Shown piece after piece: positions 1 through 64,000 of a stretch of 64,000 bases of DNA. Under the pieces are notes generated by a model. That model saw nothing but the letters and a program-made list of their open reading frames with translations, had not been told where the DNA came from and did no database searches. Made by a program: the position numbers and the translations under genes. Location of the stretch: positions 677 to 64,676 of the forward strand of contig CAIVRE010000009.1 in assembly GCA_903908245.1 (NCBI GenBank). The letters are read 5' to 3'. How positions within the stretch are numbered: position 1 is the first letter of the stretch; each line of letters begins with the position of its first letter. This stretch comes from Candidatus Omnitrophota bacterium. GTDB lineage: Bacteria; Omnitrophota; Gorgyraeia; Zapsychrales; Fredricksoniimonadaceae.

Positions 1-58
1 TAATGCCATTGAGAAGGAGCCCGTATTCAATAATGGTGTCTTTTAATTTACGATTCAT
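1..58 (-). CDS. 5' end of a gene that continues past the left edge (MNRKLKDTIIEYGLLLNGI...); possibly the next gene of the pst phosphate-transport cluster
   Basis: Manual minus-strand translation from ATG (revcomp of 56-58) stays open to position 1; it lies downstream of pstS on the same strand. Confidence 0.3.
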   Translation of the reverse strand, partial: MNRKLKDTIIEYGLLLNGI

Positions 59-185
59 AATTTTAGCATGACGAGAATGTATTATACACAAAACGGGAAC
101 CCGAACAATTATCTGAGGGCATATTAGAAAATAAGGGCAGGCCGTAGCGCAAGCCTGCCCTTATCTGATACTTAATTATTAACGA

Positions 186-1055
186 TCACAGACCAAGAGC
201 AGCATTTGCATCCGCATACTCTTTCGGGATTTCATAAAAACCCTGCTCTTCAACGATCTTTTGACCTTCAGGGCTCAATTCGAACTGAATGAACTCCTTG
301 ACCATTCCGGACGGAGTCCCGCTGACATACTGGTACAAAGGACGGGCGATCGGGTACTTGCCAGACATGACCGAAGCTTTATCAGTCGGATTGACCGCGA
401 TACCGTCTTTCGTCATCTTGATCTCAAGCAAAGTAACACCGGTAGCTTCTTTGGCATAACCGATACCAATATACCCGATAGCGGAAGGATCCGCCTTGAC
501 CGCTTCCACGATCTGGGAATTGCCATTCATGGCATTCATCTTCGGAGAATAATCCCCCTTCAATACCATTTCCTGCATGAAAGAATAGGTACCGGAATTT
601 GACTGGCGGCCATAAAGGTTGATTGGCATATTCGAACCGCCGACCTCCGACCAGTTGGTGATCTTGCCGCGATAGATCGCGCCGACCTGGTCCTTGGTCA
701 ACTCTTTAATAGGATTACCGGAATTAACAACAATGGTGACCGCGTCATAGGCGATCACAATACGACTGGGATTCACCCCGTTCGCCACCGCCATATCAAC
801 TTCCTTGGCTGAGATCGCGCGGGAAGCGTCAGCAATATCGCAACGCTTGTTAATAAGCGCCGCAATGCCTGTCCCGGAACCGCCGCCGGTCACCGAGATC
901 TTAGCTCCCGGATTCTGTTGCATGAACACCTCGGCCTCTTTCTGAGCGAGGTTGATAATGGTATCCGACCCCTTAACCTGGATCATAGCCGCGGAAGCGA
1001 TACCCGCGAAAGACATCCCTGCCAACACCAAACCGACAACTTTCAACACTTTCAT
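186..1055 (-). CDS. pstS: Phosphate ABC transporter substrate-binding protein PstS (PBP-like)
   Basis: 289 aa with N-terminal signal peptide; ISVTGGGSGTGIAAL..KRCDIADASR and YIGIGY motifs are typical of the PstS/PBP_like_2 family. Confidence 0.85.
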   Translation of the reverse strand: MKVLKVVGLVLAGMSFAGIASAAMIQVKGSDTIINLAQKEAEVFMQQNPGAKISVTGGGSGTGIAALINKRCDIADASRAISAKEVDMAVANGVNPSRIVIAYDAVTIVVNSGNPIKELTKDQVGAIYRGKITNWSEVGGSNMPINLYGRQSNSGTYSFMQEMVLKGDYSPKMNAMNGNSQIVEAVKADPSAIGYIGIGYAKEATGVTLLEIKMTKDGIAVNPTDKASVMSGKYPIARPLYQYVSGTPSGMVKEFIQFELSPEGQKIVEEQGFYEIPKEYADANAALGL

Positions 1056-1130
1056 ATATTCTCCTTAATGTTGTTTTAAAATACCTGCCGGAGCGGCCTC
1101 TCAGGGCCGCCCCATGCAGAAAAGAACGAT

Positions 1131-2405
1131 TTAGAACTTCAAGTTCCAGTCAACCTGCAGAACCTGCTGCGGATTGGTAGTCGTTAACCCGGTGGGATAG
1201 GTCAATGACTGAGCATAATAATAATCCAGGGCAAGGCTCGTATTCTTGCCGAGGCCATACTCCAGAATCCCTTCCCAGCTCTTCATGTTCGTCTTGCCAT
1301 TGTAACGATCTGAATCCGGAAAGTTGTCCAGGAACGCATCCCGGCCGAGACGGGCATAGATCAACTTGCCCTGCCACTGCCCTTTTGCCCCAACCTTCTT
1401 GTCGCCGAACTTAAAGCCGGCATCCCAACCATCACGGCCACTATTACCTTTGGCCATGCTGGTGTTACAGATATAGTCTCCGGAAAGAGCGATGTACGGC
1501 AGGAACGTATCCCCAAACAGATTATTGAAAGACAACTCCGCGCTGGGGTTTACAGCATTATAGTTATAAACATATTTACCACCGACGATCGTATTGGTGC
1601 TTTTCGTCGAAGCAAAAGTCGCACGATTCCCGATATTATTATTTTGATAATACGTTACGGCAGCATTCAGCCCTATCGCATCGGAGACTGCCAGATTAAA
1701 ACCTGGCTGAACTGCCAGCATAAGAGGATCAGAATAATCTGCAGTACGACTCTCATACATCACAAACAACATGCTGTTCATGTAAGCGTCAATCCCCGGG
1801 GCTACGCTATAATTCAACTGCGCTGCCAAGCCATCGGGATTAAGATCGGTATCCCAAATCATATCATTGGGCTGCCAAAGAGGATTTTTGAATTTACCAG
1901 CTGTTAATGTCACTTCAGGAACAGGCTTATATTGACCATAAGCATAATCCAGATCCAGAGCAGAAGTTCCTCCAGGAACATTCGCGGTGCCAGAGCTGCC
2001 CCACGTTGAGTTAGTGGAACGAGGATCCCCGGTATTTCCAGAAGCGATCCCAACTCCAACCATCATCTGGTCATTAGGCTTGGCCTCAAGCCCTAACCTC
2101 ATGCGTAAACGTCCACGGTTCTCGTTCTTTTGGTTCTTATCAACATCCAATTGATAGCGGGCACGCATATCACCCTTGAGCTTGACAGTCTGCACCCAAC
2201 TCGGTACTGCATCATTAGTCCCCTTGGCATTCTGCTTGGCAACATCCTGCTTGGTTTCATCCAAAAGGATCTGAGCTTCATTCGGTGATAAAATACCTTT
2301 CTCTACCAACTTCTGAACAAGGAGATCGGTCTCCCCTGCTCGCGCCAGCCCGGGACATGCCACCAGGCATACCGCTGTGATGATCAAAAAAACCTTTCTC
2401 AACAT
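1131..2405 (-). CDS. Outer-membrane beta-barrel porin, probably phosphate-selective (OprO/OprP-like)
   Basis: 424 aa; signal peptide, N-terminal helical extension, alternating hydrophobic pattern rich in aromatic and Gly residues, C-terminal ...WNLKF ending in Phe; directly upstream of pstS. Confidence 0.55.
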   Translation of the reverse strand: MLRKVFLIITAVCLVACPGLARAGETDLLVQKLVEKGILSPNEAQILLDETKQDVAKQNAKGTNDAVPSWVQTVKLKGDMRARYQLDVDKNQKNENRGRLRMRLGLEAKPNDQMMVGVGIASGNTGDPRSTNSTWGSSGTANVPGGTSALDLDYAYGQYKPVPEVTLTAGKFKNPLWQPNDMIWDTDLNPDGLAAQLNYSVAPGIDAYMNSMLFVMYESRTADYSDPLMLAVQPGFNLAVSDAIGLNAAVTYYQNNNIGNRATFASTKSTNTIVGGKYVYNYNAVNPSAELSFNNLFGDTFLPYIALSGDYICNTSMAKGNSGRDGWDAGFKFGDKKVGAKGQWQGKLIYARLGRDAFLDNFPDSDRYNGKTNMKSWEGILEYGLGKNTSLALDYYYAQSLTYPTGLTTTNPQQVLQVDWNLKF

Positions 2406-2780
2406 ACTACCTCCCTTGTTTTTGGTTTATTAATTAGCGTAAGTGTAACGATTGATTATTAAGGCAATATTAAGGAAAGATTAAGTGATCATAAACGAAA
2501 CAAATGTTACCGACGATCCATTAACGTAAGGTCGATCCGGATAAGATCAAGATCGGGAGAATAACGATGACCCTCTGTGCGCGAGCGATCTGTCACGCGA
2601 TCAATGGACCGATTAAAATGCCTTGTCGAGACCATCTCGCGTTCGAAAAACCTGTTGATCCTGCTTTTGATCGTTCTGTTTGTCTCCATAAGTGCCTCCT
2701 TTCTGGATTAAGTTTAATCACAAGATATAAAATGCGTGTGAAGGCGGCGTGAAGTGTTTATTAAGGAGAATACGCCCTGT

Positions 2781-2978
2781 TCAGGGTGTAACAAAAAAAG
2801 CCGAAAACTCAACAGGATCCATAAATGGCTGCAGGCTGATGATCTGGATGTCGAACCCCCGGAATAACTGAAGAGCCTGGGATGCGCGCATCGGCGAGAG
2901 ATGATCCAGGTCCCCGGAGACCCCATGATCCGGCTCAAAACGGATCTTGCGGGCCGTATCCGAAAGATCAACGCCGCC
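2781..2978 (-). other. Conserved C-terminal family module (~65 aa) of giant protein A
   Basis: GGVDLSD...L..LQ.F.GF...I.SLQPF is similar to the GGIDL...FNID..L..LQD..GFSPVI..I.P tails of the other three paralogs. Confidence 0.6.
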
Positions 2979-5900
2979 ATTCTCGTTTTGCGCGGCATTA
3001 TCCTGCGATGGATTATTGATCATTGCCAACCGTGAAAGGATCTGCTTGCGCAACGGGGTCATCCTAAAATTCTTTCTGGCGGAGATCTGACCGTATAAAC
3101 TTCTAAGCTGCTTCATATATACTGCGGGGTCAATAAATTCTTTTGCAGCACGCAATACTTCGATCTTCTTTTGGATCGCCTCAACCTCGGTTGCATACTG
3201 AAGATATTGCTGCGCCAGACCCGCGAGGACCGGGTCGCTTTCGGATGCCCGCCCGGAAACTTTCTTCGCAAACTCTTCTGTCCGCACAAAAACCTGACTA
3301 TTGACCTTTCGGATCTGTTTCCTGTGCATTTCAGGGATACTGGCCCCTTTTTCACCGCGTAATCCCTCGGCCATCTTTGTCAACACCCCGATCTCCGTCG
3401 CATATTCAGAATATTCTTGTGTCAGGCCCGAAACGACCGGATCATCCTTTGATCCCTGCCCCGCCGGAAGTTCTTCCTCCTGTTCAGACACCTTCACTTC
3501 CCCTCCCTGCGGCACACTCTCTGCCACAACAATGGGCTCTGCATTAGGGCCCACAACTTCCAATATCGGTCGTTTTTCGGGCAACGGCACCCCCGACAAC
3601 CATGGAAGGGACGTGGGGGATCCCCCCGCACCCAGGCCCAACAACCTGTTAACGGCCTCCACGTCCTGCGTTCCATTAATATGGATCAGCAATGCATCCC
3701 CCGGGTACGGCAGGGCAGCGTTAACCGTAAGGCTGTCCGGCACATTGCGCCTCTTGGCCTGGGAAAGCATTAGATAGAACGACCGGAAAAGATCAAAGGC
3801 GTCTGCCCTCTCACCCTCCTCATAATTATTTTGAATATCTGCCCATTCAGTCCGGATCTCGGGATAATCCTTGCTGATCTCACTTTCAGGTTTTACAAAA
3901 ACATTAAGGATATCATTAGTAAAATTAAGATACTTGAGCTGGCCGGCCAAACCCGTCTTTTTACCCAGTTGATCCAACAGATCGGTCACGGTCGCCACAA
4001 CCCTTGGCCCAAGGATCATAACGCCCGTTAATGCCGGGAACTGCTTCAACGTGTTATTCTTCAGATCATATTTCTCACGCAAATACTGTAATATTTTGCT
4101 GGGATGCACACTTTTCTCTTGATTTTCCTGCAACCGCCCAATATCCAGCTTCTCCAGGATCTCCCTGACGGGAGGCCGTGTCCGGGTAACATCAATATTA
4201 AGAAGGCCAAGGCCCTTTAACGCCTGCCCATCCACCCAATTGCCCAATAATCCGATATCCGTGCCCTCGAATCCCTGCATGGGGCCGAAATAGGCATCGC
4301 GGCTATAGATCAAAATGTGCCCGCCCCGTTCCGCCCCATGGCCAGGCCGCACCGGCTGCGAGGACGACTCGGAACACGGCCCGTTCATACACGCAGAAGT
4401 GCGATAACCGTTGATGACAGACCAGTCCAGGACACTGTCACTGCGCAACTCCCGGCTGCCGGCAAAAACAAACATCACTTTCAGATCACTCCACGGGATA
4501 CCCTTCAGATACGGATACCTGTCTGTAAAATCACTGTCCTGCAATCGGCTTTGAACAAACTGCACGGCCTCCAAATACGCATTCCCGCTTCCCTTTAATT
4601 GCGCAGGCAATACTTCAACCGGGACATCTTCCCTGAAAATACTTCCGCGACGGGAATCAACATACTGCTTAAGGCTGTCAACATCATCCGCATCCGGGTT
4701 CTCGGGAAGGATAACAAGCATGTCAATGCTTCTTTCATTCTCCGGCGCGATCTCCCAGCGCAGCTTCTTCATCCCGTCTTTCACGGCCAACTGAACACTA
4801 TTCTCATCGGAGCTGTTTAGCACACCAGCCGCAACCGATGCCCCCAACCTTCCACGCAGATCGGATACAAGTTTGTCGGTAACGCTCTTCATGGTCTTGC
4901 TCCACGACATTTGCATGATATTCGCATGCGGCACCCAGAAAATACCCATGCTGATCGCAACCGCCGCAATCCCTGCCAGAGATAACCCCATTGTCCCGGT
5001 CACACCGAACAAGACCATCACACCAAAGATCGTAAACCCGAAAGGCACTGAAAACAGCCGCAACCGGCTTATAAAACTGCGCATTTTATGATTATTCCGT
5101 GCCGTCAGCGACCCAAGGGAAGTTAAATTACTGGCATTCTTTATAACAGCCGACAATACACTTTTGCTCTGTTGCTCAATGTCCCCCGGATCCCCATAAA
5201 AAGACGGCATCAGGGTGTTGCCCTGCCGCAACAGGTCTGGCACCTCTTTCTTGATCTGTCGTTCAGACCTGGTCAACTGATAACTGTATAAAAGAGCCCA
5301 CCGCATAAATGGATAGATCTTGAAGCGCTCGGCCCAATGATCGTCCGCAAATTTATAATTCATTACTTTGTCTATGATCCCCCGATACTCCAGGATCCGC
5401 AAATACGTGGTGACATATTCCATCATTCGCGCCAGCGTCTCCGCATCGCCCAATAATTTCTGCTTCTGGTAATCATCCAAAGACGCATCATCCCTTTGAA
5501 GAAGATCATTCATGGCATTGATCGTGTCAATGGCCAGCAGATTAAAATGGCTCAACACCACCTGGTATCGTTCATTGAGGATCGGGTCGGACCCCTGCCT
5601 CAACATCAGTTCGGGAGTATACGGAGTCTTGCGAAGGATATCAAAAGCGCTGTTGAGAATAGCGTTAAGATCACTTAAAACAGCCTGCGGGCCTGGCTGA
5701 ACATGCCTCCATTGGGACACAAGAGTTCTCCAGCTCTGTAACGGCTTGATGACCGCCTCGTCAAGGCCCCTGTTCGGAATGATGACCACATCCGACGACA
5801 ATCCCTGGATATTAACCTTTCCATTCCCGTTGCCGCTTTCTGCAGCAAATTCCTGACGCAGCTCGCGGATCATGTCGCCGGTCTTGGCCATTTTTCTTAG

Positions 5901-8900
5901 GATATCTTTACGGATCTTCTTCGCGCCAACCCAGAAAAGAAGACCGCCGACCAGCGCCAGAACAAGTTGTGACGCCACGGTAAGCCTTGGAAAACCCTGA
6001 TCATTGCCGCTGATAACTCCGGAAAATTTATCCCTCAACCCGACAATGTCCCTGACCATATTGTTCGTTGTTTTATCTCCACGGGCACTTAACTGATCCA
6101 GATATTCATTCACTTCCTGCGGATCATTTGCAGATCCGATCCTTTGCTTTAACTCACGGATCAGGGCCTGTTCACGGGGCGTATAGGCTGCCTGGCCCGA
6201 TAACCAACGCATCTGATGATTTGCCCTCTCGGCGATCAGGTCCAACGCCAGACGCGTTGCTTCCACCTTGATCTGCTGCATACGAGGAGCCTCACCTCGC
6301 GGGTCGCTCGCCGCATGCAGTTCCGGCAGAGTATACGTTCCGAGACGGACGTTCAAAAGCCCTTTCTCACCGACGCGATCCGCCATCTTTTCCATGGCAT
6401 GCCTGTAAACATCATTAGAAGCCGGATTATCAACGGCCTGCACATCCGCACGCAAAATATCGACCCAATGACGGCTGTCCACCAGGTCTAAAAGCCCTTT
6501 ATCATTTGAACCGGCATAAACCTGCAACGCCATCATCCGTCCGAGAGCGGTCGTCATCAAACGGTCCAGGGCCATACCCCTCAGCGATGTCTGTGATCGA
6601 AGGATACGTGCGAGCTCGGGGATATTATTCGTCCGGGCGATCTGCCTCTTCTGATCCTCCAGGTTAAGTCCATTAAAATACGCCAACGACGACGTCCCCT
6701 GCCCCCCTGCCGCCGTAATGCCGCTTAAAAATGGATCCAACCCTGTTGCCGCACGACCATTCAATGAAACGAGTGTTCCCGCGGCGATCTTCGCCCTTTC
6801 GTATAATGCCGGTGCAATAAAATCCTTCATCTCTCTCCATCTTGGAGAAGTCATTAAAAACCGGCGGTCAGCGGAACTCCATTCCCGCAGCATCACCAAG
6901 GCACGAAGGTCCTTGTCAAAAACAACCGACGAAAGATTGGCGAATGGCCCGGGGTAAAAAACATCTTCCATATTGCCCAAAGCCTCGCGCCTCAGGATCT
7001 CGTCATAGATCAGGACGGCCAGGCCTTGCGGTACCGATCCCGCCTGGCCTTTAAGGGTGTTATAAGTTTGCGCCAACTGATCCGATGTCCAGTAATCACT
7101 CTGCAACAAGCGCGACCTGGCAACGGAATCTTCCGGCGCCCAGGAGAGGAAAGCCAACAAGGCACGACGGCCCGCACCTGACTGACCCTGTCCGGCCAAT
7201 TGCCCAACAGCACCGGGATCCTGGATGAGGATATCACTTAACATTTCAAAACCAACCCCTGCGACACCAGGTTTTCGCTGATCAATGGCCTTCTCGATCA
7301 CCTGCGTCAGGAACCGCACATCATGACCGTCCCGGTTGACCGCGAACTGCAAAAGATTTACCACCACTTCAGAGTAGGGCGAATTAAGAACGGCCTGTTC
7401 AATGCCGGACAGAGATCTCCGGTCATTCGAAAGCTCCTCTGTCAGGAGCTTCATCGCCTCTGCCCGGGCCCTGATATTGGAGTCCTGTGTCAGGATCCCT
7501 ACGGCGATATCGATCTGAGCTTGCCGTGGATCTCCGGCTTCCGGGTTACTCATCAAAGCCCATAAATTCGATCCGCTCTTCCCGTCCGAAACCCCCGGTA
7601 CGGGGTAGATCACTGCTCCGGCGGATAATACCCCGGGATCCTGACGCTTTGAATTCAGCCCCTGCTGCCCTGGACCGAAGCCGGACAGATCAAGGGTCAA
7701 TTGCCCTTCTCCAATATCTCCCGCGAACACACTGCCACCGGCAACGGCTGAAACAAGCTGTGGGGCGAACGCAGCCGCTCTTGTCCTCGACGGCCTCACC
7801 AGAGACTGGTCCTGTTTCATTACCTGGATCCGCCCCAAACGGGCCTCAGCCTTGAAATATTCCGCTTTAAGGTCGATCAGCCGTTCAAAGGCCTTTGCCA
7901 TCCGCTGATGCTCGTCGACCAGTTGATCTTTCCTGTAAAGATCCGGCCGTCCGGCTTTCTCCTGCCACGCGTTCAAGGCAGCCTTATGCTCGGCCTCTCC
8001 CTGTTCGATCTGACGGCTCAAGTCCCTGATCTCCGACACGGCTTTAGTGAATGCCTCACCAAGCTCTGCCTTGACGGTATCCAAATGAAGCTGGACCTTC
8101 GCCCTTTCCAAAAGCACGATCTCCTTGCGCGCATCCCTGCCGGAATCAAAGATAGGAAGTTCAAAATGTAGCGCCCCGTTGCCTCCTGTTGTCAAAGAAC
8201 TTGTCCTCATCTTTGACCCGGGAGAAAGATCATACAACGGATTGACCGCCTGCCCCTGGGATCCGGAAATGAAGAGCCCCGTCAGGTCCGCTGTCGGCAA
8301 ATATTCCGACCCCTGCAACTTGATCGTTTCTTCCACGGCAGCCCGGGCAACCTGCGCCCCCCGCAGCCGGTAATTGGGGCTGCCCTCTCCTGTCAATTGG
8401 TGCCGCAAGGACTCCTGTTGATCAGCGGCAATCGCCAGGAATTCTCCATCCCACAATAATTTCGGGGAAATATCCTCCTGCAATCTTTCAGCGGGCCGGC
8501 CCAGCATCTGGTTAAGCTCGATCGTCGATTGTTTCTTCTTGTTCTGCCAGCTCAACAGCTGCGCACGGAATTCGCCGGTCTGCTGGGCCAGAACATTAAG
8601 GTCAGAGGTAGTAGCAAAACCTCCCGCCTCCCTGGCCTTAAGCCCTTTTTGCGCCTCTTCCAGATCGGCAACCAGCGCCTGAAGCTGAACAATATGCTGT
8701 TGGGCACGTCCGATCTCAACGAACAGGGCCGTTGCATCGTTGACCTGTCCGGCAACCGCATCTTCCATATGATGCTGGGCGATCTGGGTCATTTTTAACG
8801 CCAGCGCTTTCTCTTTTAATTTCTTCCCTGAAACGACATCCATGATCTCGCCGGCCACACTAAATACAATCGGAGAAGCCGCGGCAATAGCATTACCGGT

Positions 8901-11900
8901 CGAAACACCGGCCATGACATCGTCAAAAACACCATTAAGCCCGCCGCTGAACGCCAGCTTGCCATTGTTGTTCACAAAAACACCGGCCTGTAAAGCCAGG
9001 CGGGAACTCCCCGACAAACGCTCCGACGCCTTGCTCTTAAGAACATCAATGGTCAACTCACCATTAAGAAAATTGTTCCCTGAGACCCGTGCAACCACCT
9101 CCGTAATATTCAAGTTCGCCGCGGGTTGAACAGGCAACCGCAGGAGAGCCTCCCCCATCTGCACAGGCAAAGGTTTAACCCCGGCCTCAGACGATCGAAA
9201 GACCAGCCGCGGATCCATTTGAGCCAGAACACCGTCTTGCTGTCTTGCAGTATTGATCCGGTCCTGTTCCGACTTCCCCAACGCTGCCAGAATAACGGGG
9301 CTTTCCGCCTCTGTCGGCACAATAATCTGAACCGGCAGGTTGACCCACAAAACGCCGTTCCTGTCTCCATCTACGATGACCGCGACAGCCTTGACAGGCC
9401 CGAGATCGATTTCCCGTCCCACAGGGGCCTCATTGACAGCAGATACCCTTCCCGCCAGGCGTTCACCGGACGGCGCCTGAACAAGAACGGGGTCTCCAAT
9501 TCCGAGCTTCACATCCTTCGGCAACAAGATAGCCGTATTCATATCATTAATATCACCGACCGTAACACGGCCTGTTCTTACCCTCAGAAGTTCGTCCCCT
9601 TTGGAGAATGATGACGAATGTTCCGAAAGGATCCCTGTAACAACGCCGCTTTCCGTCGCCACGACCCGAAGGCGGGATATCTGCCCCTGAAGCGTCAATA
9701 TCTGCGCCCGTAACGACGCCCTTCTGGCCTCTAACTCCGCCTCCTGGCCGCGAAGAGTATGCCGGACACCCGACCCATCCGGCCCGGCTTGCGCAAGCTG
9801 AGCCTGAATGCTGTTAAAAGCCTTGACCGCACCGCGATATTCCTCAAAGTATGATCCCTCCACAACCTCGGCGACTACCTGACCGGCCTCAACCCTGTCC
9901 CCCTCTTTAACAAAAAATTTTACAGGTCCGCGCGCGGGAGCTACCATGACCCGCTCTTCCAGCTTACGGACCATCGCAAGTGTCTGCGCCTGTCCACGAA
10001 CAGCATCAAAATTGGCCTGCGTCTTCAGCGGCGGAAATATTTCAGCCTCCACCTGAACCGTACTGTTCGGCGGGATCATCGAAGAAGTTGTAACAAGGAA
10101 CGAAACGATCGCCCCGGTCTTTTTCGGATTGAGCTGCCAATCAACGCTCACAATATTCTTGACCGGCTGGCCATCGATCCTGAAATTACGGATACGGCCA
10201 AAATATGTCTGAGTCACCGGGATCTCGATATTCAAACGAGCCCTTTGTCCGTAATAGTAACTGACGATATCCACACCCTTGTTCACCGTCATTCCATTAG
10301 CCACCAGAACCTCTTTAATGGAAAGGTCACACGGGGCTTTAACGGCTTCAACAGAACCCTTCTGATCAGCCTGGGCCAACTGCCTGCGAAGCTCATTGAT
10401 CCTTTCTTCCACCGGGGTGAGCTCTGCGACCGTCGCCCCGCCTTGAGCCTGCAGTCCCTTCAAAACCCTGTAGGTCCCTTCTTCGATAACCAACCGCCTG
10501 GCCAATCCTTCCCGTTGCTGCACTCTCTCAGGATCGATCAACGAAAAGATAATGTCTCCCTGCTTGTACTGTCCCTTGCTCTGGTCAAGGCCAAGGACAA
10601 TACCGCCAACCTGGGCCGTCAAACCAGCCTCGTCAAGGACAAGAGGGGTCTTCGCCGAGATCACATACGGCTTCACAAAGGCCATTTCTGCCTCGACCAT
10701 CTTGGCCACTCCGGCATCGGCATACTTTTGATCCGCAACACGGATAGCGGGTGACACCTCGACTGCGGGAGGATATTTGATCGGGACAGCCTTGGAGCTT
10801 GCCTCAGGAGCCGGAACAGCGGCAGGCACGAACAGTTTCTTGACGATCGTTCCATCCGATCGAGGATGAACATCGTGTTTTTCAACATTGTTCCCGCCAG
10901 GAAGGCCATATGACACAAAAGTGCCGGCCGGAAAGATCGTATAAATACCCTTACCTCCCTCATAACCTACCAGCAGCTTCGTGCTTTTCGTCAACGGGAT
11001 AAATCCCTGGATGTCAAGGTCCGCAACGATCGTCTCTTCTCCGGTCTCCCTGTTTATAAGAGTACCCGAAGCAACCGATCGCGTTTTGGTTCCCTGATGA
11101 AGTTCTGCATCCTGTCCTGGCTGCTCCAACACGATCGGTGTCACGCGCTCAACAATGGCGGGATGCGCCGGCCCAGGCAATGGATCATTACCGGTTATTG
11201 TACACCCGGAAGAAGTACACAATCCAGCCGACGCGGCGAGAACCAACAATAACTTTCTTGATACACCCTTTGGAAGCAAAGAGAACTTTAAACGAAAGAA
11301 ATTGCTGACCGGCAGGACTGTTTTACCAGAGAAGAACGAAACAGGCCGGAACTGGATCTTTTGCGCTGCATCTTCGAATGAAAACCCACCCGAAAAATAC
11401 CGCCTGGGCACTGCCTCCTGCTGACCGGGGTCATACTCCTCCCGGATCATGTCGTAAGCGCCCTGCTTGAGCGCCAGCATATACTGTTCATAGATACGCT
11501 GACTTGCGCCCCTGTCTTTTGTATCAATACCCGCTATTTTCTTCCGGCCAGCGTATATTTGATTAACAATATTGCTCTTAAGCTGGCGCTTGAACCAGAT
11601 CGCCAGTATCAATGCGTGATACATTTGACGCAACTGGGCGAACTGCGGGCCATCGTTCACTTCCCGTTCGATCTCCGGGATAATGATCTCGCGTGTGATC
11701 GTAGAGCACAATCCATTGATCTTTTCACGATCGCCGGCGGGTACCGCATTATCGGGGACGATCTTTTTCATGCTCAAATAGTCTTCATCGAGCAAAACTT
11801 TCAGACGGCTCCCGGAAATGAACGCAGCCCCATCTTTCTCATAAACAACAGCACTCTCGGGGATCACCCATACCTTGTTAACGGAATTCAGGGGGACATC

Positions 11901-12449
11901 AACATTGCCATATTGCTGCCTGATCTTTATGTAAACCTGTTCCCAGAATTTCTTTCCCAGTTCGTGCTCGGGATTGGTCATCGAAGCGGCGATCTGTTTC
12001 AGGAAGTAATCCTGTGTCAGCATGTCCTTCCCCGCCGTTGTCGCGCCAAAGACCGGATTGACGATACGGTCCGGCTCGGCCGGAGAAAGGTTGACCCAAA
12101 GGTCCTTTGCGGGAAATGTCAGGAACGTAAGAAAATATTTTATAAGCGACCTGGACTGTTCCTCATCCACTTGCGCATGACTCCCGGCATCAACGACAAA
12201 ATTGATCTTGAACGGGTCATTGGGATCAAGTGAGATGGCTTTGAGATTGGGGATAAAAGACGGGGGTGCTATGGATAATTCCACTCCTGGCGGAGGCGCC
12301 ATCACAATGCTTTGCGCGTGTGCCTCCCGAACACCCAGGATATCAAAAGAATAAACAAGCAATAACGCCCAGATCATACATTGGAACCATGGGCGCCCCC
12401 TTAAGGCAAGTGAAGGATTCAGTTTTCTCTCTCGGGTCAATTGACGCAT
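2781..12449 (-). CDS. Giant secreted multidomain protein, paralog A (3222 aa). N-terminal family module, internal signal/lipobox-like segment, two HlyD-type membrane-fusion modules, TolC-like outer-membrane-factor module, 3 predicted TM helices, family C-terminal module
   Basis: Uninterrupted 9.7 kb ORF. N-terminal module aa ~46-355 is homologous to the three other giant ORFs (DPFKINF, DLWVNLSP, GKKFW, LRQMY, PRRYFSGG). Real start may be the internal Met at ~12377 (MIWALLLVYSF...AHAQ signal peptide). Confidence 0.9.
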   Translation of the reverse strand: MRQLTRERKLNPSLALRGRPWFQCMIWALLLVYSFDILGVREAHAQSIVMAPPPGVELSIAPPSFIPNLKAISLDPNDPFKINFVVDAGSHAQVDEEQSRSLIKYFLTFLTFPAKDLWVNLSPAEPDRIVNPVFGATTAGKDMLTQDYFLKQIAASMTNPEHELGKKFWEQVYIKIRQQYGNVDVPLNSVNKVWVIPESAVVYEKDGAAFISGSRLKVLLDEDYLSMKKIVPDNAVPAGDREKINGLCSTITREIIIPEIEREVNDGPQFAQLRQMYHALILAIWFKRQLKSNIVNQIYAGRKKIAGIDTKDRGASQRIYEQYMLALKQGAYDMIREEYDPGQQEAVPRRYFSGGFSFEDAAQKIQFRPVSFFSGKTVLPVSNFFRLKFSLLPKGVSRKLLLVLAASAGLCTSSGCTITGNDPLPGPAHPAIVERVTPIVLEQPGQDAELHQGTKTRSVASGTLINRETGEETIVADLDIQGFIPLTKSTKLLVGYEGGKGIYTIFPAGTFVSYGLPGGNNVEKHDVHPRSDGTIVKKLFVPAAVPAPEASSKAVPIKYPPAVEVSPAIRVADQKYADAGVAKMVEAEMAFVKPYVISAKTPLVLDEAGLTAQVGGIVLGLDQSKGQYKQGDIIFSLIDPERVQQREGLARRLVIEEGTYRVLKGLQAQGGATVAELTPVEERINELRRQLAQADQKGSVEAVKAPCDLSIKEVLVANGMTVNKGVDIVSYYYGQRARLNIEIPVTQTYFGRIRNFRIDGQPVKNIVSVDWQLNPKKTGAIVSFLVTTSSMIPPNSTVQVEAEIFPPLKTQANFDAVRGQAQTLAMVRKLEERVMVAPARGPVKFFVKEGDRVEAGQVVAEVVEGSYFEEYRGAVKAFNSIQAQLAQAGPDGSGVRHTLRGQEAELEARRASLRAQILTLQGQISRLRVVATESGVVTGILSEHSSSFSKGDELLRVRTGRVTVGDINDMNTAILLPKDVKLGIGDPVLVQAPSGERLAGRVSAVNEAPVGREIDLGPVKAVAVIVDGDRNGVLWVNLPVQIIVPTEAESPVILAALGKSEQDRINTARQQDGVLAQMDPRLVFRSSEAGVKPLPVQMGEALLRLPVQPAANLNITEVVARVSGNNFLNGELTIDVLKSKASERLSGSSRLALQAGVFVNNNGKLAFSGGLNGVFDDVMAGVSTGNAIAAASPIVFSVAGEIMDVVSGKKLKEKALALKMTQIAQHHMEDAVAGQVNDATALFVEIGRAQQHIVQLQALVADLEEAQKGLKAREAGGFATTSDLNVLAQQTGEFRAQLLSWQNKKKQSTIELNQMLGRPAERLQEDISPKLLWDGEFLAIAADQQESLRHQLTGEGSPNYRLRGAQVARAAVEETIKLQGSEYLPTADLTGLFISGSQGQAVNPLYDLSPGSKMRTSSLTTGGNGALHFELPIFDSGRDARKEIVLLERAKVQLHLDTVKAELGEAFTKAVSEIRDLSRQIEQGEAEHKAALNAWQEKAGRPDLYRKDQLVDEHQRMAKAFERLIDLKAEYFKAEARLGRIQVMKQDQSLVRPSRTRAAAFAPQLVSAVAGGSVFAGDIGEGQLTLDLSGFGPGQQGLNSKRQDPGVLSAGAVIYPVPGVSDGKSGSNLWALMSNPEAGDPRQAQIDIAVGILTQDSNIRARAEAMKLLTEELSNDRRSLSGIEQAVLNSPYSEVVVNLLQFAVNRDGHDVRFLTQVIEKAIDQRKPGVAGVGFEMLSDILIQDPGAVGQLAGQGQSGAGRRALLAFLSWAPEDSVARSRLLQSDYWTSDQLAQTYNTLKGQAGSVPQGLAVLIYDEILRREALGNMEDVFYPGPFANLSSVVFDKDLRALVMLREWSSADRRFLMTSPRWREMKDFIAPALYERAKIAAGTLVSLNGRAATGLDPFLSGITAAGGQGTSSLAYFNGLNLEDQKRQIARTNNIPELARILRSQTSLRGMALDRLMTTALGRMMALQVYAGSNDKGLLDLVDSRHWVDILRADVQAVDNPASNDVYRHAMEKMADRVGEKGLLNVRLGTYTLPELHAASDPRGEAPRMQQIKVEATRLALDLIAERANHQMRWLSGQAAYTPREQALIRELKQRIGSANDPQEVNEYLDQLSARGDKTTNNMVRDIVGLRDKFSGVISGNDQGFPRLTVASQLVLALVGGLLFWVGAKKIRKDILRKMAKTGDMIRELRQEFAAESGNGNGKVNIQGLSSDVVIIPNRGLDEAVIKPLQSWRTLVSQWRHVQPGPQAVLSDLNAILNSAFDILRKTPYTPELMLRQGSDPILNERYQVVLSHFNLLAIDTINAMNDLLQRDDASLDDYQKQKLLGDAETLARMMEYVTTYLRILEYRGIIDKVMNYKFADDHWAERFKIYPFMRWALLYSYQLTRSERQIKKEVPDLLRQGNTLMPSFYGDPGDIEQQSKSVLSAVIKNASNLTSLGSLTARNNHKMRSFISRLRLFSVPFGFTIFGVMVLFGVTGTMGLSLAGIAAVAISMGIFWVPHANIMQMSWSKTMKSVTDKLVSDLRGRLGASVAAGVLNSSDENSVQLAVKDGMKKLRWEIAPENERSIDMLVILPENPDADDVDSLKQYVDSRRGSIFREDVPVEVLPAQLKGSGNAYLEAVQFVQSRLQDSDFTDRYPYLKGIPWSDLKVMFVFAGSRELRSDSVLDWSVINGYRTSACMNGPCSESSSQPVRPGHGAERGGHILIYSRDAYFGPMQGFEGTDIGLLGNWVDGQALKGLGLLNIDVTRTRPPVREILEKLDIGRLQENQEKSVHPSKILQYLREKYDLKNNTLKQFPALTGVMILGPRVVATVTDLLDQLGKKTGLAGQLKYLNFTNDILNVFVKPESEISKDYPEIRTEWADIQNNYEEGERADAFDLFRSFYLMLSQAKRRNVPDSLTVNAALPYPGDALLIHINGTQDVEAVNRLLGLGAGGSPTSLPWLSGVPLPEKRPILEVVGPNAEPIVVAESVPQGGEVKVSEQEEELPAGQGSKDDPVVSGLTQEYSEYATEIGVLTKMAEGLRGEKGASIPEMHRKQIRKVNSQVFVRTEEFAKKVSGRASESDPVLAGLAQQYLQYATEVEAIQKKIEVLRAAKEFIDPAVYMKQLRSLYGQISARKNFRMTPLRKQILSRLAMINNPSQDNAAQNENGGVDLSDTARKIRFEPDHGVSGDLDHLSPMRASQALQLFRGFDIQIISLQPFMDPVEFSAFFVTP
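11384..12311 (-). other. Conserved N-terminal family module of giant protein A
   Basis: Aligns by eye with the N-termini of ORFs 15127-17514, 19215-22448 and 50492-55183. Confidence 0.8.
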
Positions 12450-12586
12450 ACTTTTCTCAATAAAAAGCCGGACAAAACTTCAGAGGACTATTCTGTGAGA
12501 AAGTATATCCATCGAATATTAAGGGTAGGTTAAGAAAATATGATGCTTTTATAATTTAATAAGCAGTTCTGGAGATAAGAAAAGAT

Positions 12587-13873
12587 TTACGCGCGGGAAT
12601 GGCGGGAACGCGGGCGAAAAATAAGCCGTAAACCACTGTCGTAGCGAAGATAACTCCAGGTCCAGTTGATCATAGCCACCAGCTTATTACGAAAACCGAC
12701 CAGAGTCATTAAATGGAGCGCGGCCCACATGATCCAGGCAAGAAACCCCCGAAATTTTCCAAAAAACAGCTCGGCCACCGCGTGATGCCGGCCGACAGTC
12801 GCCAAAACACCGAGATCGTTATAAGAGAAAGCTTTCAGTTCTTCAGATTTCCGAAGTATGGACCGAAGATTTCGAGCAAGAAGCCTGGCCTGTTGAATAG
12901 CGACCGGAGCAAGCATCGGATGCCCCTTAGGTGTCTTTTCAGAAACCATGCATGCGACATCCCCCAAAGCAAAGATATCGTTAAAACCAGGCACCCTGTT
13001 ATAAGCGTCAACCCTTACCCGTCCACCGATGACACACTCCTTATTCAACCCGGGAATGATCACCCCCGTAACACCCGCCGCCCAAATAACATTTCTTGTC
13101 GGAATGACCTTGCCGTTTGAAAGTTCAACTTTCATTCCGTCAAAGGAAATGACCCTGGCATTAAGCCATACATTAACCCCATGCTCCGAAAGAAAAGCCT
13201 GCGCGCTGTGCGACGATCCCGGCGACATTCCTTTAAGCAAACGATCTTCCATATCAACCAGATGGACCTGCATCTTCTTAAGGTCAAGCTCCGGATGATC
13301 ATGCGGGAGCACGACCTGTTTGAGTTCACACAAAGCGCCGGACAGCTCCACACCGGTCGGGCCTCCTCCGATGATAACAAAGGTCATCAACCGGTCACGC
13401 TCTTCCAGCGAGGTCGTAAGGACCGCCCGCTCAAAATCTTCAAGGATCGAATTCTTCAGTTCCATTGCATCTGCGAGTGTCTTCATCGGAAGCGCGAACT
13501 GCTCAACATCCTTCATCCCGAAGAAATTCGTACCAGCCCCTGTTGCCAGGACAAGCTGATCATACGCAATATCACCGATAGATGTCGCGACACAATGCAA
13601 TTCCGGCTTAAGCTCCAGCACCTCAGCCATCCGAAAAATAAAATTTTCCTGCCCCCGGAATATCTCCCGTACAGGATAAGCGATCGAATCCGGCTCAAGC
13701 CCCGCCGTTGCCACCTGGTATAACAACGGCTGGAACGTATGATGATTGTTCTTGTCGATCAGGACCACCTGAACATCCGCACTCGCCAAAGCCTTGGCCA
13801 ATTCAATGCCGGCAAAGCCAGCGCCTATGATCACGATCCGGGGTTTTGAGGTAACAGGGATATTAACAGCCAT
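12587..13873 (-). CDS. ndh: Type II NADH dehydrogenase (NDH-2) / FAD-dependent pyridine nucleotide-disulfide oxidoreductase
   Basis: 428 aa; N-terminal VIIGAGFAGIELAK Rossmann FAD motif, second GGGPTGVE NAD(P) motif, C-terminal membrane-anchor-like helix. Confidence 0.85.
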   Translation of the reverse strand: MAVNIPVTSKPRIVIIGAGFAGIELAKALASADVQVVLIDKNNHHTFQPLLYQVATAGLEPDSIAYPVREIFRGQENFIFRMAEVLELKPELHCVATSIGDIAYDQLVLATGAGTNFFGMKDVEQFALPMKTLADAMELKNSILEDFERAVLTTSLEERDRLMTFVIIGGGPTGVELSGALCELKQVVLPHDHPELDLKKMQVHLVDMEDRLLKGMSPGSSHSAQAFLSEHGVNVWLNARVISFDGMKVELSNGKVIPTRNVIWAAGVTGVIIPGLNKECVIGGRVRVDAYNRVPGFNDIFALGDVACMVSEKTPKGHPMLAPVAIQQARLLARNLRSILRKSEELKAFSYNDLGVLATVGRHHAVAELFFGKFRGFLAWIMWAALHLMTLVGFRNKLVAMINWTWSYLRYDSGLRLIFRPRSRHSRA

Positions 13874-13953
13874 ATGTAATCTTTATCATATCATTAACTC
13901 GTGTATAATAAAAGGAAGGGTATCGTGCCCTCCCCTACAGTTATGAACAGTAT
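13874..13953. promoter_or_regulatory. Divergent promoter region between ndh (-) and lpxB (+)
   Basis: 80 nt AT-containing spacer between divergently oriented start codons. Confidence 0.35.
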
Positions 13954-15117
13954 ATGCACGAGAATGGAAAATTTACCATGAGCGATACAAGACAGAAAAT
14001 CCTCATCGTCGCGGGCGAAGAGTCCGGCGACATGCGCGCGGCGCCGTTAGTTCGCGCCATTAAGCATTATGCCCCCGGCACACAATTCATCGGCATTGCG
14101 GGAGACCGCTGCCGCCAGGAAGGTGTTGACACCTTTACCGACATCCGCGACCTGGCTGTGATCGGTTTCGTCGAAGTCATCAAGAATTTCTCAAGACTGA
14201 AGAAAGTCTTTGACCTCACTGTTCAAAAAGCCCGGGAAGAAAAACCCGACCTCGCTATCCTGGTGGACTACCCCGGCTTCAACCTCCGCCTGGCCGCTGA
14301 ACTCAAGAAACTCAATATCAAGGTCGTTTATTATGTAAGCCCCCAGGTCTGGGCGTGGAAAGCGTCGCGCGTCAAGATCATCAAGAAAGTCGTAGACCGG
14401 ATGATGGTGCTTTTTCCTTTTGAAAAAGACTTTTACGCCAAACATCAATATACTGCCGACTTCGTTGGGCATCCTCTGCTCGACGAAGTTCACGCCAGCA
14501 AGGATGCCGCCTCGTTCAAGGCATCCCTTGGACTGGACCCGAAATATACCGTCATCGGACTATTGCCCGGTTCAAGAAAAAATGAGATCGCTCATCTTCT
14601 GCCCATCATGTACGCAGCGGCCAATATCCTCAAAAAAGAAAACCCCCGCTTGCAGTTTGTCCTTTTACAAGCCAAAACGATCAGTGACGAACTGCTGGCT
14701 AAATACGCCCAAAAGGCCCCCGTTAGCCTCAAGATCACCAAAGAATATTATAACGGGCTAAATATTACCGACTTTTGTATCGTAGCCTCCGGAACAGCCA
14801 CGCTTGAAACCGGCATCATGGGCAAACCCATGGCCGTTGTTTACAAAACGGCATGGCTCACCTCTGTGATCGTACGGATCGTGATCCGGATCAAGGATGT
14901 ATCGCTGGTCAATATTGTGGCGGGAAAAAAGATCGTGGAGGAGTTGATCCAGGAGAACGCGACGCCGGCCAGGATCGTTAAAGCCATGCGCGGCCTCATC
15001 AATGACCAGGCTAAAACTCAAACCATGCGCAAAGAACTCTCCGCATTAAGGGCGAAACTGGGGAATCCCGGCGCAAGCCAGCGCGCGGCGAAAGTCGTGG
15101 TGGAAGAGCTGTCTTGA
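13954..15117 (+). CDS. lpxB: Lipid-A-disaccharide synthase
   Basis: 387 aa; ILIVAGEESGDMRAAPL N-terminal motif and overall GT19 pattern. Confidence 0.9.
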   Translation: MHENGKFTMSDTRQKILIVAGEESGDMRAAPLVRAIKHYAPGTQFIGIAGDRCRQEGVDTFTDIRDLAVIGFVEVIKNFSRLKKVFDLTVQKAREEKPDLAILVDYPGFNLRLAAELKKLNIKVVYYVSPQVWAWKASRVKIIKKVVDRMMVLFPFEKDFYAKHQYTADFVGHPLLDEVHASKDAASFKASLGLDPKYTVIGLLPGSRKNEIAHLLPIMYAAANILKKENPRLQFVLLQAKTISDELLAKYAQKAPVSLKITKEYYNGLNITDFCIVASGTATLETGIMGKPMAVVYKTAWLTSVIVRIVIRIKDVSLVNIVAGKKIVEELIQENATPARIVKAMRGLINDQAKTQTMRKELSALRAKLGNPGASQRAAKVVVEELS

Positions 15118-15126
15118 TACGGGGAT

Positions 15127-15318
15127 TTACTTCTGCTCGTTCAACCCTAAAAACAACCTCAGATCACTCATCGGCTCAATATTGATGATAACCGGCGAAA
15201 AACCCAGAGTGTCCTGAAGTTCCTGTAACTTCACCTGATCAATATTGAACTGCAGCCCATCACCCGAACCTCGTGTTTCCACGCTCAAACGTTCCGCCGT
15301 CAGGTCAATACCACCTTT
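15127..15318 (-). other. Conserved C-terminal family module of paralog B
   Basis: KGGIDLTAERLSVETRGSGDGLQFNIDQVKLQELQDTLGFSPVIINIEPMSDLRLFLG. Confidence 0.7.
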
Positions 15319-17514
15319 GGTGGCGTCCACCTTCCCCTCAGGAACCTTGGGGATCGAAGACTTCTCCAGATACGCGTTCAACGTATTGATCAACCGTTTT
15401 GTCAACGGAGCCAGGGCTGCAGGGCGAACTCCCTCTCTCACAGGCAAAAGCAACTGCCGTCCAACCTTAAAAAAATACTCTTCTATTACTGTCAGGTCTT
15501 CCGATCGGATATATCGCTCAACATCCTGAAGTATCTTTATTCCTTTACCGTCCTTAAAATACGGATGTTCCAACAAGGCATCAAAAAAACAGAAATCATC
15601 TTCGGAAATTGCCCCTTCAGGCAAATCCCTCGCGCCATACTGGGCCAAAAGGATGGCTAAAAACAAAAGCTCATGCCTGGCTGAATCCGGCTCCCCGTTG
15701 ACCGATAAACGCTTGTTGCCAATATCGACCATAATGACTTCCTCTGAAGGCCCCCTGACAATGAAATTCCGGCCATGCATATCCTTCGGCAGGATCCCAT
15801 GCAGGGCTGCTGCAATGGTCAGCAAGGTGCTCGTAACCTTCTTCTTAAGGGTAATGGTCAATTTCTTTTCCTGGGCATATTCTTCGATCGTTCGCCCTTC
15901 GATAAACTCTTCCACATAAACAACCCTGCCGCCTTCAGAAACAAATAACCCGCCCCATTGCGGAACGCCCCGGCCGTTCAATTGCCTCAAATTATTCGTT
16001 TCATGAGACCCTATGTCCTTTTGATTTTTCGCCCTTTTAACGGCCAGAAGAATATAAAAAGACCCGCCTTCTTTTAACGTGAATTGCATTTTGTAAACAT
16101 ATTTAAAAGCCCCTTCACCTGCGAATGAGACCGACACTTTTTCATCCAGATCATCCAGGTGTAAATTCGGGTGCTTGCTGATATTCTTTAGAAATTGCAA
16201 TAAAAGGCTCGGCTTCACCTTCTCGAACATTTCCATGGAAACGCTCAGCATATCGCCATAGATCTCTGTCCTCTTTTGATCTGTCTCCGCTATCAGAGGC
16301 CTCTGCACATCAACCCGAAAATGCGGTGCCTCTGCCCCTGGGTTGACAAGATCGTTTGTCGCCTCTGCCCGGTCAAAGCGTGACTGAACGACAGATAACG
16401 CACCCCGTGAATTCCTGTCATCGATCATGCTGCCGTCCGCAATAACTGTCATTGACAGATCGGTAAGCTGGGAATAATTCACCCCTCCCGAGAAATACTT
16501 CCGCGGGATAAGCTCACCGGAGACCGTATCTTGCTCCTCCTTGATAAGATCATAGGCGCCCTTCTTGAACGCCTCGACATACTGCGCCCAGATCTTCTCC
16601 GACTCCAAAGGATCATTAATATTGACACCCTCGACCTTGTTACGGTCAACATACACCAGGGACAAGACGCTCTGTTTGATCTTTTTCTTGAACCATGCCG
16701 CCAGGATCAACGACTGATAAACCTGACGTAACTTGGCAAAATTCTTCCCCTCATTGACCTCTTTCTCAAGCTCAGGGAGAACGATCGCACGGATCACATT
16801 CTTGGCCAGTTCCTGGGATTCCTTAACGGCTCCGGAAGCTTCACTACCTGCCCCAGTTGTGACCGAATTATTCAAGGCCACATAATCGCTTTCAAGCATG
16901 ACCTTGAGGCGGCTCTCAACCACATACGCCGTCCCGGCCTTGGCATTCTCATAGACCACGGCCTTCCCGGGAATAATCCAGACCTTATTAAACGTATCCA
17001 CCGGGATATCGGTGGTGCCATATTTCTCCTGCGCCTTTTTGTAAACCGCGGCCCAAAACTTTTTGCCTGTTTCGCCCTCGGGATAAATGACGGACGCTGT
17101 GATCTGTTTGAGAAGATAGTCCTGCGCCAAAAGATCCCGGCCCATTTCTGTCCGGCCGAACGCATCCGGCACAATACGGTCTTTTTCATAAGGGCTAAGA
17201 TTCACCCAAAGATCTTTCTCGGGAATAGTCAAAGACGCCATGAAATACCGGATCAGCCGCGCAGACTCCTCTTTGAGCTGATCGGACGAGTCCGGGAAGT
17301 TCCCTTTATCGAGAATAAAATCAAACCGTAATGGATCGGCAGGATAAACCTTGATGCCTTTGAATACCGGCGGCGCAAAAGGCGCGCTTAAAGACACCAT
17401 GGAACCAGGTGCAGGAAGAACAACGCTCTGGGCGTAAGAGGCAGGCACACTCGCGGCCACGAAGGCTATCAGCGTAAACGCTAAAATGAGTCTTTTTAAA
17501 AACCCCTTTATCAT
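15127..17514 (-). CDS. Giant-family secreted protein, paralog B (795 aa): N-terminal family module, protein-kinase-fold domain, C-terminal family module
   Basis: Signal peptide (..AASVPASYAQS); N module aa 31-345; kinase-like region aa ~455-660 (FAGEGAFKYVY, AVKRAK, DMHGRN, VDIG); C module aa 732-795. Confidence 0.9.
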   Translation of the reverse strand: MIKGFLKRLILAFTLIAFVAASVPASYAQSVVLPAPGSMVSLSAPFAPPVFKGIKVYPADPLRFDFILDKGNFPDSSDQLKEESARLIRYFMASLTIPEKDLWVNLSPYEKDRIVPDAFGRTEMGRDLLAQDYLLKQITASVIYPEGETGKKFWAAVYKKAQEKYGTTDIPVDTFNKVWIIPGKAVVYENAKAGTAYVVESRLKVMLESDYVALNNSVTTGAGSEASGAVKESQELAKNVIRAIVLPELEKEVNEGKNFAKLRQVYQSLILAAWFKKKIKQSVLSLVYVDRNKVEGVNINDPLESEKIWAQYVEAFKKGAYDLIKEEQDTVSGELIPRKYFSGGVNYSQLTDLSMTVIADGSMIDDRNSRGALSVVQSRFDRAEATNDLVNPGAEAPHFRVDVQRPLIAETDQKRTEIYGDMLSVSMEMFEKVKPSLLLQFLKNISKHPNLHLDDLDEKVSVSFAGEGAFKYVYKMQFTLKEGGSFYILLAVKRAKNQKDIGSHETNNLRQLNGRGVPQWGGLFVSEGGRVVYVEEFIEGRTIEEYAQEKKLTITLKKKVTSTLLTIAAALHGILPKDMHGRNFIVRGPSEEVIMVDIGNKRLSVNGEPDSARHELLFLAILLAQYGARDLPEGAISEDDFCFFDALLEHPYFKDGKGIKILQDVERYIRSEDLTVIEEYFFKVGRQLLLPVREGVRPAALAPLTKRLINTLNAYLEKSSIPKVPEGKVDATKGGIDLTAERLSVETRGSGDGLQFNIDQVKLQELQDTLGFSPVIINIEPMSDLRLFLGLNEQK
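16479..17421 (-). other. Conserved N-terminal family module of paralog B
   Basis: About 70 percent identical by eye to the paralog C module; motifs YPADPLRFDF, DLWVNLSPYEKDRIVP, EMGRDLLAQDYLLKQ, GKKFW, TTDIPVDTFNKVWIIP, RLKVMLESDY, LRQVYQSLILAAWFKKK, PRKYFSGG. Confidence 0.85.
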
Positions 17515-17636
17515 TCCTTGCCCCTTTGTTCACGGCCACCAAGTCGTCAGAGCAAGTATAATATATAAATATTTGATATTAGGATGGTTAGCGGTGCAGC
17601 CGAGAAAACGCTTTCTCGAATTTCTATAAGTCTTTA

Positions 17637-19064
17637 TTAATGCAGGTCTTTATTAATTATTTTTAAATTAAATAAATCGGTGTTCTTCGTCTCTTTGGAA
17701 TATAAAAGGGCAATAAAGGTCAATACCGCAAGCACCGAGAGATAAAGCCCGACAGAACCAACCCCATGATTCCTGGCAAGCCAGACAGCGGCGAAAGGAG
17801 TCAAAGCAGCCCCAAGAATAGACGAAACATTATAAGAAATGCCGGAACCGGTGTAGCGCACATTGGTCGGGAACAGCTCTGGAAGAATAGCCGACATGGG
17901 GCCGAAACTCAGGCCCATCAATGCCATACCAATACATAAAAACAACAGCATGAGCCCCATGTTCGCCCCCTCTCCCGTTCCCATGACCGCGGGAGAAAGA
18001 AAAGAATTGAATGAAAGCCCGAACACAATAATGGCAAAGGTCACCACCAAAAGGACACTGCGGCGGCCGAACCTGTCTGCCAGCCAACCGGCGATCGGGA
18101 TCATCCCTGCAAAAAAGAGAACGGAAAGAAGCTGCAACACCAGGAAACTCCGGTAGCCGATCCCCAGGAAACCTAATTCTGTTTTACCAATAGCGTAAGA
18201 GAGTATCCAGGTAGTCATCAAATAAAAAACCCCATATGTGGCCAGCATAATAAAGGTGCCAAGAACGAGTTCCTTGAAATGGTTCCGGAACACAACAGAC
18301 AAGGGGTTCTTGAGTTTCTCCCCTCGCGCCATGGCCCGGGCAAAGACCGGTGTCTCTTCAAGCTTGAACCGCACGTACAGCCCGATCGCCACCATAAAAA
18401 ATGATGCCAGAAACGGGATCCGCCATCCCCAGACGAGAAAATCACTCTGCATCTGCGCCTGGGCAGAATTGTAATTGAAGAAAATAGTTAGCAACAAAAA
18501 CGATCCGTTGGCGAGGATAAACCCGAACGGCGCGCCCAACTGCGGCCACATTGCAGCCCAGGCCCTTTTCCCGTCTTTGGCGGTCTCTGTGGCCAAAAGG
18601 GCCGCCCCCGACCATTCACCACCGAGACCAAGCCCCTGACAAAAACGCAAGATCGTGAGCAAAACAGGAGCCAGTAACCCGATCTGGAAAGCCGTCGGCA
18701 AAAGGCCGATCAGGAAGGTCGCAATGCCCATGGTGAACAACGACCCTACAAGAGTTGCCTTGCGCCCTATCCGGTCCCCGAAATGCCCGAAGAGAATGGA
18801 ACCGACCGGACGCGCCACAAAGGCAACGCCGAAAGTGGCCATGGATGCCAAAAGAGCCGCGCCTGGGTCACTCTTGGAAAAGAAAAGAATAGGAAAGACC
18901 GAAACAGCGGCCGTGGCATAGATGTAGAAATCATAGAACTCGATAGTCGTGCCGACCATGCTGGCAATAATGATGCGTTTGTGCGGTACTCCTACCCCGC
19001 TATCAGATACATCGACCACCGAAATATTATATGACAAAAACTCCTCCTGAAAGATCTTCTTCAA
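17637..19064 (-). CDS. MFS transporter (metabolite:H+ symporter-like)
   Basis: 475 aa, about 12 predicted TM helices, GHFGDRIGRK motif in loop 2-3 and second GWLADRFGRR motif. Confidence 0.8.
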   Translation of the reverse strand: MKKIFQEEFLSYNISVVDVSDSGVGVPHKRIIIASMVGTTIEFYDFYIYATAAVSVFPILFFSKSDPGAALLASMATFGVAFVARPVGSILFGHFGDRIGRKATLVGSLFTMGIATFLIGLLPTAFQIGLLAPVLLTILRFCQGLGLGGEWSGAALLATETAKDGKRAWAAMWPQLGAPFGFILANGSFLLLTIFFNYNSAQAQMQSDFLVWGWRIPFLASFFMVAIGLYVRFKLEETPVFARAMARGEKLKNPLSVVFRNHFKELVLGTFIMLATYGVFYLMTTWILSYAIGKTELGFLGIGYRSFLVLQLLSVLFFAGMIPIAGWLADRFGRRSVLLVVTFAIIVFGLSFNSFLSPAVMGTGEGANMGLMLLFLCIGMALMGLSFGPMSAILPELFPTNVRYTGSGISYNVSSILGAALTPFAAVWLARNHGVGSVGLYLSVLAVLTFIALLYSKETKNTDLFNLKIINKDLH

Positions 19065-19214
19065 AATGCATCAGGTTATATTATTTTTTGCTAATTTCGA
19101 AAGATCCGGGAGCAAGCCGCAATAATTCCTTACTCTTCCGTGCGTATGAAAACGCAAAAACGATCTTATCTGAGGGAATATTATACGCTTTTTGAGGAAA
19201 TATAGAAGGGCCCT

Positions 19215-19418
19215 TTACAGACCGCCTGCGGCGTTCGGCTGAATTCCCAGGAACTGTTGTAAACTTTCCGCCGGAAGTATCGACATGATCACCGGGGAAA
19301 ATCCTTCCGCGTCCTGCAGTCGCTGAAGCATGACCGGATCGATATTAAATGTAATCTCCCCGCCCTGATTGCGCACCACCAACCCCAGCTTGTCCGCGTT
19401 AAGATCGATACCACCTTT
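19215..19418 (-). other. Conserved C-terminal family module of paralog C
   Basis: KGGIDLNADKLGLVVRNQGGEITFNIDPVMLQRLQDAEGFSPVIMSILPAESLQQFLG. Confidence 0.7.
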
Positions 19419-22400
19419 GGTGTCTCCTGTTGGCAAATGCCCGACAGGCACCGCACTACCAGCCGAAGACAACAAACTATCAGGGACTTGATAATCAGAC
19501 CGCAAAAGACCCATTGCTTTAAACACATCACAATAAAAACCAACATCCTTATCTGACATGCCGTCAAACATAAAATTCCTTCTTCCCGACCCATAGCCCT
19601 GGAACAACCAAGCCATCACCTCTTTACCCAACCGCTCATCAGACCCGATGGTGCGATTACTGAGAATATCGGCAAGAACATCCCCGTATGTCCCGCTGAT
19701 CCTGTTCTTTAATACCTCCCATTTACCTGCACTCTGAAGTCGTTGTAGCATGTTAAGAACGATTTCCGGGGACTTTTGCTGATAAGCATGCAATAACTCA
19801 TGCAGGATCGACGCCTTTGTCTCTTGTCGAATATATTCTGCAGCGACACGATACGGATCCCTGTTCATCGAACGCGCCTCGAGAGCGATCTTGTCAACAA
19901 CATCGCCCCTCTTATTGATCAACGCAGCGCCTATGGCCATATTCAACATCTGTTCTTTGCTTTTGAAAATAGGGCGGAAACAAATCCCCGTCGCAGGATC
20001 AAAGAAAAAGAACGGGGTTGCGCTCATGTTCAATTGCATGAATGCCCCGCCATTCCCGACAAACGGCGCTTTCTGAAAACTCTCAGGATCTTTGATATTG
20101 ATGCCCAACTTCTCCAACAGATCCCCGAGCACAGGATTGGCAAGCGCCTCTCCACGGGCCTGACGAAGATATTCCTCCTGCCCCTTCTCGCCGAACACAT
20201 CCAAATGCCCTTCAGGGATCTTGTCATTACTGGCAATATAACCGGTCAAGCCATTGCCTTTACTTGCAGGAACTTTTATTGAATTTCCATTAAGTCCATC
20301 GAGAACAGATAAGACGCTCCCCAATTCTTTTGTGATACCCGGGCCCAATTCTCCTCTGTTGTTCGGTGCAAGCGGCGCTCCATCCCGACTAAAAGAACCG
20401 ATCCCCGCAGACTCTCCGGTCCAGCTCACCGCCACTGGCGATCCAAATGCAAGATAATTCTGCAGTCCCGTCATCCCTATAAAAGCCGTACCTTGAGGAG
20501 CCGCCTTCAAACGCTCTCTCAGACCATTCACGGCCGATTTATACTCTTCAATTGTTTGTTGGGCCTCCTTGATCTGCGCATTAATGAACTCAATGAAAGC
20601 CCCCATTCTCGCTTGAACAACATACGGGCGTCCGTCGGGTGTTCGATCGTATTGAAACCCATTCAATAACTGTCCCGTACGTCCCAGGGCTTCCGGACTG
20701 ATCCCGGACTCTAAATAACCTTTGGCCCAATCAAGGAATTTTTGAGACTGAAGCAGATCAACACTCATACTCGACATTTGATGCAAATACCCCCTCACAT
20801 TCCCAACGGGGTCTGCGAGCTCTTCATCAAAAATAACACGCACGGACTTTCCGTTCGATGAAGTGAACCTGAACCCGCCTTGAGTGCTCATCTGCCCATT
20901 GATATCCGCCGATCTTGGCACAAGAATGACCCGCCCACCCATCCGGCGATCAACCTGAAAAGTCACCACAAAGTCACCATCAAAGATCACCCCTGAGAAA
21001 CCATTATTCAAGATCAACTTTGCCTTGTGTCCCGTATATTGAAGCATGTTATCGCCTAAAGTTGCAACAGACAGGGCCCCATCCCTATCCAACTCAACCC
21101 GGTTAAGATACTGATCCCATCCCTCGGATGCTCTGCCATTGGCCCGGAGAACTCCTTCATTAAGACCCCCCTGAAACACGACCCTGTCGCGTGCTATTTC
21201 CTGGCTCCCGGCAACAGCAGCACTTCCAGGATCTTTGGCCGCCTGGACCACCCCAGCAATGCCCGCATTGGCATTATTAAATGTGGTAAGCGTCATCGAG
21301 ACGACCAACATCCCGAGGAATGCCGCCCGCGAGAACCCCCCGGTCATTTGCGCCGGGCTTGCCGTCACATTCAACACCGGCGACATCGCGAAGTTCACTC
21401 CACCCGAGAAATACTTCCGCGGGATCATCTCGTCGGCGTAAACATCCCGTTCTTCTTTGATGTAATTGAACGCACCCTTCTTGAACGCCTCAACGTAACG
21501 ACCCCAGATCTTTTCCGACTCCTTCGGGTCATCAATGTTGACCCCCGCGACCTTTTTCTGGTCGACGTAAACCTTGCTAAGAATGCTCGCCTTCACCTTT
21601 TTCTTATACCAGGCCGCCAGGATCAGCGATTGATACACCTGGCGCAACCGCGTAAAGTTCCTGCCTTCATTGACCTCTTTCTCAAGCAAAGGAAGGACGA
21701 TCTCCCGGATAACATTCTTGGTGAGTTCCTGCGTTTCCGGCACAACACCATTGCCTGAAAGCTCTGGCGCCTTCACCACCGCATTATCCAGCGCAACATA
21801 ATCGCTCTCCAGCATGACCTTGAGCCTGCTGGCAACAACAAAAGCCTTATCCCCGTTCTCAAAGACCTCGGCCTCGGCAGGAACGATCCAGACTTTATTA
21901 AAAGTGTCCACGGGAATGTCCGTTGTGCCGTACTGCTCGGCCGCTCTGCGATAAACCTCGGCCCAGAATTTTTTGCCTGCTTCACTCTCGGGATAAATGG
22001 CGGATGCGGTCACCTGCTTGAGCAAATAGTCCTGCGCCAGAAGATCGCGCCCCATCTCGCTCCGCCCGAATTCATCAGGGATGATGCGGTCTTTCTCGTA
22101 AGGCGAAAGGTTCACCCACAGATCCGTCTCGGGAACGGTCAGGCTGGCCAGAAAATATTTGATCAACCGGTTCGATTCGTCTTTTAATTCAGCACCAGGA
22201 TACACGGAATCACCTTTATCCAGAAGGAACTCGAAGCGGAACGGATCGTCGGGATGGACCTTGATTCCTTTAAGGACAGGCGGATTAAACGTTGAGCTTA
22301 ACTCAACCCGACTACCCGGTGCCGGTAAATACAAGGCACCCTGAGCATATGCATCGGGAACGATCTGGGCAAGGACCAATAAAAAAGAAAGGGCGCTGAC

Positions 22401-22448
22401 TGCGCCCTTTCGAAGAAAGCTGTAAATGCTTCCCGTCTTATTCATCAT
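19215..22448 (-). CDS. Giant-family secreted protein, paralog C (1077 aa): N-terminal family module, hydrophobic segment, beta-rich region, HELLHxxQQ zincin-like motif, C-terminal family module
   Basis: Signal peptide (..VPDAYAQG); N module aa 37-350; HELLH encoded at 19788-19802 (checked at nucleotide level); C module aa 1010-1077. Confidence 0.9.
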   Translation of the reverse strand: MMNKTGSIYSFLRKGAVSALSFLLVLAQIVPDAYAQGALYLPAPGSRVELSSTFNPPVLKGIKVHPDDPFRFEFLLDKGDSVYPGAELKDESNRLIKYFLASLTVPETDLWVNLSPYEKDRIIPDEFGRSEMGRDLLAQDYLLKQVTASAIYPESEAGKKFWAEVYRRAAEQYGTTDIPVDTFNKVWIVPAEAEVFENGDKAFVVASRLKVMLESDYVALDNAVVKAPELSGNGVVPETQELTKNVIREIVLPLLEKEVNEGRNFTRLRQVYQSLILAAWYKKKVKASILSKVYVDQKKVAGVNIDDPKESEKIWGRYVEAFKKGAFNYIKEERDVYADEMIPRKYFSGGVNFAMSPVLNVTASPAQMTGGFSRAAFLGMLVVSMTLTTFNNANAGIAGVVQAAKDPGSAAVAGSQEIARDRVVFQGGLNEGVLRANGRASEGWDQYLNRVELDRDGALSVATLGDNMLQYTGHKAKLILNNGFSGVIFDGDFVVTFQVDRRMGGRVILVPRSADINGQMSTQGGFRFTSSNGKSVRVIFDEELADPVGNVRGYLHQMSSMSVDLLQSQKFLDWAKGYLESGISPEALGRTGQLLNGFQYDRTPDGRPYVVQARMGAFIEFINAQIKEAQQTIEEYKSAVNGLRERLKAAPQGTAFIGMTGLQNYLAFGSPVAVSWTGESAGIGSFSRDGAPLAPNNRGELGPGITKELGSVLSVLDGLNGNSIKVPASKGNGLTGYIASNDKIPEGHLDVFGEKGQEEYLRQARGEALANPVLGDLLEKLGINIKDPESFQKAPFVGNGGAFMQLNMSATPFFFFDPATGICFRPIFKSKEQMLNMAIGAALINKRGDVVDKIALEARSMNRDPYRVAAEYIRQETKASILHELLHAYQQKSPEIVLNMLQRLQSAGKWEVLKNRISGTYGDVLADILSNRTIGSDERLGKEVMAWLFQGYGSGRRNFMFDGMSDKDVGFYCDVFKAMGLLRSDYQVPDSLLSSAGSAVPVGHLPTGDTKGGIDLNADKLGLVVRNQGGEITFNIDPVMLQRLQDAEGFSPVIMSILPAESLQQFLGIQPNAAGGL
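21398..22337 (-). other. Conserved N-terminal family module of paralog C
   Basis: See paralog B; near-identical motif set. Confidence 0.85.
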
Positions 22449-22765
22449 TTCCAGTGCCTTTACTCTGCCCCTTATTGACGACCCTCACCTGTTAAAATAT
22501 AACACTATTAAAAGGTAAAGATAAGGGCACGGGCCTTAAACCAGGAAAACGTTTTCTCCGCCGGTCCGAGATAAATCTTAAACACGCGTTAGACAGTAAG
22601 GATAAGACAAAAAAGCAAGCTCCGGTTGTCCGGTAAACCCCACAAGTCGAGCTGCCTTCCATGCGGTCCCATCCGGCCCGGTTATAACGGAATTTGCCGC
22701 CAAAATTACAGGCACTGATGCCAAGGCTTATGCTTTAAGGACACAATCCATATGAACTCTCCGGC
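22449..22765 (-). promoter_or_regulatory. Long (316 nt) non-coding leader/promoter region upstream of giant paralog C
   Basis: No ORF of 60 aa or more; contains short GC hairpins (e.g. tccggttgtccgg). The aaggggca element immediately upstream of the ATG is shared with paralog B. Confidence 0.35.
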
Positions 22766-23272
22766 TTATAGCTTTCTGCTGTCGTAAGCCCAGTGAAGAA
22801 CAGCCTGACGATGCCTTGGACGACAGGACATATCGCCTTTAGCACAGTACTTCTTGATCTGGGAAATATGCCTGACCATGGCCTTCCAGCGCCTGATCTG
22901 CCGCTGATCCTCTTCCGGCAAACGCCGGCCCATATAGTACCGGCAATACCACTGGAACCATCCCCGCGGGTCTTCCGGATAGATCCATAATTTCTTTTGC
23001 CAATACGATAAAGGGTTACTGGCGTTCACCCCAAAACAATTCAGATCCGGATCATGCTTCTCAGGACAAAGTTTTGCTTTCTTGAACCAGCTCGCTGGGA
23101 ATTCATTCCGGCAATCGGTCATGTATTTTCCGCCAAAGACACCCAGCTCTAACATTTGTTTTGGCGTCAGCTCTGGCTTAAATCCCTTATCAAAATTCCG
23201 GCCCATGAGTTCCGAGATAATATATCGATAATCCCGCTGCATCTTATCATTAACAATGATCGTTCTTTTCAT
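22766..23272 (-). CDS. Conserved hypothetical protein (Cys/Trp-rich, 168 aa)
   Basis: Clean ORF in the operon-like minus-strand series; no recognisable motif. Confidence 0.5.
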   Translation of the reverse strand: MKRTIIVNDKMQRDYRYIISELMGRNFDKGFKPELTPKQMLELGVFGGKYMTDCRNEFPASWFKKAKLCPEKHDPDLNCFGVNASNPLSYWQKKLWIYPEDPRGWFQWYCRYYMGRRLPEEDQRQIRRWKAMVRHISQIKKYCAKGDMSCRPRHRQAVLHWAYDSRKL

Positions 23273-23448
23273 TAAAAAACACCCTTGAATATGTGAACTA
23301 AGACATCTTTCATAAACGGCGGCTGAAAACTAAAACCTCCGTCCAATAACTTCTTGGAACAACACGCTGACCAGCCAAAACAACATCGGCTACCTTTGAT
23401 CCGCCCTGACAAATACCAGTTTTAGTTATGCTTCCGAAACGTCAAAAA

Positions 23449-24006
23449 CTATTTGCAAGGCAGAGCCTTTTCGATCGCAGACACCAGCGCTGGATCGAGC
23501 GGGATGACACCGCTGTCAAAGCGGGCAACCACTTGGCCGTTACCATCAATAAGGAACTTGTTGAAGTTCCAGGTCACGGGCCCCTTAAAGGGTGGATCCT
23601 CCGTCAAATACCTGAACAAAGGATCGATGTCCGCGCCCTTGACGCTTGTTTTCGCGAACAAGGGAAAAGTGGTCTTGTACTTAAGCTCACAAAAATTCTT
23701 GATCTCCTCATTGCCTCCCGGTTCCTGCCCCATGAAATTATTGGCCGGAAATGCAAGAACAACGAAACCGCGATCCTTGTAACGCAAGTACAATTCCTCC
23801 AGCCCTTTATACTGCGGGGTAAACCCGCAGCGGGAAGCTGTGTTAACGACCAGAACAACCTTCCCCTTGTAATCCGCCAGGGACTCTGTCTCTCCATTGA
23901 TTTTCTGCATACTGAACGAATAAATATTCATGGGCGCCTCCTCTGCATAGGCCGGATCCGCAATTACTATTGATAATAAAATTAAAGAAAATGTAATGAC
24001 TCTCAT
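23449..24006 (-). CDS. gpx: Glutathione peroxidase (Cys-type) with signal peptide
   Basis: 185 aa; VVLVVNTASRCGFT and LAFPANNFMGQEPG motifs, WNFNKFL. Confidence 0.9.
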   Translation of the reverse strand: MRVITFSLILLSIVIADPAYAEEAPMNIYSFSMQKINGETESLADYKGKVVLVVNTASRCGFTPQYKGLEELYLRYKDRGFVVLAFPANNFMGQEPGGNEEIKNFCELKYKTTFPLFAKTSVKGADIDPLFRYLTEDPPFKGPVTWNFNKFLIDGNGQVVARFDSGVIPLDPALVSAIEKALPCK

Positions 24007-24053
24007 TATTCCCTTTCTAAAAGTAAAACCGATCTAAGAGAGGTACCCTTTCG

Positions 24054-24707
24054 CTAATTGTCAACAGCCACGCCGGTCACGAACAGCACTGCATACTCTT
24101 GCTTGTTGCAGCCCTTAACTGAAGGCATAAGGACTTCTGGAGCAACCGGGAATATCGTACTTTGAACCATGGTCGGCAAACACGGATCATCACTTTTAGC
24201 CGGTGTGTAGCGCGCCGCGTGGCATGCGAGGTGCGTCACATCATAAAGCTTCGCGCCTCTATCAAGTTCCCAATGCTCCACGCCATCCTTATCCATAGAA
24301 TGAATAGTCAGTAAAGCGGTGACTTCCCGACCGCCTGTAACGACGTATTTGCCGGGAGGAAGCGGAAAGATCGGTTTTTCCATGATCAAGCCGTGTTCCT
24401 CCAGCCACCAATCCTTATCATCATATTTCCACTGTGCTGAAGCGATCCCGCCTGAAGCCTTTAACTTTTCGTAATCTTTCAGCATACATCCCCGAGGGCC
24501 AGGGTCTTGATGCCACAGACCCCAGAATTGGGCATTGCTTCCGGAGTTTGCGGCCGGATCACCCAGCGCCACGATGTACTCCATTGGAATGTGCTTGAAG
24601 ACCGTCTGAGCTCCACTCTCAGCTCGAGCCGAATATGCCCCGGCGAGCATTATAATGATCAAACACACGACCAAGAGCACGAAACGTAAGCAGCTGAACA
24701 TTCTCAT
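24054..24707 (-). CDS. Secreted hypothetical protein (ORF extends to 24749; start more likely at internal MRMFSCLRF... signal peptide)
   Basis: 231/217 aa; hydrophobic signal peptide followed by AYSARA; no recognised domain. Confidence 0.5.
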   Translation of the reverse strand: MRMFSCLRFVLLVVCLIIIMLAGAYSARAESGAQTVFKHIPMEYIVALGDPAANSGSNAQFWGLWHQDPGPRGCMLKDYEKLKASGGIASAQWKYDDKDWWLEEHGLIMEKPIFPLPPGKYVVTGGREVTALLTIHSMDKDGVEHWELDRGAKLYDVTHLACHAARYTPAKSDDPCLPTMVQSTIFPVAPEVLMPSVKGCNKQEYAVLFVTGVAVDN

Positions 24708-24727
24708 AAAAATACCCTCATCCAATT

Positions 24728-24826
24728 CTACGCACAGACCCAACCACAATCATCGGGCTCTGTCGAAGTGGGCAGCGCAGGCACATTGATGACAGCTGTT
24801 TTAGGTTTACGCGCATACTTTTTCAT
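24728..24826 (-). CDS. Small ORF (32 aa, MKKYARKPKTAVINVPALPTSTEPDDCGWVCA) with strong Shine-Dalgarno
   Basis: Manual translation; GGGGGGTGA lies 5 nt upstream of the ATG; it sits immediately upstream of the secreted hypothetical protein and downstream of the terminator at 24903-24940. Confidence 0.3.
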   Translation of the reverse strand: MKKYARKPKTAVINVPALPTSTEPDDCGWVCA

Positions 24827-24902
24827 ATAAATCACCCCCCTAAATTATGTCGAAACCAATAAAGGGTTCTTACATTATATTCAAACAAAGAAATGACATG
24901 CT

Positions 24903-24940
24903 TAATAAAAAACCTTCGGACTTTTTGATCATCCGAAGGT
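24903..24940 (-). terminator. Rho-independent terminator ending the moxR...S4 operon
   Basis: On the minus strand: accttcgga-(11 nt loop)-tccgaaggt hairpin followed by tttttatta; 44 nt downstream of the S4 gene stop. Confidence 0.7.
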
Positions 24941-24983
24941 CTTAAACAGGACCGAACCTCTAGCCTCTCAACTGCTTCCCCTT

Positions 24984-25379
24984 TTACAAACCCAACACAC
25001 GCTCTATTTCCCTGCGCTCTTTTTTTGTCGGGCGGCCTTCCCCTTTAGCGCGACGCGGCACCCATCCGCCCCGAATGAGTACAAGTTTATTCTTTTCCTC
25101 CTCGGGTGTTATATCCTCACAACAATCTTTTGCAACCTGAGCACCTACACGCTTATCGATGCATTTCAAAACCCGATACTGCCAGCAAACCCCCTCTTTG
25201 CGGACAACAATGACCTGCCCTACCATGACATCCCGTGAGGGCTTAACTTGCTGCCCATTAATACTGACCTTATGCCTTTTGCACAGATCCGTTGCCATTA
25301 ACCGCGTCTTACAGATCCGCACAGACCATAACCATTTGTCGATACGAACAACAACTGGAATAAGAGAGGTCGCGATCAA
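24984..25379 (-). CDS. S4-domain RNA-binding protein (Hsp15/YlmH-like)
   Basis: IDKWLWSVRICKTR..A..L....V.ING..VKPSRDV..G S4 signature; start may lie a few codons inside the ORF. Confidence 0.7.
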   Translation of the reverse strand: MIATSLIPVVVRIDKWLWSVRICKTRLMATDLCKRHKVSINGQQVKPSRDVMVGQVIVVRKEGVCWQYRVLKCIDKRVGAQVAKDCCEDITPEEEKNKLVLIRGGWVPRRAKGEGRPTKKERREIERVLGL

Positions 25380-26188
25380 TAAACCTCAGGGACAAAATGC
25401 TGGCTGTCGATCGGCGGACGCTTATATCCTTCTTTTCTCTGGCGTGGCGGCATCTTGATCGGCTGAGGGGTAAGATCCTTATACGAGATCAGTGTAAGCA
25501 GATGATGGATACAATTTAGACGCGCCCTCTTCTTGTCATCCGCATTCACCACATTCCAGCGGGCCTCTTTAATATCCGTACTTTTCATCATGACATCCTT
25601 GGCCTTGGAATAATCGACCCATTTGGAACGCGACTGAAGGTCCATCGGCGAAAGCTTCCAGCGGCGGACCGGATCCGTCATTCGGCTCTGAAACCGTTTC
25701 TCCTGCTCGTCATCGCTCACCGAGAACCAGTATTTCACAAGGATGATCCCGGAACGAATGATCATCCGCTCAAACTCCGGACAAGAGAACAAAAACTCTT
25801 TGTATTCCTCTTTGGTACAAAAACCCATCACATGCTCAACACCCGCACGGTTGTACCAGCTGCGGTCAAAGAGCACCATTTCCCCGGCGCAGGGCAACTG
25901 CGCCACATACCGCTGAAAATACCACTGGGCCTTCTCCTTCTCGGTAGGGGTCGCAAGGGCCACAACCCGGCAAACACGCGGATTTAAGTTTTGGGTAATA
26001 CGCTTGATAACCCCCCCTTTTCCGGCCGCATCCCGTCCTTCAAAAATAACAACAACCTTCAAGCCCTTGGCCTTGATCCATTCCTGCAGCTTCACCAACT
26101 CACGCTGCATTCGCGCCAGCTCTTTCTCGTAAAACTTATTCTTTAACTTCTTGCCCTTGTGGTCTTTCTTGTCCTTTTCATCTTTCAT
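25376..26188 (-). CDS. ppk2: Polyphosphate kinase 2 (PPK2 family)
   Basis: 270 aa; FEGRDAAGKGG Walker A, LFDRSWYNRAGVE, KFWFSVSDDEQ..RF PPK2 motifs. Confidence 0.9.
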   Translation of the reverse strand: MKDEKDKKDHKGKKLKNKFYEKELARMQRELVKLQEWIKAKGLKVVVIFEGRDAAGKGGVIKRITQNLNPRVCRVVALATPTEKEKAQWYFQRYVAQLPCAGEMVLFDRSWYNRAGVEHVMGFCTKEEYKEFLFSCPEFERMIIRSGIILVKYWFSVSDDEQEKRFQSRMTDPVRRWKLSPMDLQSRSKWVDYSKAKDVMMKSTDIKEARWNVVNADDKKRARLNCIHHLLTLISYKDLTPQPIKMPPRQRKEGYKRPPIDSQHFVPEVY

Positions 26189-26206
26189 AGCCCCTCCAGT
26201 GGAGAA

Positions 26207-26668
26207 TCAGCCTGTTCCTAAACGGATCTTGAAGACCAGTTTCTTGACTTCGCAATGGCCTTCATCCGGTGAGCACAAAGGGCGGTGAGCCTCGCCAGGA
26301 AAAAATACGGCAAACTCACCCGCACGGATCAGATTTCGGGTTATATCTTTTTCGGCCTTAAAGAACTGGCAATCCGTTTTCGGGTCATATTCCGTCAAAG
26401 GCGCCAACGCATCCTCCGGGGCCGTCTCCATCACTTCCCGGCCCTGAACAACATACTGCAGATCCATATACTCACGGTGCGTTTCAAACTTGCCATCTTT
26501 GGGATCCCTGGTAGGGCCTTGCGATGCCCGCAGGAAAAGCTCACGGCCTTTGATCTCAAGCTCCGGCGCAAATGGGCCGGCGATATCCGCCGCCGCAAGA
26601 AAGCGTGCGATCTCTTTCCTGGATGAAATATTATACCGCCCCAAATTCTTGATATTATCGATGATCAC
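26207..26668 (-). CDS. YhcH/YjgK/YiaL (DUF386) cupin-like protein
   Basis: 153 aa; HREYMDLQYVVQGRE...FAVFFPGEAHRP pattern. Confidence 0.65.
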   Translation of the reverse strand: MIIDNIKNLGRYNISSRKEIARFLAAADIAGPFAPELEIKGRELFLRASQGPTRDPKDGKFETHREYMDLQYVVQGREVMETAPEDALAPLTEYDPKTDCQFFKAEKDITRNLIRAGEFAVFFPGEAHRPLCSPDEGHCEVKKLVFKIRLGTG

Positions 26669-26682
26669 AAAAACTTCTCCTC

Positions 26683-27537
26683 TCAGCTTTTTCTTGTAAG
26701 ACGCTGCCTGAAAAACGGAAGGTTCCTTTCAGAAGAGAGAAAATAATAATCTTTCAACTTCCACGGAGCCTCGCCACGCTCAAAGGCCGCAGTATCAAGG
26801 AACTCGAGAGGCTTCCCGTCGGAGAAAGCATACAGGTTCAACCCCGCCTTCAGGAATATCGGCCAGGACCCCGCCAGGTCCCAGAAATGGACCTTGGCCA
26901 GCGAACCACAGCCACGGCCGATAGCGGGCCAGCAGAATTCACAGACCGCGGCCGCAAGAATGATCACCCGGCAATCCGTTTCTTTCCATTCAAACTTCGA
27001 AAGGATATCATCTGTCGCAATAAAGACGGAACGATTCGAAAGCTCTTCATCCACCGGAACAATCTTTGTTTTGACTTGCGCTGGCGTGAACGCATCTTTA
27101 ACAAAATACGCCGCGTCACCGTCACAATAAAATAATTCATTCAATGATGGAAAAAAGACCATGCCCAGCCAGGGGCGGCGCTCCTTCATCAGGCCGATGG
27201 AAATACCATAATACGGGATACGATTGGCATAAGCACGCGTGGCATCGATGGGATCAAGCGACCAGACAAATGGATGGGCATCAAGGAATGCATCATCCAG
27301 ATATTCACCGCGACGGGGATCTTCCTCATCAATAAGGACATGACGGCCGGACTTGATGAACGGGGATAATTTCCTGGCAGCCAAAGCAGAGATCTTAAGG
27401 TCAGTCTCGGTAATGACCGAGTTGTCAGGCTTTAACGATGAACGATTGCCATTGATAAGGCTTAAGGCAATGCCGCCACCTTCTTGCACCAGCTCGAACA
27501 TCACCTTCAGGCAGCTCTCGGCCGAAATCTCGCTCAT
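26683..27537 (-). CDS. Inositol monophosphatase / CysQ family phosphatase
   Basis: 284 aa; WSLDPIDATRAYA metal-binding motif, ATDDI, WD..AG motifs. Confidence 0.75.
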   Translation of the reverse strand: MSEISAESCLKVMFELVQEGGGIALSLINGNRSSLKPDNSVITETDLKISALAARKLSPFIKSGRHVLIDEEDPRRGEYLDDAFLDAHPFVWSLDPIDATRAYANRIPYYGISIGLMKERRPWLGMVFFPSLNELFYCDGDAAYFVKDAFTPAQVKTKIVPVDEELSNRSVFIATDDILSKFEWKETDCRVIILAAAVCEFCWPAIGRGCGSLAKVHFWDLAGSWPIFLKAGLNLYAFSDGKPLEFLDTAAFERGEAPWKLKDYYFLSSERNLPFFRQRLTRKS

Positions 27538-28277
27538 ATAATGCCTGCGGTATTCTCGAGGATCCAGGCCTGACGGCCGTCCAGGCGCTGGACCTTGATC
27601 CAGCCTTCCTTATGGCGAAGGATCCTGATCTGCTCACCTTCGGGGAGCTTGAAATACACTGTCGCCTGGGTCGACGGCTCAAATCGGGCTTCCGTCTTTG
27701 TCAGGATAACCGCACGGCCCAGCATATCGAAAAAATGAACACTGAAACCAACAAGAATATACCCGGCGACCAGCAGTGATAAACCGGTCCAAAGGATCAC
27801 CCTCTTGAGCGGCAGGCTCACATAAAGGCACCACAGCCAAACCACACCTGCCAGCATAAACGAAAGAAGCGCCAGCCATTTAAATTCACCGGAAGACAAA
27901 GATGAAAATACCCCGAACCAGCGGCTGTGTGAAGAAACCGTCTTTTCCGATTCATACTGTTCAACCGCCTGACGGGCAAAAACCAGATTGGCCCGGATAT
28001 CCCCGTCACGGGGCGCAAGGCGCTCGGCACGCAGGTAATTGATCATGGACTTGCCCAGGTTCCCCGCCCTGAAATAACTATTCCCAAGATTAAAATACAC
28101 CGCGGCGCTTTCAACGCCCGCGTCTTTAAGAACCCGCTCATTAAGGCTGACAGCCGCAGGATAATCCCCGGCCTGGTATTTTTGGACAGCCTGGGCAAAA
28201 AAATCCTCCCCCTGGCCGGCGAATACCCAGGAGGCCATACCAAAGAAGAAAAGAGAAACGAGCAATTTCATCCTCAT
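27534..28277 (-). CDS. batE: BatE-like TPR + SH3b protein
   Basis: Signal peptide, TPR (YFNLGNSYFRAGNLGKSMINY), TM helices, C-terminal SH3-like KEGWIKVQRLDGRQAWI; 4-nt overlap with batD. Confidence 0.65.
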   Translation of the reverse strand: MRMKLLVSLFFFGMASWVFAGQGEDFFAQAVQKYQAGDYPAAVSLNERVLKDAGVESAAVYFNLGNSYFRAGNLGKSMINYLRAERLAPRDGDIRANLVFARQAVEQYESEKTVSSHSRWFGVFSSLSSGEFKWLALLSFMLAGVVWLWCLYVSLPLKRVILWTGLSLLVAGYILVGFSVHFFDMLGRAVILTKTEARFEPSTQATVYFKLPEGEQIRILRHKEGWIKVQRLDGRQAWILENTAGII

Positions 28278-30121
28278 TTGACCCTCCGCTCGATCGCGTC
28301 CAATATATCCTCCAGGTCAAAAAGACTGCGCTGCATATCTGCCACGCTAACCGAAGCCGACGCAAAGCGCGCCCGCTCCGCCAGCTCAAAGAGCTCTTTT
28401 AATAACAAGATCTTGGACTTTTCTACCCCCCGGGCTAAAAGCTCAGCCTCGATCGATGCCAGATCGGCGTTACCCGGAGGGACATTGATCTTGCGTTCCA
28501 GATATTGAGTGAACAATCGGAACAAAAGCGTATAAAAATCTTTTGCGCCATTCTCCCTGATCTGAGCTTTAAGCGCGCTGATCGCCGCCTTGGCTACGCG
28601 AAGTGCCGCGCTCCTGCGCGCGAATCCGGGGTCGTTCAAAAGCTTCCGACGGTAAAGATACACCCCCATCAATACCCCCCAAATATTAAGATACAGGACA
28701 AAAACCGCCAATAATATGCCGTTACGGCCCAACCATCCCTGCTTCTGGGAAAGCTTTCCGGCATGATCCTTGACAAAAACAATATCTTTCCCCAAAGACT
28801 CCTTTAAAAGAGATACCGGCCGTTCTGTAAATCCGACCGCCTGGAATTCCTGGCCTTTATCCATCGGCAGGACTTCAACGGGAAAAGGCCCGCGTGTGAT
28901 GGTGGCATATTGCCCGGTTGATGTATCAAAATAACTGAACGCCACCGCCGGAACCTCTCCCTGCCCTTCATTGACCGGAATGATCACCTGCTCCAGCGTC
29001 TTCTGCCCGTCCGTTTCCTTGATCTGCGGATCATAAACCTTAAAACGCGCGTCCTTGAATGCCGGCATCTTAACGGTCTTCATATCCCCGGTCCCGGCGA
29101 CCGCCATCTTGAGCGTCACCGGATCTCCGGCTTTGACCTTAAGCGGAGCCGCTGAAACATCAAAAGTAAACCGGCCGACAGCTCCCGCAAAATCCGCCGG
29201 TTTCCCCTCCAGGGGCAAAGGCTTGACCTGGAACGTGAAAGGGCGCGACGAGATCGTCACAGGCTTTTTCTGATATGAATTGAAGAATCCGGAAAAAAAG
29301 TCATCCTCAAAAACACTGTTCCCGAAAGGATTACGGCGGACATTGTTCTTGATCATGAGGTTACCCGTTACAACCGCGGGCCCGAGGTTGAGCTCCCCGT
29401 CACGGGTCGGTGTCAAACGCGCGTTGAACTCAACCACTTCAAACGTCTTTCCGTTAACCTGTTCCTGATACTGTTTCGGACGCGCAAATTCGGAAAGGAC
29501 GAACCCCTCCTGCGGTATCTGCGGAAAAGAAATATCCTGGATCGGAAGTTCCCTGACATAAAGTTTGACCGTGATCGGGACTTCCTCATGAACATAACTG
29601 CTCGCAGCCGGCATTAAAAGGACCATCTGCACACGCTCGGCAATAGCCTGGGCATCATTAAGGATACCTGGCGCCGCCCCCTGCGGGTCCGGTGTCCCCC
29701 CCGGAGCTCCGGCAGCCGCCGTGGCCGCAACGACCTCCACAACGATCGGCCGGCTCAAATACGACTGGCCATTGATATTCACCTCGACAGAAGGGATCGT
29801 AAACTTTCCTTCCTTAAGCGGGATCAGCATATAACTGAATGCTTTGACCGTGGAGTACTCCCCGTTAACAACCTTGATCTGGGTCGACGGGCCTACAAAA
29901 CGCGCTTCGAACCCGTCAATGGCCGGCAAGGCGATCTGGCTGACATCCTGCGTCCCGTGCACCGTAAGCGTTAACTGCGCGGCCGATCCCATGGCCACGC
30001 GATCCGCATCAAGCGAGGCATCAAAAGAAATACCCTCGGCAAAGGCAGCGAACGCTGCCGTTGACGTCATGATCACCACAAGGATGAAACACCATATTTT
30101 TTTGTTCCCTGCTATTGCCAT
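28274..30121 (-). CDS. batD: BatD-like oxygen-tolerance protein (start taken at internal MAIAGNKKIW; ORF extends to 30175)
   Basis: About 615 aa, signal peptide, large beta-rich ectodomain, C-terminal TM segment with KR-rich tail; position in bat operon. Confidence 0.65.
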   Translation of the reverse strand: MAIAGNKKIWCFILVVIMTSTAAFAAFAEGISFDASLDADRVAMGSAAQLTLTVHGTQDVSQIALPAIDGFEARFVGPSTQIKVVNGEYSTVKAFSYMLIPLKEGKFTIPSVEVNINGQSYLSRPIVVEVVAATAAAGAPGGTPDPQGAAPGILNDAQAIAERVQMVLLMPAASSYVHEEVPITVKLYVRELPIQDISFPQIPQEGFVLSEFARPKQYQEQVNGKTFEVVEFNARLTPTRDGELNLGPAVVTGNLMIKNNVRRNPFGNSVFEDDFFSGFFNSYQKKPVTISSRPFTFQVKPLPLEGKPADFAGAVGRFTFDVSAAPLKVKAGDPVTLKMAVAGTGDMKTVKMPAFKDARFKVYDPQIKETDGQKTLEQVIIPVNEGQGEVPAVAFSYFDTSTGQYATITRGPFPVEVLPMDKGQEFQAVGFTERPVSLLKESLGKDIVFVKDHAGKLSQKQGWLGRNGILLAVFVLYLNIWGVLMGVYLYRRKLLNDPGFARRSAALRVAKAAISALKAQIRENGAKDFYTLLFRLFTQYLERKINVPPGNADLASIEAELLARGVEKSKILLLKELFELAERARFASASVSVADMQRSLFDLEDILDAIERRVK

Positions 30122-30128
30122 AACATTA

Positions 30129-31061
30129 TCACCAATCTTTTGAGACCGGACGCTCCTGACGAGGCTCACGAACAAAATTTAACATCCCCTTTGGCTGCTC
30201 ATTCTGGGCGAAATCATCAAGGAGCATATTCGCCTCGTCTTGAGATAATATATGCCCCTGCTCGGATTGTCCAGAAGAAGCCCCCTGATCGCCGGGTCCG
30301 TTCTTGTCGTCAGCCTTTTGCCCTTCAGGCTTTTTTTGTTCATCCCCGGGCTTTTGTCCTTCAGGCTTCTTTTCTTCCGCCTTCTTGTTTTCTTCGGCTT
30401 TCGACTCTTCAGCCTTTTGTTCTTCCTGAGACTTGGCCTGTTGCTGTTGGCCTTGCTGACCTTGATCCTTCTGCTGCTGGCTTTGATCCTTTTGCTGCTG
30501 ACTTTGATCCTTCTGTGACTGATCCTGATCTCTTTGCTGCTGGCTTTGCTTGTTATTTTCCTTCTGCTCCTGCTGCTTTTTCTTCAACCGTTCCAACTCG
30601 GCGGCCACGAATACACGATTCTCCTTTGCATCATCATGTTTCCCTTCCGCCGACGCCAGGATCTTGTCGTAATGAACAAGACTTTCCTCAACATTCTTGA
30701 TAGCGCCCTTGATATCTTTCTCTTCCTTGTCCACTCCCGCCTTATACAAAGCATTTGCCAAATTATATTGAACATCATCCTGCAGCTTCTTGTCGTCAGC
30801 CAATAAGGCTTTGTTAAGAAACCCGACGGCATCCATATATTTGCCTGTTTTATACGCAGCCGCGCCAAGGTCATAATCGATCCTGGGGTCATTGGGCGAT
30901 CTGGACGCCGCGGCTTCATAATGATCGGCGGCTTCATTGAATTTCCCCTTGAAATACGCCTCGTTCCCCCGGGCGACCTCACCGGCACCGGGAACAGCCA
31001 AAGCCGGGCCCTGCATGTAGAAAAATGCCGCAACAAGTAAACAAAGAATTCGTTCAGTCAT
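30129..31061 (-). CDS. batC: BatC-like TPR protein with long Q/K/E/D low-complexity tail
   Basis: Signal peptide, TPR-like N half (YFKGKFNEAADHYEAA...), QQQRDQDQSQKDQSQQQKDQ repeats. Confidence 0.65.
   Translation of the reverse strand: MTERILCLLVAAFFYMQGPALAVPGAGEVARGNEAYFKGKFNEAADHYEAAASRSPNDPRIDYDLGAAAYKTGKYMDAVGFLNKALLADDKKLQDDVQYNLANALYKAGVDKEEKDIKGAIKNVEESLVHYDKILASAEGKHDDAKENRVFVAAELERLKKKQQEQKENNKQSQQQRDQDQSQKDQSQQQKDQSQQQKDQGQQGQQQQAKSQEEQKAEESKAEENKKAEEKKPEGQKPGDEQKKPEGQKADDKNGPGDQGASSGQSEQGHILSQDEANMLLDDFAQNEQPKGMLNFVREPRQERPVSKDW
30300..30560. repeat. Imperfect tandem nucleotide repeats encoding the Q/K/E-rich tail of BatC
   Basis: Repeated ccttctgctgctggctttgatcc and ccttcaggctt units seen directly in the sequence. 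Confidence 0.7.
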
Positions 31062-32061
31062 ATTTTCTTCTCAGGGACAATGCCGTTTCAGCCAGAAGGA
31101 AGAACAACGCCAACATCAACGGAAGCTCGAAATGCTCGTTATATTTCTTTTCAACCCGACTTTCAATACTTCTTTTCTCAAGACGGGACAATTGGGATTC
31201 ATAAAGATAATCCAGCCCGAACTCCACCCCGCTGGAACGCACATACGCTCCCCCCGCCGCGGCCGCGATCTCTTTTAACATCGGCTCGTTGAGCCTGGAC
31301 TTGATAAAATTCCCTTCGGCATCCTTGATGAACTCGAGCTCTCCCTTGTCATTGAGCACACGCACCAGCTCGCCTTCCCTGGTCCCGATCCCGATCGTAA
31401 AGATACGGATCTTCTTTTGGGCAGCCACCCGGGCCCACTCCACCGGGTCCCCTTCCCAATTCTCCCCGTCCGTGAGGATGACCAGCACCTTATACTGAGA
31501 AGGCACGTCCTCATACCCCTTTAAAGCCTCCTGAATGGCCTGGCCGATATCTGTGCCGCCCCGCGGGATCGATGCCGTATTAAGGTCCTCAAGGCTCAGC
31601 AAAAAACCGCTGTAATCCGTTGTCAGCGGACAAGTCAGGAAAGCACTGCCGGAAAAAGCAATAAGCCCGACCCGGTCGCCTTTCAGTTTCTTCAGAAGGT
31701 CTTTGACCGCAAGCTTGGTCCGTTCCAGCCGGTTGGGTTTCACATCTTCCGTGAGCATGCTCTTGGATGTGTCGATCGCCAGGAAGATATCCAATCCTTC
31801 CCGCTTAACATCCTGCCATTCGAAACCCCACTGGGGACGGGCCAGCGTGACAACAGAACAGACCAGGACCGCACCGATCAAAAGATCTTTCCAGATATAA
31901 CGCTTCCGGGAAGAACTTGCCGCGATCTCCGGCATCAATTGCTTGTCGACAAAACGATAGATCCGCCGGCGCCTTCCTTTAGCCAAATAATAAAGGACAA
32001 CAGCGAACAGGAGAACAAGAATAAACGCGTTGAACATCCACGGTCTGGCGAACATAGTCAA
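31054..32061 (-). CDS. batB: BatB-like VWA-domain membrane protein
   Basis: N-terminal TM helices; MIDAS LAIDTSKSM; VWA fold pattern. Confidence 0.8.
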   Translation of the reverse strand: MTMFARPWMFNAFILVLLFAVVLYYLAKGRRRRIYRFVDKQLMPEIAASSSRKRYIWKDLLIGAVLVCSVVTLARPQWGFEWQDVKREGLDIFLAIDTSKSMLTEDVKPNRLERTKLAVKDLLKKLKGDRVGLIAFSGSAFLTCPLTTDYSGFLLSLEDLNTASIPRGGTDIGQAIQEALKGYEDVPSQYKVLVILTDGENWEGDPVEWARVAAQKKIRIFTIGIGTREGELVRVLNDKGELEFIKDAEGNFIKSRLNEPMLKEIAAAAGGAYVRSSGVEFGLDYLYESQLSRLEKRSIESRVEKKYNEHFELPLMLALFFLLAETALSLRRKYD

Positions 32062-33053
32062 GGGATCCTCAAAAAAACCGTCCGGCTCAATAATACCTCG
32101 ATGATCAGCAGGATCAACGCCGCGATCAAAACAATATCAAAATGCTCTTCATACTGACGAAAACCGGCCTGCTCGAACTTGACCTTCTCCATGGCATCGA
32201 TCTGGTCGTAAACAGCCTTTAACGAGGGCGTATCCGTGGCGCGGAAATAAGCCCCTCCGGTAAGCCGCGCGATCTCCTTGAGGATATCCTCATCAATGTC
32301 GATCTGCACATTCTGATATACCGTTCGCCCGAACATGTCCACCGCCGGATACGGGACCGGCCCGCGGCTGCCGGCACCGATCGTATAGATCCGCACTCCC
32401 TTGGCCTGCGCAGCCTTGGCCGCGGTCAGAGGGTCGATCTTGCCGGCATTATTAATGCCGTCGGTAAGAAGCAATATCACCTTGGCCTTGCCTGGAACAT
32501 CCCGCACCCGGTTGACCGCGGAGGCAATGGCCGATCCGATGGCCGTTCCGTCTTCCATCAGGCCGAATTTAACCCTGTCGAGATTGCTTTTTAACCAGGA
32601 ATAATCGGCCGTAAGAGGCGACACCGTATACGGCCGCGCCGCGAATGCCACGAGCCCTATACGGTCACCGCTGCGCTTGCCGATAAATTCACGAATAACA
32701 TTCTTGACCACATCCAGGCGGCTCGCTCTTTTATTGTTAAGGGTAAAATCCTCCGCGGCCATGCTAGTCGACACATCCATCGCCAGGACGATATTGATCC
32801 CTTCCGACTGATGCTGCGTCTCCCCCAACGGGCTGCGCGGGCCGGCCAGCGCGACCATGAAAAGCAGGATCGTCAACAGCCTCAATATCAACGGGACCCT
32901 CAACAAACGGACCCGCCAGGATGTTTTAAGCCCTTCCACCAGAGTGCCGGAAGAAAAACGGAATGACGGCGGCCTCAGCCTCCAGGTATAAATAACAACA
33001 GCAAAAAGCACGGCAGGAATGAAATAAAGGACCCAGGGGGACTTGAAGATCAT
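32058..33053 (-). CDS. batA: BatA-like VWA-domain membrane protein
   Basis: TM helices; LAMDVSTSM MIDAS; C-terminal TM. Confidence 0.8.
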   Translation of the reverse strand: MIFKSPWVLYFIPAVLFAVVIYTWRLRPPSFRFSSGTLVEGLKTSWRVRLLRVPLILRLLTILLFMVALAGPRSPLGETQHQSEGINIVLAMDVSTSMAAEDFTLNNKRASRLDVVKNVIREFIGKRSGDRIGLVAFAARPYTVSPLTADYSWLKSNLDRVKFGLMEDGTAIGSAIASAVNRVRDVPGKAKVILLLTDGINNAGKIDPLTAAKAAQAKGVRIYTIGAGSRGPVPYPAVDMFGRTVYQNVQIDIDEDILKEIARLTGGAYFRATDTPSLKAVYDQIDAMEKVKFEQAGFRQYEEHFDIVLIAALILLIIEVLLSRTVFLRIP

Positions 33054-33583
33054 GCGGCACCTCTGTCCGGATCGGCCGGAACGATCACGCGGGAGCCTTC
33101 CACAAAACGACGCGCCGACGTCAAAGCTTCCGCCCTATCGAAAGCAGAAGGCTCATGGCGGGCGAACTTGACCATATCGCTAATATTCAGGAACTGGCCC
33201 AGGAATTCCTGCTGCACATCGGAAAGGTCCGGAGCGATCCGCACCCGCTCCATAAACTCTTCTGTTGTCATTTCCGGAGCGCGGATGTTAAAGCGCTCCT
33301 CGATATAAAGACGAATGATACCCGAAAGGCAGAAATAAAAATGCTTTACAGCCGCCTCTCCCTCGGGACGCGTTTGTTCCAGCCGGGCAAGTTCGGCCAG
33401 CGCTTTCTCCCATGGCGGAACAGGGATGGCAACAGGCTCCCTGGGTTGGAAATACCGCAGAACAGAACGAAAACCCCAGACGGCCAGAAGGACCAACACA
33501 AATCCCGCCAGCAACCACAACCACCACCAATCCCCGGGCAATGCCACCGGGGCGTGAATATCCCTCAAGCTCTGCGGCGTCAT
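33050..33583 (-). CDS. Small membrane protein of the bat operon (DUF4381-like)
   Basis: 177 aa with N-terminal TM (WWWLWLLAGFVLVLLAVWGF); translationally coupled (ATGA overlaps) on both sides. Confidence 0.55.
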   Translation of the reverse strand: MTPQSLRDIHAPVALPGDWWWLWLLAGFVLVLLAVWGFRSVLRYFQPREPVAIPVPPWEKALAELARLEQTRPEGEAAVKHFYFCLSGIIRLYIEERFNIRAPEMTTEEFMERVRIAPDLSDVQQEFLGQFLNISDMVKFARHEPSAFDRAEALTSARRFVEGSRVIVPADPDRGAA

Positions 33584-34497
33584 CTGGCCCTCTTTCTTCT
33601 CATGGCAAAGAACCGCACCAGGTGATCGGCGAACGACCCCTGGGTTGAAACATCAATATGATCCATATTCAATGACCGGAACAACCTCGAACGCTGTTCC
33701 ACCCTCATCAGCGCCCGGCCCGCGTACTCGTCACGCACGGCGACATAAGAACTGTCCACCGTATAGGCCCGCCCGGTCTCGGCATCCTCCAATTCAACAA
33801 GCCCGCAGTCGGGCAGGTCCATCTCCCGCGGGTCATTAAGGGTCACCGCAATAACATCGTGCCGCTTGTTGGCGACCCTAAGCGCCTTGATAAAACGCGG
33901 AGCCGCATTGCCCGGCATAACAGAATGATCCGCCTCAGGCTCAAAAAAGTCGGAGATAATAAAAGTCACCGCCTTGCGGGTCGTAACACGGGTCATAAAT
34001 TGCATGGCGGCCGCAATATCTGTGCCGCGGCCTGAAGGCTCAAAACAAAGGATCTCACGGATGATCCGAAGGACATGACTGCGGCCTTTGCGTGGCGGAA
34101 TGAATTTCTCCACCTCACCCGTAAAAAAGATCAGCCCGATCTTGTCATTATTGCGGATGGCCGAGAATGCGAGTACCGCCGCCACTTCCGCGGCCAGGCG
34201 GCTCTTGAGCTGACGGACGCTGGCAAAACGGCAGGAACGCGACGCATCCACCAGGATCATCACAGTCATTTCCCGTTCTTCAACGAACTTCTTGATATGA
34301 GGAACTCCAGTGCGGGCGGTGACGTTCCAGTCGATAGAACGCACATCATCCCCAGGCTGATACTCACGGACCTCGTCAAATTCGATCCCGCGCCCTTTAA
34401 ACACGCTCTGGTACTGGCCGGCAAAAACATCCGTGACCAGGCGTTTCGTGGTGATCTCGATCCGGCGTACATTCTCTATAATATCTTTCGGCAGCAT
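33580..34497 (-). CDS. DUF58 (VWA-like) protein; ORF extends to 34629 but start is probably the internal MLPKD...
   Basis: GQYQSVFKGRGIEFDEVREYQPGDDVRSIDWNVTAR DUF58 signature; the upstream extension would overlap moxR by 104 nt. Confidence 0.75.
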   Translation of the reverse strand: MLPKDIIENVRRIEITTKRLVTDVFAGQYQSVFKGRGIEFDEVREYQPGDDVRSIDWNVTARTGVPHIKKFVEEREMTVMILVDASRSCRFASVRQLKSRLAAEVAAVLAFSAIRNNDKIGLIFFTGEVEKFIPPRKGRSHVLRIIREILCFEPSGRGTDIAAAMQFMTRVTTRKAVTFIISDFFEPEADHSVMPGNAAPRFIKALRVANKRHDVIAVTLNDPREMDLPDCGLVELEDAETGRAYTVDSSYVAVRDEYAGRALMRVEQRSRLFRSLNMDHIDVSTQGSFADHLVRFFAMRRKRAR

Positions 34498-34525
34498 CAC
34501 GATCCTCCCGACAGCCCCTGATCGG

Positions 34526-35518
34526 TCACGGGACCTGAACTTCCTCAAAAATACGCGCGACAAGATCCTCGGAAGACTTGTTCTCCGCTTCCGCCTCGTA
34601 CGTAGGAATAACACGATGCCGGAGGACATCCATCCCGATCGACTTCACATCCTGCGGGGTCACATAGCCGCGCCCGTTAAGGAACGCGAATGCCTTGGAT
34701 GCCAGCGTCAGGCTGATCGTCGCGCGCGGAGAAGCCCCGTATTGGATCAGCGGCTTAAGGTCCGTCAGGCGATACTTCTCGGGCGTCCGGGTCGCCGAAA
34801 CAATATCCACGATATATTGCTCGATCTTCTCATCCATATATACCTGGTCAACGATCTTGCGGGCATTAAGGATATCTTCCGGCGACACGACACGATTGAC
34901 CACGGCCGATCTCTGGGTTGTTGCCATGCGCTTGAGGATCAGAAGCTCTTCCTCTTTCGTCGGATAGGTGACCTTGACCTTCAGCATAAAACGGTCGACC
35001 TGCGCCTCGGGCAAAGGATAAGTGCCTTCCTGCTCAATAGGATTCTGGGTCGCCATGACCAGAAAAGGCGCGTCAAGCTTCAGGGTCGTCTCGCCGATCG
35101 TTACCTGCCGTTCCTGCATCGCTTCCAAAAGAGCGCTTTGAACCTTGGCCGGAGCGCGATTGATCTCGTCGGCCAGGATAATATTGGAAAATACAGGCCC
35201 TTTCTTTACAGAGAACGAGCGCGTATTCTGGTCGTAAATAAGCGTCCCGATCAGGTCCGCGGGCAGCATATCCGGCGTGAACTGTATCCGCTGAAACCGG
35301 CACTGAAGGGTATCGGCCAGGGTTTTAACCGCCGTGGTCTTGGCCAGTCCAGGCACACCTTCCACCAGCACATGACCGTCAGCAAGTAATCCCACGATCA
35401 GCCGTTCCAGTAAATATTTCTGCCCGACGATCACTTTCTGGGCTTCCAGCATCAGGGCTGAAACAAACCCGCTCTCTTTTTTGACCAGCTCATTGATCAT
35501 TGCTATGCCGACACTCAT
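34526..35518 (-). CDS. moxR: MoxR-family AAA+ ATPase
   Basis: VLVEGVPGLAKT Walker A, ILADEINRA Walker B; 330 aa. Confidence 0.9.
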   Translation of the reverse strand: MSVGIAMINELVKKESGFVSALMLEAQKVIVGQKYLLERLIVGLLADGHVLVEGVPGLAKTTAVKTLADTLQCRFQRIQFTPDMLPADLIGTLIYDQNTRSFSVKKGPVFSNIILADEINRAPAKVQSALLEAMQERQVTIGETTLKLDAPFLVMATQNPIEQEGTYPLPEAQVDRFMLKVKVTYPTKEEELLILKRMATTQRSAVVNRVVSPEDILNARKIVDQVYMDEKIEQYIVDIVSATRTPEKYRLTDLKPLIQYGASPRATISLTLASKAFAFLNGRGYVTPQDVKSIGMDVLRHRVIPTYEAEAENKSSEDLVARIFEEVQVP

Positions 35519-35541
35519 AGGATCCTCCCTTGTTGTACCCG

Positions 35542-36729
35542 CTAGATCTCTCCCTGCTCAAACAATGCTTCAAGCGCCCGAGCCACTTTCGGATCGAACC
35601 ATACACCTGAATAGTCGCGGATCTCGGCGATCGCGTGTTCCTTGCCAAACCCGTCGCGATAGGGCCGGTCGGTGGTCATGGCATCGTAGGCATCAGCCAC
35701 CGCAATGATCGCCGCGATGACCGGGATATCCTCACCCTTCAGGCCATCGGGATAACCACTGCCGTCGTAATGTTCATGATGATGCTTCACCCCCGCCACG
35801 CAGCCGTCAAAATCGCGGATATTCGCCAGGATCTCCGCACCCCTCAGGGGATGCGCGCGTATCACCTGGAACTCTTCGACCGTAAGCCGGTCGCGCTTGA
35901 GCAGGATCGCTTCAGGCACCGCGATCTTCCCGATATCATGCAAAAGGCTGGAAATATAAAGGTTCTCAAAGAACTTCGGCGGAGCAAGAACAAGCTCCAT
36001 ATCCACCATCTTGCGCGCAATGGCCACCGCGTATTTTGTCACACGTTCCGTATGCCCATGCGTGTACGAATCCTTGGCTTCGATCGCCGACCCCAAAGCC
36101 ACCGTCGTCTGAATGAATAAATTCCGCGAACGATCCGCTTCTTTCTTCAGGTCCTCGAACAAAAGGGCATTACGGATAGCCATCGCCACATCGGAGGCAA
36201 GAGCAGCAAAGAAATCCAGCTCTTCCTGCTCCATCTTCGTGCCATCTTTCTTCTCTCCCAACAAGAGGACCGCGAGCAACTGATGCCGATAGAACGCGGG
36301 GACACATGCCACACTATTAAGCATCGGCATGTGTTCGCTCACCTGATGCAAAAGGTCCCTCGTTCCATTAACCCCTTCAATAACGCTCTCCCGCCAAAGA
36401 AGCCGGTTAATATCATCCGCCACAAGCGCATTGCGGTTGGTGATCAAGTACTTGTATTCTTTCTGAAAGAAAACCTTGATCAGGGGGTGCTCACGGTCGA
36501 AACGGATAAAATTCTCCGGGATACGCTCGCCGGCCACCCCTCGGGAAACACTAAGCACATAGCTGTCCAGCGCAGGCTCATAAAGGATCATCCCGGCATG
36601 GGTCAGATCCGCCTTTCGAACAAGCATCCGCACCATCAGCTTGATCAGAAGGACATGATCATGGATCATGATCATCCCTTTACTGGCAGCTTCAAGCTCT
36701 TTCTTATAGTCGATCCTGGTGGCTATCAT
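35542..36729 (-). CDS. HD-GYP domain phosphodiesterase with N-terminal GAF-like sensor
   Basis: HTERVTKYA, LLHDIGKIAVPEAILLK, HHEHYDGSGYPDGL motifs. Confidence 0.85.
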   Translation of the reverse strand: MIATRIDYKKELEAASKGMIMIHDHVLLIKLMVRMLVRKADLTHAGMILYEPALDSYVLSVSRGVAGERIPENFIRFDREHPLIKVFFQKEYKYLITNRNALVADDINRLLWRESVIEGVNGTRDLLHQVSEHMPMLNSVACVPAFYRHQLLAVLLLGEKKDGTKMEQEELDFFAALASDVAMAIRNALLFEDLKKEADRSRNLFIQTTVALGSAIEAKDSYTHGHTERVTKYAVAIARKMVDMELVLAPPKFFENLYISSLLHDIGKIAVPEAILLKRDRLTVEEFQVIRAHPLRGAEILANIRDFDGCVAGVKHHHEHYDGSGYPDGLKGEDIPVIAAIIAVADAYDAMTTDRPYRDGFGKEHAIAEIRDYSGVWFDPKVARALEALFEQGEI

Positions 36730-36735
36730 GATCTG

Positions 36736-37092
36736 TCAGGCAATATAGGAAAGGACAACACTCTTAAGCTCCTCCAATACCAAAGGCTTGTGAATAAAGC
36801 CGATACTCCCAAGGCTTTCCGCCTCCTGCGACGCCCCCTTATCTTCAGTCCCGGAAACCATCACAACCTTGACCGTTATATTCCGTCGGCGCAATTCCCG
36901 CAGCACTTCGATCCCGCTCATCCCCTCCATCCGCACATCAAGAAGGACAAGGTCAAAAACATCCTGCTCGATAAGACGGATCGCCTCCTTGCCGTCGGCA
37001 GCGGTCAAGGCATCAACCCCCCGTTTCCTGAAAAAGCTCCGCGAGAACTCACGCACATCAAGCTCATCATCAACAACCAGTATTTTCGGCAT
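36736..37092 (-). CDS. Single-domain response regulator (CheY-like receiver)
   Basis: KILVVDDE...D-loop DLVLLDVRMEGMSG...K; 118 aa. Confidence 0.9.
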   Translation of the reverse strand: MPKILVVDDELDVREFSRSFFRKRGVDALTAADGKEAIRLIEQDVFDLVLLDVRMEGMSGIEVLRELRRRNITVKVVMVSGTEDKGASQEAESLGSIGFIHKPLVLEELKSVVLSYIA

Positions 37093-37181
37093 AAAGACCT
37101 TGGCGAGACCTCAATAATTCACAAAGAAGATAACTATAATTATAAACATCCGTACATTATTTCAATAAAAAAAACATATAA

Positions 37182-38681
37182 CTATCCGGCATTCCCGGCC
37201 GCGGAAAGCGTTAACGACATCCTTGTCCCGGACATATAAGCCGAATCGACCTCAATACGGCCGCCATGATCTTCCTCCACGATCTTGCGGATAACATAAA
37301 GCCCGAGCCCGGTGCCTTTGCGGGCCGTCGGCTTGGTCGTAAAGAACGGCGTAAAAAGCTTTGGCCTGTCCTGATCCCTCACTCCAATACCGTTATCGGC
37401 AAAAATGATCCGCACCTTGTCATTGAACGGCTCAACGCTCACCGCAAGCTCCGGCCGGTATTGCGATCCACCGCCGGAAGCCTGGCGCAGGGCCATCGCA
37501 TCACTGGCATTATCGATCAAATTAAAGAACACTTCCTGAAGCCGGGCATAATTCCCTGTCACCTGCGGAATACGCAAAGGATCATATCGTCTGACAATGT
37601 TCATCTGTTCGGTCTTGATCTTGAACTGCGCCATTTCGCAGGCGGAATCCAGGATCTTGTCAATGTCGCACGCAGAATACCCTTCATCGCCTTTACGGGA
37701 ATATTTCATCAGGCCCTGGACGATCGCACCGCCACGGGCTACATTGTCCTGAAGCCGGGACAGGGAATGCTCAAACTCCTGCTCGATATCCCTTAACTCC
37801 GGCGAATTGAACAATTCCCGCTTGAGCGCAAGCGTGTCCTTCATCCCGCCGGCAATAAACCCCATCGCATGCAACCGGTTGTTGATCTGGTGTGAAAGCC
37901 CGTCCGCCATTACGCCGATCGTCGCCATTTTCTCGGCATTAAATAACTGCTCCTGCGACTTTTTCATGTCCTCATAAAAAAGCGCATTCTCAATGGCTGT
38001 TGCCGACTGGTTCGCCACCACCGTGAACATCGAGAGGTCATCAGCGCTAAAAGACTTGCCCGATACTTTTGGGCCAAGGACCAGAAAACCCACCAGCCTG
38101 GTCTCGATCATGCTGGGGACCCCCAGAACCCCATGAAATGCCGCAAGCTCCTTACAGATCGCCGATGAAACCCTTAAATCCGTCGCTGGATTTCCGGGTT
38201 CTGCTTTATCAAACAACACCGGCCTTTTGGTCCGTATCAATTCCCGGACAAGATCCGAATCAGCCGGTATCGCCTCAGGAAAAGAAACCCGGACTCTCCT
38301 CGATACGGCAGCCCCCAACCTGTACTCCTGACCATCCTTATCCAGGATATAAACAACACTGTGTTCCACCCGGACTACGCGGATAACGATCCGGGAAATA
38401 AGCTTCAAAAGCTTGCCGATATCCCTGACCCGGCCCATACCAGCCGAAGCCTGGATCAATGCCGCCTGATAACGCCGGCGTTCCCGGAAAAACCGGTCTG
38501 CCGCCTTCTTCTGCAAGAAAAGATACGCGAACGGCCCGACAGTCGCCAAAAAAGCCATGGCGATCAAAGGGAAAAAACGTTCCTGCGGATACCTAAGGGC
38601 AATAAAGAACGGAAGCCCAAAGACCAAAGAATAAACCGCGATCAAAGCGCCAAAATGGCTGATCAACAAACGAATGCCCAT
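37182..38681 (-). CDS. Sensor histidine kinase with TM helices and GAF domain
   Basis: H-box LSHQINNRLHAM, N-box NLIDNASDAM, G1 DNGIGV, G2 GTGLGL. Confidence 0.85.
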   Translation of the reverse strand: MGIRLLISHFGALIAVYSLVFGLPFFIALRYPQERFFPLIAMAFLATVGPFAYLFLQKKAADRFFRERRRYQAALIQASAGMGRVRDIGKLLKLISRIVIRVVRVEHSVVYILDKDGQEYRLGAAVSRRVRVSFPEAIPADSDLVRELIRTKRPVLFDKAEPGNPATDLRVSSAICKELAAFHGVLGVPSMIETRLVGFLVLGPKVSGKSFSADDLSMFTVVANQSATAIENALFYEDMKKSQEQLFNAEKMATIGVMADGLSHQINNRLHAMGFIAGGMKDTLALKRELFNSPELRDIEQEFEHSLSRLQDNVARGGAIVQGLMKYSRKGDEGYSACDIDKILDSACEMAQFKIKTEQMNIVRRYDPLRIPQVTGNYARLQEVFFNLIDNASDAMALRQASGGGSQYRPELAVSVEPFNDKVRIIFADNGIGVRDQDRPKLFTPFFTTKPTARKGTGLGLYVIRKIVEEDHGGRIEVDSAYMSGTRMSLTLSAAGNAG

Positions 38682-38682
38682 A

Positions 38683-40056
38683 TTAGAATTTATACGTCAT
38701 CGTCGCGTAAAGCAGGTTCGTCCACTGCTTGTACGTCCCGTTGTTATTGCCGCCGTTAACAGTATTATCAATATCCCGGGGCATATAATAGATCCCCGAC
38801 CAGGCAAGATCGAGAGTCAGGTCCTTGCGGATATCGTATCCAAACCCGGTCGTAATGCCGTGGCTGACAGTATCGGGAAGGTTCGGCTCCCAGTTATCCC
38901 CGGGAACAGGGCTCTGATGGTGATAGTACCCGCCGCGAACACGAAAGCGGTCGCTCACGTCATACTGGGCTCCCACTGCAGCGGAAATAACACTTTGCCA
39001 GTCACGCGCGACCGGATTGCCATTGTTAAGGACCGCCAGACGGGAAGGATCGGACTCGGACGGATACGCAAGCTCCTCCTCATTGACCACCGACCAGTTC
39101 ATCCACTCCAGGTCCGCGTTAAAAGTCCATTTGTTCGTCGGTTTAAAACTATACCCCAAGACCAAACTGTCAGGCAATGTCGCTTTGGATACCACCTCTG
39201 TCTGATAGGAAGCTCCGCCGAATATCCCCTGGTAATTACTTTCCGGGGTGCCATCGCCGTTAAGGTCCACAACATTATTTGTATTAAGGCCATCCAGATG
39301 GATCTTGCCCTTATACTTATGCTGTATAGCGCTGCGATACATCAGGCCGAATTGATTCTGATCGTTCAACTTATACAAACCGGCAATACGAAAACCGGCC
39401 GCCGTATCACTTCCTTTAAGCTTGAAATTGCCATCAAAAGCAGTGACACCGGCCGGGCCCTGCTGAAGCTTTTTCTGCTTATCAACATTCGAATCATCAA
39501 TATCAAGGCCCAACGCGAGAGAGAACTGATCATTCACTTTGTAGGCTGTCGTGATCAGATAATCCTGATTGGCGATCTCCGCCCGGGTCGTACTGTAACG
39601 CAACGAACTGGTCTGCCCCCAGTCGGTCACCAGGCCCCACGATGACATGGCCCCCAATCCCAAAGCAAAATCCTTTGTCCCCAGATCCGTTACAAAAAAA
39701 CCTTCAGGAATAAGAAAGCTGTCCCGGCCCATCTTATTCTTGATCGTCCCGGCTCCATTGACGTAATCGCTTTTAGGTTGAATGATCGAAAGCCCCAGGG
39801 AAAGATTATTCCCCTTTAACTGGGTCATACCGGCAGGATTGTAATAAACAGCCGACGGATCATTCGCTTCCCCCGTGAACGCAGACCCTTTTCCGACCGC
39901 CGCGGCATCCGGCACTTCCACCCGATACCCGCCGGAACCCGCCGCAAAGACCACAGGACAATAAAGGAATGCCAGCAAGACAGCCAAAGAAAGGAAATAA
40001 CGCTTGAACATAGACTTCTCCCCGTTAAATGAATGATTAGTCATGATCACTAACAA
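38683..40056 (-). CDS. FadL/OmpP1/TodX-family outer-membrane hydrophobic-compound transporter
   Basis: 457 aa, signal peptide, beta-strand alternation, C-terminal ...MTYKF; 1 nt from HK start. Confidence 0.65.
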   Translation of the reverse strand: MLVIMTNHSFNGEKSMFKRYFLSLAVLLAFLYCPVVFAAGSGGYRVEVPDAAAVGKGSAFTGEANDPSAVYYNPAGMTQLKGNNLSLGLSIIQPKSDYVNGAGTIKNKMGRDSFLIPEGFFVTDLGTKDFALGLGAMSSWGLVTDWGQTSSLRYSTTRAEIANQDYLITTAYKVNDQFSLALGLDIDDSNVDKQKKLQQGPAGVTAFDGNFKLKGSDTAAGFRIAGLYKLNDQNQFGLMYRSAIQHKYKGKIHLDGLNTNNVVDLNGDGTPESNYQGIFGGASYQTEVVSKATLPDSLVLGYSFKPTNKWTFNADLEWMNWSVVNEEELAYPSESDPSRLAVLNNGNPVARDWQSVISAAVGAQYDVSDRFRVRGGYYHHQSPVPGDNWEPNLPDTVSHGITTGFGYDIRKDLTLDLAWSGIYYMPRDIDNTVNGGNNNGTYKQWTNLLYATMTYKF

Positions 40057-40104
40057 TCATTCTATCGTTCTAAATAAGAGGGAAAAGACTTTTTTGATTT
40101 TTTT

Positions 40105-41028
40105 TCAAACAAGAATCGCATTGATATCGTCAGGGTTTTGACAATTCAACACATTCAAGGCAGGATCGATCTTGCGGATAAGGCCCTTAAGGACCTTCCC
40201 TGGGCCGATCTCGACCAGATCAGTGATCCCCCGGGAACTGATAAAACGAATGGTATCAACCCATTGAACAGAGGAATATATCTGTCTGGCAAGGTTCTCA
40301 CGGATCTCTTCAACGGTTTCCTGGGGGTCCCCGGTCACATTCGTGATCACTTTTACATCAGACACCTTTAGGGGAACATCCTTGAGCGCAACGGCGAACT
40401 TATCGGCCGCAGGTCTCATCAACGACGAGTGAAATGCTCCGGCGACATCCAGCGGGAATATTTTCTTGCACCCGGACGCCGTCAGGACCGCACAGGCCTT
40501 TGCCACCTTGTCGGCCTGGCCGGTGATCACGATCTGGTCCGGCGCATTAAAATTGGCCACCTCACACCCGGCCTCACGGCAAATATCCACCAGTTTGTCC
40601 TTATCAAACCCGATGACCGCCGCCATCTTGCCGGGATTCAGTCTGGCCGCTTCATCCATGAAAGCCCCGCGTTTCTGAATGAGCCGAAGAGACTCTTCAA
40701 AAGACAGCACTCCCGCCGCACACATGGCCCCGTACTCCCCAAGGCTGAGCCCGGCAGTATATTCCACGTTCACACCCGCCAACCGGCCGCTCGCCCGTAA
40801 AGCTTCCAAGGCCGCCATACTCATTGTGAAAATTGCCGGCTGACAGTTGGAAGTGACCATCAGCTTTTCTTCCGGCCCCTGAAAAATAATATCCGCGAGG
40901 TCATAGCCCAGCACGTCATTGGCCTTGTCAAAAACAGCCTTTGCCGCCGGAACATTATCATAGAACTCCTTGCCCATCCCGACCTTCTGCGCGCCCTGGC
41001 CAGGAAAGATCAACGCGATATTCTTCAC
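40105..41028 (-). CDS. fabD: Malonyl-CoA:ACP transacylase (start at GTG 41026-41028; the ATG-initiated ORF to 41184 would overlap fabH)
   Basis: IFPGQGAQ, GLSLGEYGAMCAAG active-site Ser motif, and GAFHS. Confidence 0.9.
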   Translation of the reverse strand: MKNIALIFPGQGAQKVGMGKEFYDNVPAAKAVFDKANDVLGYDLADIIFQGPEEKLMVTSNCQPAIFTMSMAALEALRASGRLAGVNVEYTAGLSLGEYGAMCAAGVLSFEESLRLIQKRGAFMDEAARLNPGKMAAVIGFDKDKLVDICREAGCEVANFNAPDQIVITGQADKVAKACAVLTASGCKKIFPLDVAGAFHSSLMRPAADKFAVALKDVPLKVSDVKVITNVTGDPQETVEEIRENLARQIYSSVQWVDTIRFISSRGITDLVEIGPGKVLKGLIRKIDPALNVLNCQNPDDINAILV

Positions 41029-41029
41029 T

Positions 41030-42013
41030 TTAATAGCTCCATTCAATAATATTCGCCGCAGCCACAAGGCCTGCACCGAACACGACAAGAGCGACGTTAT
41101 CACCCTTCCTGATACGGCCGGATTCAACAGCTTCACAAAGAGCGACCACCACTGACGCGGCGGAAATATTGCCGTATTTATCAATATTGATAAAGAACCT
41201 TTCCTTATCTATGCCCGCCCGTTTGGCAACACTGGCAATGATACGGTCATTGGCCTGATGAGGGACAACACACTTGATATCGTCAAGCAAAAGCCCCGCC
41301 CTCTGCGCCGCAATACCCACAGCCTCAGCCATGCCAGGGACCGCATGCTTGAACAGTTCCTGCCCGTTCATGACAACAAAAGGAAGCTTGGAAGAATCCA
41401 ACGCCTGATCGAACGGTGTCCGCGTCTTGTCCGAAATAACACCCATCAAAGAAGCCCCGTCACCGTCGGATATCATATATTCAGACAGGATCCCGCCTTG
41501 GGCAACTTTTCCCAACACCGCCGCACCGGCCCCATCCCCGAAAAGCACGCAGGTATTCCGGTCTTTCCAGTCGATAATGCTCGTAAAACGGTCGGCCGCA
41601 ATGACCAGTGCGTTCTTGGCCTGTCCAGTGGCGATGAACTGCTTGGCAGTGGTCAACGCGTAAAGGAAGCCGGAACACGCGGCGCTGATGTCATAGGCAA
41701 AAGCCTTCTTCGCGCCAATGGCTTTCTGCACCAGGCAAGCAACGGACGGAAAATTACTGTCGGGCGTGACAGTGGCCACAAAGATCGCTTCAATATCTTC
41801 GGCTTTGACAGGTGAATTCCTGAGCGCATCCAGGGCGGCCGCGACCGCAAGGTCGCTCGTCTTCTCGCCTTCAGCGGCGATCCGGCGCTCCCGGATCCCG
41901 GTCCGCGAGATGATCCACTCGTCTGTGGTTTCCACCAGTTTCTCGATATCCTGATTCGTGAGCGTCCTGAGCGGAAGATAACGGCCCAGCGCAATGATTC
42001 CGACTTTATTCAT
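41030..42013 (-). CDS. fabH: 3-oxoacyl-ACP synthase III
   Basis: 327 aa; AACSGFLYAL active-site Cys, HQANDRI, and GAG motifs. Confidence 0.9.
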   Translation of the reverse strand: MNKVGIIALGRYLPLRTLTNQDIEKLVETTDEWIISRTGIRERRIAAEGEKTSDLAVAAALDALRNSPVKAEDIEAIFVATVTPDSNFPSVACLVQKAIGAKKAFAYDISAACSGFLYALTTAKQFIATGQAKNALVIAADRFTSIIDWKDRNTCVLFGDGAGAAVLGKVAQGGILSEYMISDGDGASLMGVISDKTRTPFDQALDSSKLPFVVMNGQELFKHAVPGMAEAVGIAAQRAGLLLDDIKCVVPHQANDRIIASVAKRAGIDKERFFINIDKYGNISAASVVVALCEAVESGRIRKGDNVALVVFGAGLVAAANIIEWSY

Positions 42014-42993
42014 TTGAGGGATGCCTTGATCTGGTCGAGGATATTATGGTCCACCTCGCGCATGGTCGCGCGGATAGCATTCTTGATCGCTTTCGGGGAT
42101 GAGCGCCCGTGACATTTCATCACGATACCATTCACGCCCAGCAAAGGGGCCCCGCCGTATTCTGAATAATCAACATTCTTCTTAAGGGTCTTCAAAGACC
42201 CCTTCATCAGCAAAGCGCCAAGCATGGCCAGAGGATTTCTCTTGATCTCCCGCTTGAGCACGATACCCGCAGACTCCATCAATCCTTCAGACAATTTAAT
42301 GATCACATTACCAACAAATCCGGAACAGATGATACAATCGGCTTTATTGGAAAAGATCTTGTTCGGCTCGATATTCCCGAGGAATCCGGGGACTTTTGCT
42401 TTCAGCAGATCGTAAGACTGTTTGTCAAAACCCGACCCCTTGCCCTCTTCCTCGCCAATATTGACCAGCCCGACCGTCGGATCCTCAATCCCCATCACAA
42501 TGCGCATATAAGCCCGCGCCATAAGGCCATACTGGCAAAGATGCTCAGGCTTCGGTTCGGAATTCGCGCCGACATCGATCAAAAAAGCCATCCCGTTGAC
42601 CTGGGGGATCACAAGGCCTATCCCGGGACGGTCAACCCCCTCGATCATCCGAAGATAGAAAGTGGATGCGGCGACCAGCGCCCCGGTATTCCCGGCAGAA
42701 ACAAAAGCGTCATAGCCTCCGCTCTTGAGAAGATTAACCCCGACGGCAATGGAACAGTCCTTCTTGCGACGGATAACATCGAGCGGATTATCATCCATGT
42801 CCACTACTTCGGAAGCGTGAACGACCTCAACCCTGTCCTTAGGATAAGAATACTTGGCAAGCTCCGCCCTGACCCTGTCTTCAATACCAACCAGGGTTAT
42901 CGAGATAGAAAGCTCTTTGACAGCGTCAACGACACCAGCCACGATATTGGCCGGAGCATGATCACCGCCCATGGCGTCAACAACGATCTTCAT
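42010..42993 (-). CDS. plsX: Phosphate acyltransferase PlsX
   Basis: MKIVVDAMGGDHAP N-terminus, classic PlsX. Confidence 0.9.
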   Translation of the reverse strand: MKIVVDAMGGDHAPANIVAGVVDAVKELSISITLVGIEDRVRAELAKYSYPKDRVEVVHASEVVDMDDNPLDVIRRKKDCSIAVGVNLLKSGGYDAFVSAGNTGALVAASTFYLRMIEGVDRPGIGLVIPQVNGMAFLIDVGANSEPKPEHLCQYGLMARAYMRIVMGIEDPTVGLVNIGEEEGKGSGFDKQSYDLLKAKVPGFLGNIEPNKIFSNKADCIICSGFVGNVIIKLSEGLMESAGIVLKREIKRNPLAMLGALLMKGSLKTLKKNVDYSEYGGAPLLGVNGIVMKCHGRSSPKAIKNAIRATMREVDHNILDQIKASLK

Positions 42994-43016
42994 GCGAAAA
43001 ATAACCTGCCGTTAAA

Positions 43017-43208
43017 TTACGCGCTCTTCTTAACCTTGGGCGCCACGACCTGCCTGCCTTTATAACAGCCGGTGATCGGACAAATACGATGAGAGATCCC
43101 CGCCTTGCTGCCTTCGCTCTTCGTGCTGGCCGTTGTGATCACCAGCTTCTGATGCGTACGGCGCCTGCGCGCGCGGGCCTTGGAATGTTGTCTTTTTGGA
43201 TTTGGCAT
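43017..43208 (-). CDS. rpmF: 50S ribosomal protein L32
   Basis: 63 aa; MPNPKRQHSKARARRRRTHQKL..C..C Zn-ribbon form. Confidence 0.85.
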   Translation of the reverse strand: MPNPKRQHSKARARRRRTHQKLVITTASTKSEGSKAGISHRICPITGCYKGRQVVAPKVKKSA

Positions 43209-43223
43209 TTCACTTACTCCCTT

Positions 43224-43634
43224 TTACAGTTTATCTTTTTCACACTTGCATTCTTCTTTGTTCAATTCCGCGCCGCAACCGGCGCAGATCCCTTTACAAT
43301 CTTTCCTGCACAAAGCATGCGACTGATGATCTATCAGTATTTCTTCGCGGATAGCCCGGCCGATATCCACATATTCATCCAGCGGCCCGAACTCAAATTC
43401 CAGCTCGTAATGCGCCATATGATCACTATGGATATTCTCCAAACAACGCGAACAGCAAATATCCCGCGAAAAGAAAACATCGAGCGTCGCGAGAATGTAA
43501 TCATCGATCCGCGTCAATACTCCCTTGACCCGCACGGGGCACTGGAATTCATCGGCAATGTCCAGGTCCTTAGGCGTTGCCTGGTCCTGATACTCCGTTC
43601 CGGAGCTTGAGACATCGCGGATCCTGACCTTCAT
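43224..43634 (-). CDS. yceD: YceD/DUF177 family protein (large-subunit rRNA accumulation)
   Basis: CSRCL...CAGCGAEL CxxC pairs; conserved position upstream of rpmF-plsX. Confidence 0.75.
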   Translation of the reverse strand: MKVRIRDVSSSGTEYQDQATPKDLDIADEFQCPVRVKGVLTRIDDYILATLDVFFSRDICCSRCLENIHSDHMAHYELEFEFGPLDEYVDIGRAIREEILIDHQSHALCRKDCKGICAGCGAELNKEECKCEKDKL

Positions 43635-44143
43635 TCTTTAAAAGAGCCCTTCATCTTTTTAACAACACATGGAGGAACAAAAGGAGACAACTTGGCACCG
43701 AATTTTGCCACTTCCTTAAGAAGCGAGGACGAAAGGAACGAAAACCCTTCCGATGGCATCAGGAACACCGTTTCAATATCTTCCGCCAGGCGGCGATTCG
43801 TTTCCGCCATCTGGAATTCATATTCAAAATCCGCGGTCATACGCAAGCCCCTCACAAGAACGCCAGCCTTCCTGCGCCGCGCAAGGTCAACGACCAGACC
43901 GTCAAACCCCTCCACCATGATCCCCTTCATCCCTTTGGTGGCCTCCCTGACCATCGCCACCCGATCCTCAAGGGAGAACATATACTTCTTGTTCGGGTTG
44001 TTGGCAACGGCCACTACAACCTTGCCGAAAATGAACGCGGCCCGCTTCATCACATCCAGATGCCCGTAAGTCACAGGGTCGAAACTGCCGGGATAGATCG
44101 CGTTGCGCGCCATATCAAATGCCTTCTTTTGCCTGCCGCTCAA
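43631..44143 (-). CDS. coaD: Phosphopantetheine adenylyltransferase
   Basis: AIYPGSFDPVTYGHLDV motif. Confidence 0.9.
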   Translation of the reverse strand: MSGRQKKAFDMARNAIYPGSFDPVTYGHLDVMKRAAFIFGKVVVAVANNPNKKYMFSLEDRVAMVREATKGMKGIMVEGFDGLVVDLARRRKAGVLVRGLRMTADFEYEFQMAETNRRLAEDIETVFLMPSEGFSFLSSSLLKEVAKFGAKLSPFVPPCVVKKMKGSFKE

Positions 44144-44702
44144 ATACCGTTAGATGCGATGACCCGTAAATTTTGTCCCTAACAAGCAGAAATCTGCCTG
44201 CTATCTCCACAACACCGTCGAGTTCAGGCAGAGTTTCGTCATTGCCATACTGTGCAACCAGGAACGAATTGGGGTGTAATATATCATGCGACATCAGCGT
44301 TTTCAAGGTTTTTCTCCCCAGTCTCATATCAAAAGGCGGGTCAAAAAAGACCACATGGAATTTACGCCCCTGACGGGCCATCTCCTTGACCGATGAAAAC
44401 ACATCTTTGACAATAAGGCTGGCCTTCTGGCCCCGTTCCCCCGGCTTAATGATCATCAGATTCTCTTCGATACACTCAACGCATTTCGAATCACGTTCAA
44501 CCATGCAAACCTCTGAAGCCCCACAAGATAAAGCTTCAAACCCCATGGCACCGCTTCCCGAAAAAAGGTCCAGGAAAGAAAGGCCGTCCAGGTCATGGCC
44601 GATGATATCAAATACCGCCTTGCGCAGAAGATTCTGCGTTGGCCTGATATGCGCAGGCATAAAAATATTACGGCCCGAATCTTTACCGTTAATGATCTTC
44701 AT
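44115..44702 (-). CDS. rsmD: 16S rRNA (guanine966-N2)-methyltransferase RsmD (start at internal MKIING; ORF extends to 44756)
   Basis: LDLFSGSGAMGFEALSCGA SAM motif; VFFDPPF. Confidence 0.85.
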   Translation of the reverse strand: MKIINGKDSGRNIFMPAHIRPTQNLLRKAVFDIIGHDLDGLSFLDLFSGSGAMGFEALSCGASEVCMVERDSKCVECIEENLMIIKPGERGQKASLIVKDVFSSVKEMARQGRKFHVVFFDPPFDMRLGRKTLKTLMSHDILHPNSFLVAQYGNDETLPELDGVVEIAGRFLLVRDKIYGSSHLTVFERQAKEGI

Positions 44703-45724
44703 GATCGACCGTTCTTTTCTGTATAAATAATGATCTTGTTCATCATATCCACACACGCGGACGGGTTCACCCCCACTGCGGTCTCCCCGGAAAGCATCAC
44801 ATAATCCGTGCCATCCAGGATGGCATTGGCCACATCCGTCACTTCCGCACGGGTCGGAAGACGTTCTTCTGTCATTCTTTCCAGCATTTGAGTCGCTGTA
44901 ATGACCGGCTTGTGCACATCATTGCATTTACGGATGATCGCTTTCTGGATCATGGGCACTTCCCAGATAGGCAGAGACACCCCCATGTCGCCACGGGCGA
45001 TCATAATACCATCGCTCACACTGAGAATAGGATCAATATTACGAACGCCTTCCCGATCTTCGATCTTAGCAATGACCTGCGGCGTGTGATCATGGGACTT
45101 AATATGAGCTTTAAGCGCAAGGATATCGGCTTTATTACGCACAAAAGACTGGGCGATAAGGTCCACCTGATGCTCCAGGCAAAACGCCAGGTTAATGCGG
45201 TCTTTTTCAGTAATGCCTTTAAAACTTAATTTGGCATCGGGGATATTCACACCCTTATGCTCTTTAATGACCCCTCCAATAACGACCCGCACCTTGAGCA
45301 TCTTCTTCTCGATCCCTTCAGCCTCAAAGGCGATCGTTCCATCATCAACATAAACCGGCTGGCCGTTCTTGATATCCTTCAAAGGGCCATCATAATCGAA
45401 CGGGATAACACTCCCGCCGATAGCCTCCTTGTCCGGCGCAAGCCAGACCCTCTGCCCTTTCCTGACCTCGACCGGCGCGTGATCCTTAAGCGTGCCGATA
45501 CGGATACGATAACCCTCAAGGTCCCCCAGGATACGGATATGCCGGTGATACTTCCTGTTCAACTGGCGGACAAGATGAATACGCTCCAGATGCTCATCGA
45601 GGCTTCCATGAGAAAAATTCAAACGCACCACATCCATACCCGCGCGCATCATTTTAAGCAGCATCGTTGAACTCGACGACGCAGGGCCTAATGTGCAAAT
45701 GATCTTTGTCTTTGGCATATTCAA
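44699..45724 (-). CDS. pyk: Pyruvate kinase, short form lacking the C-terminal regulatory domain
   Basis: KIICTLGPAS, RLNFSHG, MIARGDMGV, MLSGETA motifs; ends at 341 aa right after the A-domain. Confidence 0.8.
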   Translation of the reverse strand: MNMPKTKIICTLGPASSSSTMLLKMMRAGMDVVRLNFSHGSLDEHLERIHLVRQLNRKYHRHIRILGDLEGYRIRIGTLKDHAPVEVRKGQRVWLAPDKEAIGGSVIPFDYDGPLKDIKNGQPVYVDDGTIAFEAEGIEKKMLKVRVVIGGVIKEHKGVNIPDAKLSFKGITEKDRINLAFCLEHQVDLIAQSFVRNKADILALKAHIKSHDHTPQVIAKIEDREGVRNIDPILSVSDGIMIARGDMGVSLPIWEVPMIQKAIIRKCNDVHKPVITATQMLERMTEERLPTRAEVTDVANAILDGTDYVMLSGETAVGVNPSACVDMMNKIIIYTEKNGRS

Positions 45725-45743
45725 ACCTCTTGTATTTTTTATC

Positions 45744-47819
45744 TTACCCGGCCAGGACTCTTTTCAAATATTCCGGATAACGCTTGCGAATAGTCCCCCT
45801 GACCAATGAATGGGCCTTTAAAGCCGGGTCAGCCTTCACCAATTCAACAGCCTCTTTGCGCGCGGCTTCAAGCACATCGATCTGCGTTAAAGGGTTCACA
45901 ACGCGCAACTCATTGATCCCGTGTTGATGGCGGCCGAAATACTGCCCGGGCCCGCGGATCTCAAGGTCATTCTGGGCGATCGTAAAACCGTTCGTGGTCT
46001 GAATGATCGCCTCCAGGCGCCGCCGCCCCTCATCACTGGCAGGATCGCCAAGTAAAATACACACCGCGCTCTTTTCACTACGCCCGATACGCCCGCGCAG
46101 CTGGTGCAATTGCGCCAACCCGAACCGGTCGGCATTCTCGATGACCATCACATTCGCATTAGGCACATCGATCCCCACTTCCAAAACTGTCGTCGTCACC
46201 AGAACATCGATCTCATGACGCTTGAACCGTTCCATCACCTCGCGAGCCTGCCCCTTCGGCAGGCGCCCGTGAACCAGCCCCACTTGAAAATCCTTGAGAT
46301 CGTCCTTCCTGAAGCGCTCATACATATCCGTCGCGGCTTTAAGGTCCGCCTTCTCATTCTCTTCAATAACAGGATAAACAATATACGCTTGCGTCCCTTT
46401 CTTCAGCCACTCGGCCACACGCTTGTAAACGCCTTCAGCCTGCGCGCCGGTAAAATGATAGGTCTTGATCGCGCCACGCCCTTCAGGCTTTTCATCGATC
46501 ACCGACACATCCAGGTCGCCGTAAAGGGTCAGGCAAAGCGTCCGCGGGATAGGGGTCGCTGTCATCACCAGCACATCGGGATTCTCCCCCTTAGATGATA
46601 ACAGCGCGCGCTGTTTAACGCCAAACTTATGCTGTTCATCCACCGCAACAAAACTCAGATCCCTGAACTCCACCCCTTCTTCCAGCAAGGCGTGCGTTCC
46701 AATAACCACATCCACCTCACCGGCCTTGATACGGGCATAAAGGGCCTCTTTATCTTTCTTCTTGAGTGCGCTGTTAAGCAACGCCACCCTGACCTCGCCA
46801 AAAGGGCCTTCGGAAAAATACTGCGTGAACGTGACAAAATGCTGTTCCGCCAATATCTCTGTCGGGCACATCAGCGCGGCCTGATGGCCATTGGTGACCG
46901 CGGCCAAACACCCGAAGAACGAGACCACGGTCTTGCCCGAACCGACATCCCCCTGCAAAAGACGAAGCATGGGAGTCTTCTTTTGCATATCCTGCGCAAT
47001 TTCAGCAATGGCCCGCCCCTGGGCTGCGGTCAGGCAAAACGGAAAAGCCCGCAGGAACCGTTCATGGAATTCTTTGGGGATAAAGTGCGCAAAGCCTCTC
47101 TTCTTAAGAAAGCTCAAGCGCCTGAGGATCACCGAAACCTGAAATAAAAAAAACTCGTCAAAACACAACCGGTGATCGGCCGACTCCTGTGCCTTTTCAT
47201 CATCAGGGAAATGCACCTGACGAAGACTCTTCCCGACAGGCCAAAGGGCCTGACGTTCACGCACCGCGGCAGGGATCACATCTGCCAGGTCACCCGCATA
47301 ATGCTCCAACGCATACCACATCACCTTGCGCAGATACCGCTGGCCTATGCCCTTGGTCAACGGATATACCGGCACGATCCTTCCAGTCGACAACGTCTCA
47401 TCCCCGTCGGTAATGATCTCATACTCGGGGCTCACGATCTGGATCTTGCTGTTAAAGACCTCGACACGTCCGTAAACCACGACTTTATCACCCGGATGAA
47501 AATAATTGGCCAGATAAGGCTGATTGAACCAGGTACAAAACACCTTGGCATCATCATCCTCCAGGATGATCTCGAAGAGGTGCTTCCTGTTAAAGAACGA
47601 CCGCCGGCCTCCCTTGGCCGACACAAAACCCGCGGCCACCTGCATTTCACCGGGTTTTAACGCGCTGATAGGGGTGATCTTGCGTCTGTCCTCATAACGC
47701 CGGGGAAAAAAATATAACAAGTCCTCGATACTGTGAACACCCAGATTCCCGAACAGCTTCTTTCGAGCCGGGCCGACTCCTTTTAAGAACTGAACAGAGG
47801 TCTCATCCAATGCAGGCAT
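45744..47819 (-). CDS. recG: ATP-dependent DNA helicase RecG
   Basis: 691 aa; wedge domain, LLQGDVGSGKT Walker A, DEQHKFG, QLRGRIGR. Confidence 0.9.
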   Translation of the reverse strand: MPALDETSVQFLKGVGPARKKLFGNLGVHSIEDLLYFFPRRYEDRRKITPISALKPGEMQVAAGFVSAKGGRRSFFNRKHLFEIILEDDDAKVFCTWFNQPYLANYFHPGDKVVVYGRVEVFNSKIQIVSPEYEIITDGDETLSTGRIVPVYPLTKGIGQRYLRKVMWYALEHYAGDLADVIPAAVRERQALWPVGKSLRQVHFPDDEKAQESADHRLCFDEFFLFQVSVILRRLSFLKKRGFAHFIPKEFHERFLRAFPFCLTAAQGRAIAEIAQDMQKKTPMLRLLQGDVGSGKTVVSFFGCLAAVTNGHQAALMCPTEILAEQHFVTFTQYFSEGPFGEVRVALLNSALKKKDKEALYARIKAGEVDVVIGTHALLEEGVEFRDLSFVAVDEQHKFGVKQRALLSSKGENPDVLVMTATPIPRTLCLTLYGDLDVSVIDEKPEGRGAIKTYHFTGAQAEGVYKRVAEWLKKGTQAYIVYPVIEENEKADLKAATDMYERFRKDDLKDFQVGLVHGRLPKGQAREVMERFKRHEIDVLVTTTVLEVGIDVPNANVMVIENADRFGLAQLHQLRGRIGRSEKSAVCILLGDPASDEGRRRLEAIIQTTNGFTIAQNDLEIRGPGQYFGRHQHGINELRVVNPLTQIDVLEAARKEAVELVKADPALKAHSLVRGTIRKRYPEYLKRVLAG

Positions 47820-49462
47820 TAGTTTTTCACTGCAGCAAGCTGATCGCTTTCATAAAGGCACTGCAAGATCTCGAGTTCGTCACGGTCGAACCACACCCGT
47901 GCACAAATCTTGCATTTATCGACTTCAACCGGATATTTCGGATTAATGAACCGGCGTGTCATCTTCTGACGGACATCCAGGCATGACGGACAAACAATGC
48001 TCTTCTGGTCATAGATCTGGTCGAAAGGATTGCTCCGCAAAACCACGACCTGTTCACGGGTCATCCGTGCCAGATCCCTGATCCGCTCATCAAACTGCAC
48101 TTCTTTCGTAGCCACAATGTGAAGCACATCCATCTCCCCGACCAAAGCCCCCTGACAGGAGGGACATTTCTTTATCTGAACCCCCTCATAAACAGCAGGA
48201 ACAAGCATAGACTGACACCGGGGGCACTGGTCCTTGGCCGCCGGAATAACGGGCTTACCGAAAACCAATGACGCGTTCCCCGGGCCAACAGGCATCCCCA
48301 GGCCTCCTGGGACAGGAAGAGGAACAGGGACAGGTATAGCCGGAATGTCTCCCAATGTCGCGGAAGTTTGCGCCGCTGGACCAGGATGAAGCGTCTCAAA
48401 GCGGGACTTGGCCCTATTGAGCGCATTATCCAAGTCGGCCTCTTTGGCGTGAGCCATATCCAGTAAAATGCCGACACGCTTCTTGATCGGAGGATGGGTC
48501 GAGAACAGATCCGAGAACAGATCCTCATTATCATCATACGCGCTCTGACGGGGGCTCAAAATAAAGATCGCGTCCATGTTCTCACCCGGGATACCGGCGC
48601 CTTTCCAGCGCTGATCAATAATATGCAGGGCTTCCGCCAATGCCAGGGGATTGCGCGTCAATTGAACAGCCATGGCATCCGCGCGGTATTCCCTCTGACG
48701 GGAAATGAACAAAGACCCCAGATACCCGATGAACTTAAGCGCCAGCGCGATCAGAAAAACGATCAGCAGCAGAACAACAAAAGAACCGCCACTATCACGC
48801 CGGGAAGAAGAACGGCTTCCGCCGGAGATATTTCCGTAAAAAAGCATCCGCCGCGAAATATCACAAATAGTATCAAAAGCCTTGAATACAACGCTGGTGA
48901 CCGTGGTTTCCAGGCAGTCCCCGGTCGCGATATGCCCCGCTTCGTGCGCGACCACGGCTTCCAGTTGCTCCCGGTTAAGGCGCTTAAGAAGGCCTTCCGT
49001 GATCCCTATGACCGAACGCCCCTGAAAATCCTGCAGGGCAAAAGCGTTCATCGCCGCTGTAGGGATAAGATACGCCTCGATCCGGTACTTTCCGCCGGTA
49101 GCAACGGATGCCTCCTCGACAACATTCCGGAATACCCGTTCATCGTCTTTCTGGGGATCCGCAATGCGGCCGGACATATACTGGAGGGTTTTGTCGATCA
49201 GGGCATCGGTGGACGCGAACCAATGCACCGCGCTGAGAACAAGAGCGCCCCCCATGGTCCACGAAATGGTCGGCAGGTCCAATAAGCTTAAAGGGGAGAT
49301 TCTCAGCCCGTCGAACCGGTCATGGACCGAGTTAAAAAGGTAATACTTGACCACCCAGACGATCAGCAAAGCCCCCAGGACATAAAGAACTACAAGGAAA
49401 GCCAGCGACCATTGGATTGAGCGGGACTTGCTTTGCTCGATCTCAACGAAAGAGTAGGGCAT
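47819..49462 (-). CDS. M48-family (HtpX-like) membrane zinc metallopeptidase with C-terminal double zinc-ribbon extension
   Basis: TM helices, AVVAHEAGHIATGD HExxH; C-terminal CPRC..CPSC and CPSC..CKIC. Confidence 0.8.
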   Translation of the reverse strand: MPYSFVEIEQSKSRSIQWSLAFLVVLYVLGALLIVWVVKYYLFNSVHDRFDGLRISPLSLLDLPTISWTMGGALVLSAVHWFASTDALIDKTLQYMSGRIADPQKDDERVFRNVVEEASVATGGKYRIEAYLIPTAAMNAFALQDFQGRSVIGITEGLLKRLNREQLEAVVAHEAGHIATGDCLETTVTSVVFKAFDTICDISRRMLFYGNISGGSRSSSRRDSGGSFVVLLLIVFLIALALKFIGYLGSLFISRQREYRADAMAVQLTRNPLALAEALHIIDQRWKGAGIPGENMDAIFILSPRQSAYDDNEDLFSDLFSTHPPIKKRVGILLDMAHAKEADLDNALNRAKSRFETLHPGPAAQTSATLGDIPAIPVPVPLPVPGGLGMPVGPGNASLVFGKPVIPAAKDQCPRCQSMLVPAVYEGVQIKKCPSCQGALVGEMDVLHIVATKEVQFDERIRDLARMTREQVVVLRSNPFDQIYDQKSIVCPSCLDVRQKMTRRFINPKYPVEVDKCKICARVWFDRDELEILQCLYESDQLAAVKN

Positions 49463-49463
49463 T

Positions 49464-50018
49464 TTAAAATTTTACTTGTGGAACATTCCGCTCGGCGACA
49501 TCATCAAGCTTGAAAAATTCTGCGGGCTGGAACGCGAACTGCCCGGCGATAATACTATTAGGGAAAGTCTGGATCGCCGTATTATAACGGCTGACCTCGT
49601 CATTATAATATTGCCGGGCGAACCCGATCTTGTTCTCGGTCGTGGTAAGCTCTTCCTGAAGGCGCAACATGGTCTGGTCGGCCTTAAGGTTCGGATAATT
49701 CTCCGCCACCGCCATCAAACTGCGCAATGTCGAGGTGAGCATATTCTCGGCCGCCAGCTTGTCCTGGATCGAGCTTGCGTCCACCGCCATCTGACGCGCT
49801 TTTGTCACACTCTCCAAAGTGCCGCGTTCATGGGTCATGTACCCCTTGGCCGTTTCTACCAGATTCGGGATAAGATCATGCCGGCGTTTAAGCTGGACAT
49901 CGATCTGTGACCAGGCATTTTGAAATGACACACGCATCTGAACCAGCGCATTGTACATCCCGACAACCATCATAACAACGACAACCACGACGCCAAGAAC
50001 GATCAATAGTGGTACCAT
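49464..50018 (-). CDS. lemA: LemA family protein
   Basis: N-terminal TM then YNALVQMRVSFQNAWSQIDVQLKRRHDLIPNLVETAKGY. Confidence 0.9.
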   Translation of the reverse strand: MVPLLIVLGVVVVVVMMVVGMYNALVQMRVSFQNAWSQIDVQLKRRHDLIPNLVETAKGYMTHERGTLESVTKARQMAVDASSIQDKLAAENMLTSTLRSLMAVAENYPNLKADQTMLRLQEELTTTENKIGFARQYYNDEVSRYNTAIQTFPNSIIAGQFAFQPAEFFKLDDVAERNVPQVKF

Positions 50019-50047
50019 TTTAACGCCCCCCTCGAATAATTTTGCCC

Positions 50048-50449
50048 TTACCTGATACGCCCGATCTCCCGCTCCAACTGGCGGCGGTACCCTTTATGGA
50101 ACACCTCTTCAAAATCATACCCATTGCGGAAACTGTCGAATGTATCGTCATCCTGCTTTGCCAGAAGCTGATGGGAAACCATATTAAACACAATATGGCC
50201 AAAATCCTCCGTACTCTTAACCCCCCAGTGATGCAGGACATTCAAGGCCAGCGGACCGAACTTCCTGACCGTCATATCCTTGATCCCCGTCAAAAGCTGG
50301 TCTCCTGTCACATGACGCTCTTTCTTGAACCGGCGCTGCGTATAATGAAGGGCTTCCATAACGAATTCATAGGCCCCTTCCTTATAACGAGGGTCCTGTT
50401 CACAAACTTTCTCAACTTTATCGTAGAATCTCTGATCCATAAAAAGCAT
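50048..50449 (-). CDS. Conserved hypothetical cytoplasmic protein (133 aa)
   Basis: Clean ORF with good codon periodicity; no recognised motif. Confidence 0.5.
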   Translation of the reverse strand: MLFMDQRFYDKVEKVCEQDPRYKEGAYEFVMEALHYTQRRFKKERHVTGDQLLTGIKDMTVRKFGPLALNVLHHWGVKSTEDFGHIVFNMVSHQLLAKQDDDTFDSFRNGYDFEEVFHKGYRRQLEREIGRIR

Positions 50450-50491
50450 TGTACCACAAGATCCCTGGAATTAAAGCGACACGATGGGAAC

Positions 50492-50683
50492 TTAATTAAC
50501 GCCCGCTCCAAAGAACCGGGGAAAACTTTCCAACGGCTTTATACTATATATGACAGGGGTCAATCCCGGGGCATCCTGATAAACTTTAAGCTCTTCAGGG
50601 CTGATGTTGAAATAAAAACCACCAGCCTGTCCCTGGACCTTCATATCCATCGTCCCGGCGCCAAGGTCAATACCGCCCTTCTC
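50492..50683 (-). other. Conserved C-terminal family module of paralog D
   Basis: KGGIDLGAGTMDMKVQGQAGGFYFNISPEELKVYQDAPGLTPVIYSIKPLESFPRFFG. Confidence 0.7.
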
Positions 50684-53600
50684 GGCCTCATCCAACGGCG
50701 CATCAACACGAATGGACTCAGCCTCAGGCCCAAACCCGGGAAGGTCCAGCTGGAGATAACGGGTCGGATTATCCGCGCTGTCTTTTAACGGATATAAGCG
50801 CTGAAGGGCTCCCTCGGCATCCTTCAAAGACACCCCCCACCATTCCTCCAAAAGCTCCTCATCCCCGGGCTTAACCCCATCTTCCGGGATCTCCTCCCCC
50901 CTGAAAATAGTCCAGGACGGAACACTCCTGAAGCCCATCTTATATAATATTTTCCCGGATCGATGGCTGACCGGATTGGCCGCCACATCCGCATTGATCC
51001 CCATTACCGCAGAACGGGATACCGCCTCTTCCAGCGTCTTCAAGAACAATATCTCTCCCAAACGCTTCCCCCTGAGATCAGGGACAACTTCCAGCAGGGA
51101 CAAGACATACCTCTCCTCAACATACCCGCGCCTAGAAGGAAGGCCTCCCCAAAGATGCGACAACGAGAGGCCGACCAAACTTCCGCCGGAACGCACCTCA
51201 ACAAGGAACGCGCCCGGGGCATGGGCTTTGATCCTCCAGAATTCAATATTCAAACTCCCGAAATCTTTATTGATGGCAAGCCACTCCGACACCATCTTTT
51301 CGATCTGCTCCTCGCCATCGATCGGCCTCATCGAAAACTTCTCGCCGGAGGCCATCGTGATATCAACAACCCCATTCTCTTTCTTTTCAACCGAGACCGA
51401 TGCGGCAGGATCAACGCTCTCCGCCGGACGCCAGCTCAAAAGCGATAACTGCGCGTCAAAACGGCCTTTCGATGCCTTTAAAATGTGCTCCCTGAAGCCT
51501 GCCTGCATGACAGCTGATCCAAACGGCGGCGTAGTTGCGACAAACTCCTCTAATCGGGGCAATCCTTTATGCTTGCGGGAAATCTGTTTGTAAAGGACTA
51601 CAAAATCCCTCATCTTCTGCAATTCCCGATTCGCAATGTTTGTCAACGGCTTGCCGTCCATGACCAGATCCATACTTGAACGGAACAAGGGGAACTCGTC
51701 GATCCATCGTTGAAGGTCCTGTGCCGCCATACCTTCCGGCGACCCTGGCCTTGAGGTGTCACAGAAGTTCTTCACTCGGATATCACCGATGATCCTGGAG
51801 AACAACTCCACGGCAAAAAGCGGATTAACAATATCCGTAACTTTCACAAACCTGACCTCGGGAGGCAACGCCTTCAAAAATCCTCCAAGAATGCCCTCTC
51901 CCTGCAGATCCGCATTGATATCTACCCTGTTTATCTGGATCCCGAACTCGCCGGGCCTTAAACCAAACCCATGATCAAGCCATTTCAGCCGATGGATGGA
52001 CCCCGCGGATCCGCCTGACACTCCATCGGACCCAACCGGTTTAATGACAAAACTTCGAAACTCCATCCCCTCCCTGCCCGGATCTTCCTGCAAACGGTAC
52101 GTCCGGCCTTTTTTATCCTCAAACACTAACTTTTCCAGACTATTCACCGTCATCGCACGATCCCCCGCCCTTCGCAATGATAATGAAAAGAAAGGCACTT
52201 TTCTGAGCGGCTCGGCCAATACCGCCAAAGCTTTTAAGCCGGCGTCTCCATCGAAAGCTCCGGCGGCGTACTTGTACGAAAGCCAGTCAAGATAAGAAGC
52301 CATTGGAACTGTCGCCGGGCTTGTATCCCATGAGACAGGCGCGGGGACCTCCAGCGACCGGGCTCGCCACCCCTCAAAGATATCCAGCCCTACACCCAGA
52401 TAAAAACGTAATGTCCTGACCGGATCACCGCCAACTGCCGTTGCGAATATCTGCACGACCGGCACACGGACCTCCCGCACTCCGCTCGCTTTCACTACAG
52501 CGGCCCTGTACACCTCATACAATTCCCGTGCTGAAAATTTCCTTGCGTCCCCTCGGAACTCGGGAAGAAGGTCAAAGGCAAGATCCGGCGGAAATCCATC
52601 AAGCTTCTCATCAATGCCATACGCCACCAACTGTTCTTGCACTGCGGTCTCCCTGCTGCGGCCATGTCCCGTAAAATACATCAAAGACAACGTCCTCTGT
52701 GCGGCGTACGGACTGAATACCGGAAGGCGCACAAGCCGGACCGTTCCCCCCGTTACCATAATTCTTGCTTCCAAGACCTTCTTTCCGCGTGCCAAAGCGG
52801 TCCGAACAGCCGTAAAATAACCGCGCGCGAACCTACTCCCCAAAGCAGGGGTTGTCTCGCGATATGCCAAAGACCGGATATACACTTCGAACCCGGAGAC
52901 CGCCTTGCCGGCATCTTTTGGCGTTAGCGAATTAAAATTGATCCGTTTTGATAATAAAATAAGCCGCTCGACCCGTTTCTGCCTGAAACCCGCCGAACCC
53001 GCTGATGCCTCTTCTTTTTCCTTCTGATAATCCTGAAATGTCACCCCTTGCGGACCCGAAGGCTCCTGAATGCTTTGGGAAGGATCAGCCAAAAGCAGGT
53101 CAGCAGCCTCTGCCTTCTGCGCCTCACCACTTAATTCCCCAAGGCGAAGCATCTGCCTGGAAAGAATATCCGCAACCTGCCCGTAGTGATCCCCAAGGTC
53201 TCTTCGCCTTCCTTTGACATAAAAAGCGGAAATACGGGATATGATCCCGTTCGCCCTGCCGATCTCCGCGATGACCGTTTCGATCGCGTCAAAACCATAT
53301 TGTCCCCTAAGCCTCTCCCGCTCATTCTCATCTTTATCCTGGGCACCGCGCAAACCGTAAGCTCGCTCCACCTGCGATGCCTGCTCCAACAGGCTCCCCA
53401 GCCTCCGGCCTAACCCCGGGACCACCTGATCGAGAAGATCCAGGTTATACCCGATGATCGATCCATTGGTTGGTAACCACGAAAGAGCCATCCCGCTGAT
53501 AAAAGTACGGCCAAATAATGTTTGACGGAGCTGCGAATTCGCAAGGCCGCCCCACCCGGACTCGGGACCGGTCTGCCTCAAAAGATTCAACGTCTCCGGC

Positions 53601-55183
53601 TCTTCCACACGGCTGTAAACCACCCGCCCTGCCTTAGGCTGAAGCTGCCCCATGAATGTTTTAAAAAGGCCTCCCTGCAAGCCCAACCTTTTGAAATATG
53701 CCCGCTTGATGGTCAGATCAGTGATGATGTCCCCAGGCATCGGCTTTTCATACTCCAGGGACAATACCTCCGGATCAACTTCAGTAACCTCCCCCTCAAA
53801 ATGCACCTGCCCCTTGGCAACCACCGTAAGCACAAAAACATCCCCAATACGCGTCCTGCTCTCTTCTTCGGATAACCGGCTGTAACGAGCCTCAAAAAGC
53901 ATCTCTTTCTCTTTAACCCGCATCATAAATGAATGTGTGACTCTCGGGCGGGTCGCAGTGATCCTGCGAATATTGGCCTCGATATCAAGAACGTTTTCAG
54001 GCTTTATTGCTTCAACGAAATTCCCCGGCGGGCCAGCCCAACCCGCTGGCCTGGCCAAAGAAGAGACCACCACACACCTGTCGGGAATGAATTTCCCCCC
54101 GTTAAGAATATCCTCAACCTGCAAGACACGCATTGAACTGTCCGACAGGACGATCCCGCCGGAAAAATATTTACGCGGCAGGACATCTCCGGAATATCCG
54201 TCTTTTTCCTCCTTGATAAAATTAAAAACCCCCTTGCGAAATGATTCCAGATACTGCTCGTAAACCCTCTGAGGAGCATCCGGCTCCCCCGTATCCACCC
54301 CCGCGATCTTGTTCTTGTCAACATAGATAGATGCCGCGATCGAATCCTTAAGCTTCTTTTTATACCAGGCCGCAAGAATAAATGAATGATACACCTGCCG
54401 CAGGCGCGAGAAATGTTCTCCTTCATTGACCTCTTTCTCCAGCGCCGGGATAACAATATCCCGCATGACCTGATTGGCCAGGCCATCAACATTCGCCGGA
54501 TCCCCGCCCGTCTCTGCAACGGTCTTCCTGGAAAGCGCCAGGTAATCCACCTCCAGCATGACCTTTAGCCTCGCGCCGACAACCAATGCGGCCGCCGATC
54601 CTTTCGCCGCATCCGGCTTCTCGTTCACCGTCACCTCTGACGGAACGATCCACACCCGATGCCGGGTATCGACCGGAATATCCGTTGTCCCGAACTTCGC
54701 TTGCGCCTGACGGTATACCTCGTCCCAAAATTCCCTGCCCAAAGCCTCATCCGGATTCAATGCCGACGCAGCGATCTGCTTTAAGAGATAATCCTGCTGC
54801 AAAAGATCGCGGCCCATTTCTGTCAGGCCAAACGCCTCGGGGACGATACGGTCTTTTTCTTCAGGAGAAAGGTTAACCCAAAGGTCTTTTTCGGGGATCG
54901 TAAGGGACGCAAGAAAATACTTGATCAATCGTTGCGATTCATCCTGCCAATCATGGCCATCGTCCGGCGTGTCGCCTTTATCCAGAATAAAATCGAACCG
55001 GAACGGCTGATCCGAATAAACACGCACTCCCACAAGCTCCGGAGCGGTAAAAGCCCCGGAAAAATGGACCATCTGTCCTGCCGCAGGTAAAAATTCAGAA
55101 CCCCGGGCCGGAGCTACACCCGTTAAGATGAAGATCCCGGACAAGAATATGGAAAGGCATTTTCTCAACAGCGTCATTCTCAT
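50492..55183 (-). CDS. Giant-family secreted protein, paralog D (1563 aa): N-terminal family module, long uncharacterised central region, GNAT-like motifs, C-terminal family module
   Basis: Signal peptide; N module aa 30-343; GNAT-like LRGKRLGEILF....NPVSHRSGKILYKMGF at aa ~1370-1420; C module aa 1500-1563. Confidence 0.9.
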   Translation of the reverse strand: MRMTLLRKCLSIFLSGIFILTGVAPARGSEFLPAAGQMVHFSGAFTAPELVGVRVYSDQPFRFDFILDKGDTPDDGHDWQDESQRLIKYFLASLTIPEKDLWVNLSPEEKDRIVPEAFGLTEMGRDLLQQDYLLKQIAASALNPDEALGREFWDEVYRQAQAKFGTTDIPVDTRHRVWIVPSEVTVNEKPDAAKGSAAALVVGARLKVMLEVDYLALSRKTVAETGGDPANVDGLANQVMRDIVIPALEKEVNEGEHFSRLRQVYHSFILAAWYKKKLKDSIAASIYVDKNKIAGVDTGEPDAPQRVYEQYLESFRKGVFNFIKEEKDGYSGDVLPRKYFSGGIVLSDSSMRVLQVEDILNGGKFIPDRCVVVSSLARPAGWAGPPGNFVEAIKPENVLDIEANIRRITATRPRVTHSFMMRVKEKEMLFEARYSRLSEEESRTRIGDVFVLTVVAKGQVHFEGEVTEVDPEVLSLEYEKPMPGDIITDLTIKRAYFKRLGLQGGLFKTFMGQLQPKAGRVVYSRVEEPETLNLLRQTGPESGWGGLANSQLRQTLFGRTFISGMALSWLPTNGSIIGYNLDLLDQVVPGLGRRLGSLLEQASQVERAYGLRGAQDKDENERERLRGQYGFDAIETVIAEIGRANGIISRISAFYVKGRRRDLGDHYGQVADILSRQMLRLGELSGEAQKAEAADLLLADPSQSIQEPSGPQGVTFQDYQKEKEEASAGSAGFRQKRVERLILLSKRINFNSLTPKDAGKAVSGFEVYIRSLAYRETTPALGSRFARGYFTAVRTALARGKKVLEARIMVTGGTVRLVRLPVFSPYAAQRTLSLMYFTGHGRSRETAVQEQLVAYGIDEKLDGFPPDLAFDLLPEFRGDARKFSARELYEVYRAAVVKASGVREVRVPVVQIFATAVGGDPVRTLRFYLGVGLDIFEGWRARSLEVPAPVSWDTSPATVPMASYLDWLSYKYAAGAFDGDAGLKALAVLAEPLRKVPFFSLSLRRAGDRAMTVNSLEKLVFEDKKGRTYRLQEDPGREGMEFRSFVIKPVGSDGVSGGSAGSIHRLKWLDHGFGLRPGEFGIQINRVDINADLQGEGILGGFLKALPPEVRFVKVTDIVNPLFAVELFSRIIGDIRVKNFCDTSRPGSPEGMAAQDLQRWIDEFPLFRSSMDLVMDGKPLTNIANRELQKMRDFVVLYKQISRKHKGLPRLEEFVATTPPFGSAVMQAGFREHILKASKGRFDAQLSLLSWRPAESVDPAASVSVEKKENGVVDITMASGEKFSMRPIDGEEQIEKMVSEWLAINKDFGSLNIEFWRIKAHAPGAFLVEVRSGGSLVGLSLSHLWGGLPSRRGYVEERYVLSLLEVVPDLRGKRLGEILFLKTLEEAVSRSAVMGINADVAANPVSHRSGKILYKMGFRSVPSWTIFRGEEIPEDGVKPGDEELLEEWWGVSLKDAEGALQRLYPLKDSADNPTRYLQLDLPGFGPEAESIRVDAPLDEAEKGGIDLGAGTMDMKVQGQAGGFYFNISPEELKVYQDAPGLTPVIYSIKPLESFPRFFGAGVN
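54154..55093 (-). other. Conserved N-terminal family module of paralog D
   Basis: YSDQPFRFDFILDKG, DLWVNLSPEEKDRIVP, EMGRDLLQQDYLLKQ, TTDIPVDTRHRVWIVP, RLKVMLEVDY, LRQVYHSFILAAWYKKK, PRKYFSGG. Confidence 0.85.
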
Positions 55184-55254
55184 AAAATACTTATTTAAAA
55201 TGTTTAAAGTACAACATCATAAGTATTTACTATAAAGTATAAGAAAACAAGAGG
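55184..55254. promoter_or_regulatory. AT-rich divergent promoter region (giant D on minus, membrane ORF on plus)
   Basis: 71 nt that is more than 70 percent A+T. Confidence 0.35.
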
Positions 55255-55743
55255 ATGACGCGATTTGTGCGGATAAATCATGCTATAATGCAGACTATGA
55301 AATTACCGGAACGATTATTTGAAAAATCCTATTTTATCCTCTTTGCCTGGCTGTGCCTGGAAGAGCTGGCTGTTCTGTGGACACCTCACTCTGAAGCGTT
55401 CGTCTATTACCACATCCTCGGGGCCTTCCATCCACCGGCCAGGATATTCTACTATCTGGCCATTATGAGGACAGGGATCACCATCATCTGCCTGCCCCCC
55501 CTGTTCAATTACGCCTTTAACAAAAAGAGGGACTGGGCCTGGTTCTTCAAACCTCTCCTGTTCGTAAGGATCGTCCTTGATGTAACGGGCCACAACCACG
55601 AATTCCAGTTCCTGAAGATCCTGTCCCACACCAGCACCTTCCTGCCACTGGCCGCCATCTCCATCTGGATAGGCATCACATTCCTGTCATATAAAGCGCA
55701 CTTCCTCTGCGCATTCCCTGAAAACAAAACCGGGGCACATTAG
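55255..55743 (+). CDS. Hypothetical small membrane protein (start uncertain)
   Basis: 162-aa ORF with 3-4 hydrophobic helices; one of only two plus-strand genes. Confidence 0.4.
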   Translation: MTRFVRINHAIMQTMKLPERLFEKSYFILFAWLCLEELAVLWTPHSEAFVYYHILGAFHPPARIFYYLAIMRTGITIICLPPLFNYAFNKKRDWAWFFKPLLFVRIVLDVTGHNHEFQFLKILSHTSTFLPLAAISIWIGITFLSYKAHFLCAFPENKTGAH

Positions 55744-55831
55744 GTCCCCTCTGCACTTTCAGAGGAAGATCCGATGCACCCCGGCCCTTACAACAATACC
55801 TGCTCAATACTTCAACAAACAATACTTCCTT

Positions 55832-56362
55832 TTATTGCCACTTATTCCAGAACAAACGGGCAGGATCAAATTTGTCACGCGGTTTATCTTCGCCTGTCGG
55901 GCAGCCGACAGCAATAACAGCCAAAGGAATAACTTTATCCGGCATGCCAAGAGCCTGTTTTACAAAAGCGACCCTTTCCGGACGGGGATGCGCTGCGGTC
56001 CAGCAGGCGCCAAGCCCCAGCGACTGGGCCGCCAGCAGGATATTCTGCACAGCCGCTGAACAATCCTGCACCCAATAATCAACATCTGTGCCCCCATGCG
56101 CCTGATCCATATCGCTGGCGACAACAATGGCATGCTTCGCTGTCAAGATCATCTTGGCATACGGCAAACCTTCCACCAGCCCATTCAAGATGCTCTCATC
56201 ATCAATAACAATAAAATACCAATGACGGGTATCACGTGACGAGGGAGCGGCCATCCCCGCGCGGACCAGGGTCTCAAGATCTTGACGGGATACCGGCCGC
56301 CCGGTATAGCGGCGGATACTACGACGATTCGCAATAGTTTCAAGAACAGGATTAACTGCCAT
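55832..56362 (-). CDS. Nitroreductase family protein
   Basis: IANRRSIRRYTGRPV N-terminus; 176 aa. Confidence 0.85.
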   Translation of the reverse strand: MAVNPVLETIANRRSIRRYTGRPVSRQDLETLVRAGMAAPSSRDTRHWYFIVIDDESILNGLVEGLPYAKMILTAKHAIVVASDMDQAHGGTDVDYWVQDCSAAVQNILLAAQSLGLGACWTAAHPRPERVAFVKQALGMPDKVIPLAVIAVGCPTGEDKPRDKFDPARLFWNKWQ

Positions 56363-56373
56363 AAAAACTCCGT

Positions 56374-58455
56374 TTAAAGGATGATCCGGGCATCAACGGC
56401 AAAAGAACCGTCTTTATTCGTGATCAACGGGTTAATATCCACTTCTTTCACGTGCGCAGCGATCTTTTGAATGGCCATCAAGGTCTTGATGATCGATTCT
56501 TTATGCGCGCCTTGACCACGGTAACCATCCAGAAGTTTCTTGGCCTTGATCTCACCCACCAAACGCTGAGCCTCATTCTCATTGAAAGGGACAATACGGA
56601 ACGACACATCCTTGAGTACCTCAACAAAAATACCGCCAAGGCCGAACATGACAGCCGGGCCGAACTGCGGGTCTTTATTCATCCCCACGATGCACTGAAG
56701 GCCGTCGACCATCTGACAAAGGTTCACACCCAGAAGATCCGCCTTGGGGGCATTCCTCCTGACCGTCTCCATCATCAGCGCGAACTTGGCTTTAAGTTCC
56801 TCCGCATTCTTGATGTTAAGGATAACGCCACCCACATCCGACTTATGGATAATATCAACCGACGCGATCTTCATGGCGATCGGGTACATCTTCTTTGCTT
56901 CAGCCTCTTTCACCGCTTCTTCCGCCGTCGTGGCAAAACCCCACTTGGGCATCGGAACGCCGCAGATCTCAAGGACCTTGCGGGATTCATGCTCGAGCAG
57001 GAACGTGCGCCCTTCCTTGCGGATAGACTCAATGATCGCAAGCGCAGCCGCCGGGATCTCGGGGACCTGCGCTTTCTCCTTTGAACGCAAAGAAATTTCC
57101 TGCCAGGTATAAAGGGCTTTCAAGCCCGCCACGGCTTCGCGCACCTCGGTCATGGCGGGGATCTGCGCTTCATGAAAAACCTGGATGGCCTCACGCGAAC
57201 GTTCACCGCCAACGATCGCCACCACCAAGGGCTTGTTGCGGCCGCCGGCATCATATTCTTCCACGATCGCCTTGGCCACCTGCACCGGGTCCGTGACCGC
57301 AGTCTCGCAGTAAAGAACGATCAACGACTTGACCTTGTCTTCCGCCAGCGCGATCCTGACCGCCTTGCGATAACTTTCACAACCGCCGCCGCCCGTCACA
57401 TCAATGGGATTCTTTGTGCTTCCGAACTCGGGCATGGTCTGACGGAATTTTGCTTCCAACCACACAGGGTCTTCCAAGAGCTTGATGCCAAAGACCTCAC
57501 ATTCGTCGGTAGCGCTCACGCCAATACCACCGCCGTTCGTAATGATCAGCGAATCCTCACCCTTGGGCATAGGCTGTGAAAGCGTACACGCCGCGCCGAA
57601 CGCCTCGGTAAAGGTCCGGCAGCGCATCATGCCAAGCTGATTGAACACCGCTGAATAGATCTTGTCGGAACCCGACAATGAACCCGTATGGGATGCCGCC
57701 GCCTGCGCACCGCGCGAAGATGAACCGGACTTCAGGATCACGACAGGCTTTCTGATCTCCGTCGACAGGAACTTGCGCCCGTCCTTGATACCTTCCATAT
57801 AGATCAGGATCACTTTTACATGCGGGTCATCATTAAAATACTCAATGAGCTCTTTCTCCCCGATATCCGCCTTGTTCCCCAGGCTGACAACCGCCGCAAG
57901 GCCGATCTTCTCCATCATCGTCCAACCCATGAGCGAGATCGCCATGGCGCCGCTCTGCGAAACAAACGCGATCGTACCCGGCAAAACCTCTGTCGGGCCG
58001 AAAGACGCGTTCAATTTCGCCGGAGAATAAACGAACCCGAACGTATTGGGCCCCAGCATCGCGATATTATGCTTGTCCGCAATATCTTTTAACACCTGCT
58101 CTTCCTTGACCTTGCCGATCTCGGAGAATCCGGAAGTAATAATAACCGTCCCCTTCACATTCTTCTGTACACACTCCTTGAGAATGCCCTCGACCAGGGG
58201 AGCCGGAACCGCGATCACCGCAAAATCAATATCACCGGGAACATCCAGCAATGACGGAAAACACGGCAGGCCAAGAAGCTCGGTCGCCTTTCTGTTAACA
58301 GGATAGATCTTTCCCTTATAGCCGTTCTGGATCACATTGTTCAATATCTGATACCCGACCTTGCCCGGTTCAGATGACGCGCCGACAATGGCAACGCTTT
58401 TCGGATTAAAGACCTTCTCCAAATTCTGGATCTTTTGCGGAATATCCCCTGCCAT
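56374..58455 (-). CDS. Acetyl-CoA synthetase (ADP-forming) / NDP-forming acyl-CoA synthetase, fused alpha-beta
   Basis: 693 aa; CoA-binding N-domain (SVAIVGAS..GK), succinyl-CoA-synthetase-like ligase domain, C-terminal ATP-grasp. Confidence 0.85.
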   Translation of the reverse strand: MAGDIPQKIQNLEKVFNPKSVAIVGASSEPGKVGYQILNNVIQNGYKGKIYPVNRKATELLGLPCFPSLLDVPGDIDFAVIAVPAPLVEGILKECVQKNVKGTVIITSGFSEIGKVKEEQVLKDIADKHNIAMLGPNTFGFVYSPAKLNASFGPTEVLPGTIAFVSQSGAMAISLMGWTMMEKIGLAAVVSLGNKADIGEKELIEYFNDDPHVKVILIYMEGIKDGRKFLSTEIRKPVVILKSGSSSRGAQAAASHTGSLSGSDKIYSAVFNQLGMMRCRTFTEAFGAACTLSQPMPKGEDSLIITNGGGIGVSATDECEVFGIKLLEDPVWLEAKFRQTMPEFGSTKNPIDVTGGGGCESYRKAVRIALAEDKVKSLIVLYCETAVTDPVQVAKAIVEEYDAGGRNKPLVVAIVGGERSREAIQVFHEAQIPAMTEVREAVAGLKALYTWQEISLRSKEKAQVPEIPAAALAIIESIRKEGRTFLLEHESRKVLEICGVPMPKWGFATTAEEAVKEAEAKKMYPIAMKIASVDIIHKSDVGGVILNIKNAEELKAKFALMMETVRRNAPKADLLGVNLCQMVDGLQCIVGMNKDPQFGPAVMFGLGGIFVEVLKDVSFRIVPFNENEAQRLVGEIKAKKLLDGYRGQGAHKESIIKTLMAIQKIAAHVKEVDINPLITNKDGSFAVDARIIL

Positions 58456-58487
58456 AAAAACCTGCTTTCATTATTTTATATTCAATC

Positions 58488-58523
58488 AAAAAATACCATA
58501 GGGGAGGGTTTGGGACCCTCCCC
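58488..58523 (-). terminator. Putative intrinsic terminator downstream of PFOR
   Basis: ggggagggt-ttggg-accctcccc hairpin (58501-58523); on the minus strand it is followed by uaugguauuuuuug. Confidence 0.5.
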
Positions 58524-58530
58524 TACATTA

Positions 58531-61500
58531 TTACGGTTGAACCGTTTTTACGACCGCTGCTGCCTGAGCCGCCAGTGTTTCATAGATCGCCCATTTACGG
58601 TCAATATCCTCCTGGCCAAGCTTAATAAGCCGCTCGGCTTCCGCAGGATTTGACTTCTGAAGGACCTTGAACCGCTGCTGGCGGTTGGCTTCCTCACTGA
58701 ACTTGACCTTCGGAGCCGCAGAATCCAGCGTAAGCGGATTCTTGCCTTCATTAATGAGGGACGGATTATAACGGAATAACGGCCAATGACCCGTCTCAAC
58801 CGCCATCTTCTGTTCCGTCAACCCGCCCGCCATGTTGATACCATGGGCGATACAATGACTGTAGGCAATGATCAACGACGCACCCGGATACTTCTCGGCT
58901 TCCATGAACGCCTTGACCGTGTGCTCATCTTTAGCGCCGACCGCAACCGTCGCCACATACACATGGCCATAGGTCATAATAATGCGCGCAAGGTCTTTCT
59001 TGGGGAGGGTCTTTCCGCCCGCCGCAAACTTCGCCACCGCGCCGCGAGGCGTAGACTTGGAAGCCTGCCCTCCGGTATTTGAATAGACCTCGGTATCCAG
59101 CACAAGGACATTCACGTTACGGCCCTGCGCCAGCACATGATCAAGCCCGCCGAAACCGATATCATAGGCCCAGCCATCGCCGCCGAAGATCCAGACGCTC
59201 TTTTGAGCCAGATAATCCACCAGCGACAACAAATGCTTCGCATCCGAACTGCTGTTACCCTTGAGTTTAGCCTTAAGGATCGCGATACGCTTGCGCTGTT
59301 CAACGATCCCCGCCTCCTCGCTCTGATCCGCCCCGAGAAGCGCACTGACCAGATCAGCGCCGATCTGTCCTTCCATCTTTTTAAGAAGTTCGGAAGCATT
59401 CTCGGCTTTCTTGTCGATCGCCAGACGGAACCCAAGCCCGAATTCGGCATTGTCCTCGAACAAGGAATTCGACCAGGCCGGGCCATGCCCTGCCAGGTTC
59501 TTGGTATAAGGCGTAGTCGGAAGGTTCCCGCCGTAGATCGATGTGCATCCCGTCGCATTCGCAATGACCGCACGGTCGCCGAAAAGCTGGGTGACCAGTT
59601 TAATATACGGTGTTTCACCGCAACCGGCACAGGCGCCGGAGAACTCGAACAACGGCTGCAGGAACTGCACGCCGCGCACTGTGTTCTGCTTGACCTTCGT
59701 ACGATCCACCTCGGGAAGGGCAAAGAAGAAATCCCAATTCCTTGCTTCCTGTTCACGAATAGGCAGGATCGGCGTCATATTGATCGCTTTTTTCGTCGGA
59801 TCCTTTTTGCTCTTTGCAGGGCACGCGGAAACACAAACACCGCACCCTGTGCAATCTTCCGCGGCGATCTGGATACGGAACTGCTGCCCGGCGAATTCCT
59901 TATCCTTCGCACCGACAGTAATAAACGACGCGGGAGCGCCTTTCAGGTTTGCCGGATCAATGACTTTACTGCGGATAACCGCATGCGGGCAAACAAGCAC
60001 GCACTTGCCGCACTGAATACACGTCTCGGAATCCCAGGCAGGACATTCCAGCGCAATACAGCGCTTTTCATACATCGTCGTCCCCGTCGGAAATGTGCCA
60101 TCAACGGGCATTTTACTGACCGGCAACTTGTCGCCGCGGCCGGCAATGATCTCGGAGGTGACCGTCTTCACGAATTCGGTCGGCATTCCGGAAACAGGCG
60201 ACTTCAATTCGATCTTGCTGGAAACAGCCGCCGGCACCTTCACTTCGTGCAAATTGGCAATGGTCGTGTCGACCGCCTTGAAATTCTGGGCAACAACATC
60301 CGCCCCCTTCTTGCCATACGCCTTTTCGATCGACTTCTTGATCTGGGCAATGGCCTCCTCTTTCGGCAGGACGCCGGAGATATAAAAGAAACTGGTCTGC
60401 ATGATCGTATTGATCCTGCCGCCCATGCCGGTCTCATTAGCGACCGCGTAAGCGTCAATAACAAAGAACTTGAGCTTCTTTTCAATAATATGCTGCTGGG
60501 TCAAACGGGTCAGGTTATCCCAAACCTTGTCCGCGGCGAACTGGCTGTTAAGCAGAAAGACCGCGCCTTCCGCCGCATCCTTAAGGACATCATACCTCTC
60601 CAGGAAAACGAACTGATGGCAACCGATAAAATTCGCCTTACCGATCAGGTACGGAGCGTGGATCGGGTTTGGCCCGAACCGCAAATGCGAAAAGGTCATT
60701 GACCCTGACTTTTTGGAATCATAAACAAAATAACCCTGGCCGTAATTCGGGGTATTCTCGCTGATGATCTTGATGGTCGCCTTGTTCGCGCCGACCGTTC
60801 CATCCGCCCCAAGACCGTAGAACAGACAGCACACGCTCTTGGGGTCCTCAACGATAAAAGATTCATCCACTTCCAGGCTGGTATGGGAAACGTCATCATT
60901 AATGCCCACCGTGAAATGATTCTTCGGGGCAGGCTTCTTCATCTCGTCAAAAACCGCCTTGACCATCGCCGGCGTAAACTCCTTGGACGAGAGGCCATAG
61001 CGCCCGCACACCACCTTGGGAACAGACTTGAGCAGGCCTTCCTGCTGAGCCTCGAACAGGGCATTGACAACATCCTGATACAAAGGCTCGCCAATGGAAC
61101 CAGGTTCTTTCGTACGGTCCAGGACAGACAGGTACTTAAGCGTCTTGGGCAGGGCTGCAACAAAATGCTTAACAGAGAACGGACGGTACAGGCGGACCTT
61201 GATCACACCGACCTTTTCGCCTTTTTTAACCAGAGCATCGATCGTGGTCTGAACGGTCTCGATCCCGGAGCCCATTACGACAATAACGCGCTCGGCATCC
61301 GCCGGGCCATAATAATCAAACAGGTTATACTGACGGCCAACCAGCTTGGCGAACTTGTTCATGATGTCCTGGACGATCCCGGGGCACTTGGAATAAAAGG
61401 GATTCACGGTCTCGCGGCCCTGGAAATACACATCCGGGTTCTGGGCCGTACCGCGCATCACCGGAAGATCAGGCGTAAGCGCGCGATTGCGGTGCGCGAT

Positions 61501-62100
61501 CACCAGGTCATCGGTAATAAAAGCCTTGATATCATTCTCATCAAGCATCTCGATCTTGGCAACTTCGTGGGATGTACGAAAACCATCGAAGAAATGCAGG
61601 AACGGGATACGGCTTTCCAGGGTCGCAGCATGCGCGATCAGGGAAAGGTCCATCACTTCCTGGACACTGCCGGATGCCAGCATCGCGAAACCGGTCTGAC
61701 GGGCCGCATAAATATCCGAATGATCGCCGAAAATAGACAACGCCTGAACCGCCAGCGAGCGAGCCGATACATGGAACACCGTCGAAGTTAACTCGCCGGC
61801 GATCTTGTACATATTGGGGATCTTCAGCAGCAGCCCTTGAGAAGCGGTAAAAGTGGTGGTCATCGCCCCTGTCTGCAGCGCTCCATGGACAGTACCGGCG
61901 GCACCGCCCTCAGACTGCATTTCCTGGATCATGGGGATAGAACCCCAGATATTCTTGATACCCGCCGCCGCCCATTCATCCGCCAATTCCCCCATCGTGG
62001 ACGACGGAGTAATAGGATAGATCGCCGCCACATCCGAACAACGGTACGCGATGTACGCCGCGGCTTCATTACCATCAAGTGTATAGATCTTACGTGCCAT
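58531..62100 (-). CDS. nifJ: Pyruvate:ferredoxin (flavodoxin) oxidoreductase, single-chain
   Basis: 1189 aa; CIQCGKCVLVCPHAVIR / CTGCGVCVSACP ferredoxin motifs, GGDGWAYDIGFGGLDH TPP motif. Confidence 0.95.
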   Translation of the reverse strand: MARKIYTLDGNEAAAYIAYRCSDVAAIYPITPSSTMGELADEWAAAGIKNIWGSIPMIQEMQSEGGAAGTVHGALQTGAMTTTFTASQGLLLKIPNMYKIAGELTSTVFHVSARSLAVQALSIFGDHSDIYAARQTGFAMLASGSVQEVMDLSLIAHAATLESRIPFLHFFDGFRTSHEVAKIEMLDENDIKAFITDDLVIAHRNRALTPDLPVMRGTAQNPDVYFQGRETVNPFYSKCPGIVQDIMNKFAKLVGRQYNLFDYYGPADAERVIVVMGSGIETVQTTIDALVKKGEKVGVIKVRLYRPFSVKHFVAALPKTLKYLSVLDRTKEPGSIGEPLYQDVVNALFEAQQEGLLKSVPKVVCGRYGLSSKEFTPAMVKAVFDEMKKPAPKNHFTVGINDDVSHTSLEVDESFIVEDPKSVCCLFYGLGADGTVGANKATIKIISENTPNYGQGYFVYDSKKSGSMTFSHLRFGPNPIHAPYLIGKANFIGCHQFVFLERYDVLKDAAEGAVFLLNSQFAADKVWDNLTRLTQQHIIEKKLKFFVIDAYAVANETGMGGRINTIMQTSFFYISGVLPKEEAIAQIKKSIEKAYGKKGADVVAQNFKAVDTTIANLHEVKVPAAVSSKIELKSPVSGMPTEFVKTVTSEIIAGRGDKLPVSKMPVDGTFPTGTTMYEKRCIALECPAWDSETCIQCGKCVLVCPHAVIRSKVIDPANLKGAPASFITVGAKDKEFAGQQFRIQIAAEDCTGCGVCVSACPAKSKKDPTKKAINMTPILPIREQEARNWDFFFALPEVDRTKVKQNTVRGVQFLQPLFEFSGACAGCGETPYIKLVTQLFGDRAVIANATGCTSIYGGNLPTTPYTKNLAGHGPAWSNSLFEDNAEFGLGFRLAIDKKAENASELLKKMEGQIGADLVSALLGADQSEEAGIVEQRKRIAILKAKLKGNSSSDAKHLLSLVDYLAQKSVWIFGGDGWAYDIGFGGLDHVLAQGRNVNVLVLDTEVYSNTGGQASKSTPRGAVAKFAAGGKTLPKKDLARIIMTYGHVYVATVAVGAKDEHTVKAFMEAEKYPGASLIIAYSHCIAHGINMAGGLTEQKMAVETGHWPLFRYNPSLINEGKNPLTLDSAAPKVKFSEEANRQQRFKVLQKSNPAEAERLIKLGQEDIDRKWAIYETLAAQAAAVVKTVQP

Positions 62101-62165
62101 AATCCCATCCCTCTTTCTTTATGCTTTCCCGAAGCATTAATTGTTAAACAAGCCATTAAACATGA

Positions 62166-62193
62166 ACGCCCTGCGTTTTCGCAGGGCGTTTTT
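62166..62193 (+). terminator. Stable hairpin with T-tract in the HD-GYP/PFOR intergenic region (orientation ambiguous)
   Basis: acgccctgc-gttttc-gcagggcgt followed by tttt on the plus strand; flanking genes are on the minus strand, where the U-tract is weak. Confidence 0.4.
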
Positions 62194-62350
62194 CAAACAC
62201 AAGACATTAATTCACTGTCCCAAATAGACTTAACAAGAAGACAACTTTTTACGCTTGCAGACTCCATATCTGACACCGGAATTTTCCTGCTGGAAGAATT
62301 TAAATGTTGTAAACAATATACACACAATTAAAAGCCTGTAAACACTTTTT

Positions 62351-63811
62351 TCAGCTCTTGTTGGGAGGGCAAACGATCTTTTCGAGGGAATCAACGATCT
62401 TCTGATCGATCTTGTCTTTCATATCCCGAAGGGTCCTCATAGCCTCTGAATAAGGCAGGGCCTTGCGGTACGGACGGTCGGATGTCAGCGCATCATAGAT
62501 ATCCGCAATGGCAAGGATCCGGACCGGAAGGGTTATCTGATCCCCTTTTAACCCGTCGGGATACCCCGTTCCGTCAAGTTTCTCGTGATGATGGCGCACC
62601 ATGTCGCACAAAGGCTGCAAGGACGATATGGGCCGAATGATCCCTTCCCCTATTTCCGGATGCCGTTTCATGATCAGCCATTCCTGGTCATTCAAAGGGG
62701 CCGGCTTGATCAGGATCTCATCCATGATCCCGATCTTGCCCACATCATGGATCCTGGCCGCGTCCCTGAGGTCCCCTACCTCTCCCGGTGGCAGCCCGAT
62801 ATACTGGGCTATGGAAACAGCATACTGGCCAACCCTGTCCAGATGTCCGCGCGAATAATCGTCTTTGGCCTCAACCGCCATCGCAAGAGCCGAAAGCGTT
62901 TCAAAATATGTTTTCCCGACATCCGCGCTCAATTTGGAGTTCTCGATCGCCACGGCTGTCTGTGTGGCAAGATTAAGCAAAAGCACCATTTCTTCTTCCT
63001 GGAACGGCGCCGTGACCTTACGGCCCGAAACAGCAATAACGCCCATCACTTCATTATGAAAGAGCAGGGGCGCGCAGATCACCGGGAATTCCAGGCCTTC
63101 CGCAGCCCGGTTCTCACCACCGGACAGATACTGGACTTTCGGGATAATAAGTGCCGTACGCGCAATGATCGCCGGAGCGAAAGGGCTCGTTTCCAGGGAA
63201 AACCATGTCTTGTCAAAAGACTCCATCGACGCGCCGAATACCGTCTTGACCGTCAGAGACTTCTTTTCCCTGTCGACCAAAAGCAGGAAACCCTGCTTGC
63301 CGGATAACGCCTCGGTTATTGTCTCAACAATAAGGTCAAGGAACGAATCAATGTTGCGGATATTCGAAATGCCATGCCCCACCCGGGTCAAAACCGACTG
63401 AAGCGTCTTCTTGGCGGTCTGAAGGCTGGCCACATTCTCCTCAAGGCGGGAAGTGATCTCACGGAAAGTACGCGTCAGGATCGCGATCTCGTTCTCATCC
63501 CCTTTAAGAAGGTCCTGGATCTTTTCCGTCCCCATGATCTCGCGCAGTTTCCCCGCGCTGGTCCTGGTAACATCCACCAGATTGATCAACAACGCCCGCA
63601 TAGCCCAATAACCGGTCGCGATCCCCACCACCACAAAAATAAGCACCGTATTAAGGTCATCAACAGACAGGCTTACCTGCCCGTCAACTTTCAACTGATA
63701 ATAAAGATACATCAGGATCGACAGCGGAAGCAGCGCCAGGACAATAAAGAAAACCTGGAACCTGACCACAACAGAGGAATTTTGAAGGGACTGCATCTGC
63801 ATGTTTTTCAT
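62351..63811 (-). CDS. HD-GYP domain phosphodiesterase with N-terminal TM/HAMP-like and GAF domains
   Basis: GHLDRVGQYA, IHDVGKIGIMDEIL, HHHEKLDGTGYPDGL motifs. Confidence 0.85.
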   Translation of the reverse strand: MKNMQMQSLQNSSVVVRFQVFFIVLALLPLSILMYLYYQLKVDGQVSLSVDDLNTVLIFVVVGIATGYWAMRALLINLVDVTRTSAGKLREIMGTEKIQDLLKGDENEIAILTRTFREITSRLEENVASLQTAKKTLQSVLTRVGHGISNIRNIDSFLDLIVETITEALSGKQGFLLLVDREKKSLTVKTVFGASMESFDKTWFSLETSPFAPAIIARTALIIPKVQYLSGGENRAAEGLEFPVICAPLLFHNEVMGVIAVSGRKVTAPFQEEEMVLLLNLATQTAVAIENSKLSADVGKTYFETLSALAMAVEAKDDYSRGHLDRVGQYAVSIAQYIGLPPGEVGDLRDAARIHDVGKIGIMDEILIKPAPLNDQEWLIMKRHPEIGEGIIRPISSLQPLCDMVRHHHEKLDGTGYPDGLKGDQITLPVRILAIADIYDALTSDRPYRKALPYSEAMRTLRDMKDKIDQKIVDSLEKIVCPPNKS

Positions 63812-63820
63812 AAGCTCACT

Positions 63821-64000
63821 CTAGAATAACAGTTTTATTCCCGTAACAAAGGATCTTGTGTTCCAGATGCCAGCGGACAGCCCTGTAAAGCACCCGGCGC
63901 TCAAGGTCCTGCCCTTCATCAATAAGGTCCTGCACGGAATGACGATGGTCGATCCGCACGGTATCCTGCTCAATAATAGGCCCCTGGTCAAGGTCCGCGA
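63821..64000 (-). CDS. 3' end of a gene entering from the right edge (...RAVRWHLEHKILCYGNKTVI*)
   Basis: Manual minus-strand translation: 59 open codons ending at TAG (revcomp of 63821-63823), 9 nt upstream of the HD-GYP start. Confidence 0.35.
   Translation of the reverse strand, partial: SRTLTRGLLLSRIPCGSTIVIPCRTLLMKGRTLSAGCFTGLSAGIWNTRSFVTGIKLLF

Follow-up and report, generated by a model that had tools for sequence, protein, structure and literature searches.

A conserved C-terminal tail of exported Omnitrophota proteins is paired with one N-terminal domain and may be the second piece of a split carrier module

Results

Four genes with common ends in the window

The window, by which we mean the whole 64-kb stretch of DNA analysed here, carries four related genes on its minus strand. 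They encode protein A (2781..12449, 3222 aa), protein B (15127..17514, 795 aa), protein C (19215..22448, 1077 aa), and protein D (50492..55183, 1563 aa), and together they occupy about 20 kb, or about 31% of the window. They are set among housekeeping genes, a Bat/MoxR operon, and PFOR. The operon, which lies between the family genes at about 26200-35500 on the minus strand, is complete and ordinary-looking and is of the MoxR/DUF58/BatA-BatD type, with AAA_3, DUF58, VWA, TPR, and BatD.

An earlier inspection of the DNA without database searches (the sequence-only reading) had described a common C-terminal tail at 2781-2978, 15127-15318, 19215-19418, and 50492-50683. The translations, together with a profile built from relatives without any sequence of the window, confirmed the tail at all four places, where it makes up the last 63-67 codons and the stop codon of the four ORFs. 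The tail of B (15130..15315, minus strand) runs from GGIDL to the last residue (aa 734-795) and is followed by the stop codon at 15127-15129; its profile E-value was 1e-27. The tails of C (19218..19415, minus strand, aa 1012-1077) and D (50495..50677, minus strand, aa 1503-1563) gave E-values of 6e-29 and 4e-21, respectively. The consensus of these three tails is KGGIDL..(G).. FNI[DS] .. LQD..G[FL][ST]PVI..I.P..[SD].. F[LF]G. That is, the consensus proposed in the sequence-only reading holds for B, C, and D, but not for A, the tail of which (2784..2978, minus strand, aa 3158-3222) is divergent. Its sequence is NGGVDL...GFDIQIISLQP...F, with 21% identity to the tail of B. The match of A to the tail profile had an E-value of 1.2e-4 when the four proteins were searched and one of 0.014-0.036 when the window was searched in six frames; it covers the whole profile and lies at the very C-terminus of the protein. 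These values weakly suggest that A is a divergent carrier of the tail. The six-frame search detected no fifth copy of the tail in any frame of the window.

The four proteins also resemble each other at the other end. Each begins with a Sec-type signal peptide having an A-x-A/Q cleavage site (the slash marks the cleavage), and this is followed by a domain of about 320 aa, here called the N-domain, which ends in the invariant sequence PRKYFSGG. In protein B the two elements together span 16480..17514 on the minus strand, with a signal peptide at aa 1-~28 (...SYA/QS) and an N-domain at 16480-17436 (aa 27-345), the latter delimited by alignment with homologues from the whole family. In protein C they span 21396..22448 on the minus strand (signal peptide aa 1-~35, ...AYA/QG), the N-domain lying at 21396-22349 (aa 34-351). 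The corresponding region of protein D, located by alignment, is 54152..55183 on the minus strand, with the N-domain at 54152-55108 (aa 26-344). That of protein A is 11382..12449 on the minus strand, with the cleavage site ...AHA/QS and an N-domain at 11382-12320 (aa 44-356) that is the most divergent among the four.

We defined the family by two characters. One is a Sec-type signal peptide followed by an N-domain of about 320 aa ending in PRKYFSGG, and the other is a tail of about 65 aa, KGGIDL...PGFxPVIINIQP...FLG, located about 15 residues or less from the C-terminus. The first was found in all four proteins, and the second was found clearly in B, C, and D and weakly in A. The pairwise identities of the N-domains are 45-70% and those of the tails 31-55%, with an identical rank order. 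Recent gene conversion among the four copies was considered and rejected, the DNA of the N-domain region being just 65-72% identical.

The middle parts of the four proteins, which we call cargo, are mutually unrelated. The cargo of B (15316..16479, minus strand) is weakly protein-kinase-like, with sub-threshold NCBIfam and Pfam matches to MAD6 kinase, Bud32, and ABC1. The cargo of C (19416..21395, minus strand) matched no family. It contains the sequence HELLH (an HExxH motif; 19802-19816, minus strand, aa 883-887), and judging from this motif it may be a metallopeptidase, with no match to any peptidase family. The cargo of D (50678..54151, minus strand) shows weak similarity to GNAT acetyltransferases near aa 1314-1406. 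The cargo of A (2979..11381, minus strand) has HlyD/RND-adaptor-like and TolC/OEP-like segments and several strongly hydrophobic stretches, resembling pieces of a tripartite efflux system joined into a single exported polypeptide. Thus the statement of the sequence-only reading that the tail is carried by unrelated cargo is right for the middle parts, but the signal peptide and the N-domain are common to all four proteins.

Distribution, position, and conservation of the tail

We then used a tail profile made from seven tails against 1.84 billion representative proteins clustered at 50% identity. The profile matched 5,322 representative proteins at E<=1e-3 and 1,428 at E<=1e-10. The tail is therefore not restricted to the four proteins of the window, and the view that it is a dedicated and conserved C-terminal module was borne out, as was its occurrence on proteins with unrelated central regions. 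Among the best 150 of the 5,322 matches, the tail was always at the extreme C-terminus, while the protein lengths ranged from 74 to 2,927 aa. In 249 tail-bearing proteins measured, the median distance from the end of the profile to the end of the protein was 9 residues, and a further motif beyond the tail at the extreme C-terminus was not supported. The most conserved part of the tail is its distal half, PGF-PVIINIQP-x5-FLG.

A search with protein B gave more than 3,574 clusters at 90% identity, and the named relatives from this search were all hypothetical proteins of 'Candidatus Omnitrophica/Omnitrophota'. A scan of GTDB species representatives gave at least 583 copies of the family. The best 80 of these were nearly all in Omnitrophota MAGs, some being labelled 'uncultured Planctomycetales'. 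Single genomes have several copies, for example on at least 7 contigs in one MAG. An origin from phages was also considered and rejected; the commonest pattern coding for the tail had no match in viral contigs. Neither the tail nor the N-domain corresponded to any family in Pfam, NCBIfam, or PHROG when the four proteins, the tails, and a cargo-less member were searched.

Across the family, the length of the cargo varies between 0 and over 3,000 aa, and the cargo is highly diverse. In the relatives it includes hydrolases and peptidases (HAD hydrolase, GDSL lipase, M48, M23, NUDIX), kinases and related domains (HATPase_c, Ser/Thr kinase [Pkinase], phosphoglycerate kinase [PGK], guanylate kinase, PPDK_N), transferases (CheR and other methyltransferases, glycosyltransferase, GNAT), domains directed to nucleic acids (SNF2 helicase, HTH), and others (AvrB_AvrC, FHA, epimerase, GGDEF, TPR, HEAT).

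Two short motifs were observed around the tail. An extra internal GGIDLTPA.MNLQTQ, which corresponds to the first ~20 residues of the tail, is present in the multidomain members P0112 (aa 615-635), P0021 (aa 981-1002), and P0040 (aa 17-31), and it follows from these internal copies that the first ~20 residues can stand alone between cargo modules. The other motif, D[KR]A[MQ], occurs more often than its background of 0.65 per 1,000 aa in the 22 residues preceding GGIDL (48 of 261 proteins), and an enrichment is also seen in the 80 residues following YFSGG (36 of 144). Its instance in the window is FDRAEAT at aa ~370-380 of protein B. It may be a linker or a boundary signal.

Coupling of the tail to the N-domain

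When homologues were retrieved by way of protein B, the N-domain was present in 104 of 104, and 99 of these also had the tail. The five without it have non-tail ends, which is consistent with truncated contigs. Starting from the tail, we found the N-domain in 46 of the 66 tail matches of at least 450 aa. Long and short carriers of the tail that seemed to lack an N-domain were traced, and most proved to be cut by a contig end or to belong to split genes. In P0075 the ORF reaches the start of its contig. P0087, which has the tail only, lies in the same frame downstream of an N-domain ORF of 848 aa terminated by TAA. The tail-only P0261 represents the 3' portion of a gene that has a frameshift and runs off its contig, and P0257, also tail-only, sits on a fragmented nanopore contig.

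The same relation was seen in 79 loci from GTDB, where both ends occurred on 59 ORFs and the tail alone on 12. For 11 of these 12, either an N-domain ORF precedes the tail ORF, the two being separated by a frameshift or an in-frame stop, or the edge of the locus cuts the gene. The sole convincing exception is a singleton ORF of 531 aa (locus L064, 15747-17342), which has a full tail and no N-domain. This ORF is situated downstream of an OprB-like porin gene and has a pilin-like N-terminus, ..LAFTIIELVIVISVLA.., with weak resemblance to the prepilin methylation motif (PF07963, E 0.064).

Interrupted family genes were seen in other Omnitrophota MAGs as well. Four of them have a single in-frame TAA or TAG (L031 4692-4694, L050 11465-11467, L022 18752-18754, and L086 4885-4887, the last reading TAA ATA ATG), and in one the frame is shifted at a G11 run (L030 ~11310). 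Such genes could be pseudogenes, assembly errors, split genes, or cases of phase variation.

Sec-type signal peptides with A-x-A/Q sites were found in 127 of 130 full-length members. Together with the strictly terminal position of the tail and the tens of carriers per genome, this is what would be expected if the tail were an autonomous C-terminal sorting or secretion signal, read alone by an outer-membrane translocon or a sortase-like enzyme after export by Sec. The N-domain would then do a separate job, and the pairing of the two ends would come merely from one common ancestor. The exceptional ORF without an N-domain also speaks for such a signal. Against it stands the near-obligate pairing with one N-domain, which is unlike any known portable tag, and because of this pairing with a domain of ~320 residues we do not regard the tail as a free-standing sorting tag. 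The sequence-only reading had expected the tail to behave as portable signals such as LPXTG, T9SS-CTD, or dockerin do, and this expectation was not borne out; the tail almost never occurs without the N-domain. It had also suggested a search for a co-occurring partner gene. No recurrent neighbour was found in the 79 loci, in which the largest non-family cluster was present in only 5. This lack of conserved neighbouring machinery, and the lack of HMM matches to known signals, likewise argue against an autonomous signal, which we consider unlikely.

The two ends have also diverged together. Among 139 members, the identities of the N-domains correlated with those of the tails (Mantel r 0.69), and none of 999 permutations gave a value as high. 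The shortest form of the arrangement is represented by the cargo-less P0157 (438 aa), in which the N-domain extends to aa 351 and is connected by a 12-residue linker to the tail, which starts at aa 363.

The coupling and the co-divergence fit an association of the two ends in one molecule or between molecules. In the latter case, the tail could enter the N-domain of the next molecule in a manner like donor-strand exchange, so that a fibre or lattice would display the cargo and cargo-less members would act as spacers. The existence of a cargo-less member, the tolerance of any cargo size between the ends, and the many paralogues per genome suit such head-to-tail docking. On the other hand, we saw no sign of oligomerisation, the 12-residue linker of P0157 is compatible with docking in cis, and the co-divergence of N-domain and tail, being specific to each paralogue, argues against promiscuous pairing between paralogues. 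Docking in trans seems to us very unlikely.

Relatives of the N-domain in Streptomyces

A tblastn search of plasmids with protein B revealed hypothetical proteins of Streptomyces (for example, WP_121549542.1) that are homologous to the core of the N-domain, with E-values of 1e-25 to 1e-41 against the N-domain profile. Five of these plasmid-encoded proteins, of about 760-815 aa, were analysed (L084 2726-5047, L089 1328-3709, L091 1223-3502, L092 1187-3637, and L090 1268-3661). All five have a hydrophobic, signal-peptide-like stretch near the N-terminus, one of them being an unannotated ORF with an uncertain start. Four of the five end in LA[DH]TG, which is LAxTG-like, followed by a TM segment and an arginine cluster. 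This type of ending suggests that they are sortase-anchored surface proteins of the cell wall.

Each of the five proteins has exactly two GG[IV]D[LF] motifs, whereas two or more were found in none of 1,000 shuffled sequences. The first motif precedes the core by about 45 aa and has G-x-G-[LMV]-[QD]-Y-x-[FYM] after it. Its surroundings resemble GGIDL...G.GLQF of the Omnitrophota tail, as seen when GGIDLTAERLSVETRGSGDGLQFNI of the tail of B is compared with GGIDFTTLELRYLSDSGQGLQYAF. The second motif immediately adjoins the end of the core and can be aligned with ...PRKYFSGG[V][DN][LF] of the Omnitrophota proteins. The similarity between the tail and the Streptomyces element is at the level of the motif only, since a profile of half of the tail aligned 8 residues with this element at E 0.12-0.3. 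Because the Streptomyces motifs flank the core and are contiguous with it at its end, we think that the leading motif of the tail is a built-in and repeated part of the N-domain superfamily.

Thus the Streptomyces proteins are like the Omnitrophota family in having the N-domain core, a signal peptide, and GG[IV]D[LF] on either side of the core. They differ in having no cargo insertion and no distal tail half (PGF-PVIINIQP-FLG), and in possessing an unrelated N-terminal region of about 370 aa and a sortase-type anchor at the C-terminus. For the idea of an autonomous signal these proteins count in both directions. Their ending downstream of the core in a sortase-type anchor is in favour of it, but the leading motif of the tail belongs to the N-domain superfamily, which is against it.

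The invariant GG at both junctions, in YFSGG and in KGGIDL, might be read in another way, namely, as sites at which a protease cuts to free the cargo, as in double-glycine leaders or MARTX toxins. The extra internal GGIDLTPA.MNLQTQ copies of the multidomain members and the enrichment of D[KR]A[MQ] shortly before the tail and past the end of the N-domain would agree with such processing, and C39 peptidase domains are reported for giant proteins of Omnitrophota (bioRxiv 10.1101/2023.11.21.568195). However, neither the window nor the loci showed a protease domain or gene tied to the family, GG is just as expected in tight turns, and GG is kept in the Streptomyces relatives, which have no cargo to free. 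We consider processing at these sites highly improbable.

Predicted structures

An AF2 model of P0157 made with a 62-sequence alignment had a mean pLDDT of 76 and a pTM of 0.72. The core of the N-domain, with two long beta-hairpins and several long helices, was predicted with pLDDT above 90. The linker had low pLDDT, tail residues 371-390 had values of 84-92, and the distal tail had values of 42-66. The tail of B modelled alone (50-sequence alignment) had a mean pLDDT of 65 and a pTM of 0.29, with 51-60 in the region of the GGIDL hairpin; one hairpin, one helix, and an extended segment were predicted, at the low confidence which this mean pLDDT indicates. The contrast between the two models fits a packing of the proximal tail on the N-domain, the two predictions having been made from different sequences and alignments. 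As to an autonomous signal, the failure of the tail alone to be predicted as an autonomous fold is unfavourable, while the distal half, being most conserved and yet unstructured in the models, is favourable.

Foldseek searches of the PDB with the AF2 models of P0157 and of the B tail gave nothing significant, the best match being NheA (E 0.034, TM-score 0.09). When the profile was compared with PDB sequences, the only match was one of about 20 residues between the distal tail and single leucine-rich-repeat units, such as those of Roco (5il7, E 1e-5) and internalin A. It covers positions 57-77 of the tail profile (for example, window 15139-15201, minus strand), GF.PVI..I.P...L..FLG. We rejected homology of the distal tail with leucine-rich repeats; the match is probably a resemblance of compositional pattern only.

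Discussion

A proposed split carrier module

From the above results, we think that a Sec-exported carrier module has been split into two pieces by the insertion of cargo and that the tail is the C-terminal one of these, and we give this reading a probability of roughly 55%. The order in the protein is the Sec signal peptide, the N-domain of about 320 aa ending in ...PRKYFSGG[V][DN][LF], the exchangeable cargo, and the tail of about 65 aa starting from KGGIDL. N-domain and tail would be one conserved unit divided by a permissive insertion site beside the GG motif. The proximal half of the tail (GGIDL, beta-hairpin, and short helix) appears to repeat an element of the N-domain superfamily, and it most likely packs on the N-domain, so that the protein would be closed around the cargo.

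The distal half, PGF-PVIINIQP-x5-FLG, shows strong conservation and low model confidence, and the sortase-anchored Streptomyces relatives lack it. If the tail contacts a conserved partner in the envelope, this half is the likeliest surface for it. No partner was predicted for it. The following points are counted against the split carrier: the ORF of locus L064 without an N-domain, the lack of a conserved neighbour, the lack of a counterpart of the distal half in Streptomyces, the motif-level nature of the similarity between the proximal half and the Streptomyces element, the derivation of docking from pLDDT contrasts between models of different sequences, and the many cargo domains that depend on ATP or act on DNA. 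The architecture, the coupling of the ends, the exchange of cargo, the signal peptides, and the contiguity of the motif with the core in Streptomyces are results of the comparisons, and the docking of the tail, the binding of a partner, and the role in display or delivery are inferred from them.

With a layout of this kind, the module would serve as a shared chassis by which many kinds of enzyme are exported and afterwards displayed or delivered. The candidates for its role are surface display and the delivery of effectors by host-dependent Omnitrophota. Simple surface display explains the cargo poorly, because many of the cargo domains are ATP-dependent or directed to DNA and have no obvious substrate in the periplasm or at the surface. 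Since such cargo is hard to reconcile with the periplasm or the surface, we keep delivery into other cells under consideration.

Omnitrophota are abundant and uncultured, and an ultra-small size has been proposed for them (PMC10066038). Two reports propose a host-dependent or predatory lifestyle for the phylum (PMC10066038; bioRxiv 10.1101/2023.11.21.568195), which delivery into other cells would suit. Recent surveys list methyltransferase, HATPase_c, GNAT, and HAD domains in long or giant proteins of Omnitrophota, and the cargo of the present family overlaps this repertoire.

A further speculation, which we hold to be quite unlikely, is that N-domain and tail form a 'B' moiety specific to the phylum, in an AB-type system that would bring Sec-exported enzymes of cytoplasmic type into the host or prey. 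The cargo would then be kinases, acetyltransferases, NUDIX, SNF2 helicases, HTH regulators, and AvrB-like domains. If this were true, the family would be the main effector repertoire of the phylum, and the mechanism of translocation would be unrelated to T3SS, T4SS, T6SS, or MARTX.

Whichever role the split carrier has, the shared ends offer a simple sequence handle for listing a candidate set of secreted proteins or effectors in each Omnitrophota genome. The two ends define a permissive insertion site, and they provide two short elements that can be tested, namely, the GGIDL hairpin and the distal PGF-PVIINIQP-FLG motif.

Comparison with known systems

No description of the family or of its motifs came up in the literature searched, and keyword searches of the surveys of long and giant Omnitrophota proteins found none of the shared ends. 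Within the literature and databases searched, the family is undescribed. It is compared below with known systems having similar properties.

A C-terminal module common to diverse exported proteins is a feature of dockerin-cohesin, LPXTG, PEP-CTERM, and GlyGly-CTERM systems. The sequence-only reading held that the tail looks like neither LPXTG, PEP-CTERM, and GlyGly-CTERM nor the CTD of T9SS, and that it has no TM segment. Both statements agree with our data. The Pfam and NCBIfam models for LPXTG, PEP-CTERM, GlyGly-CTERM, dockerin, and the T9SS CTD did not match the tail, and neither a TM helix nor a basic cluster was found in 261 tails, in which the highest Kyte-Doolittle mean over 19 residues was 1.73. 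For dockerins, PF00404 gave no match, and the conserved positions of the tail, as judged from the sequence, do not appear to form a duplicated Ca-binding loop pattern. Traits of T1SS (RTX-type) are also absent, as the members have signal peptides in the proportion given above and RTX repeats gave no match.

The T9SS CTD of Bacteroidota resembles the present tail in several respects: the carriers have a Sec signal and heterogeneous cargo, the C-terminal domain is conserved and of 65-100 aa, and there are dozens of carriers per genome. However, TIGR04183 and PF18962 gave no match at E<=0.1 with whole proteins or at E<=10 with tails. The fold may differ as well: the T9SS CTD is a 7-stranded Ig-like beta-sandwich, and our tail is predicted, at low model confidence, to consist of a hairpin, a helix, and an extended segment. 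T9SS CTDs are present on proteins with unrelated N-termini, whereas our tail is tied to one N-domain (99 of 104). T9SS is not known in Omnitrophota, and no component of its machinery (PorV, Sov, PorU, and others) was found within the 64-kb window of the 98-kb metagenome scaffold.

MARTX toxins, which have conserved N- and C-terminal arms around variable effector modules, are matched by the family in architecture only. MARTX proteins have glycine-rich repeats as flanks, are secreted through T1SS with no Sec signal peptide, and free their effectors by means of an internal cysteine protease domain. With the four window proteins and 20 relatives, neither the A/B/C glycine-rich repeats nor the cysteine protease domain of MARTX was matched in Pfam or NCBIfam.

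Polymorphic toxins and effectors (Rhs, CDI, LXG, and similar) likewise combine a conserved part for trafficking with a highly variable payload and have numerous paralogues. They vary at the C-terminal tip, whereas the Omnitrophota family varies internally. Unlike them, the family has no conserved adjacent immunity-like gene, and its cargo is mostly not toxin-like.

In conclusion, the family is closest in logic to the T9SS CTD and closest in architecture to MARTX, and it lacks defining traits of both, as it does those of LPXTG, PEP-CTERM, and GlyGly-CTERM anchors, dockerins, and T1SS signals. Its unusual trait among these systems is that the conserved terminal module is split into two ends which are obligatorily paired.

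Follow-up and report, generated by a model that had tools for sequence, protein, structure and literature searches.

Locus and domain organization of protein B

The gene analysed here, termed paralog B, lies at positions 15127 to 17514 on the minus strand of a 64-kb stretch of DNA (the window), as given in the list of open reading frames. Its product, protein B, is 795 aa long, and an identical protein (P0001) is present on six metagenome contigs. The protein is ordered as a predicted signal peptide, an N-domain, a linker, a kinase-like cargo and a C-terminal domain. The neighbouring genes have housekeeping functions (lpxB, NDH-2 and an MFS transporter). The scan of genes in the window showed no translocation machinery linked to the gene and no secretion system of the T3SS or T4SS type. 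A horizontal-transfer island was rejected, the GC content of ~0.50 being the same as in the remaining window. Two antisense ORFs on the plus strand (15245-15529 and 15653-15919) were without support.

A Sec-type signal peptide is predicted by sequence inspection at aa 1-28 (17431 to 17514, minus strand; MIKGFLKRLILAFTLIAFVAASVPASYA, followed by Q). In the N-terminus, MIKGFLKR-LILAFTLIAFVAASV-PASYA↓QS, a basic n-region is followed by a hydrophobic core and then a small-x-small site, and no further hydrophobic segment was detected in the protein by a Kyte-Doolittle scan. The n-region and hydrophobic core are present in 95 of the 107 full-length relatives, and the small-x-small site directly precedes a conserved mature start, LPxPG, in 102 of them. 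Judged by inspection, the Kyte-Doolittle scan and family conservation, protein B thus has the features of the Sec-exported class, and its description as a signal-peptide protein in an earlier note on this DNA was borne out at that level. A lipoprotein was rejected, since no cysteine follows the predicted signal peptide.

The conserved N-terminal 'carrier' domain (~315 aa, about aa 31-345; 16480 to 17424, minus strand) has more than 3,500 homologs. It contains 45-60 invariant columns and was modelled by AF2 with a pLDDT of 80-96. No counterpart of this domain was found in Pfam, NCBIfam or the PDB sequences, or by Foldseek. The conserved C-terminal domain (~60 aa, about aa 733-795; 15130 to 15318, minus strand) was delimited by conservation among relatives. 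It carries the pattern GGIDL...GF.PVII.I.P...L..FLG (pLDDT 70-82) and ends a median of 7 aa before the C-terminus of the relatives. Both domains are present in 115 of 120 relatives, with an insert of 13 to 1,067 aa between them.

This frame is shared by more than 3,500 relatives, four of which are paralogs within the window. Its cargos are interchangeable and are mostly cytoplasm-type enzymes, including Pkinase, RIO1, ABC1, methyltransferases, GNAT, NUDIX, HATPase_c, PGK and guanylate kinase. The kinase domain of protein B is one such swappable middle module, and a sister carrier (P0083) holds a RIO1/Pkinase-type cargo. Kinase-fold domains of several families recur as cargos of this frame, for which Pfam, NCBIfam and the PDB offer no counterpart.

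The linker (aa ~346-410; 16285 to 16479, minus strand) shows no conservation in the alignments and is probably disordered, with a pLDDT below 50 across aa 338-419 in the full-length AF2 model. That model was built from a 59-sequence version of a 111-sequence alignment, and its confidence is low in the kinase region because non-homologous cargos were aligned there. For the kinase region, a separate domain model (aa 425-735) is to be trusted over the full-length model.

The kinase-like domain and its catalytic residues

The kinase-like domain spans aa ~411-718 (15361 to 16284, minus strand), as defined by the AF2 model, Foldseek and PDB profile matches. The earlier note had proposed a kinase fold for aa 455-660 (15534-16149); this segment lies inside the domain, but the structural domain is wider. 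It begins with a helical extension at its N-terminus, followed by an N-lobe of five strands and helix alpha-C, a hinge (EEFIEG), the catalytic loop, a DIG triplet and an all-helical C-lobe. The AF2 model of aa 425-735 had a pLDDT of 90.6 and a pTM of 0.90. A Foldseek search of this model against the PDB returned 1,803 matches at E<=1e-3, and the best 50 of these were all protein kinases with a probability of 1.00. The TM-scores were low (0.37-0.47), so the C-lobe or the orientation of the lobes differs considerably.

Sequence profiles gave the same assignment. A profile of 37 homologs matched only protein kinases in the PDB, the best being LIMK1 (E=1e-6), with K493 aligned to the VAIK lysine, D578 and N583 to the HRDxxxxN motif and D597 to the DFG aspartate, all in register. 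An hhalign comparison with a bona fide Pkinase protein reached a probability of 95.5% (E=1.5e-8), and the tail of the list from a phmmer search with the single cargo sequence consisted of bona fide Pfam Pkinase proteins, such as P0200 (Pkinase 4.8e-48). Both the profile and structure searches point to a kinase fold and nowhere else, and the non-kinase fold by which the proposal was to be refuted did not emerge. The bilobal fold, the beta-3 Lys/alpha-C Glu pair, the D-x4-N motif and the DFG-like aspartate place the region in the PKL superfamily. It is confirmed as a real, very divergent protein-kinase-fold domain with intact catalytic residues.

The motifs that had first suggested a kinase (FAGEGAFKYVY, AVKRAK, DMHGRN and DIG) are all present in the 795-aa ORF, at definite spacings (G468-K493, 25 residues; K493-D578, 85; D578-N583, 5; N583-D597, 14); the D-x4-N pattern and the 14 residues from Asn to DIG are as the earlier note gave them. 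The Gly-rich loop FAGEGAFKYVY (aa 464-474; 16093 to 16125, minus strand) aligns to the kinase GxGxxGxV motif. Its residues in protein B are G466-x-G468-x-x-K471-x-V473, and the family consensus is G-x-x-K-x-V-[FY], with G468, K471 and V473 kept in 95%, 94% and 91% of 80 domain copies, respectively. AVKRAK (aa 491-496) contains K493 (16036 to 16038, minus strand), by alignment the beta-3, VAIK-type ATP-binding lysine. This residue stands opposite the VAIK lysine of the bona fide Pkinase protein, is the first aligned profile position against the LIMK1 N-lobe and is kept in 94% of the copies. Its partner, the alpha-C glutamate E505 (16000 to 16002, minus strand), is kept in 96% and lies within helix 503-512 of the AF2 model.

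The catalytic loop P576-K-D578-M-H580-G-R-N583 (15766 to 15789, minus strand) includes DMHGRN (aa 578-583; 15766-15783) and aligns to HRDLxxxN of kinases. P576 is conserved in 93% of the 80 copies, D578 and N583 each in 94%, and H580 in at least 90%. The DFG-equivalent triplet D597-I-G599 (15718 to 15726, minus strand) supplies the metal-binding aspartate by alignment to DFG and is part of VDIG (aa 596-599; 15718-15729), with conservation in 94% (D597) and 95% (G599) of the copies.

The Lys/Asp/Asn/Asp quartet proposed for a conservation check (K493, D578, N583 and D597) thus proved conserved at 94% for each residue and, with E505, the full set is kept in 94-96% of the 80 homologous domain copies. 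All five residues are invariant across four full-length relatives. A few degenerate copies are without the catalytic set, including both copies in P0133; the conservation is therefore not merely a demand of the fold. A composite motif expression matched 3 of 20,000 shuffles of protein B, and no other match was found among the 161 six-frame window ORFs of at least 100 aa. A chance motif was rejected on the basis of the shuffles, the conservation across 80 copies, the PDB profile matches and Foldseek.

Relation to known kinase families

The domain is not a canonical Hanks kinase and is atypical. An activation segment, a P+1 loop and an APE motif (subdomain VIII) were not found in the alignments, the AF2 model or the family conservation. 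Every sequence alignment to kinases ends ~8-10 residues past DIG, and the AF2 model has ~10 residues between DIG and the next long helix. From DIG onward, the C-lobe is particular to this family. The catalytic loop follows the family pattern P-[RK]-D-x-H-x-x-N, without the His-Arg of HRD, a lysine replaces the third glycine of the GxGxxG loop (K471, 94% of copies), and the distance from beta-3 to alpha-C is shorter (12 residues).

No curated kinase family threshold was reached in Pfam or NCBIfam. The protein B domain scored 17.7 bits against PF07714 (PK_Tyr_Ser-Thr; cut-off 23.1), and the relatives ~16-18 bits against PF00069 (cut-off 31.7). ABC1 (PF03109) was the top single Pfam match of protein B, with 13.2 bits and E=0.048 against a gathering threshold of 22.9; ABC1 matches at E<=0.01 were obtained in 6 of 37 relatives (best 1e-4), all sub-threshold and over the catalytic-loop region. 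Bud32 (NF011460) gave 15.5-18 bits at E=1e-3 (cut-off 199), and RIO1 matched one of the 37 members below its cut-off (E=0.0023). The MAD6 defence kinase of MADS (NF047741) scored 24.5 bits over ~100 N-lobe residues only, where at least 460 are needed, and the score of LanL (NCBIfam) was far under its cut-off. Membership of Pkinase, ABC1, RIO/Bud32 or MAD6 was rejected, as all thresholds were missed.

The best profile and Foldseek matches were Hanks-type Ser/Thr kinases (PF00069), including LIMK1, STK24, S. aureus PknB (4eqm) and M. tuberculosis PknB. These share with protein B the bilobal fold, the Gly-loop, the beta-3 lysine, the alpha-C glutamate, D-x4-N and the DFG-type aspartate, in register. 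They have H-R-D and D-L-K-x-x-N where the protein B family has P-[KR]-D and D-x-H-x-x-N. The kinase-fold reading of the earlier note, which had compared the motif spacing with that of Hanks-type or atypical kinases, is supported, with the caveat that the canonical activation segment, the APE motif and the His-Arg of HRD are absent.

RIO1/RIO2 and Bud32 (PF01163; NF011460) likewise have a compact core that lacks both the activation loop and the canonical subdomains for substrate binding. The RIO Gly-loop is GxGKES, in contrast to G-x-x-K-x-V in the protein B family, and RIO and Bud32 are cytoplasmic ribosome or tRNA-modification factors, unlike the predicted-exported protein B. For the ABC1/UbiB/ADCK3 group, the D-x-H-x-x-N catalytic loop presumably resembles the ABC1 'DPHPGN', which we take as a lead. 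No ADCK3 structure was among the PDB profile matches, and the N-terminal KxGQ extension that marks ABC1 proteins was not recognized. As P0127 carries both a true ABC1 domain and a protein B-type kinase domain, the two families are distinct.

The phmmer search with the cargo against 1.84 billion representatives yielded ~96 clusters at 50% identity, mostly within long Omnitrophota proteins with the NCBI name "hypothetical", and these clusters can now be assigned a fold and catalytic residues. Members are also located inside proteins of 2,000-7,700 aa. The N-domain frame is present in only 12 of 98 carriers of the kinase family, the others being different long, multi-TM proteins. A search with a 7-sequence alignment found 12 related loci, which are too few for a taxonomic census.

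Proposed activity, export and site of action

The reading that we favour, and consider reasonably probable, is that the domain is a divergent minimal member of the PKL superfamily and an active phosphotransferase, exported by the frame and acting on a foreign target. The earlier note had suggested an extracytoplasmic or injected kinase, or a small-molecule phosphotransferase. Counting against the favoured reading are the missed family thresholds, the low TM-scores, the housekeeping neighbours with no linked translocation machinery seen, and the small share of carriers with the N-domain frame (12 of 98). The nearest sequence relatives of aa ~411-718 are the Hanks-type Ser/Thr kinases. As the ATP-/Mg-binding and catalytic set is complete (G468/K471, K493, E505, D578, N583 and D597), the domain most probably works as an ATP-dependent phosphotransferase rather than being a dead scaffold. 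With neither an activation segment nor a P+1 loop nor an APE motif, it resembles RIO and Bud32 and should bind its substrate in another mode than canonical protein kinases do.

The kinase is an exchangeable middle module of an Omnitrophota-specific frame, which, with a predicted cleavable Sec signal peptide, may carry its cargo over the inner membrane. ATP is not known to occur in the bacterial periplasm, which counts against this reading and poses the problem of how an exported enzyme that depends on ATP would obtain it. Because this cargo and many of its sister cargos need cytoplasmic cofactors (ATP, SAM and acetyl-CoA), we infer that protein B most likely acts in the cytoplasm of another cell or in a zone where a host or prey cell is contacted, and that it would there phosphorylate a target foreign to the producer.

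It is further conceivable, although we regard it as rather doubtful, that the signal peptide, N-domain and C-domain form an undescribed Sec-dependent frame delivering cytoplasm-type enzymes into host or prey cells, and that protein B is an effector kinase translocated in this way, which would belong to a new and minimal kinase family. The cargos so delivered would include at least four kinase-fold families, methyltransferases, GNATs and NUDIX hydrolases. The effector kinases YopO/YpkA, LegK1-4, NleH/OspG, SteC and HopBF1 share the concept of a bacterially made kinase-fold enzyme that finds its ATP in the other cell in which it acts. No specific sequence relationship of protein B to them was found, YopO being a marginal profile match (E=0.096). 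Effectors of the YopO/LegK class have T3SS or T4SS signals and no Sec signal peptides, whereas protein B has a predicted Sec signal within the N-/C-domain frame, and no linked secretion system was seen.

The domain has no activation segment, no P+1 loop and no APE motif, and hence no canonical peptide-binding groove, which also speaks for a small-molecule phosphotransferase akin to APH, Kdo/WaaP or ABC1/UbiB. Its substrate would be a lipid, a sugar, an antibiotic or a precursor of the envelope, and it would modify an envelope or prey-surface molecule. The weak ABC1 matches (in 6/37 relatives, best 1e-4), those to WaaY, RfaY and APH(3') (E=0.006-0.02) and the conserved D-x-H-x-x-N, unlike the D-L-K-x-x-N of Ser/Thr kinases, are consistent with such an enzyme. 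However, protein Ser/Thr kinases, and not small-molecule kinases, provide both the top matches in sequence and structure and the largest number of them, RIO and Bud32 are minimal kinases that lack activation loops and yet have protein substrates, and the ATP supply outside the cytoplasm would be equally a problem. We consider a small-molecule substrate unlikely. The kinase fold also supports AMPylation- and glutamylation-type chemistries, and the domain could serve in another role: as a binding module or pseudokinase, as an ATPase switch, or as a nucleotidyl or other transferase of the SelO (AMPylation) or SidJ (glutamylation) type. The invariant lysine in place of the third glycine of the Gly-loop, the family-specific C-lobe and the degenerate family copies, such as P0133, fit this. 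Against it stands the full canonical Lys/Glu/Asp/Asn/Asp set, in register in protein B and in 94-96% of copies, which is the ordinary phosphotransfer signature, with no sign of a flipped nucleotide; such a role appears decidedly improbable.

The remaining explanation concerns location: protein B might not be exported, its N-terminus being an uncleaved anchor or its start or topology misread, and would then be a signalling kinase in its own cytoplasm or at the inner membrane face. ATP-, SAM- and acetyl-CoA-dependent cargos fit the cytoplasm best, and one report (10.1101/2023.11.21.568195) cautions that the topologies predicted for long proteins of Omnitrophota are unreliable. The basic n-region before the hydrophobic core, by the positive-inside rule, nevertheless places the C-terminal part outside; a small-x-small site (A-x-A↓Q) precedes the conserved mature N-terminus in 102/107 relatives; and protein B is without a second TM segment to return the cargo inside. 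Retention in the cytoplasm is thus the least credible of these explanations, with very little probability in our estimate.

The favoured reading, an exported active phosphotransferase, bears on a puzzle of the phylum. The Omnitrophota, abundant and uncultured nanobacteria, apparently live by predation or depend on a host. Two reports describe them as predatory or host-dependent and note the paradox that their long proteins hold cytoplasm-type enzymes predicted to be extracellular (bioRxiv 10.1101/2023.11.21.568195; 10.64898/2026.06.07.730766). The long or giant proteins ('Archaeovorins'), as presented there, share with the frame the phylum and the modules HATPase_c, methyltransferase, GNAT, NUDIX, HAD, PPDK and kinases; the N-/C-domain frame and the kinase family are not described in the searched passages of 10.1101/2023.11.21.568195 or 10.64898/2026.06.07.730766. 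Unlike the giant proteins, protein B is small, with a single cargo, one predicted signal peptide and no TM helices, and its topology is therefore unambiguous. It represents a small, topologically simple case of the exported cytoplasm-type enzyme puzzle and, with one ATP-dependent cargo and an intact site behind one predicted signal peptide and no TM helix, it makes the export question directly testable.

A kinase-fold domain in protein B

The protein B gene is present at 15127-17514 on the reverse strand as a 795-aa ORF, and contains the region at 15534-16149 in which the earlier note described kinase-like motifs. This observation was confirmed. Every motif was found with the spacing described, namely the Gly-loop motif F464-AGEGAFKYVY-474, A491-VKRAK-496 (including K493), D578-MHGR-N583 and V596-DIG-599. 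A composite regular expression (GxG..V, then [hydrophobic]xK, then Dx4N, then D[hydrophobic]G, at kinase-like spacings) matched 3 of 20,000 shuffles of protein B, and no other six-frame ORF of the window. Two antisense ORFs within the kinase-coding region, at 15245-15529 and 15653-15919 on the forward strand (94 and 88 aa), had no support as genes.

Single-sequence scans of protein B gave weak matches only, all toward kinases: ABC1 in Pfam (E=0.048), MAD6 kinase (8.7e-6), Bud32, LanL and RfaY in NCBIfam, and TNNI3K and GSK3 among PDB sequences. An exhaustive phmmer search of 1.84 billion representative proteins with the cargo (aa 350-735) identified 96 clusters at E<=1e-3, 63 of them at E<=1e-10, mostly within proteins of 1,000-7,700 aa. 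The weakest matches were bona fide Pfam Pkinase proteins (e.g., the database proteins P0200, with Pkinase at 4.8e-48, and P0206, at 4.4e-49), and thus a plain sequence search ties the cargo directly to Hanks-type kinases.

The positions conserved across 80 aligned copies of the domain were exactly the kinase catalytic set: G468 (95%), K471 (94%), V473 (91%), E505 (96%), EEFIxG at 535-540 (85-100%), P576 (93%) and G599 (95%), together with the Lys/Asp/Asn/Asp quartet whose conservation the earlier note had proposed to check (K493, D578, N583 and D597, 94% each). The same residues were invariant in four of four full-length relatives. A 37-sequence profile compared with all PDB sequences matched essentially protein kinases only, including LIMK1 (1e-6), CDKL3, S. 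aureus PknB (4eqm), STK24, Rad53 and M. tuberculosis PknB, with the VAIK lysine, HRDxxxxN and DFG of kinases aligned to K493, D578..N583 and D597, respectively; a longer profile did not change the outcome. Alignment of the family to a canonical Pkinase protein with hhalign gave 95.5% probability (E=1.5e-8). The AlphaFold2 model of aa 425-735, with 31 homologs as input (pLDDT 90.6, pTM 0.90), showed the expected N-lobe strands, alpha-C helix and helical C-lobe. Foldseek analysis of the model against the PDB returned 1,803 matches at E<=1e-3, and all 50 listed were protein kinases at probability 1.00. As profile, hhalign and Foldseek searches agreed on kinases and not on a non-kinase fold, the interpretation of the region as a kinase fold is supported.

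Departures from known kinase families

Neither protein B nor its relatives, which NCBI labels 'hypothetical protein', attained any curated family threshold. The family Gly-loop is G-x-x-K-x-V, in which an invariant Lys replaces the usual third Gly, and the catalytic loop is P-[RK]-D-x-H-x-x-N-F, in contrast to the Hanks H-R-D-L-K-x-x-N. Only 12 residues separate K493 from E505. The sequence alignments to kinases all end 8-10 residues past DIG and the next long helix of the model lies ~10 residues beyond it, indicating that the activation loop, P+1 loop and APE motif are all absent. TM-scores from Foldseek were only 0.37-0.47, consistent with a C-lobe predicted to be family-specific.

The domain is nearest to Ser/Thr kinases in sequence and similar in layout to the RIO- and Bud32-type minimal kinases; it is seen as working in the manner of minimal atypical kinases. 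Tested against the defining features or thresholds of Pkinase, ABC1, RIO, Bud32 and MAD6, it fell outside each of these families. It has a conceptual likeness to the effector kinases YopO, LegK and NleH, but probably belongs to none of their families. The most fitting description is that of a new, minimal branch within the protein-kinase-like superfamily.

The frame and its cargos

Protein B is comprised of a signal peptide (aa 1-28), a conserved N-domain (aa ~31-345), a non-conserved linker with pLDDT <50 (aa ~346-410), the kinase-like cargo (aa ~411-718) and a conserved C-terminal domain (aa ~733-795). The N-domain is common to >3,500 proteins, the named ones being from Candidatus Omnitrophota MAGs. 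It contains many invariant charged or aromatic residues (e.g., DLWVNLSPYE, GRDLLAxDYxLKQ, NKVWIxP, IPRKYFSGG) and, despite a confident model (pLDDT 80-96), had no relatives in Pfam, NCBIfam, PDB sequences or Foldseek; it seems to represent a domain family not yet described. The C-terminal ~60-aa domain (GGIDL...GF.PVII.I.P...L..FLG; 15130-15318, 19242-19421 and 50507-50686, reverse strand) might serve as a signal for sorting or secretion.

Both end domains were present in 115 of the best 120 relatives, in which the insert between them ranged from 13 aa to 1,067 aa (median 657) and the C-domain ended a median of 7 aa before the C-terminus. The relative P0011 (438 aa) has no cargo and just 13 aa between the N- and C-domains, which suggests that the two ends are a functional frame and the middle an insertion site. 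The cargos of relatives carried Pkinase, RIO1, methyltransferase, GNAT, NUDIX, HATPase_c, HAD, PGK, guanylate kinase, PPDK_N, M23 peptidase, TPR and HEAT domains. The protein B kinase family was the cargo in 5 of the best 120; other kinase-fold cargos were a canonical Pkinase (P0010), a RIO1-like domain (P0083) and ABC1 (P0127). Of 98 proteins that carry this kinase family, on the other hand, just 12 have the frame; the remainder are long or giant proteins of other kinds. The kinase is thus one of the modules shuffled within the long-protein repertoire of Omnitrophota.

Two kinase-fold families were observed on the frame protein P0127 (2697 aa). In it, this family occupies aa 677-926 and a true ABC1 kinase-like domain aa 2291-2473 (E=9e-16), and a stretch of M48 peptidase is also present.

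Proposed site of action and genomic setting

In protein B, a kinase fold with its catalytic set complete is placed in a modular frame that opens with a conserved Sec signal. Its N-terminus (MIKGFLKR, LILAFTLIAFVAASV and PASYA|QS in succession) reads as a textbook Sec signal, with no further hydrophobic segment in the protein. Signal-peptide features were kept in 95 of 107 relatives, and a small-x-small site directly preceded the conserved mature start in 102 of 107. Protein B would thus be expected to cross the inner membrane, and we consider it very improbable that it is never exported, although no secretion system was found among the genes neighbouring it.

The kinase is probably catalytically active. 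Catalytic residues are lost in a few copies, and their retention in protein B and ~94% of copies argues for catalysis; that the fold serves another chemistry, or is that of a pseudo-enzyme, is accordingly rather improbable. Both tandem copies in P0133, a frame protein of 1555 aa (aa ~449-665 and ~784-993), have the catalytic Asp, Asn and DFG-Asp replaced (e.g., PRGIEPFRF, QRIG) and look like pseudokinase derivatives. That the domain is a small-molecule kinase, as the earlier note had also raised, is unlikely.

To our knowledge, ATP is not known in the bacterial periplasm, and sister cargos also require cytoplasmic cofactors; the kinase would for these reasons act where ATP exists, most plausibly in a host or prey cell. 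Such a site would suit the predatory or host-dependent way of life that has been proposed for Omnitrophota. It also fits a puzzle raised in two papers on the phylum, that cytoplasm-type enzymes of its giant proteins are predicted to be extracellular (10.1101/2023.11.21.568195; 10.64898/2026.06.07.730766). The passages searched in these papers gave no description of the kinase family or the frame, and wider literature searches found no other. The more novel reading, that the frame is a new means of delivering exported enzymes, is possible but doubtful.

The genes adjoining protein B are housekeeping genes (lpxB, NDH-2, an MFS transporter, PFOR and recG), and the organism is diderm, as its LpxB, FadL and porin genes show. 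At genome level, the kinase domain has its closest relatives at loci L003 (JAAYZZ010000232.1), L004, L007 and L010, in MAGs that are labelled not as Omnitrophota but as Elusimicrobia, 'uncultured Planctomycetales' or 'uncultured Actinomycetota'. Either the labelling or the binning of these MAGs is questionable, one of the contigs being just 3 kb long, or the family extends beyond the phylum.

Four frame paralogs with the signal peptide and ~315-aa N-domain are present on the reverse strand of the window (2781-12449, 15127-17514, 19215-22448 and 50492-55183). No Pfam matches were found in the cargos of paralogs C (19215-22448, 1077 aa) and D (50492-55183, 1563 aa). The largest (2781-12449, 3222 aa) includes a TolC/OEP-like cargo stretch (PF02321, 25.9 bits, over the cut-off), HlyD/biotin-lipoyl-like stretches, internal hydrophobic helices and a diverged C-domain at its C-terminus (GGVDL...), and would in effect represent efflux or T1SS-like parts fused into a frame protein.

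Follow-up and report, generated by a model that had tools for sequence, protein, structure and literature searches.

A single HELLH motif in a secreted modular protein of an Omnitrophota bacterium probably marks an undescribed zinc-hydrolase-like domain. The protein, here called paralog C, is one of four paralogues encoded in the window (the whole stretch of 64,000 nucleotides that was analysed), and the domain takes up the C-terminal half of a variable cargo of about 560 residues. The more specific proposal, that residues from about 774 to 1003 form a very rare and so far undescribed metallohydrolase domain of the HExxH...E kind, we regard as the likeliest reading, at about even odds on the sequences at hand. 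An earlier, sequence-only reading had assigned the motif to DUF4157 (PF13699) and had drawn from it, together with the shared terminal modules, an effector-like role. Neither the family membership nor the role is supported by the analysis below.

The HELLH motif and its gene

The region 19568-20048 lies entirely within one minus-strand open reading frame. Its translation confirms what had been read from the letters, HELLH at 19788-19802 (minus strand, residues 883-887) followed by AYQQ (19776-19787, residues 888-891). The translation at the motif region (reverse strand) is ETKASILHELLHAYQQKSPE, and a further excerpt is AAEYIRQETKASILHELLHAYQQKSPEIVLN. The gene and the parts of it that bear on the motif are as follows.

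19215..22448, minus strand: complete ORF of paralog C, 1077 aa, the same as database protein P0001 except for the choice of start Met
19776..19802, minus strand: HELLHAYQQ motif, residues 883-891, with H883, E884, H887 and Q890 invariant in the homologue P0004
19440..21128, minus strand: cargo module, residues 441-1003, homologous to P0004 residues 743-1342 (alignment A1)
19440..20129, minus strand: C-terminal domain of the cargo, carrying the HExxH; residues 774-1003 (alignment A2, 29% identity)

Could such a short motif have arisen by chance? HELLH is the sole HExxH of paralog C, a protein poor in His (7 of 1077 residues, 0.65%). From its composition 0.003 HExxH motifs are expected per protein, and only 0.19% of 20,000 shuffles of the sequence contained one. 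The 15 other cargo regions of the host family, about 14,700 aa in total, have no HExxH. Because the protein is His-poor, the motif is rare in shuffles and the sister cargoes lack it, the HELLH of paralog C is well beyond chance. Only one more HExxH turns up in the 28 large ORFs of the window, the HEAGH of a Pfam-verified M48 peptidase (47819-49462). The same gene, with 1 nt different and in the same synteny, is found on an independent ENA metagenome contig; the 90% cluster of paralog C consists of a one-residue variant, found on ENA metagenome contigs with the same gene neighbourhood, and a fragment.

A single relative of the cargo

An exhaustive phmmer search with residues 727-1000 against 1.84 billion cluster representatives returned one credible relative, P0004 (E 2e-13, 30% identity). 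This protein of 2509 aa comes from a JGI metagenome contig, of a metagenome other than that of paralog C, and has housekeeping neighbours. The whole cargo of paralog C aligns with it by BLASTP at 25% identity over 614 columns (E 4e-33), and identity between the two cargoes ranges from 25 to 30% across comparisons. P0004 belongs to the same superfamily, with an N-module that is 32% identical and a GGIDF near the protein end. The other searches returned little. A word-indexed search with the paralog C cargo gave its self-match alone, and those with A1 and with the P0004 segment gave no matches; neither A1 nor A2 detected any relative in scans of metagenome contigs, and tblastn against plasmids and phages found no match. 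Within the 18 loci of the host family that are described below, tblastn and hmmsearch placed the cargo in L018 alone, and it was absent from all other family members examined.

Two further points were considered and set aside. P0005, a repeat protein of 1981 aa, reached E 2e-4 over 8 stretches against query residues 165-218; it has no HExxH, and the match was rejected as repeat-inflated and of low information. A foreign origin of the cargo was also considered; GC is ordinary across the gene and gives no sign of recent acquisition.

Which residues have been kept between two such distant sequences? In A2 the motif reads ILHELLHAYQQK in paralog C and MAHEFVHFLQDQ in P0004, where the string is HEFVHFLQDQ, and H883, E884, H887 and Q890 are invariant. 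In this pair of sequences, then, HExxH is conserved together with a Q three residues past the second His. The cargo of paralog C has 5 His and the P0004 segment 7, and the two histidines of HExxH are the only ones they share; the others are kept at 0 of 3 and 0 of 5 positions, respectively. Elsewhere in the cargo alignment Asp and Glu are poorly kept as well (2/33 and 5/30). Since the motif is beyond chance and conserved along with its Q, a zincin-like metal site is a reasonable reading.

Conservation of this kind bears on the simplest alternative, that the HExxH arose by chance, has no function and persists in P0004 merely through shared ancestry of the helix. Just two sequences are available for judging it, and external family support of any kind is missing, as this alternative would have it. 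Still, it has to face the rarity in shuffles, the four motif residues that are invariant against a background identity of 26%, and the poor conservation of the other His, none of which is kept, and of most acidic residues. We hold it to be very improbable. The sequence-only reading had named the joint lack of profile support and of conservation in orthologs as the mark of a chance motif; the first was indeed found, in that no profile matches, yet the motif is kept in P0004.

Third ligand and fold

Which residue would complete a metal site? Gluzincins, for example thermolysin (M4) and neprilysin (M13), combine HExxH with a distal Glu, and an HExxH on a helix with a conserved Glu downstream is their classical pattern. 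A Glu or His 20-40 residues past the motif had been proposed as the place to look. No Glu, His or Asp is conserved in that interval of A2, between paralog C and P0004, and the nearest candidate, E943, stands at +56.

19605..19625, minus strand: KEVMAWL, residues 942-948, containing E943, candidate third metal ligand

Past the motif, E943 (codon 19620-19622, minus strand) is the only acidic residue that is invariant between the two sequences of A2, and it lies 56 residues after H887. Around it K169, E170, M172, A173 and L175 (A2 numbering) are invariant and form a K-E-x-M-A-x-L patch. Known gluzincins include spacings of about 55-60 residues from HExxH to the Glu ligand, as in the neprilysin family M13. 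An aspzincin-like reading, with the Asp of GTYGD as ligand, was rejected, as this Asp is not conserved in P0004.

The suggested check against profiles of the zincin clan came back empty: hmmscan matched no zincin family with the whole protein (E<=1) or with three segments (E<=10). With the whole protein, segments and a two-sequence profile as queries, there was likewise no zincin-family match in Pfam (E<=10), NCBIfam (E<=10) or the PDB (phmmer and hmmsearch, E<=10). AlphaFold2 models of the domain are of low confidence, with pLDDT 41.3 from one sequence and 44.3 from two. Both low-confidence models have two very short strands (the PFFFFDPATGICF region) followed by helices, and both place the motif and E943 inside long helices. 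A Foldseek search of the PDB with the better of these low-confidence models retrieved designed helical repeats and 14-3-3 proteins, all at E>1, and these matches were set aside as meaningless.

One alternative is that the conserved His, Glu and His have a non-zincin role, either as a structural or regulatory metal site or in some other hydrolytic chemistry, on an unrelated helical fold. The empty zincin searches agree with this, and so do the almost all-helical, low-confidence models, with two very short strands where zincins normally carry a sheet of 3-5; the sister cargoes, too, are non-protease enzymes. However, the helical HExxH with a conserved Glu downstream is just the pattern of gluzincins, and E884 is invariant, as for a catalytic base, which a purely structural site does not need. 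We consider the alternative rather unlikely.

Under the preferred reading of an HExxH...E metallohydrolase domain, the HExxHxxQ helix together with E943 (in KE.MA.L) would most likely build a gluzincin-type mononuclear zinc site. H883 and H887 would bind the metal, E884 would act as general base and activate the water, and E943, which falls on a later helix, may be the third ligand, as its standing as the single invariant Glu suggests. The domain would thus be a metallohydrolase and probably a metallopeptidase.

The host protein family

Paralog C is built from a signal peptide, two conserved end modules and the cargo between them, and three further genes of the window share this plan in whole or in part.

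22341..22448, minus strand: predicted Sec-type signal peptide, residues 1-36 (heuristic hydropathy scan)
21369..22340, minus strand: conserved N-module, about residues 37-360 (about 325 aa), 43-66% identity to the three window paralogues
19218..19424, minus strand: conserved C-terminal 'GGIDL' module, residues 1009-1077 (about 65 aa), family-wide
15127..17514, minus strand: paralogue in which the two end modules flank a cargo with weak kinase-like similarity
50492..55183, minus strand: paralogue in which the two end modules flank another, different cargo (weak GNAT match)
2781..12449, minus strand: paralogue of 3222 aa that shares the N-module, has a degenerate copy of the C-module and contains HlyD/TolC-like segments

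The predicted signal peptide combines a basic n-region and hydrophobic core with an AYA|Q site, and the hydropathy scan predicts a Sec-like signal peptide in all four paralogues and in P0004. BLAST detects the C-terminal module in three of the four window paralogues; the copy in the 3222-aa ORF is degenerate. That the paralogues share their N and C modules, as the sequence-only reading had proposed, proved to be real, and the modules are common to the window and to loci elsewhere. A scan of species-representative genomes gave 17 loci, in 16 Candidatus Omnitrophota MAGs and one uncultured Planctomycetales MAG, and with L018 added to these the N-module occurs in 22 further proteins from 18 loci. 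The family counts at least 26 Omnitrophota proteins and is characterised by a Sec signal, the N-module, a variable cargo and the C-terminal GGIDL module. All further members with a complete 3' end close with the C-module, [KT]GGIDL...PVI.I.P...FLG, except a short ORF of L010. The GG[IV]D[LF] core appears exactly once per complete member; its distance from the C-terminus is about 55-80 residues in most members and 134 in P0004. The genes often stand in tandem.

Between the end modules, the cargo regions are mutually unrelated. In the 18 loci they include PPDK_N with PEP-utilizer and HEAT repeats, TPR repeats, transketolase with histidine phosphatase, and HAD/UPF0489, and half of them have no Pfam match at all. 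For the N-module itself, even a profile of 26 sequences (alignment A4) matched neither a Pfam family nor a PDB entry, and a text search of the literature found no description of an N-module/GGIDL family. It may be observed on its own that a family so widespread and multi-copy in Omnitrophota MAGs stands outside the coverage of Pfam and the PDB.

Where would the domain act? The signal peptide, N-module and C-module suggest a common route of export or anchoring. Because it is carried by a Sec-exported modular protein, the domain would act outside the cytoplasm, be it in the periplasm, at the surface or after secretion. The order of parts is a signal peptide, an N-module of about 325 aa, the exchangeable cargo and a GGIDL module of about 65 aa. 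Counting against the zinc-hydrolase reading is that many sister cargoes resemble enzymes of cytoplasmic type. A transmembrane helix after the N-module, which would put the cargoes in the cytoplasm, was considered; a hydrophobic segment occurs there in a minority of members, and the idea was dropped as not general. An internal TAT-like signal in paralog C was dropped as well, since BLAST fails to align it with the TAT-like segment of P0004.

Genomic context

If paralog C were an effector of an extracellular contractile injection system (eCIS) or a polymorphic toxin, what would be expected nearby? The window around the gene is of housekeeping character, with LpxB, an MFS transporter, NDH-2, glutathione peroxidase, PPK2, BatA-D, fatty-acid synthesis and PFOR. 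Pfam found no sheath, baseplate, spike or eCIS ATPase in the 27 neighbouring ORFs of the 64-kb window, in a scan mostly of ORFs of at least 250 aa, which small tube proteins could escape. Among the ORFs scanned there were no T6SS components, toxin domains or immunity-like genes either, and the gene immediately downstream of paralog C codes for an MFS transporter, not for an immunity protein. The variable region lies in the middle of the protein, with the conserved GGIDL module as a cap at the C-terminus. Sister cargoes gave no matches to toxin families; what they matched was transketolase, PPDK, His_Phos_1, kinase-like, HAD, HEAT and TPR domains. With variation in the interior of the protein, no immunity gene adjoining and sister cargoes that are enzymes of metabolic type, the effector idea of the sequence-only reading finds no support.

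Comparison with PF13699

PF13699, formerly DUF4157, is now named eCIS_core and has a Pfam gathering score of 22 bits. Does the motif place paralog C in this family? There is some likeness: in both, HExxHxxQ(Q) lies on a helix after small or hydrophobic residues, and both are putative Zn-metallopeptidases in large multidomain proteins. For comparison, ten plasmid-encoded proteins annotated as DUF4157, each Pfam-verified as PF13699, were aligned (alignment A3); H, E, H and the first Q of HExxHxxQ(Q), a motif expected at the C-terminal end of the PF13699 domain, are invariant in all ten. This feature is present as HELLHAYQQ in paralog C, with the P0004 string given above as its counterpart. The profile itself, which had been proposed as the check, did not recognise the domain. 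No PF13699 match was found by hmmscan in the whole protein (E<=1), in three segments of it (E<=10) or in P0004 (E<=0.1), whereas the ten members of A3, as positive control, gave E-values between 2e-31 and 1e-34 with the same tool.

A comparison of profiles by hhalign, A2 against A3, covered 15 columns, those of the motif helix alone, with a score of 31.8 and a probability of 43.9%. The M48 peptidase of the window, used as control against A3, gave 12 columns, a score of 24.2 and a probability of 8.8%. As the control also aligns its HExxH helix, most of the signal between A2 and A3 is that of any HExxH helix, with a modest extra from the Gln. Forced, greedy extension of the alignment added columns with near-zero posterior confidence. 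The beta-rich stretch of about 60 residues that precedes the motif in PF13699 (VRvH...ArAfT.G.dI.F...P...G) was not matched by paralog C in hhalign of A2 against A3 and is unrecognisable there. DUF4157 is a core marker of eCIS and usually lies at the N-terminus of toxins or adjoins them (Geller et al. 2021, PMC8213781). Neither association with an eCIS operon nor a place at the N-terminus before a toxin domain holds for paralog C, which has no toxin domain and whose HExxH-bearing domain lies at residues 774-1003 of 1077. With no profile match, an alignment of 15 columns and neither eCIS feature in place, membership in DUF4157/PF13699 is not supported by these sequences.

Might the domain still be a highly divergent member of PF13699 (eCIS_core, the PVC-metallopeptidase), recruited into an Omnitrophota modular protein? 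The common signature speaks for it, as does an hhalign result above that of an unrelated zincin, the M48 control, and the forced extension sets the SDERLGKEVMAW region opposite the E-x-EA patch found behind the motif in several PF13699 proteins, at near-zero posterior confidence. Such a history assumes that about 60 helical residues were inserted between a beta-rich N-terminal half and the HExxHxxQQ helix. It also has to accommodate that 15 of about 80 domain columns align and that neither sequence matches a profile which true members meet with ease; the domain sits near the wrong end of the protein for an eCIS toxin, and no eCIS genes appear among the ORFs scanned over 64 kb. From the motif to the candidate third ligand there are about 56 residues in paralog C, against about 20-35 to the E-x-EA patch in several PF13699 members. 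We judge this origin improbable. The HExxHxxQQ string alone is insufficient for calling DUF4157/eCIS_core or for inferring an injected toxin.

Implications

What would an HExxH...E domain in this protein mean? If it is real, the domain of paralog C would be a family-level variant of HExxH metallohydrolases, as judged from two sequences. A true metallohydrolase would found a new and extremely rare family, with two clusters among the 1.84 billion representatives, and would extend the extracellular enzyme repertoire proposed for Omnitrophota, an uncultured and possibly predatory phylum. A bolder proposal is that it represents a new zincin family confined to Omnitrophota-like bacteria, serving as one exchangeable 'tool' of a so far undescribed system for export or display that the N-module and the GGIDL module define. 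The protease could then cut surfaces of prey or host, or it could mature sister modular proteins at linker motifs. Were this so, the N/C-module scaffold would be a new architecture for cargo delivery in a phylum whose members are suspected to live as predators or parasites. At present we think this proposal distinctly unlikely. A more intriguing lead than the HExxH domain is the way in which the host family is built, from an N-module, a variable cargo and a GGIDL C-module.

Comparison with known systems

Among known enzymes, gluzincins offer a close likeness to the putative site, in an HExxH with invariant Glu, one conserved Glu that falls on a predicted helix further along and an M13-like spacing. 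They differ in that no sequence or profile similarity extends past the motif and that the domain of paralog C is much smaller and, by prediction, mostly helical; in place of the E-x-x-x-D signature of the third ligand, it has K-E-x-M-A.

At the level of the whole protein, two kinds of systems come to mind. Polymorphic toxin systems (Zhang et al. 2012, PMC3482391) resemble the host family in their trafficking-like conserved ends, in a variable region that can be swapped and in several paralogues per genome, sometimes in tandem. In the host family, however, variation is internal, the C-terminus is formed by a conserved module, and adjacent immunity genes, cassette arrays and cargoes of known toxin domains are missing. 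The other kind is the long or giant secreted multi-enzyme proteins of Omnitrophota (West-Roberts et al. 2023, bioRxiv 10.1101/2023.11.21.568195; 2026, bioRxiv 10.64898/2026.06.07.730766). A text search of these papers found no description of an N-module combined with a C-terminal GGIDL module. The host family shares with the giant proteins the phylum, the N-terminal signal peptide, large unannotated stretches and heterogeneous enzyme domains (PPDK_N, HEAT, TPR, HAD, GNAT, kinase, peptidase). It differs from them in size, 0.8-3.5 kaa against more than 10 kaa, and in its surroundings: members of the host family lie among housekeeping genes, whereas the giant proteins are encoded next to T2SS or pilus loci.

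A modular protein family with variable cargoes

Paralog C, the 1077-aa protein with the HELLH motif in its cargo, belongs to a multi-copy protein family of Omnitrophota, with at least 26 members in the window and the fetched loci L001-L018, whose genes are often in tandem. The members in the window are as follows.

2781-12449, family member
15127-17514 (-), family member, neighbouring paralogue of paralog C
19215-22448 (-), paralog C
50492-55183, family member

Each member has a predicted Sec signal, followed by a conserved N-module of about 325 aa, for which no match was found in Pfam or PDB, then a cargo that has no relation to those of other members, and finally a strictly C-terminal module of about 65 aa, which starts with [KT]GGIDL and ends with ...PVI.I.P...FLG. 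No description of this N-module/GGIDL family was found in the literature searched.

What do the sister proteins carry? Their cargoes are typical cytoplasmic-type enzymes, yet N-terminal signal peptides are present (L002:4317-8081, L006:11069-13888, L004:8579-10282 and L009:11213-14200). Among the cargoes are PPDK_N with a PEP-utilizer domain and HEAT repeats, transketolase with histidine phosphatase, TPR repeats, and HAD/UPF0489. Half of the 10 cargoes scanned had no Pfam match. The cargo of the neighbouring paralogue (residues about 466-614) gave weak protein-kinase-like matches in NCBIfam (MAD6 kinase, E 8e-5; Bud32, 0.007) and Pfam (ABC1, 0.048), all far under their respective curated cut-offs.

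Other features of the window

47819-49462 (-), genuine Peptidase_M48 in fusion with a zinc ribbon of the TFIIB type, motif HEAGH
28274-34629 (-), aerotolerance-like BatA-BatD/VWA/DUF58 operon, which encodes TPR and BatD proteins
22387-22411 (-), strong terminator-like hairpin, 10-bp stem with 7 GC pairs, then a T-run

The HEAGH is the only further HExxH among the large ORFs of the window, and this Peptidase_M48 was used as the control when the HExxH region of paralog C and P0004 was compared by hhalign with the DUF4157 profile (PF13699). The Bat-like operon is an ordinary feature. The hairpin lies within the part of the paralog C gene that encodes the signal peptide (codons about 13-21), and could be a chance occurrence or an attenuator-like element.

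Cargo boundaries

A short D-x-A-M motif occurs at 0.58 per kaa in family proteins against a background of 0.17, an enrichment of about 3.5 times. It clusters at both cargo edges, right after YFSGG at the end of the N-module and right before GGIDL, and could therefore serve as a linker or processing site or mark a recombination boundary. Paralog C itself has no D-x-A-M motif.

In P0004, a 2509-aa metagenome protein, the cargo common to this protein and paralog C is directly preceded by an internal segment that resembles a TAT signal.

P0004 (L018), residues 689-715, TAT-signal-like segment: SRRDFLK, hydrophobic stretch, VNA site
Paralog C, 21261-21353, residues 366-396, FSRAAFLGMLVV...NANA at a comparable position

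The P0004 segment scores 19.6 bits with Pfam TAT_signal, below the cut-off of 22.7, and BLAST gave no alignment between the two segments. The TAT-like segment may be a relic of a formerly stand-alone exported protein.
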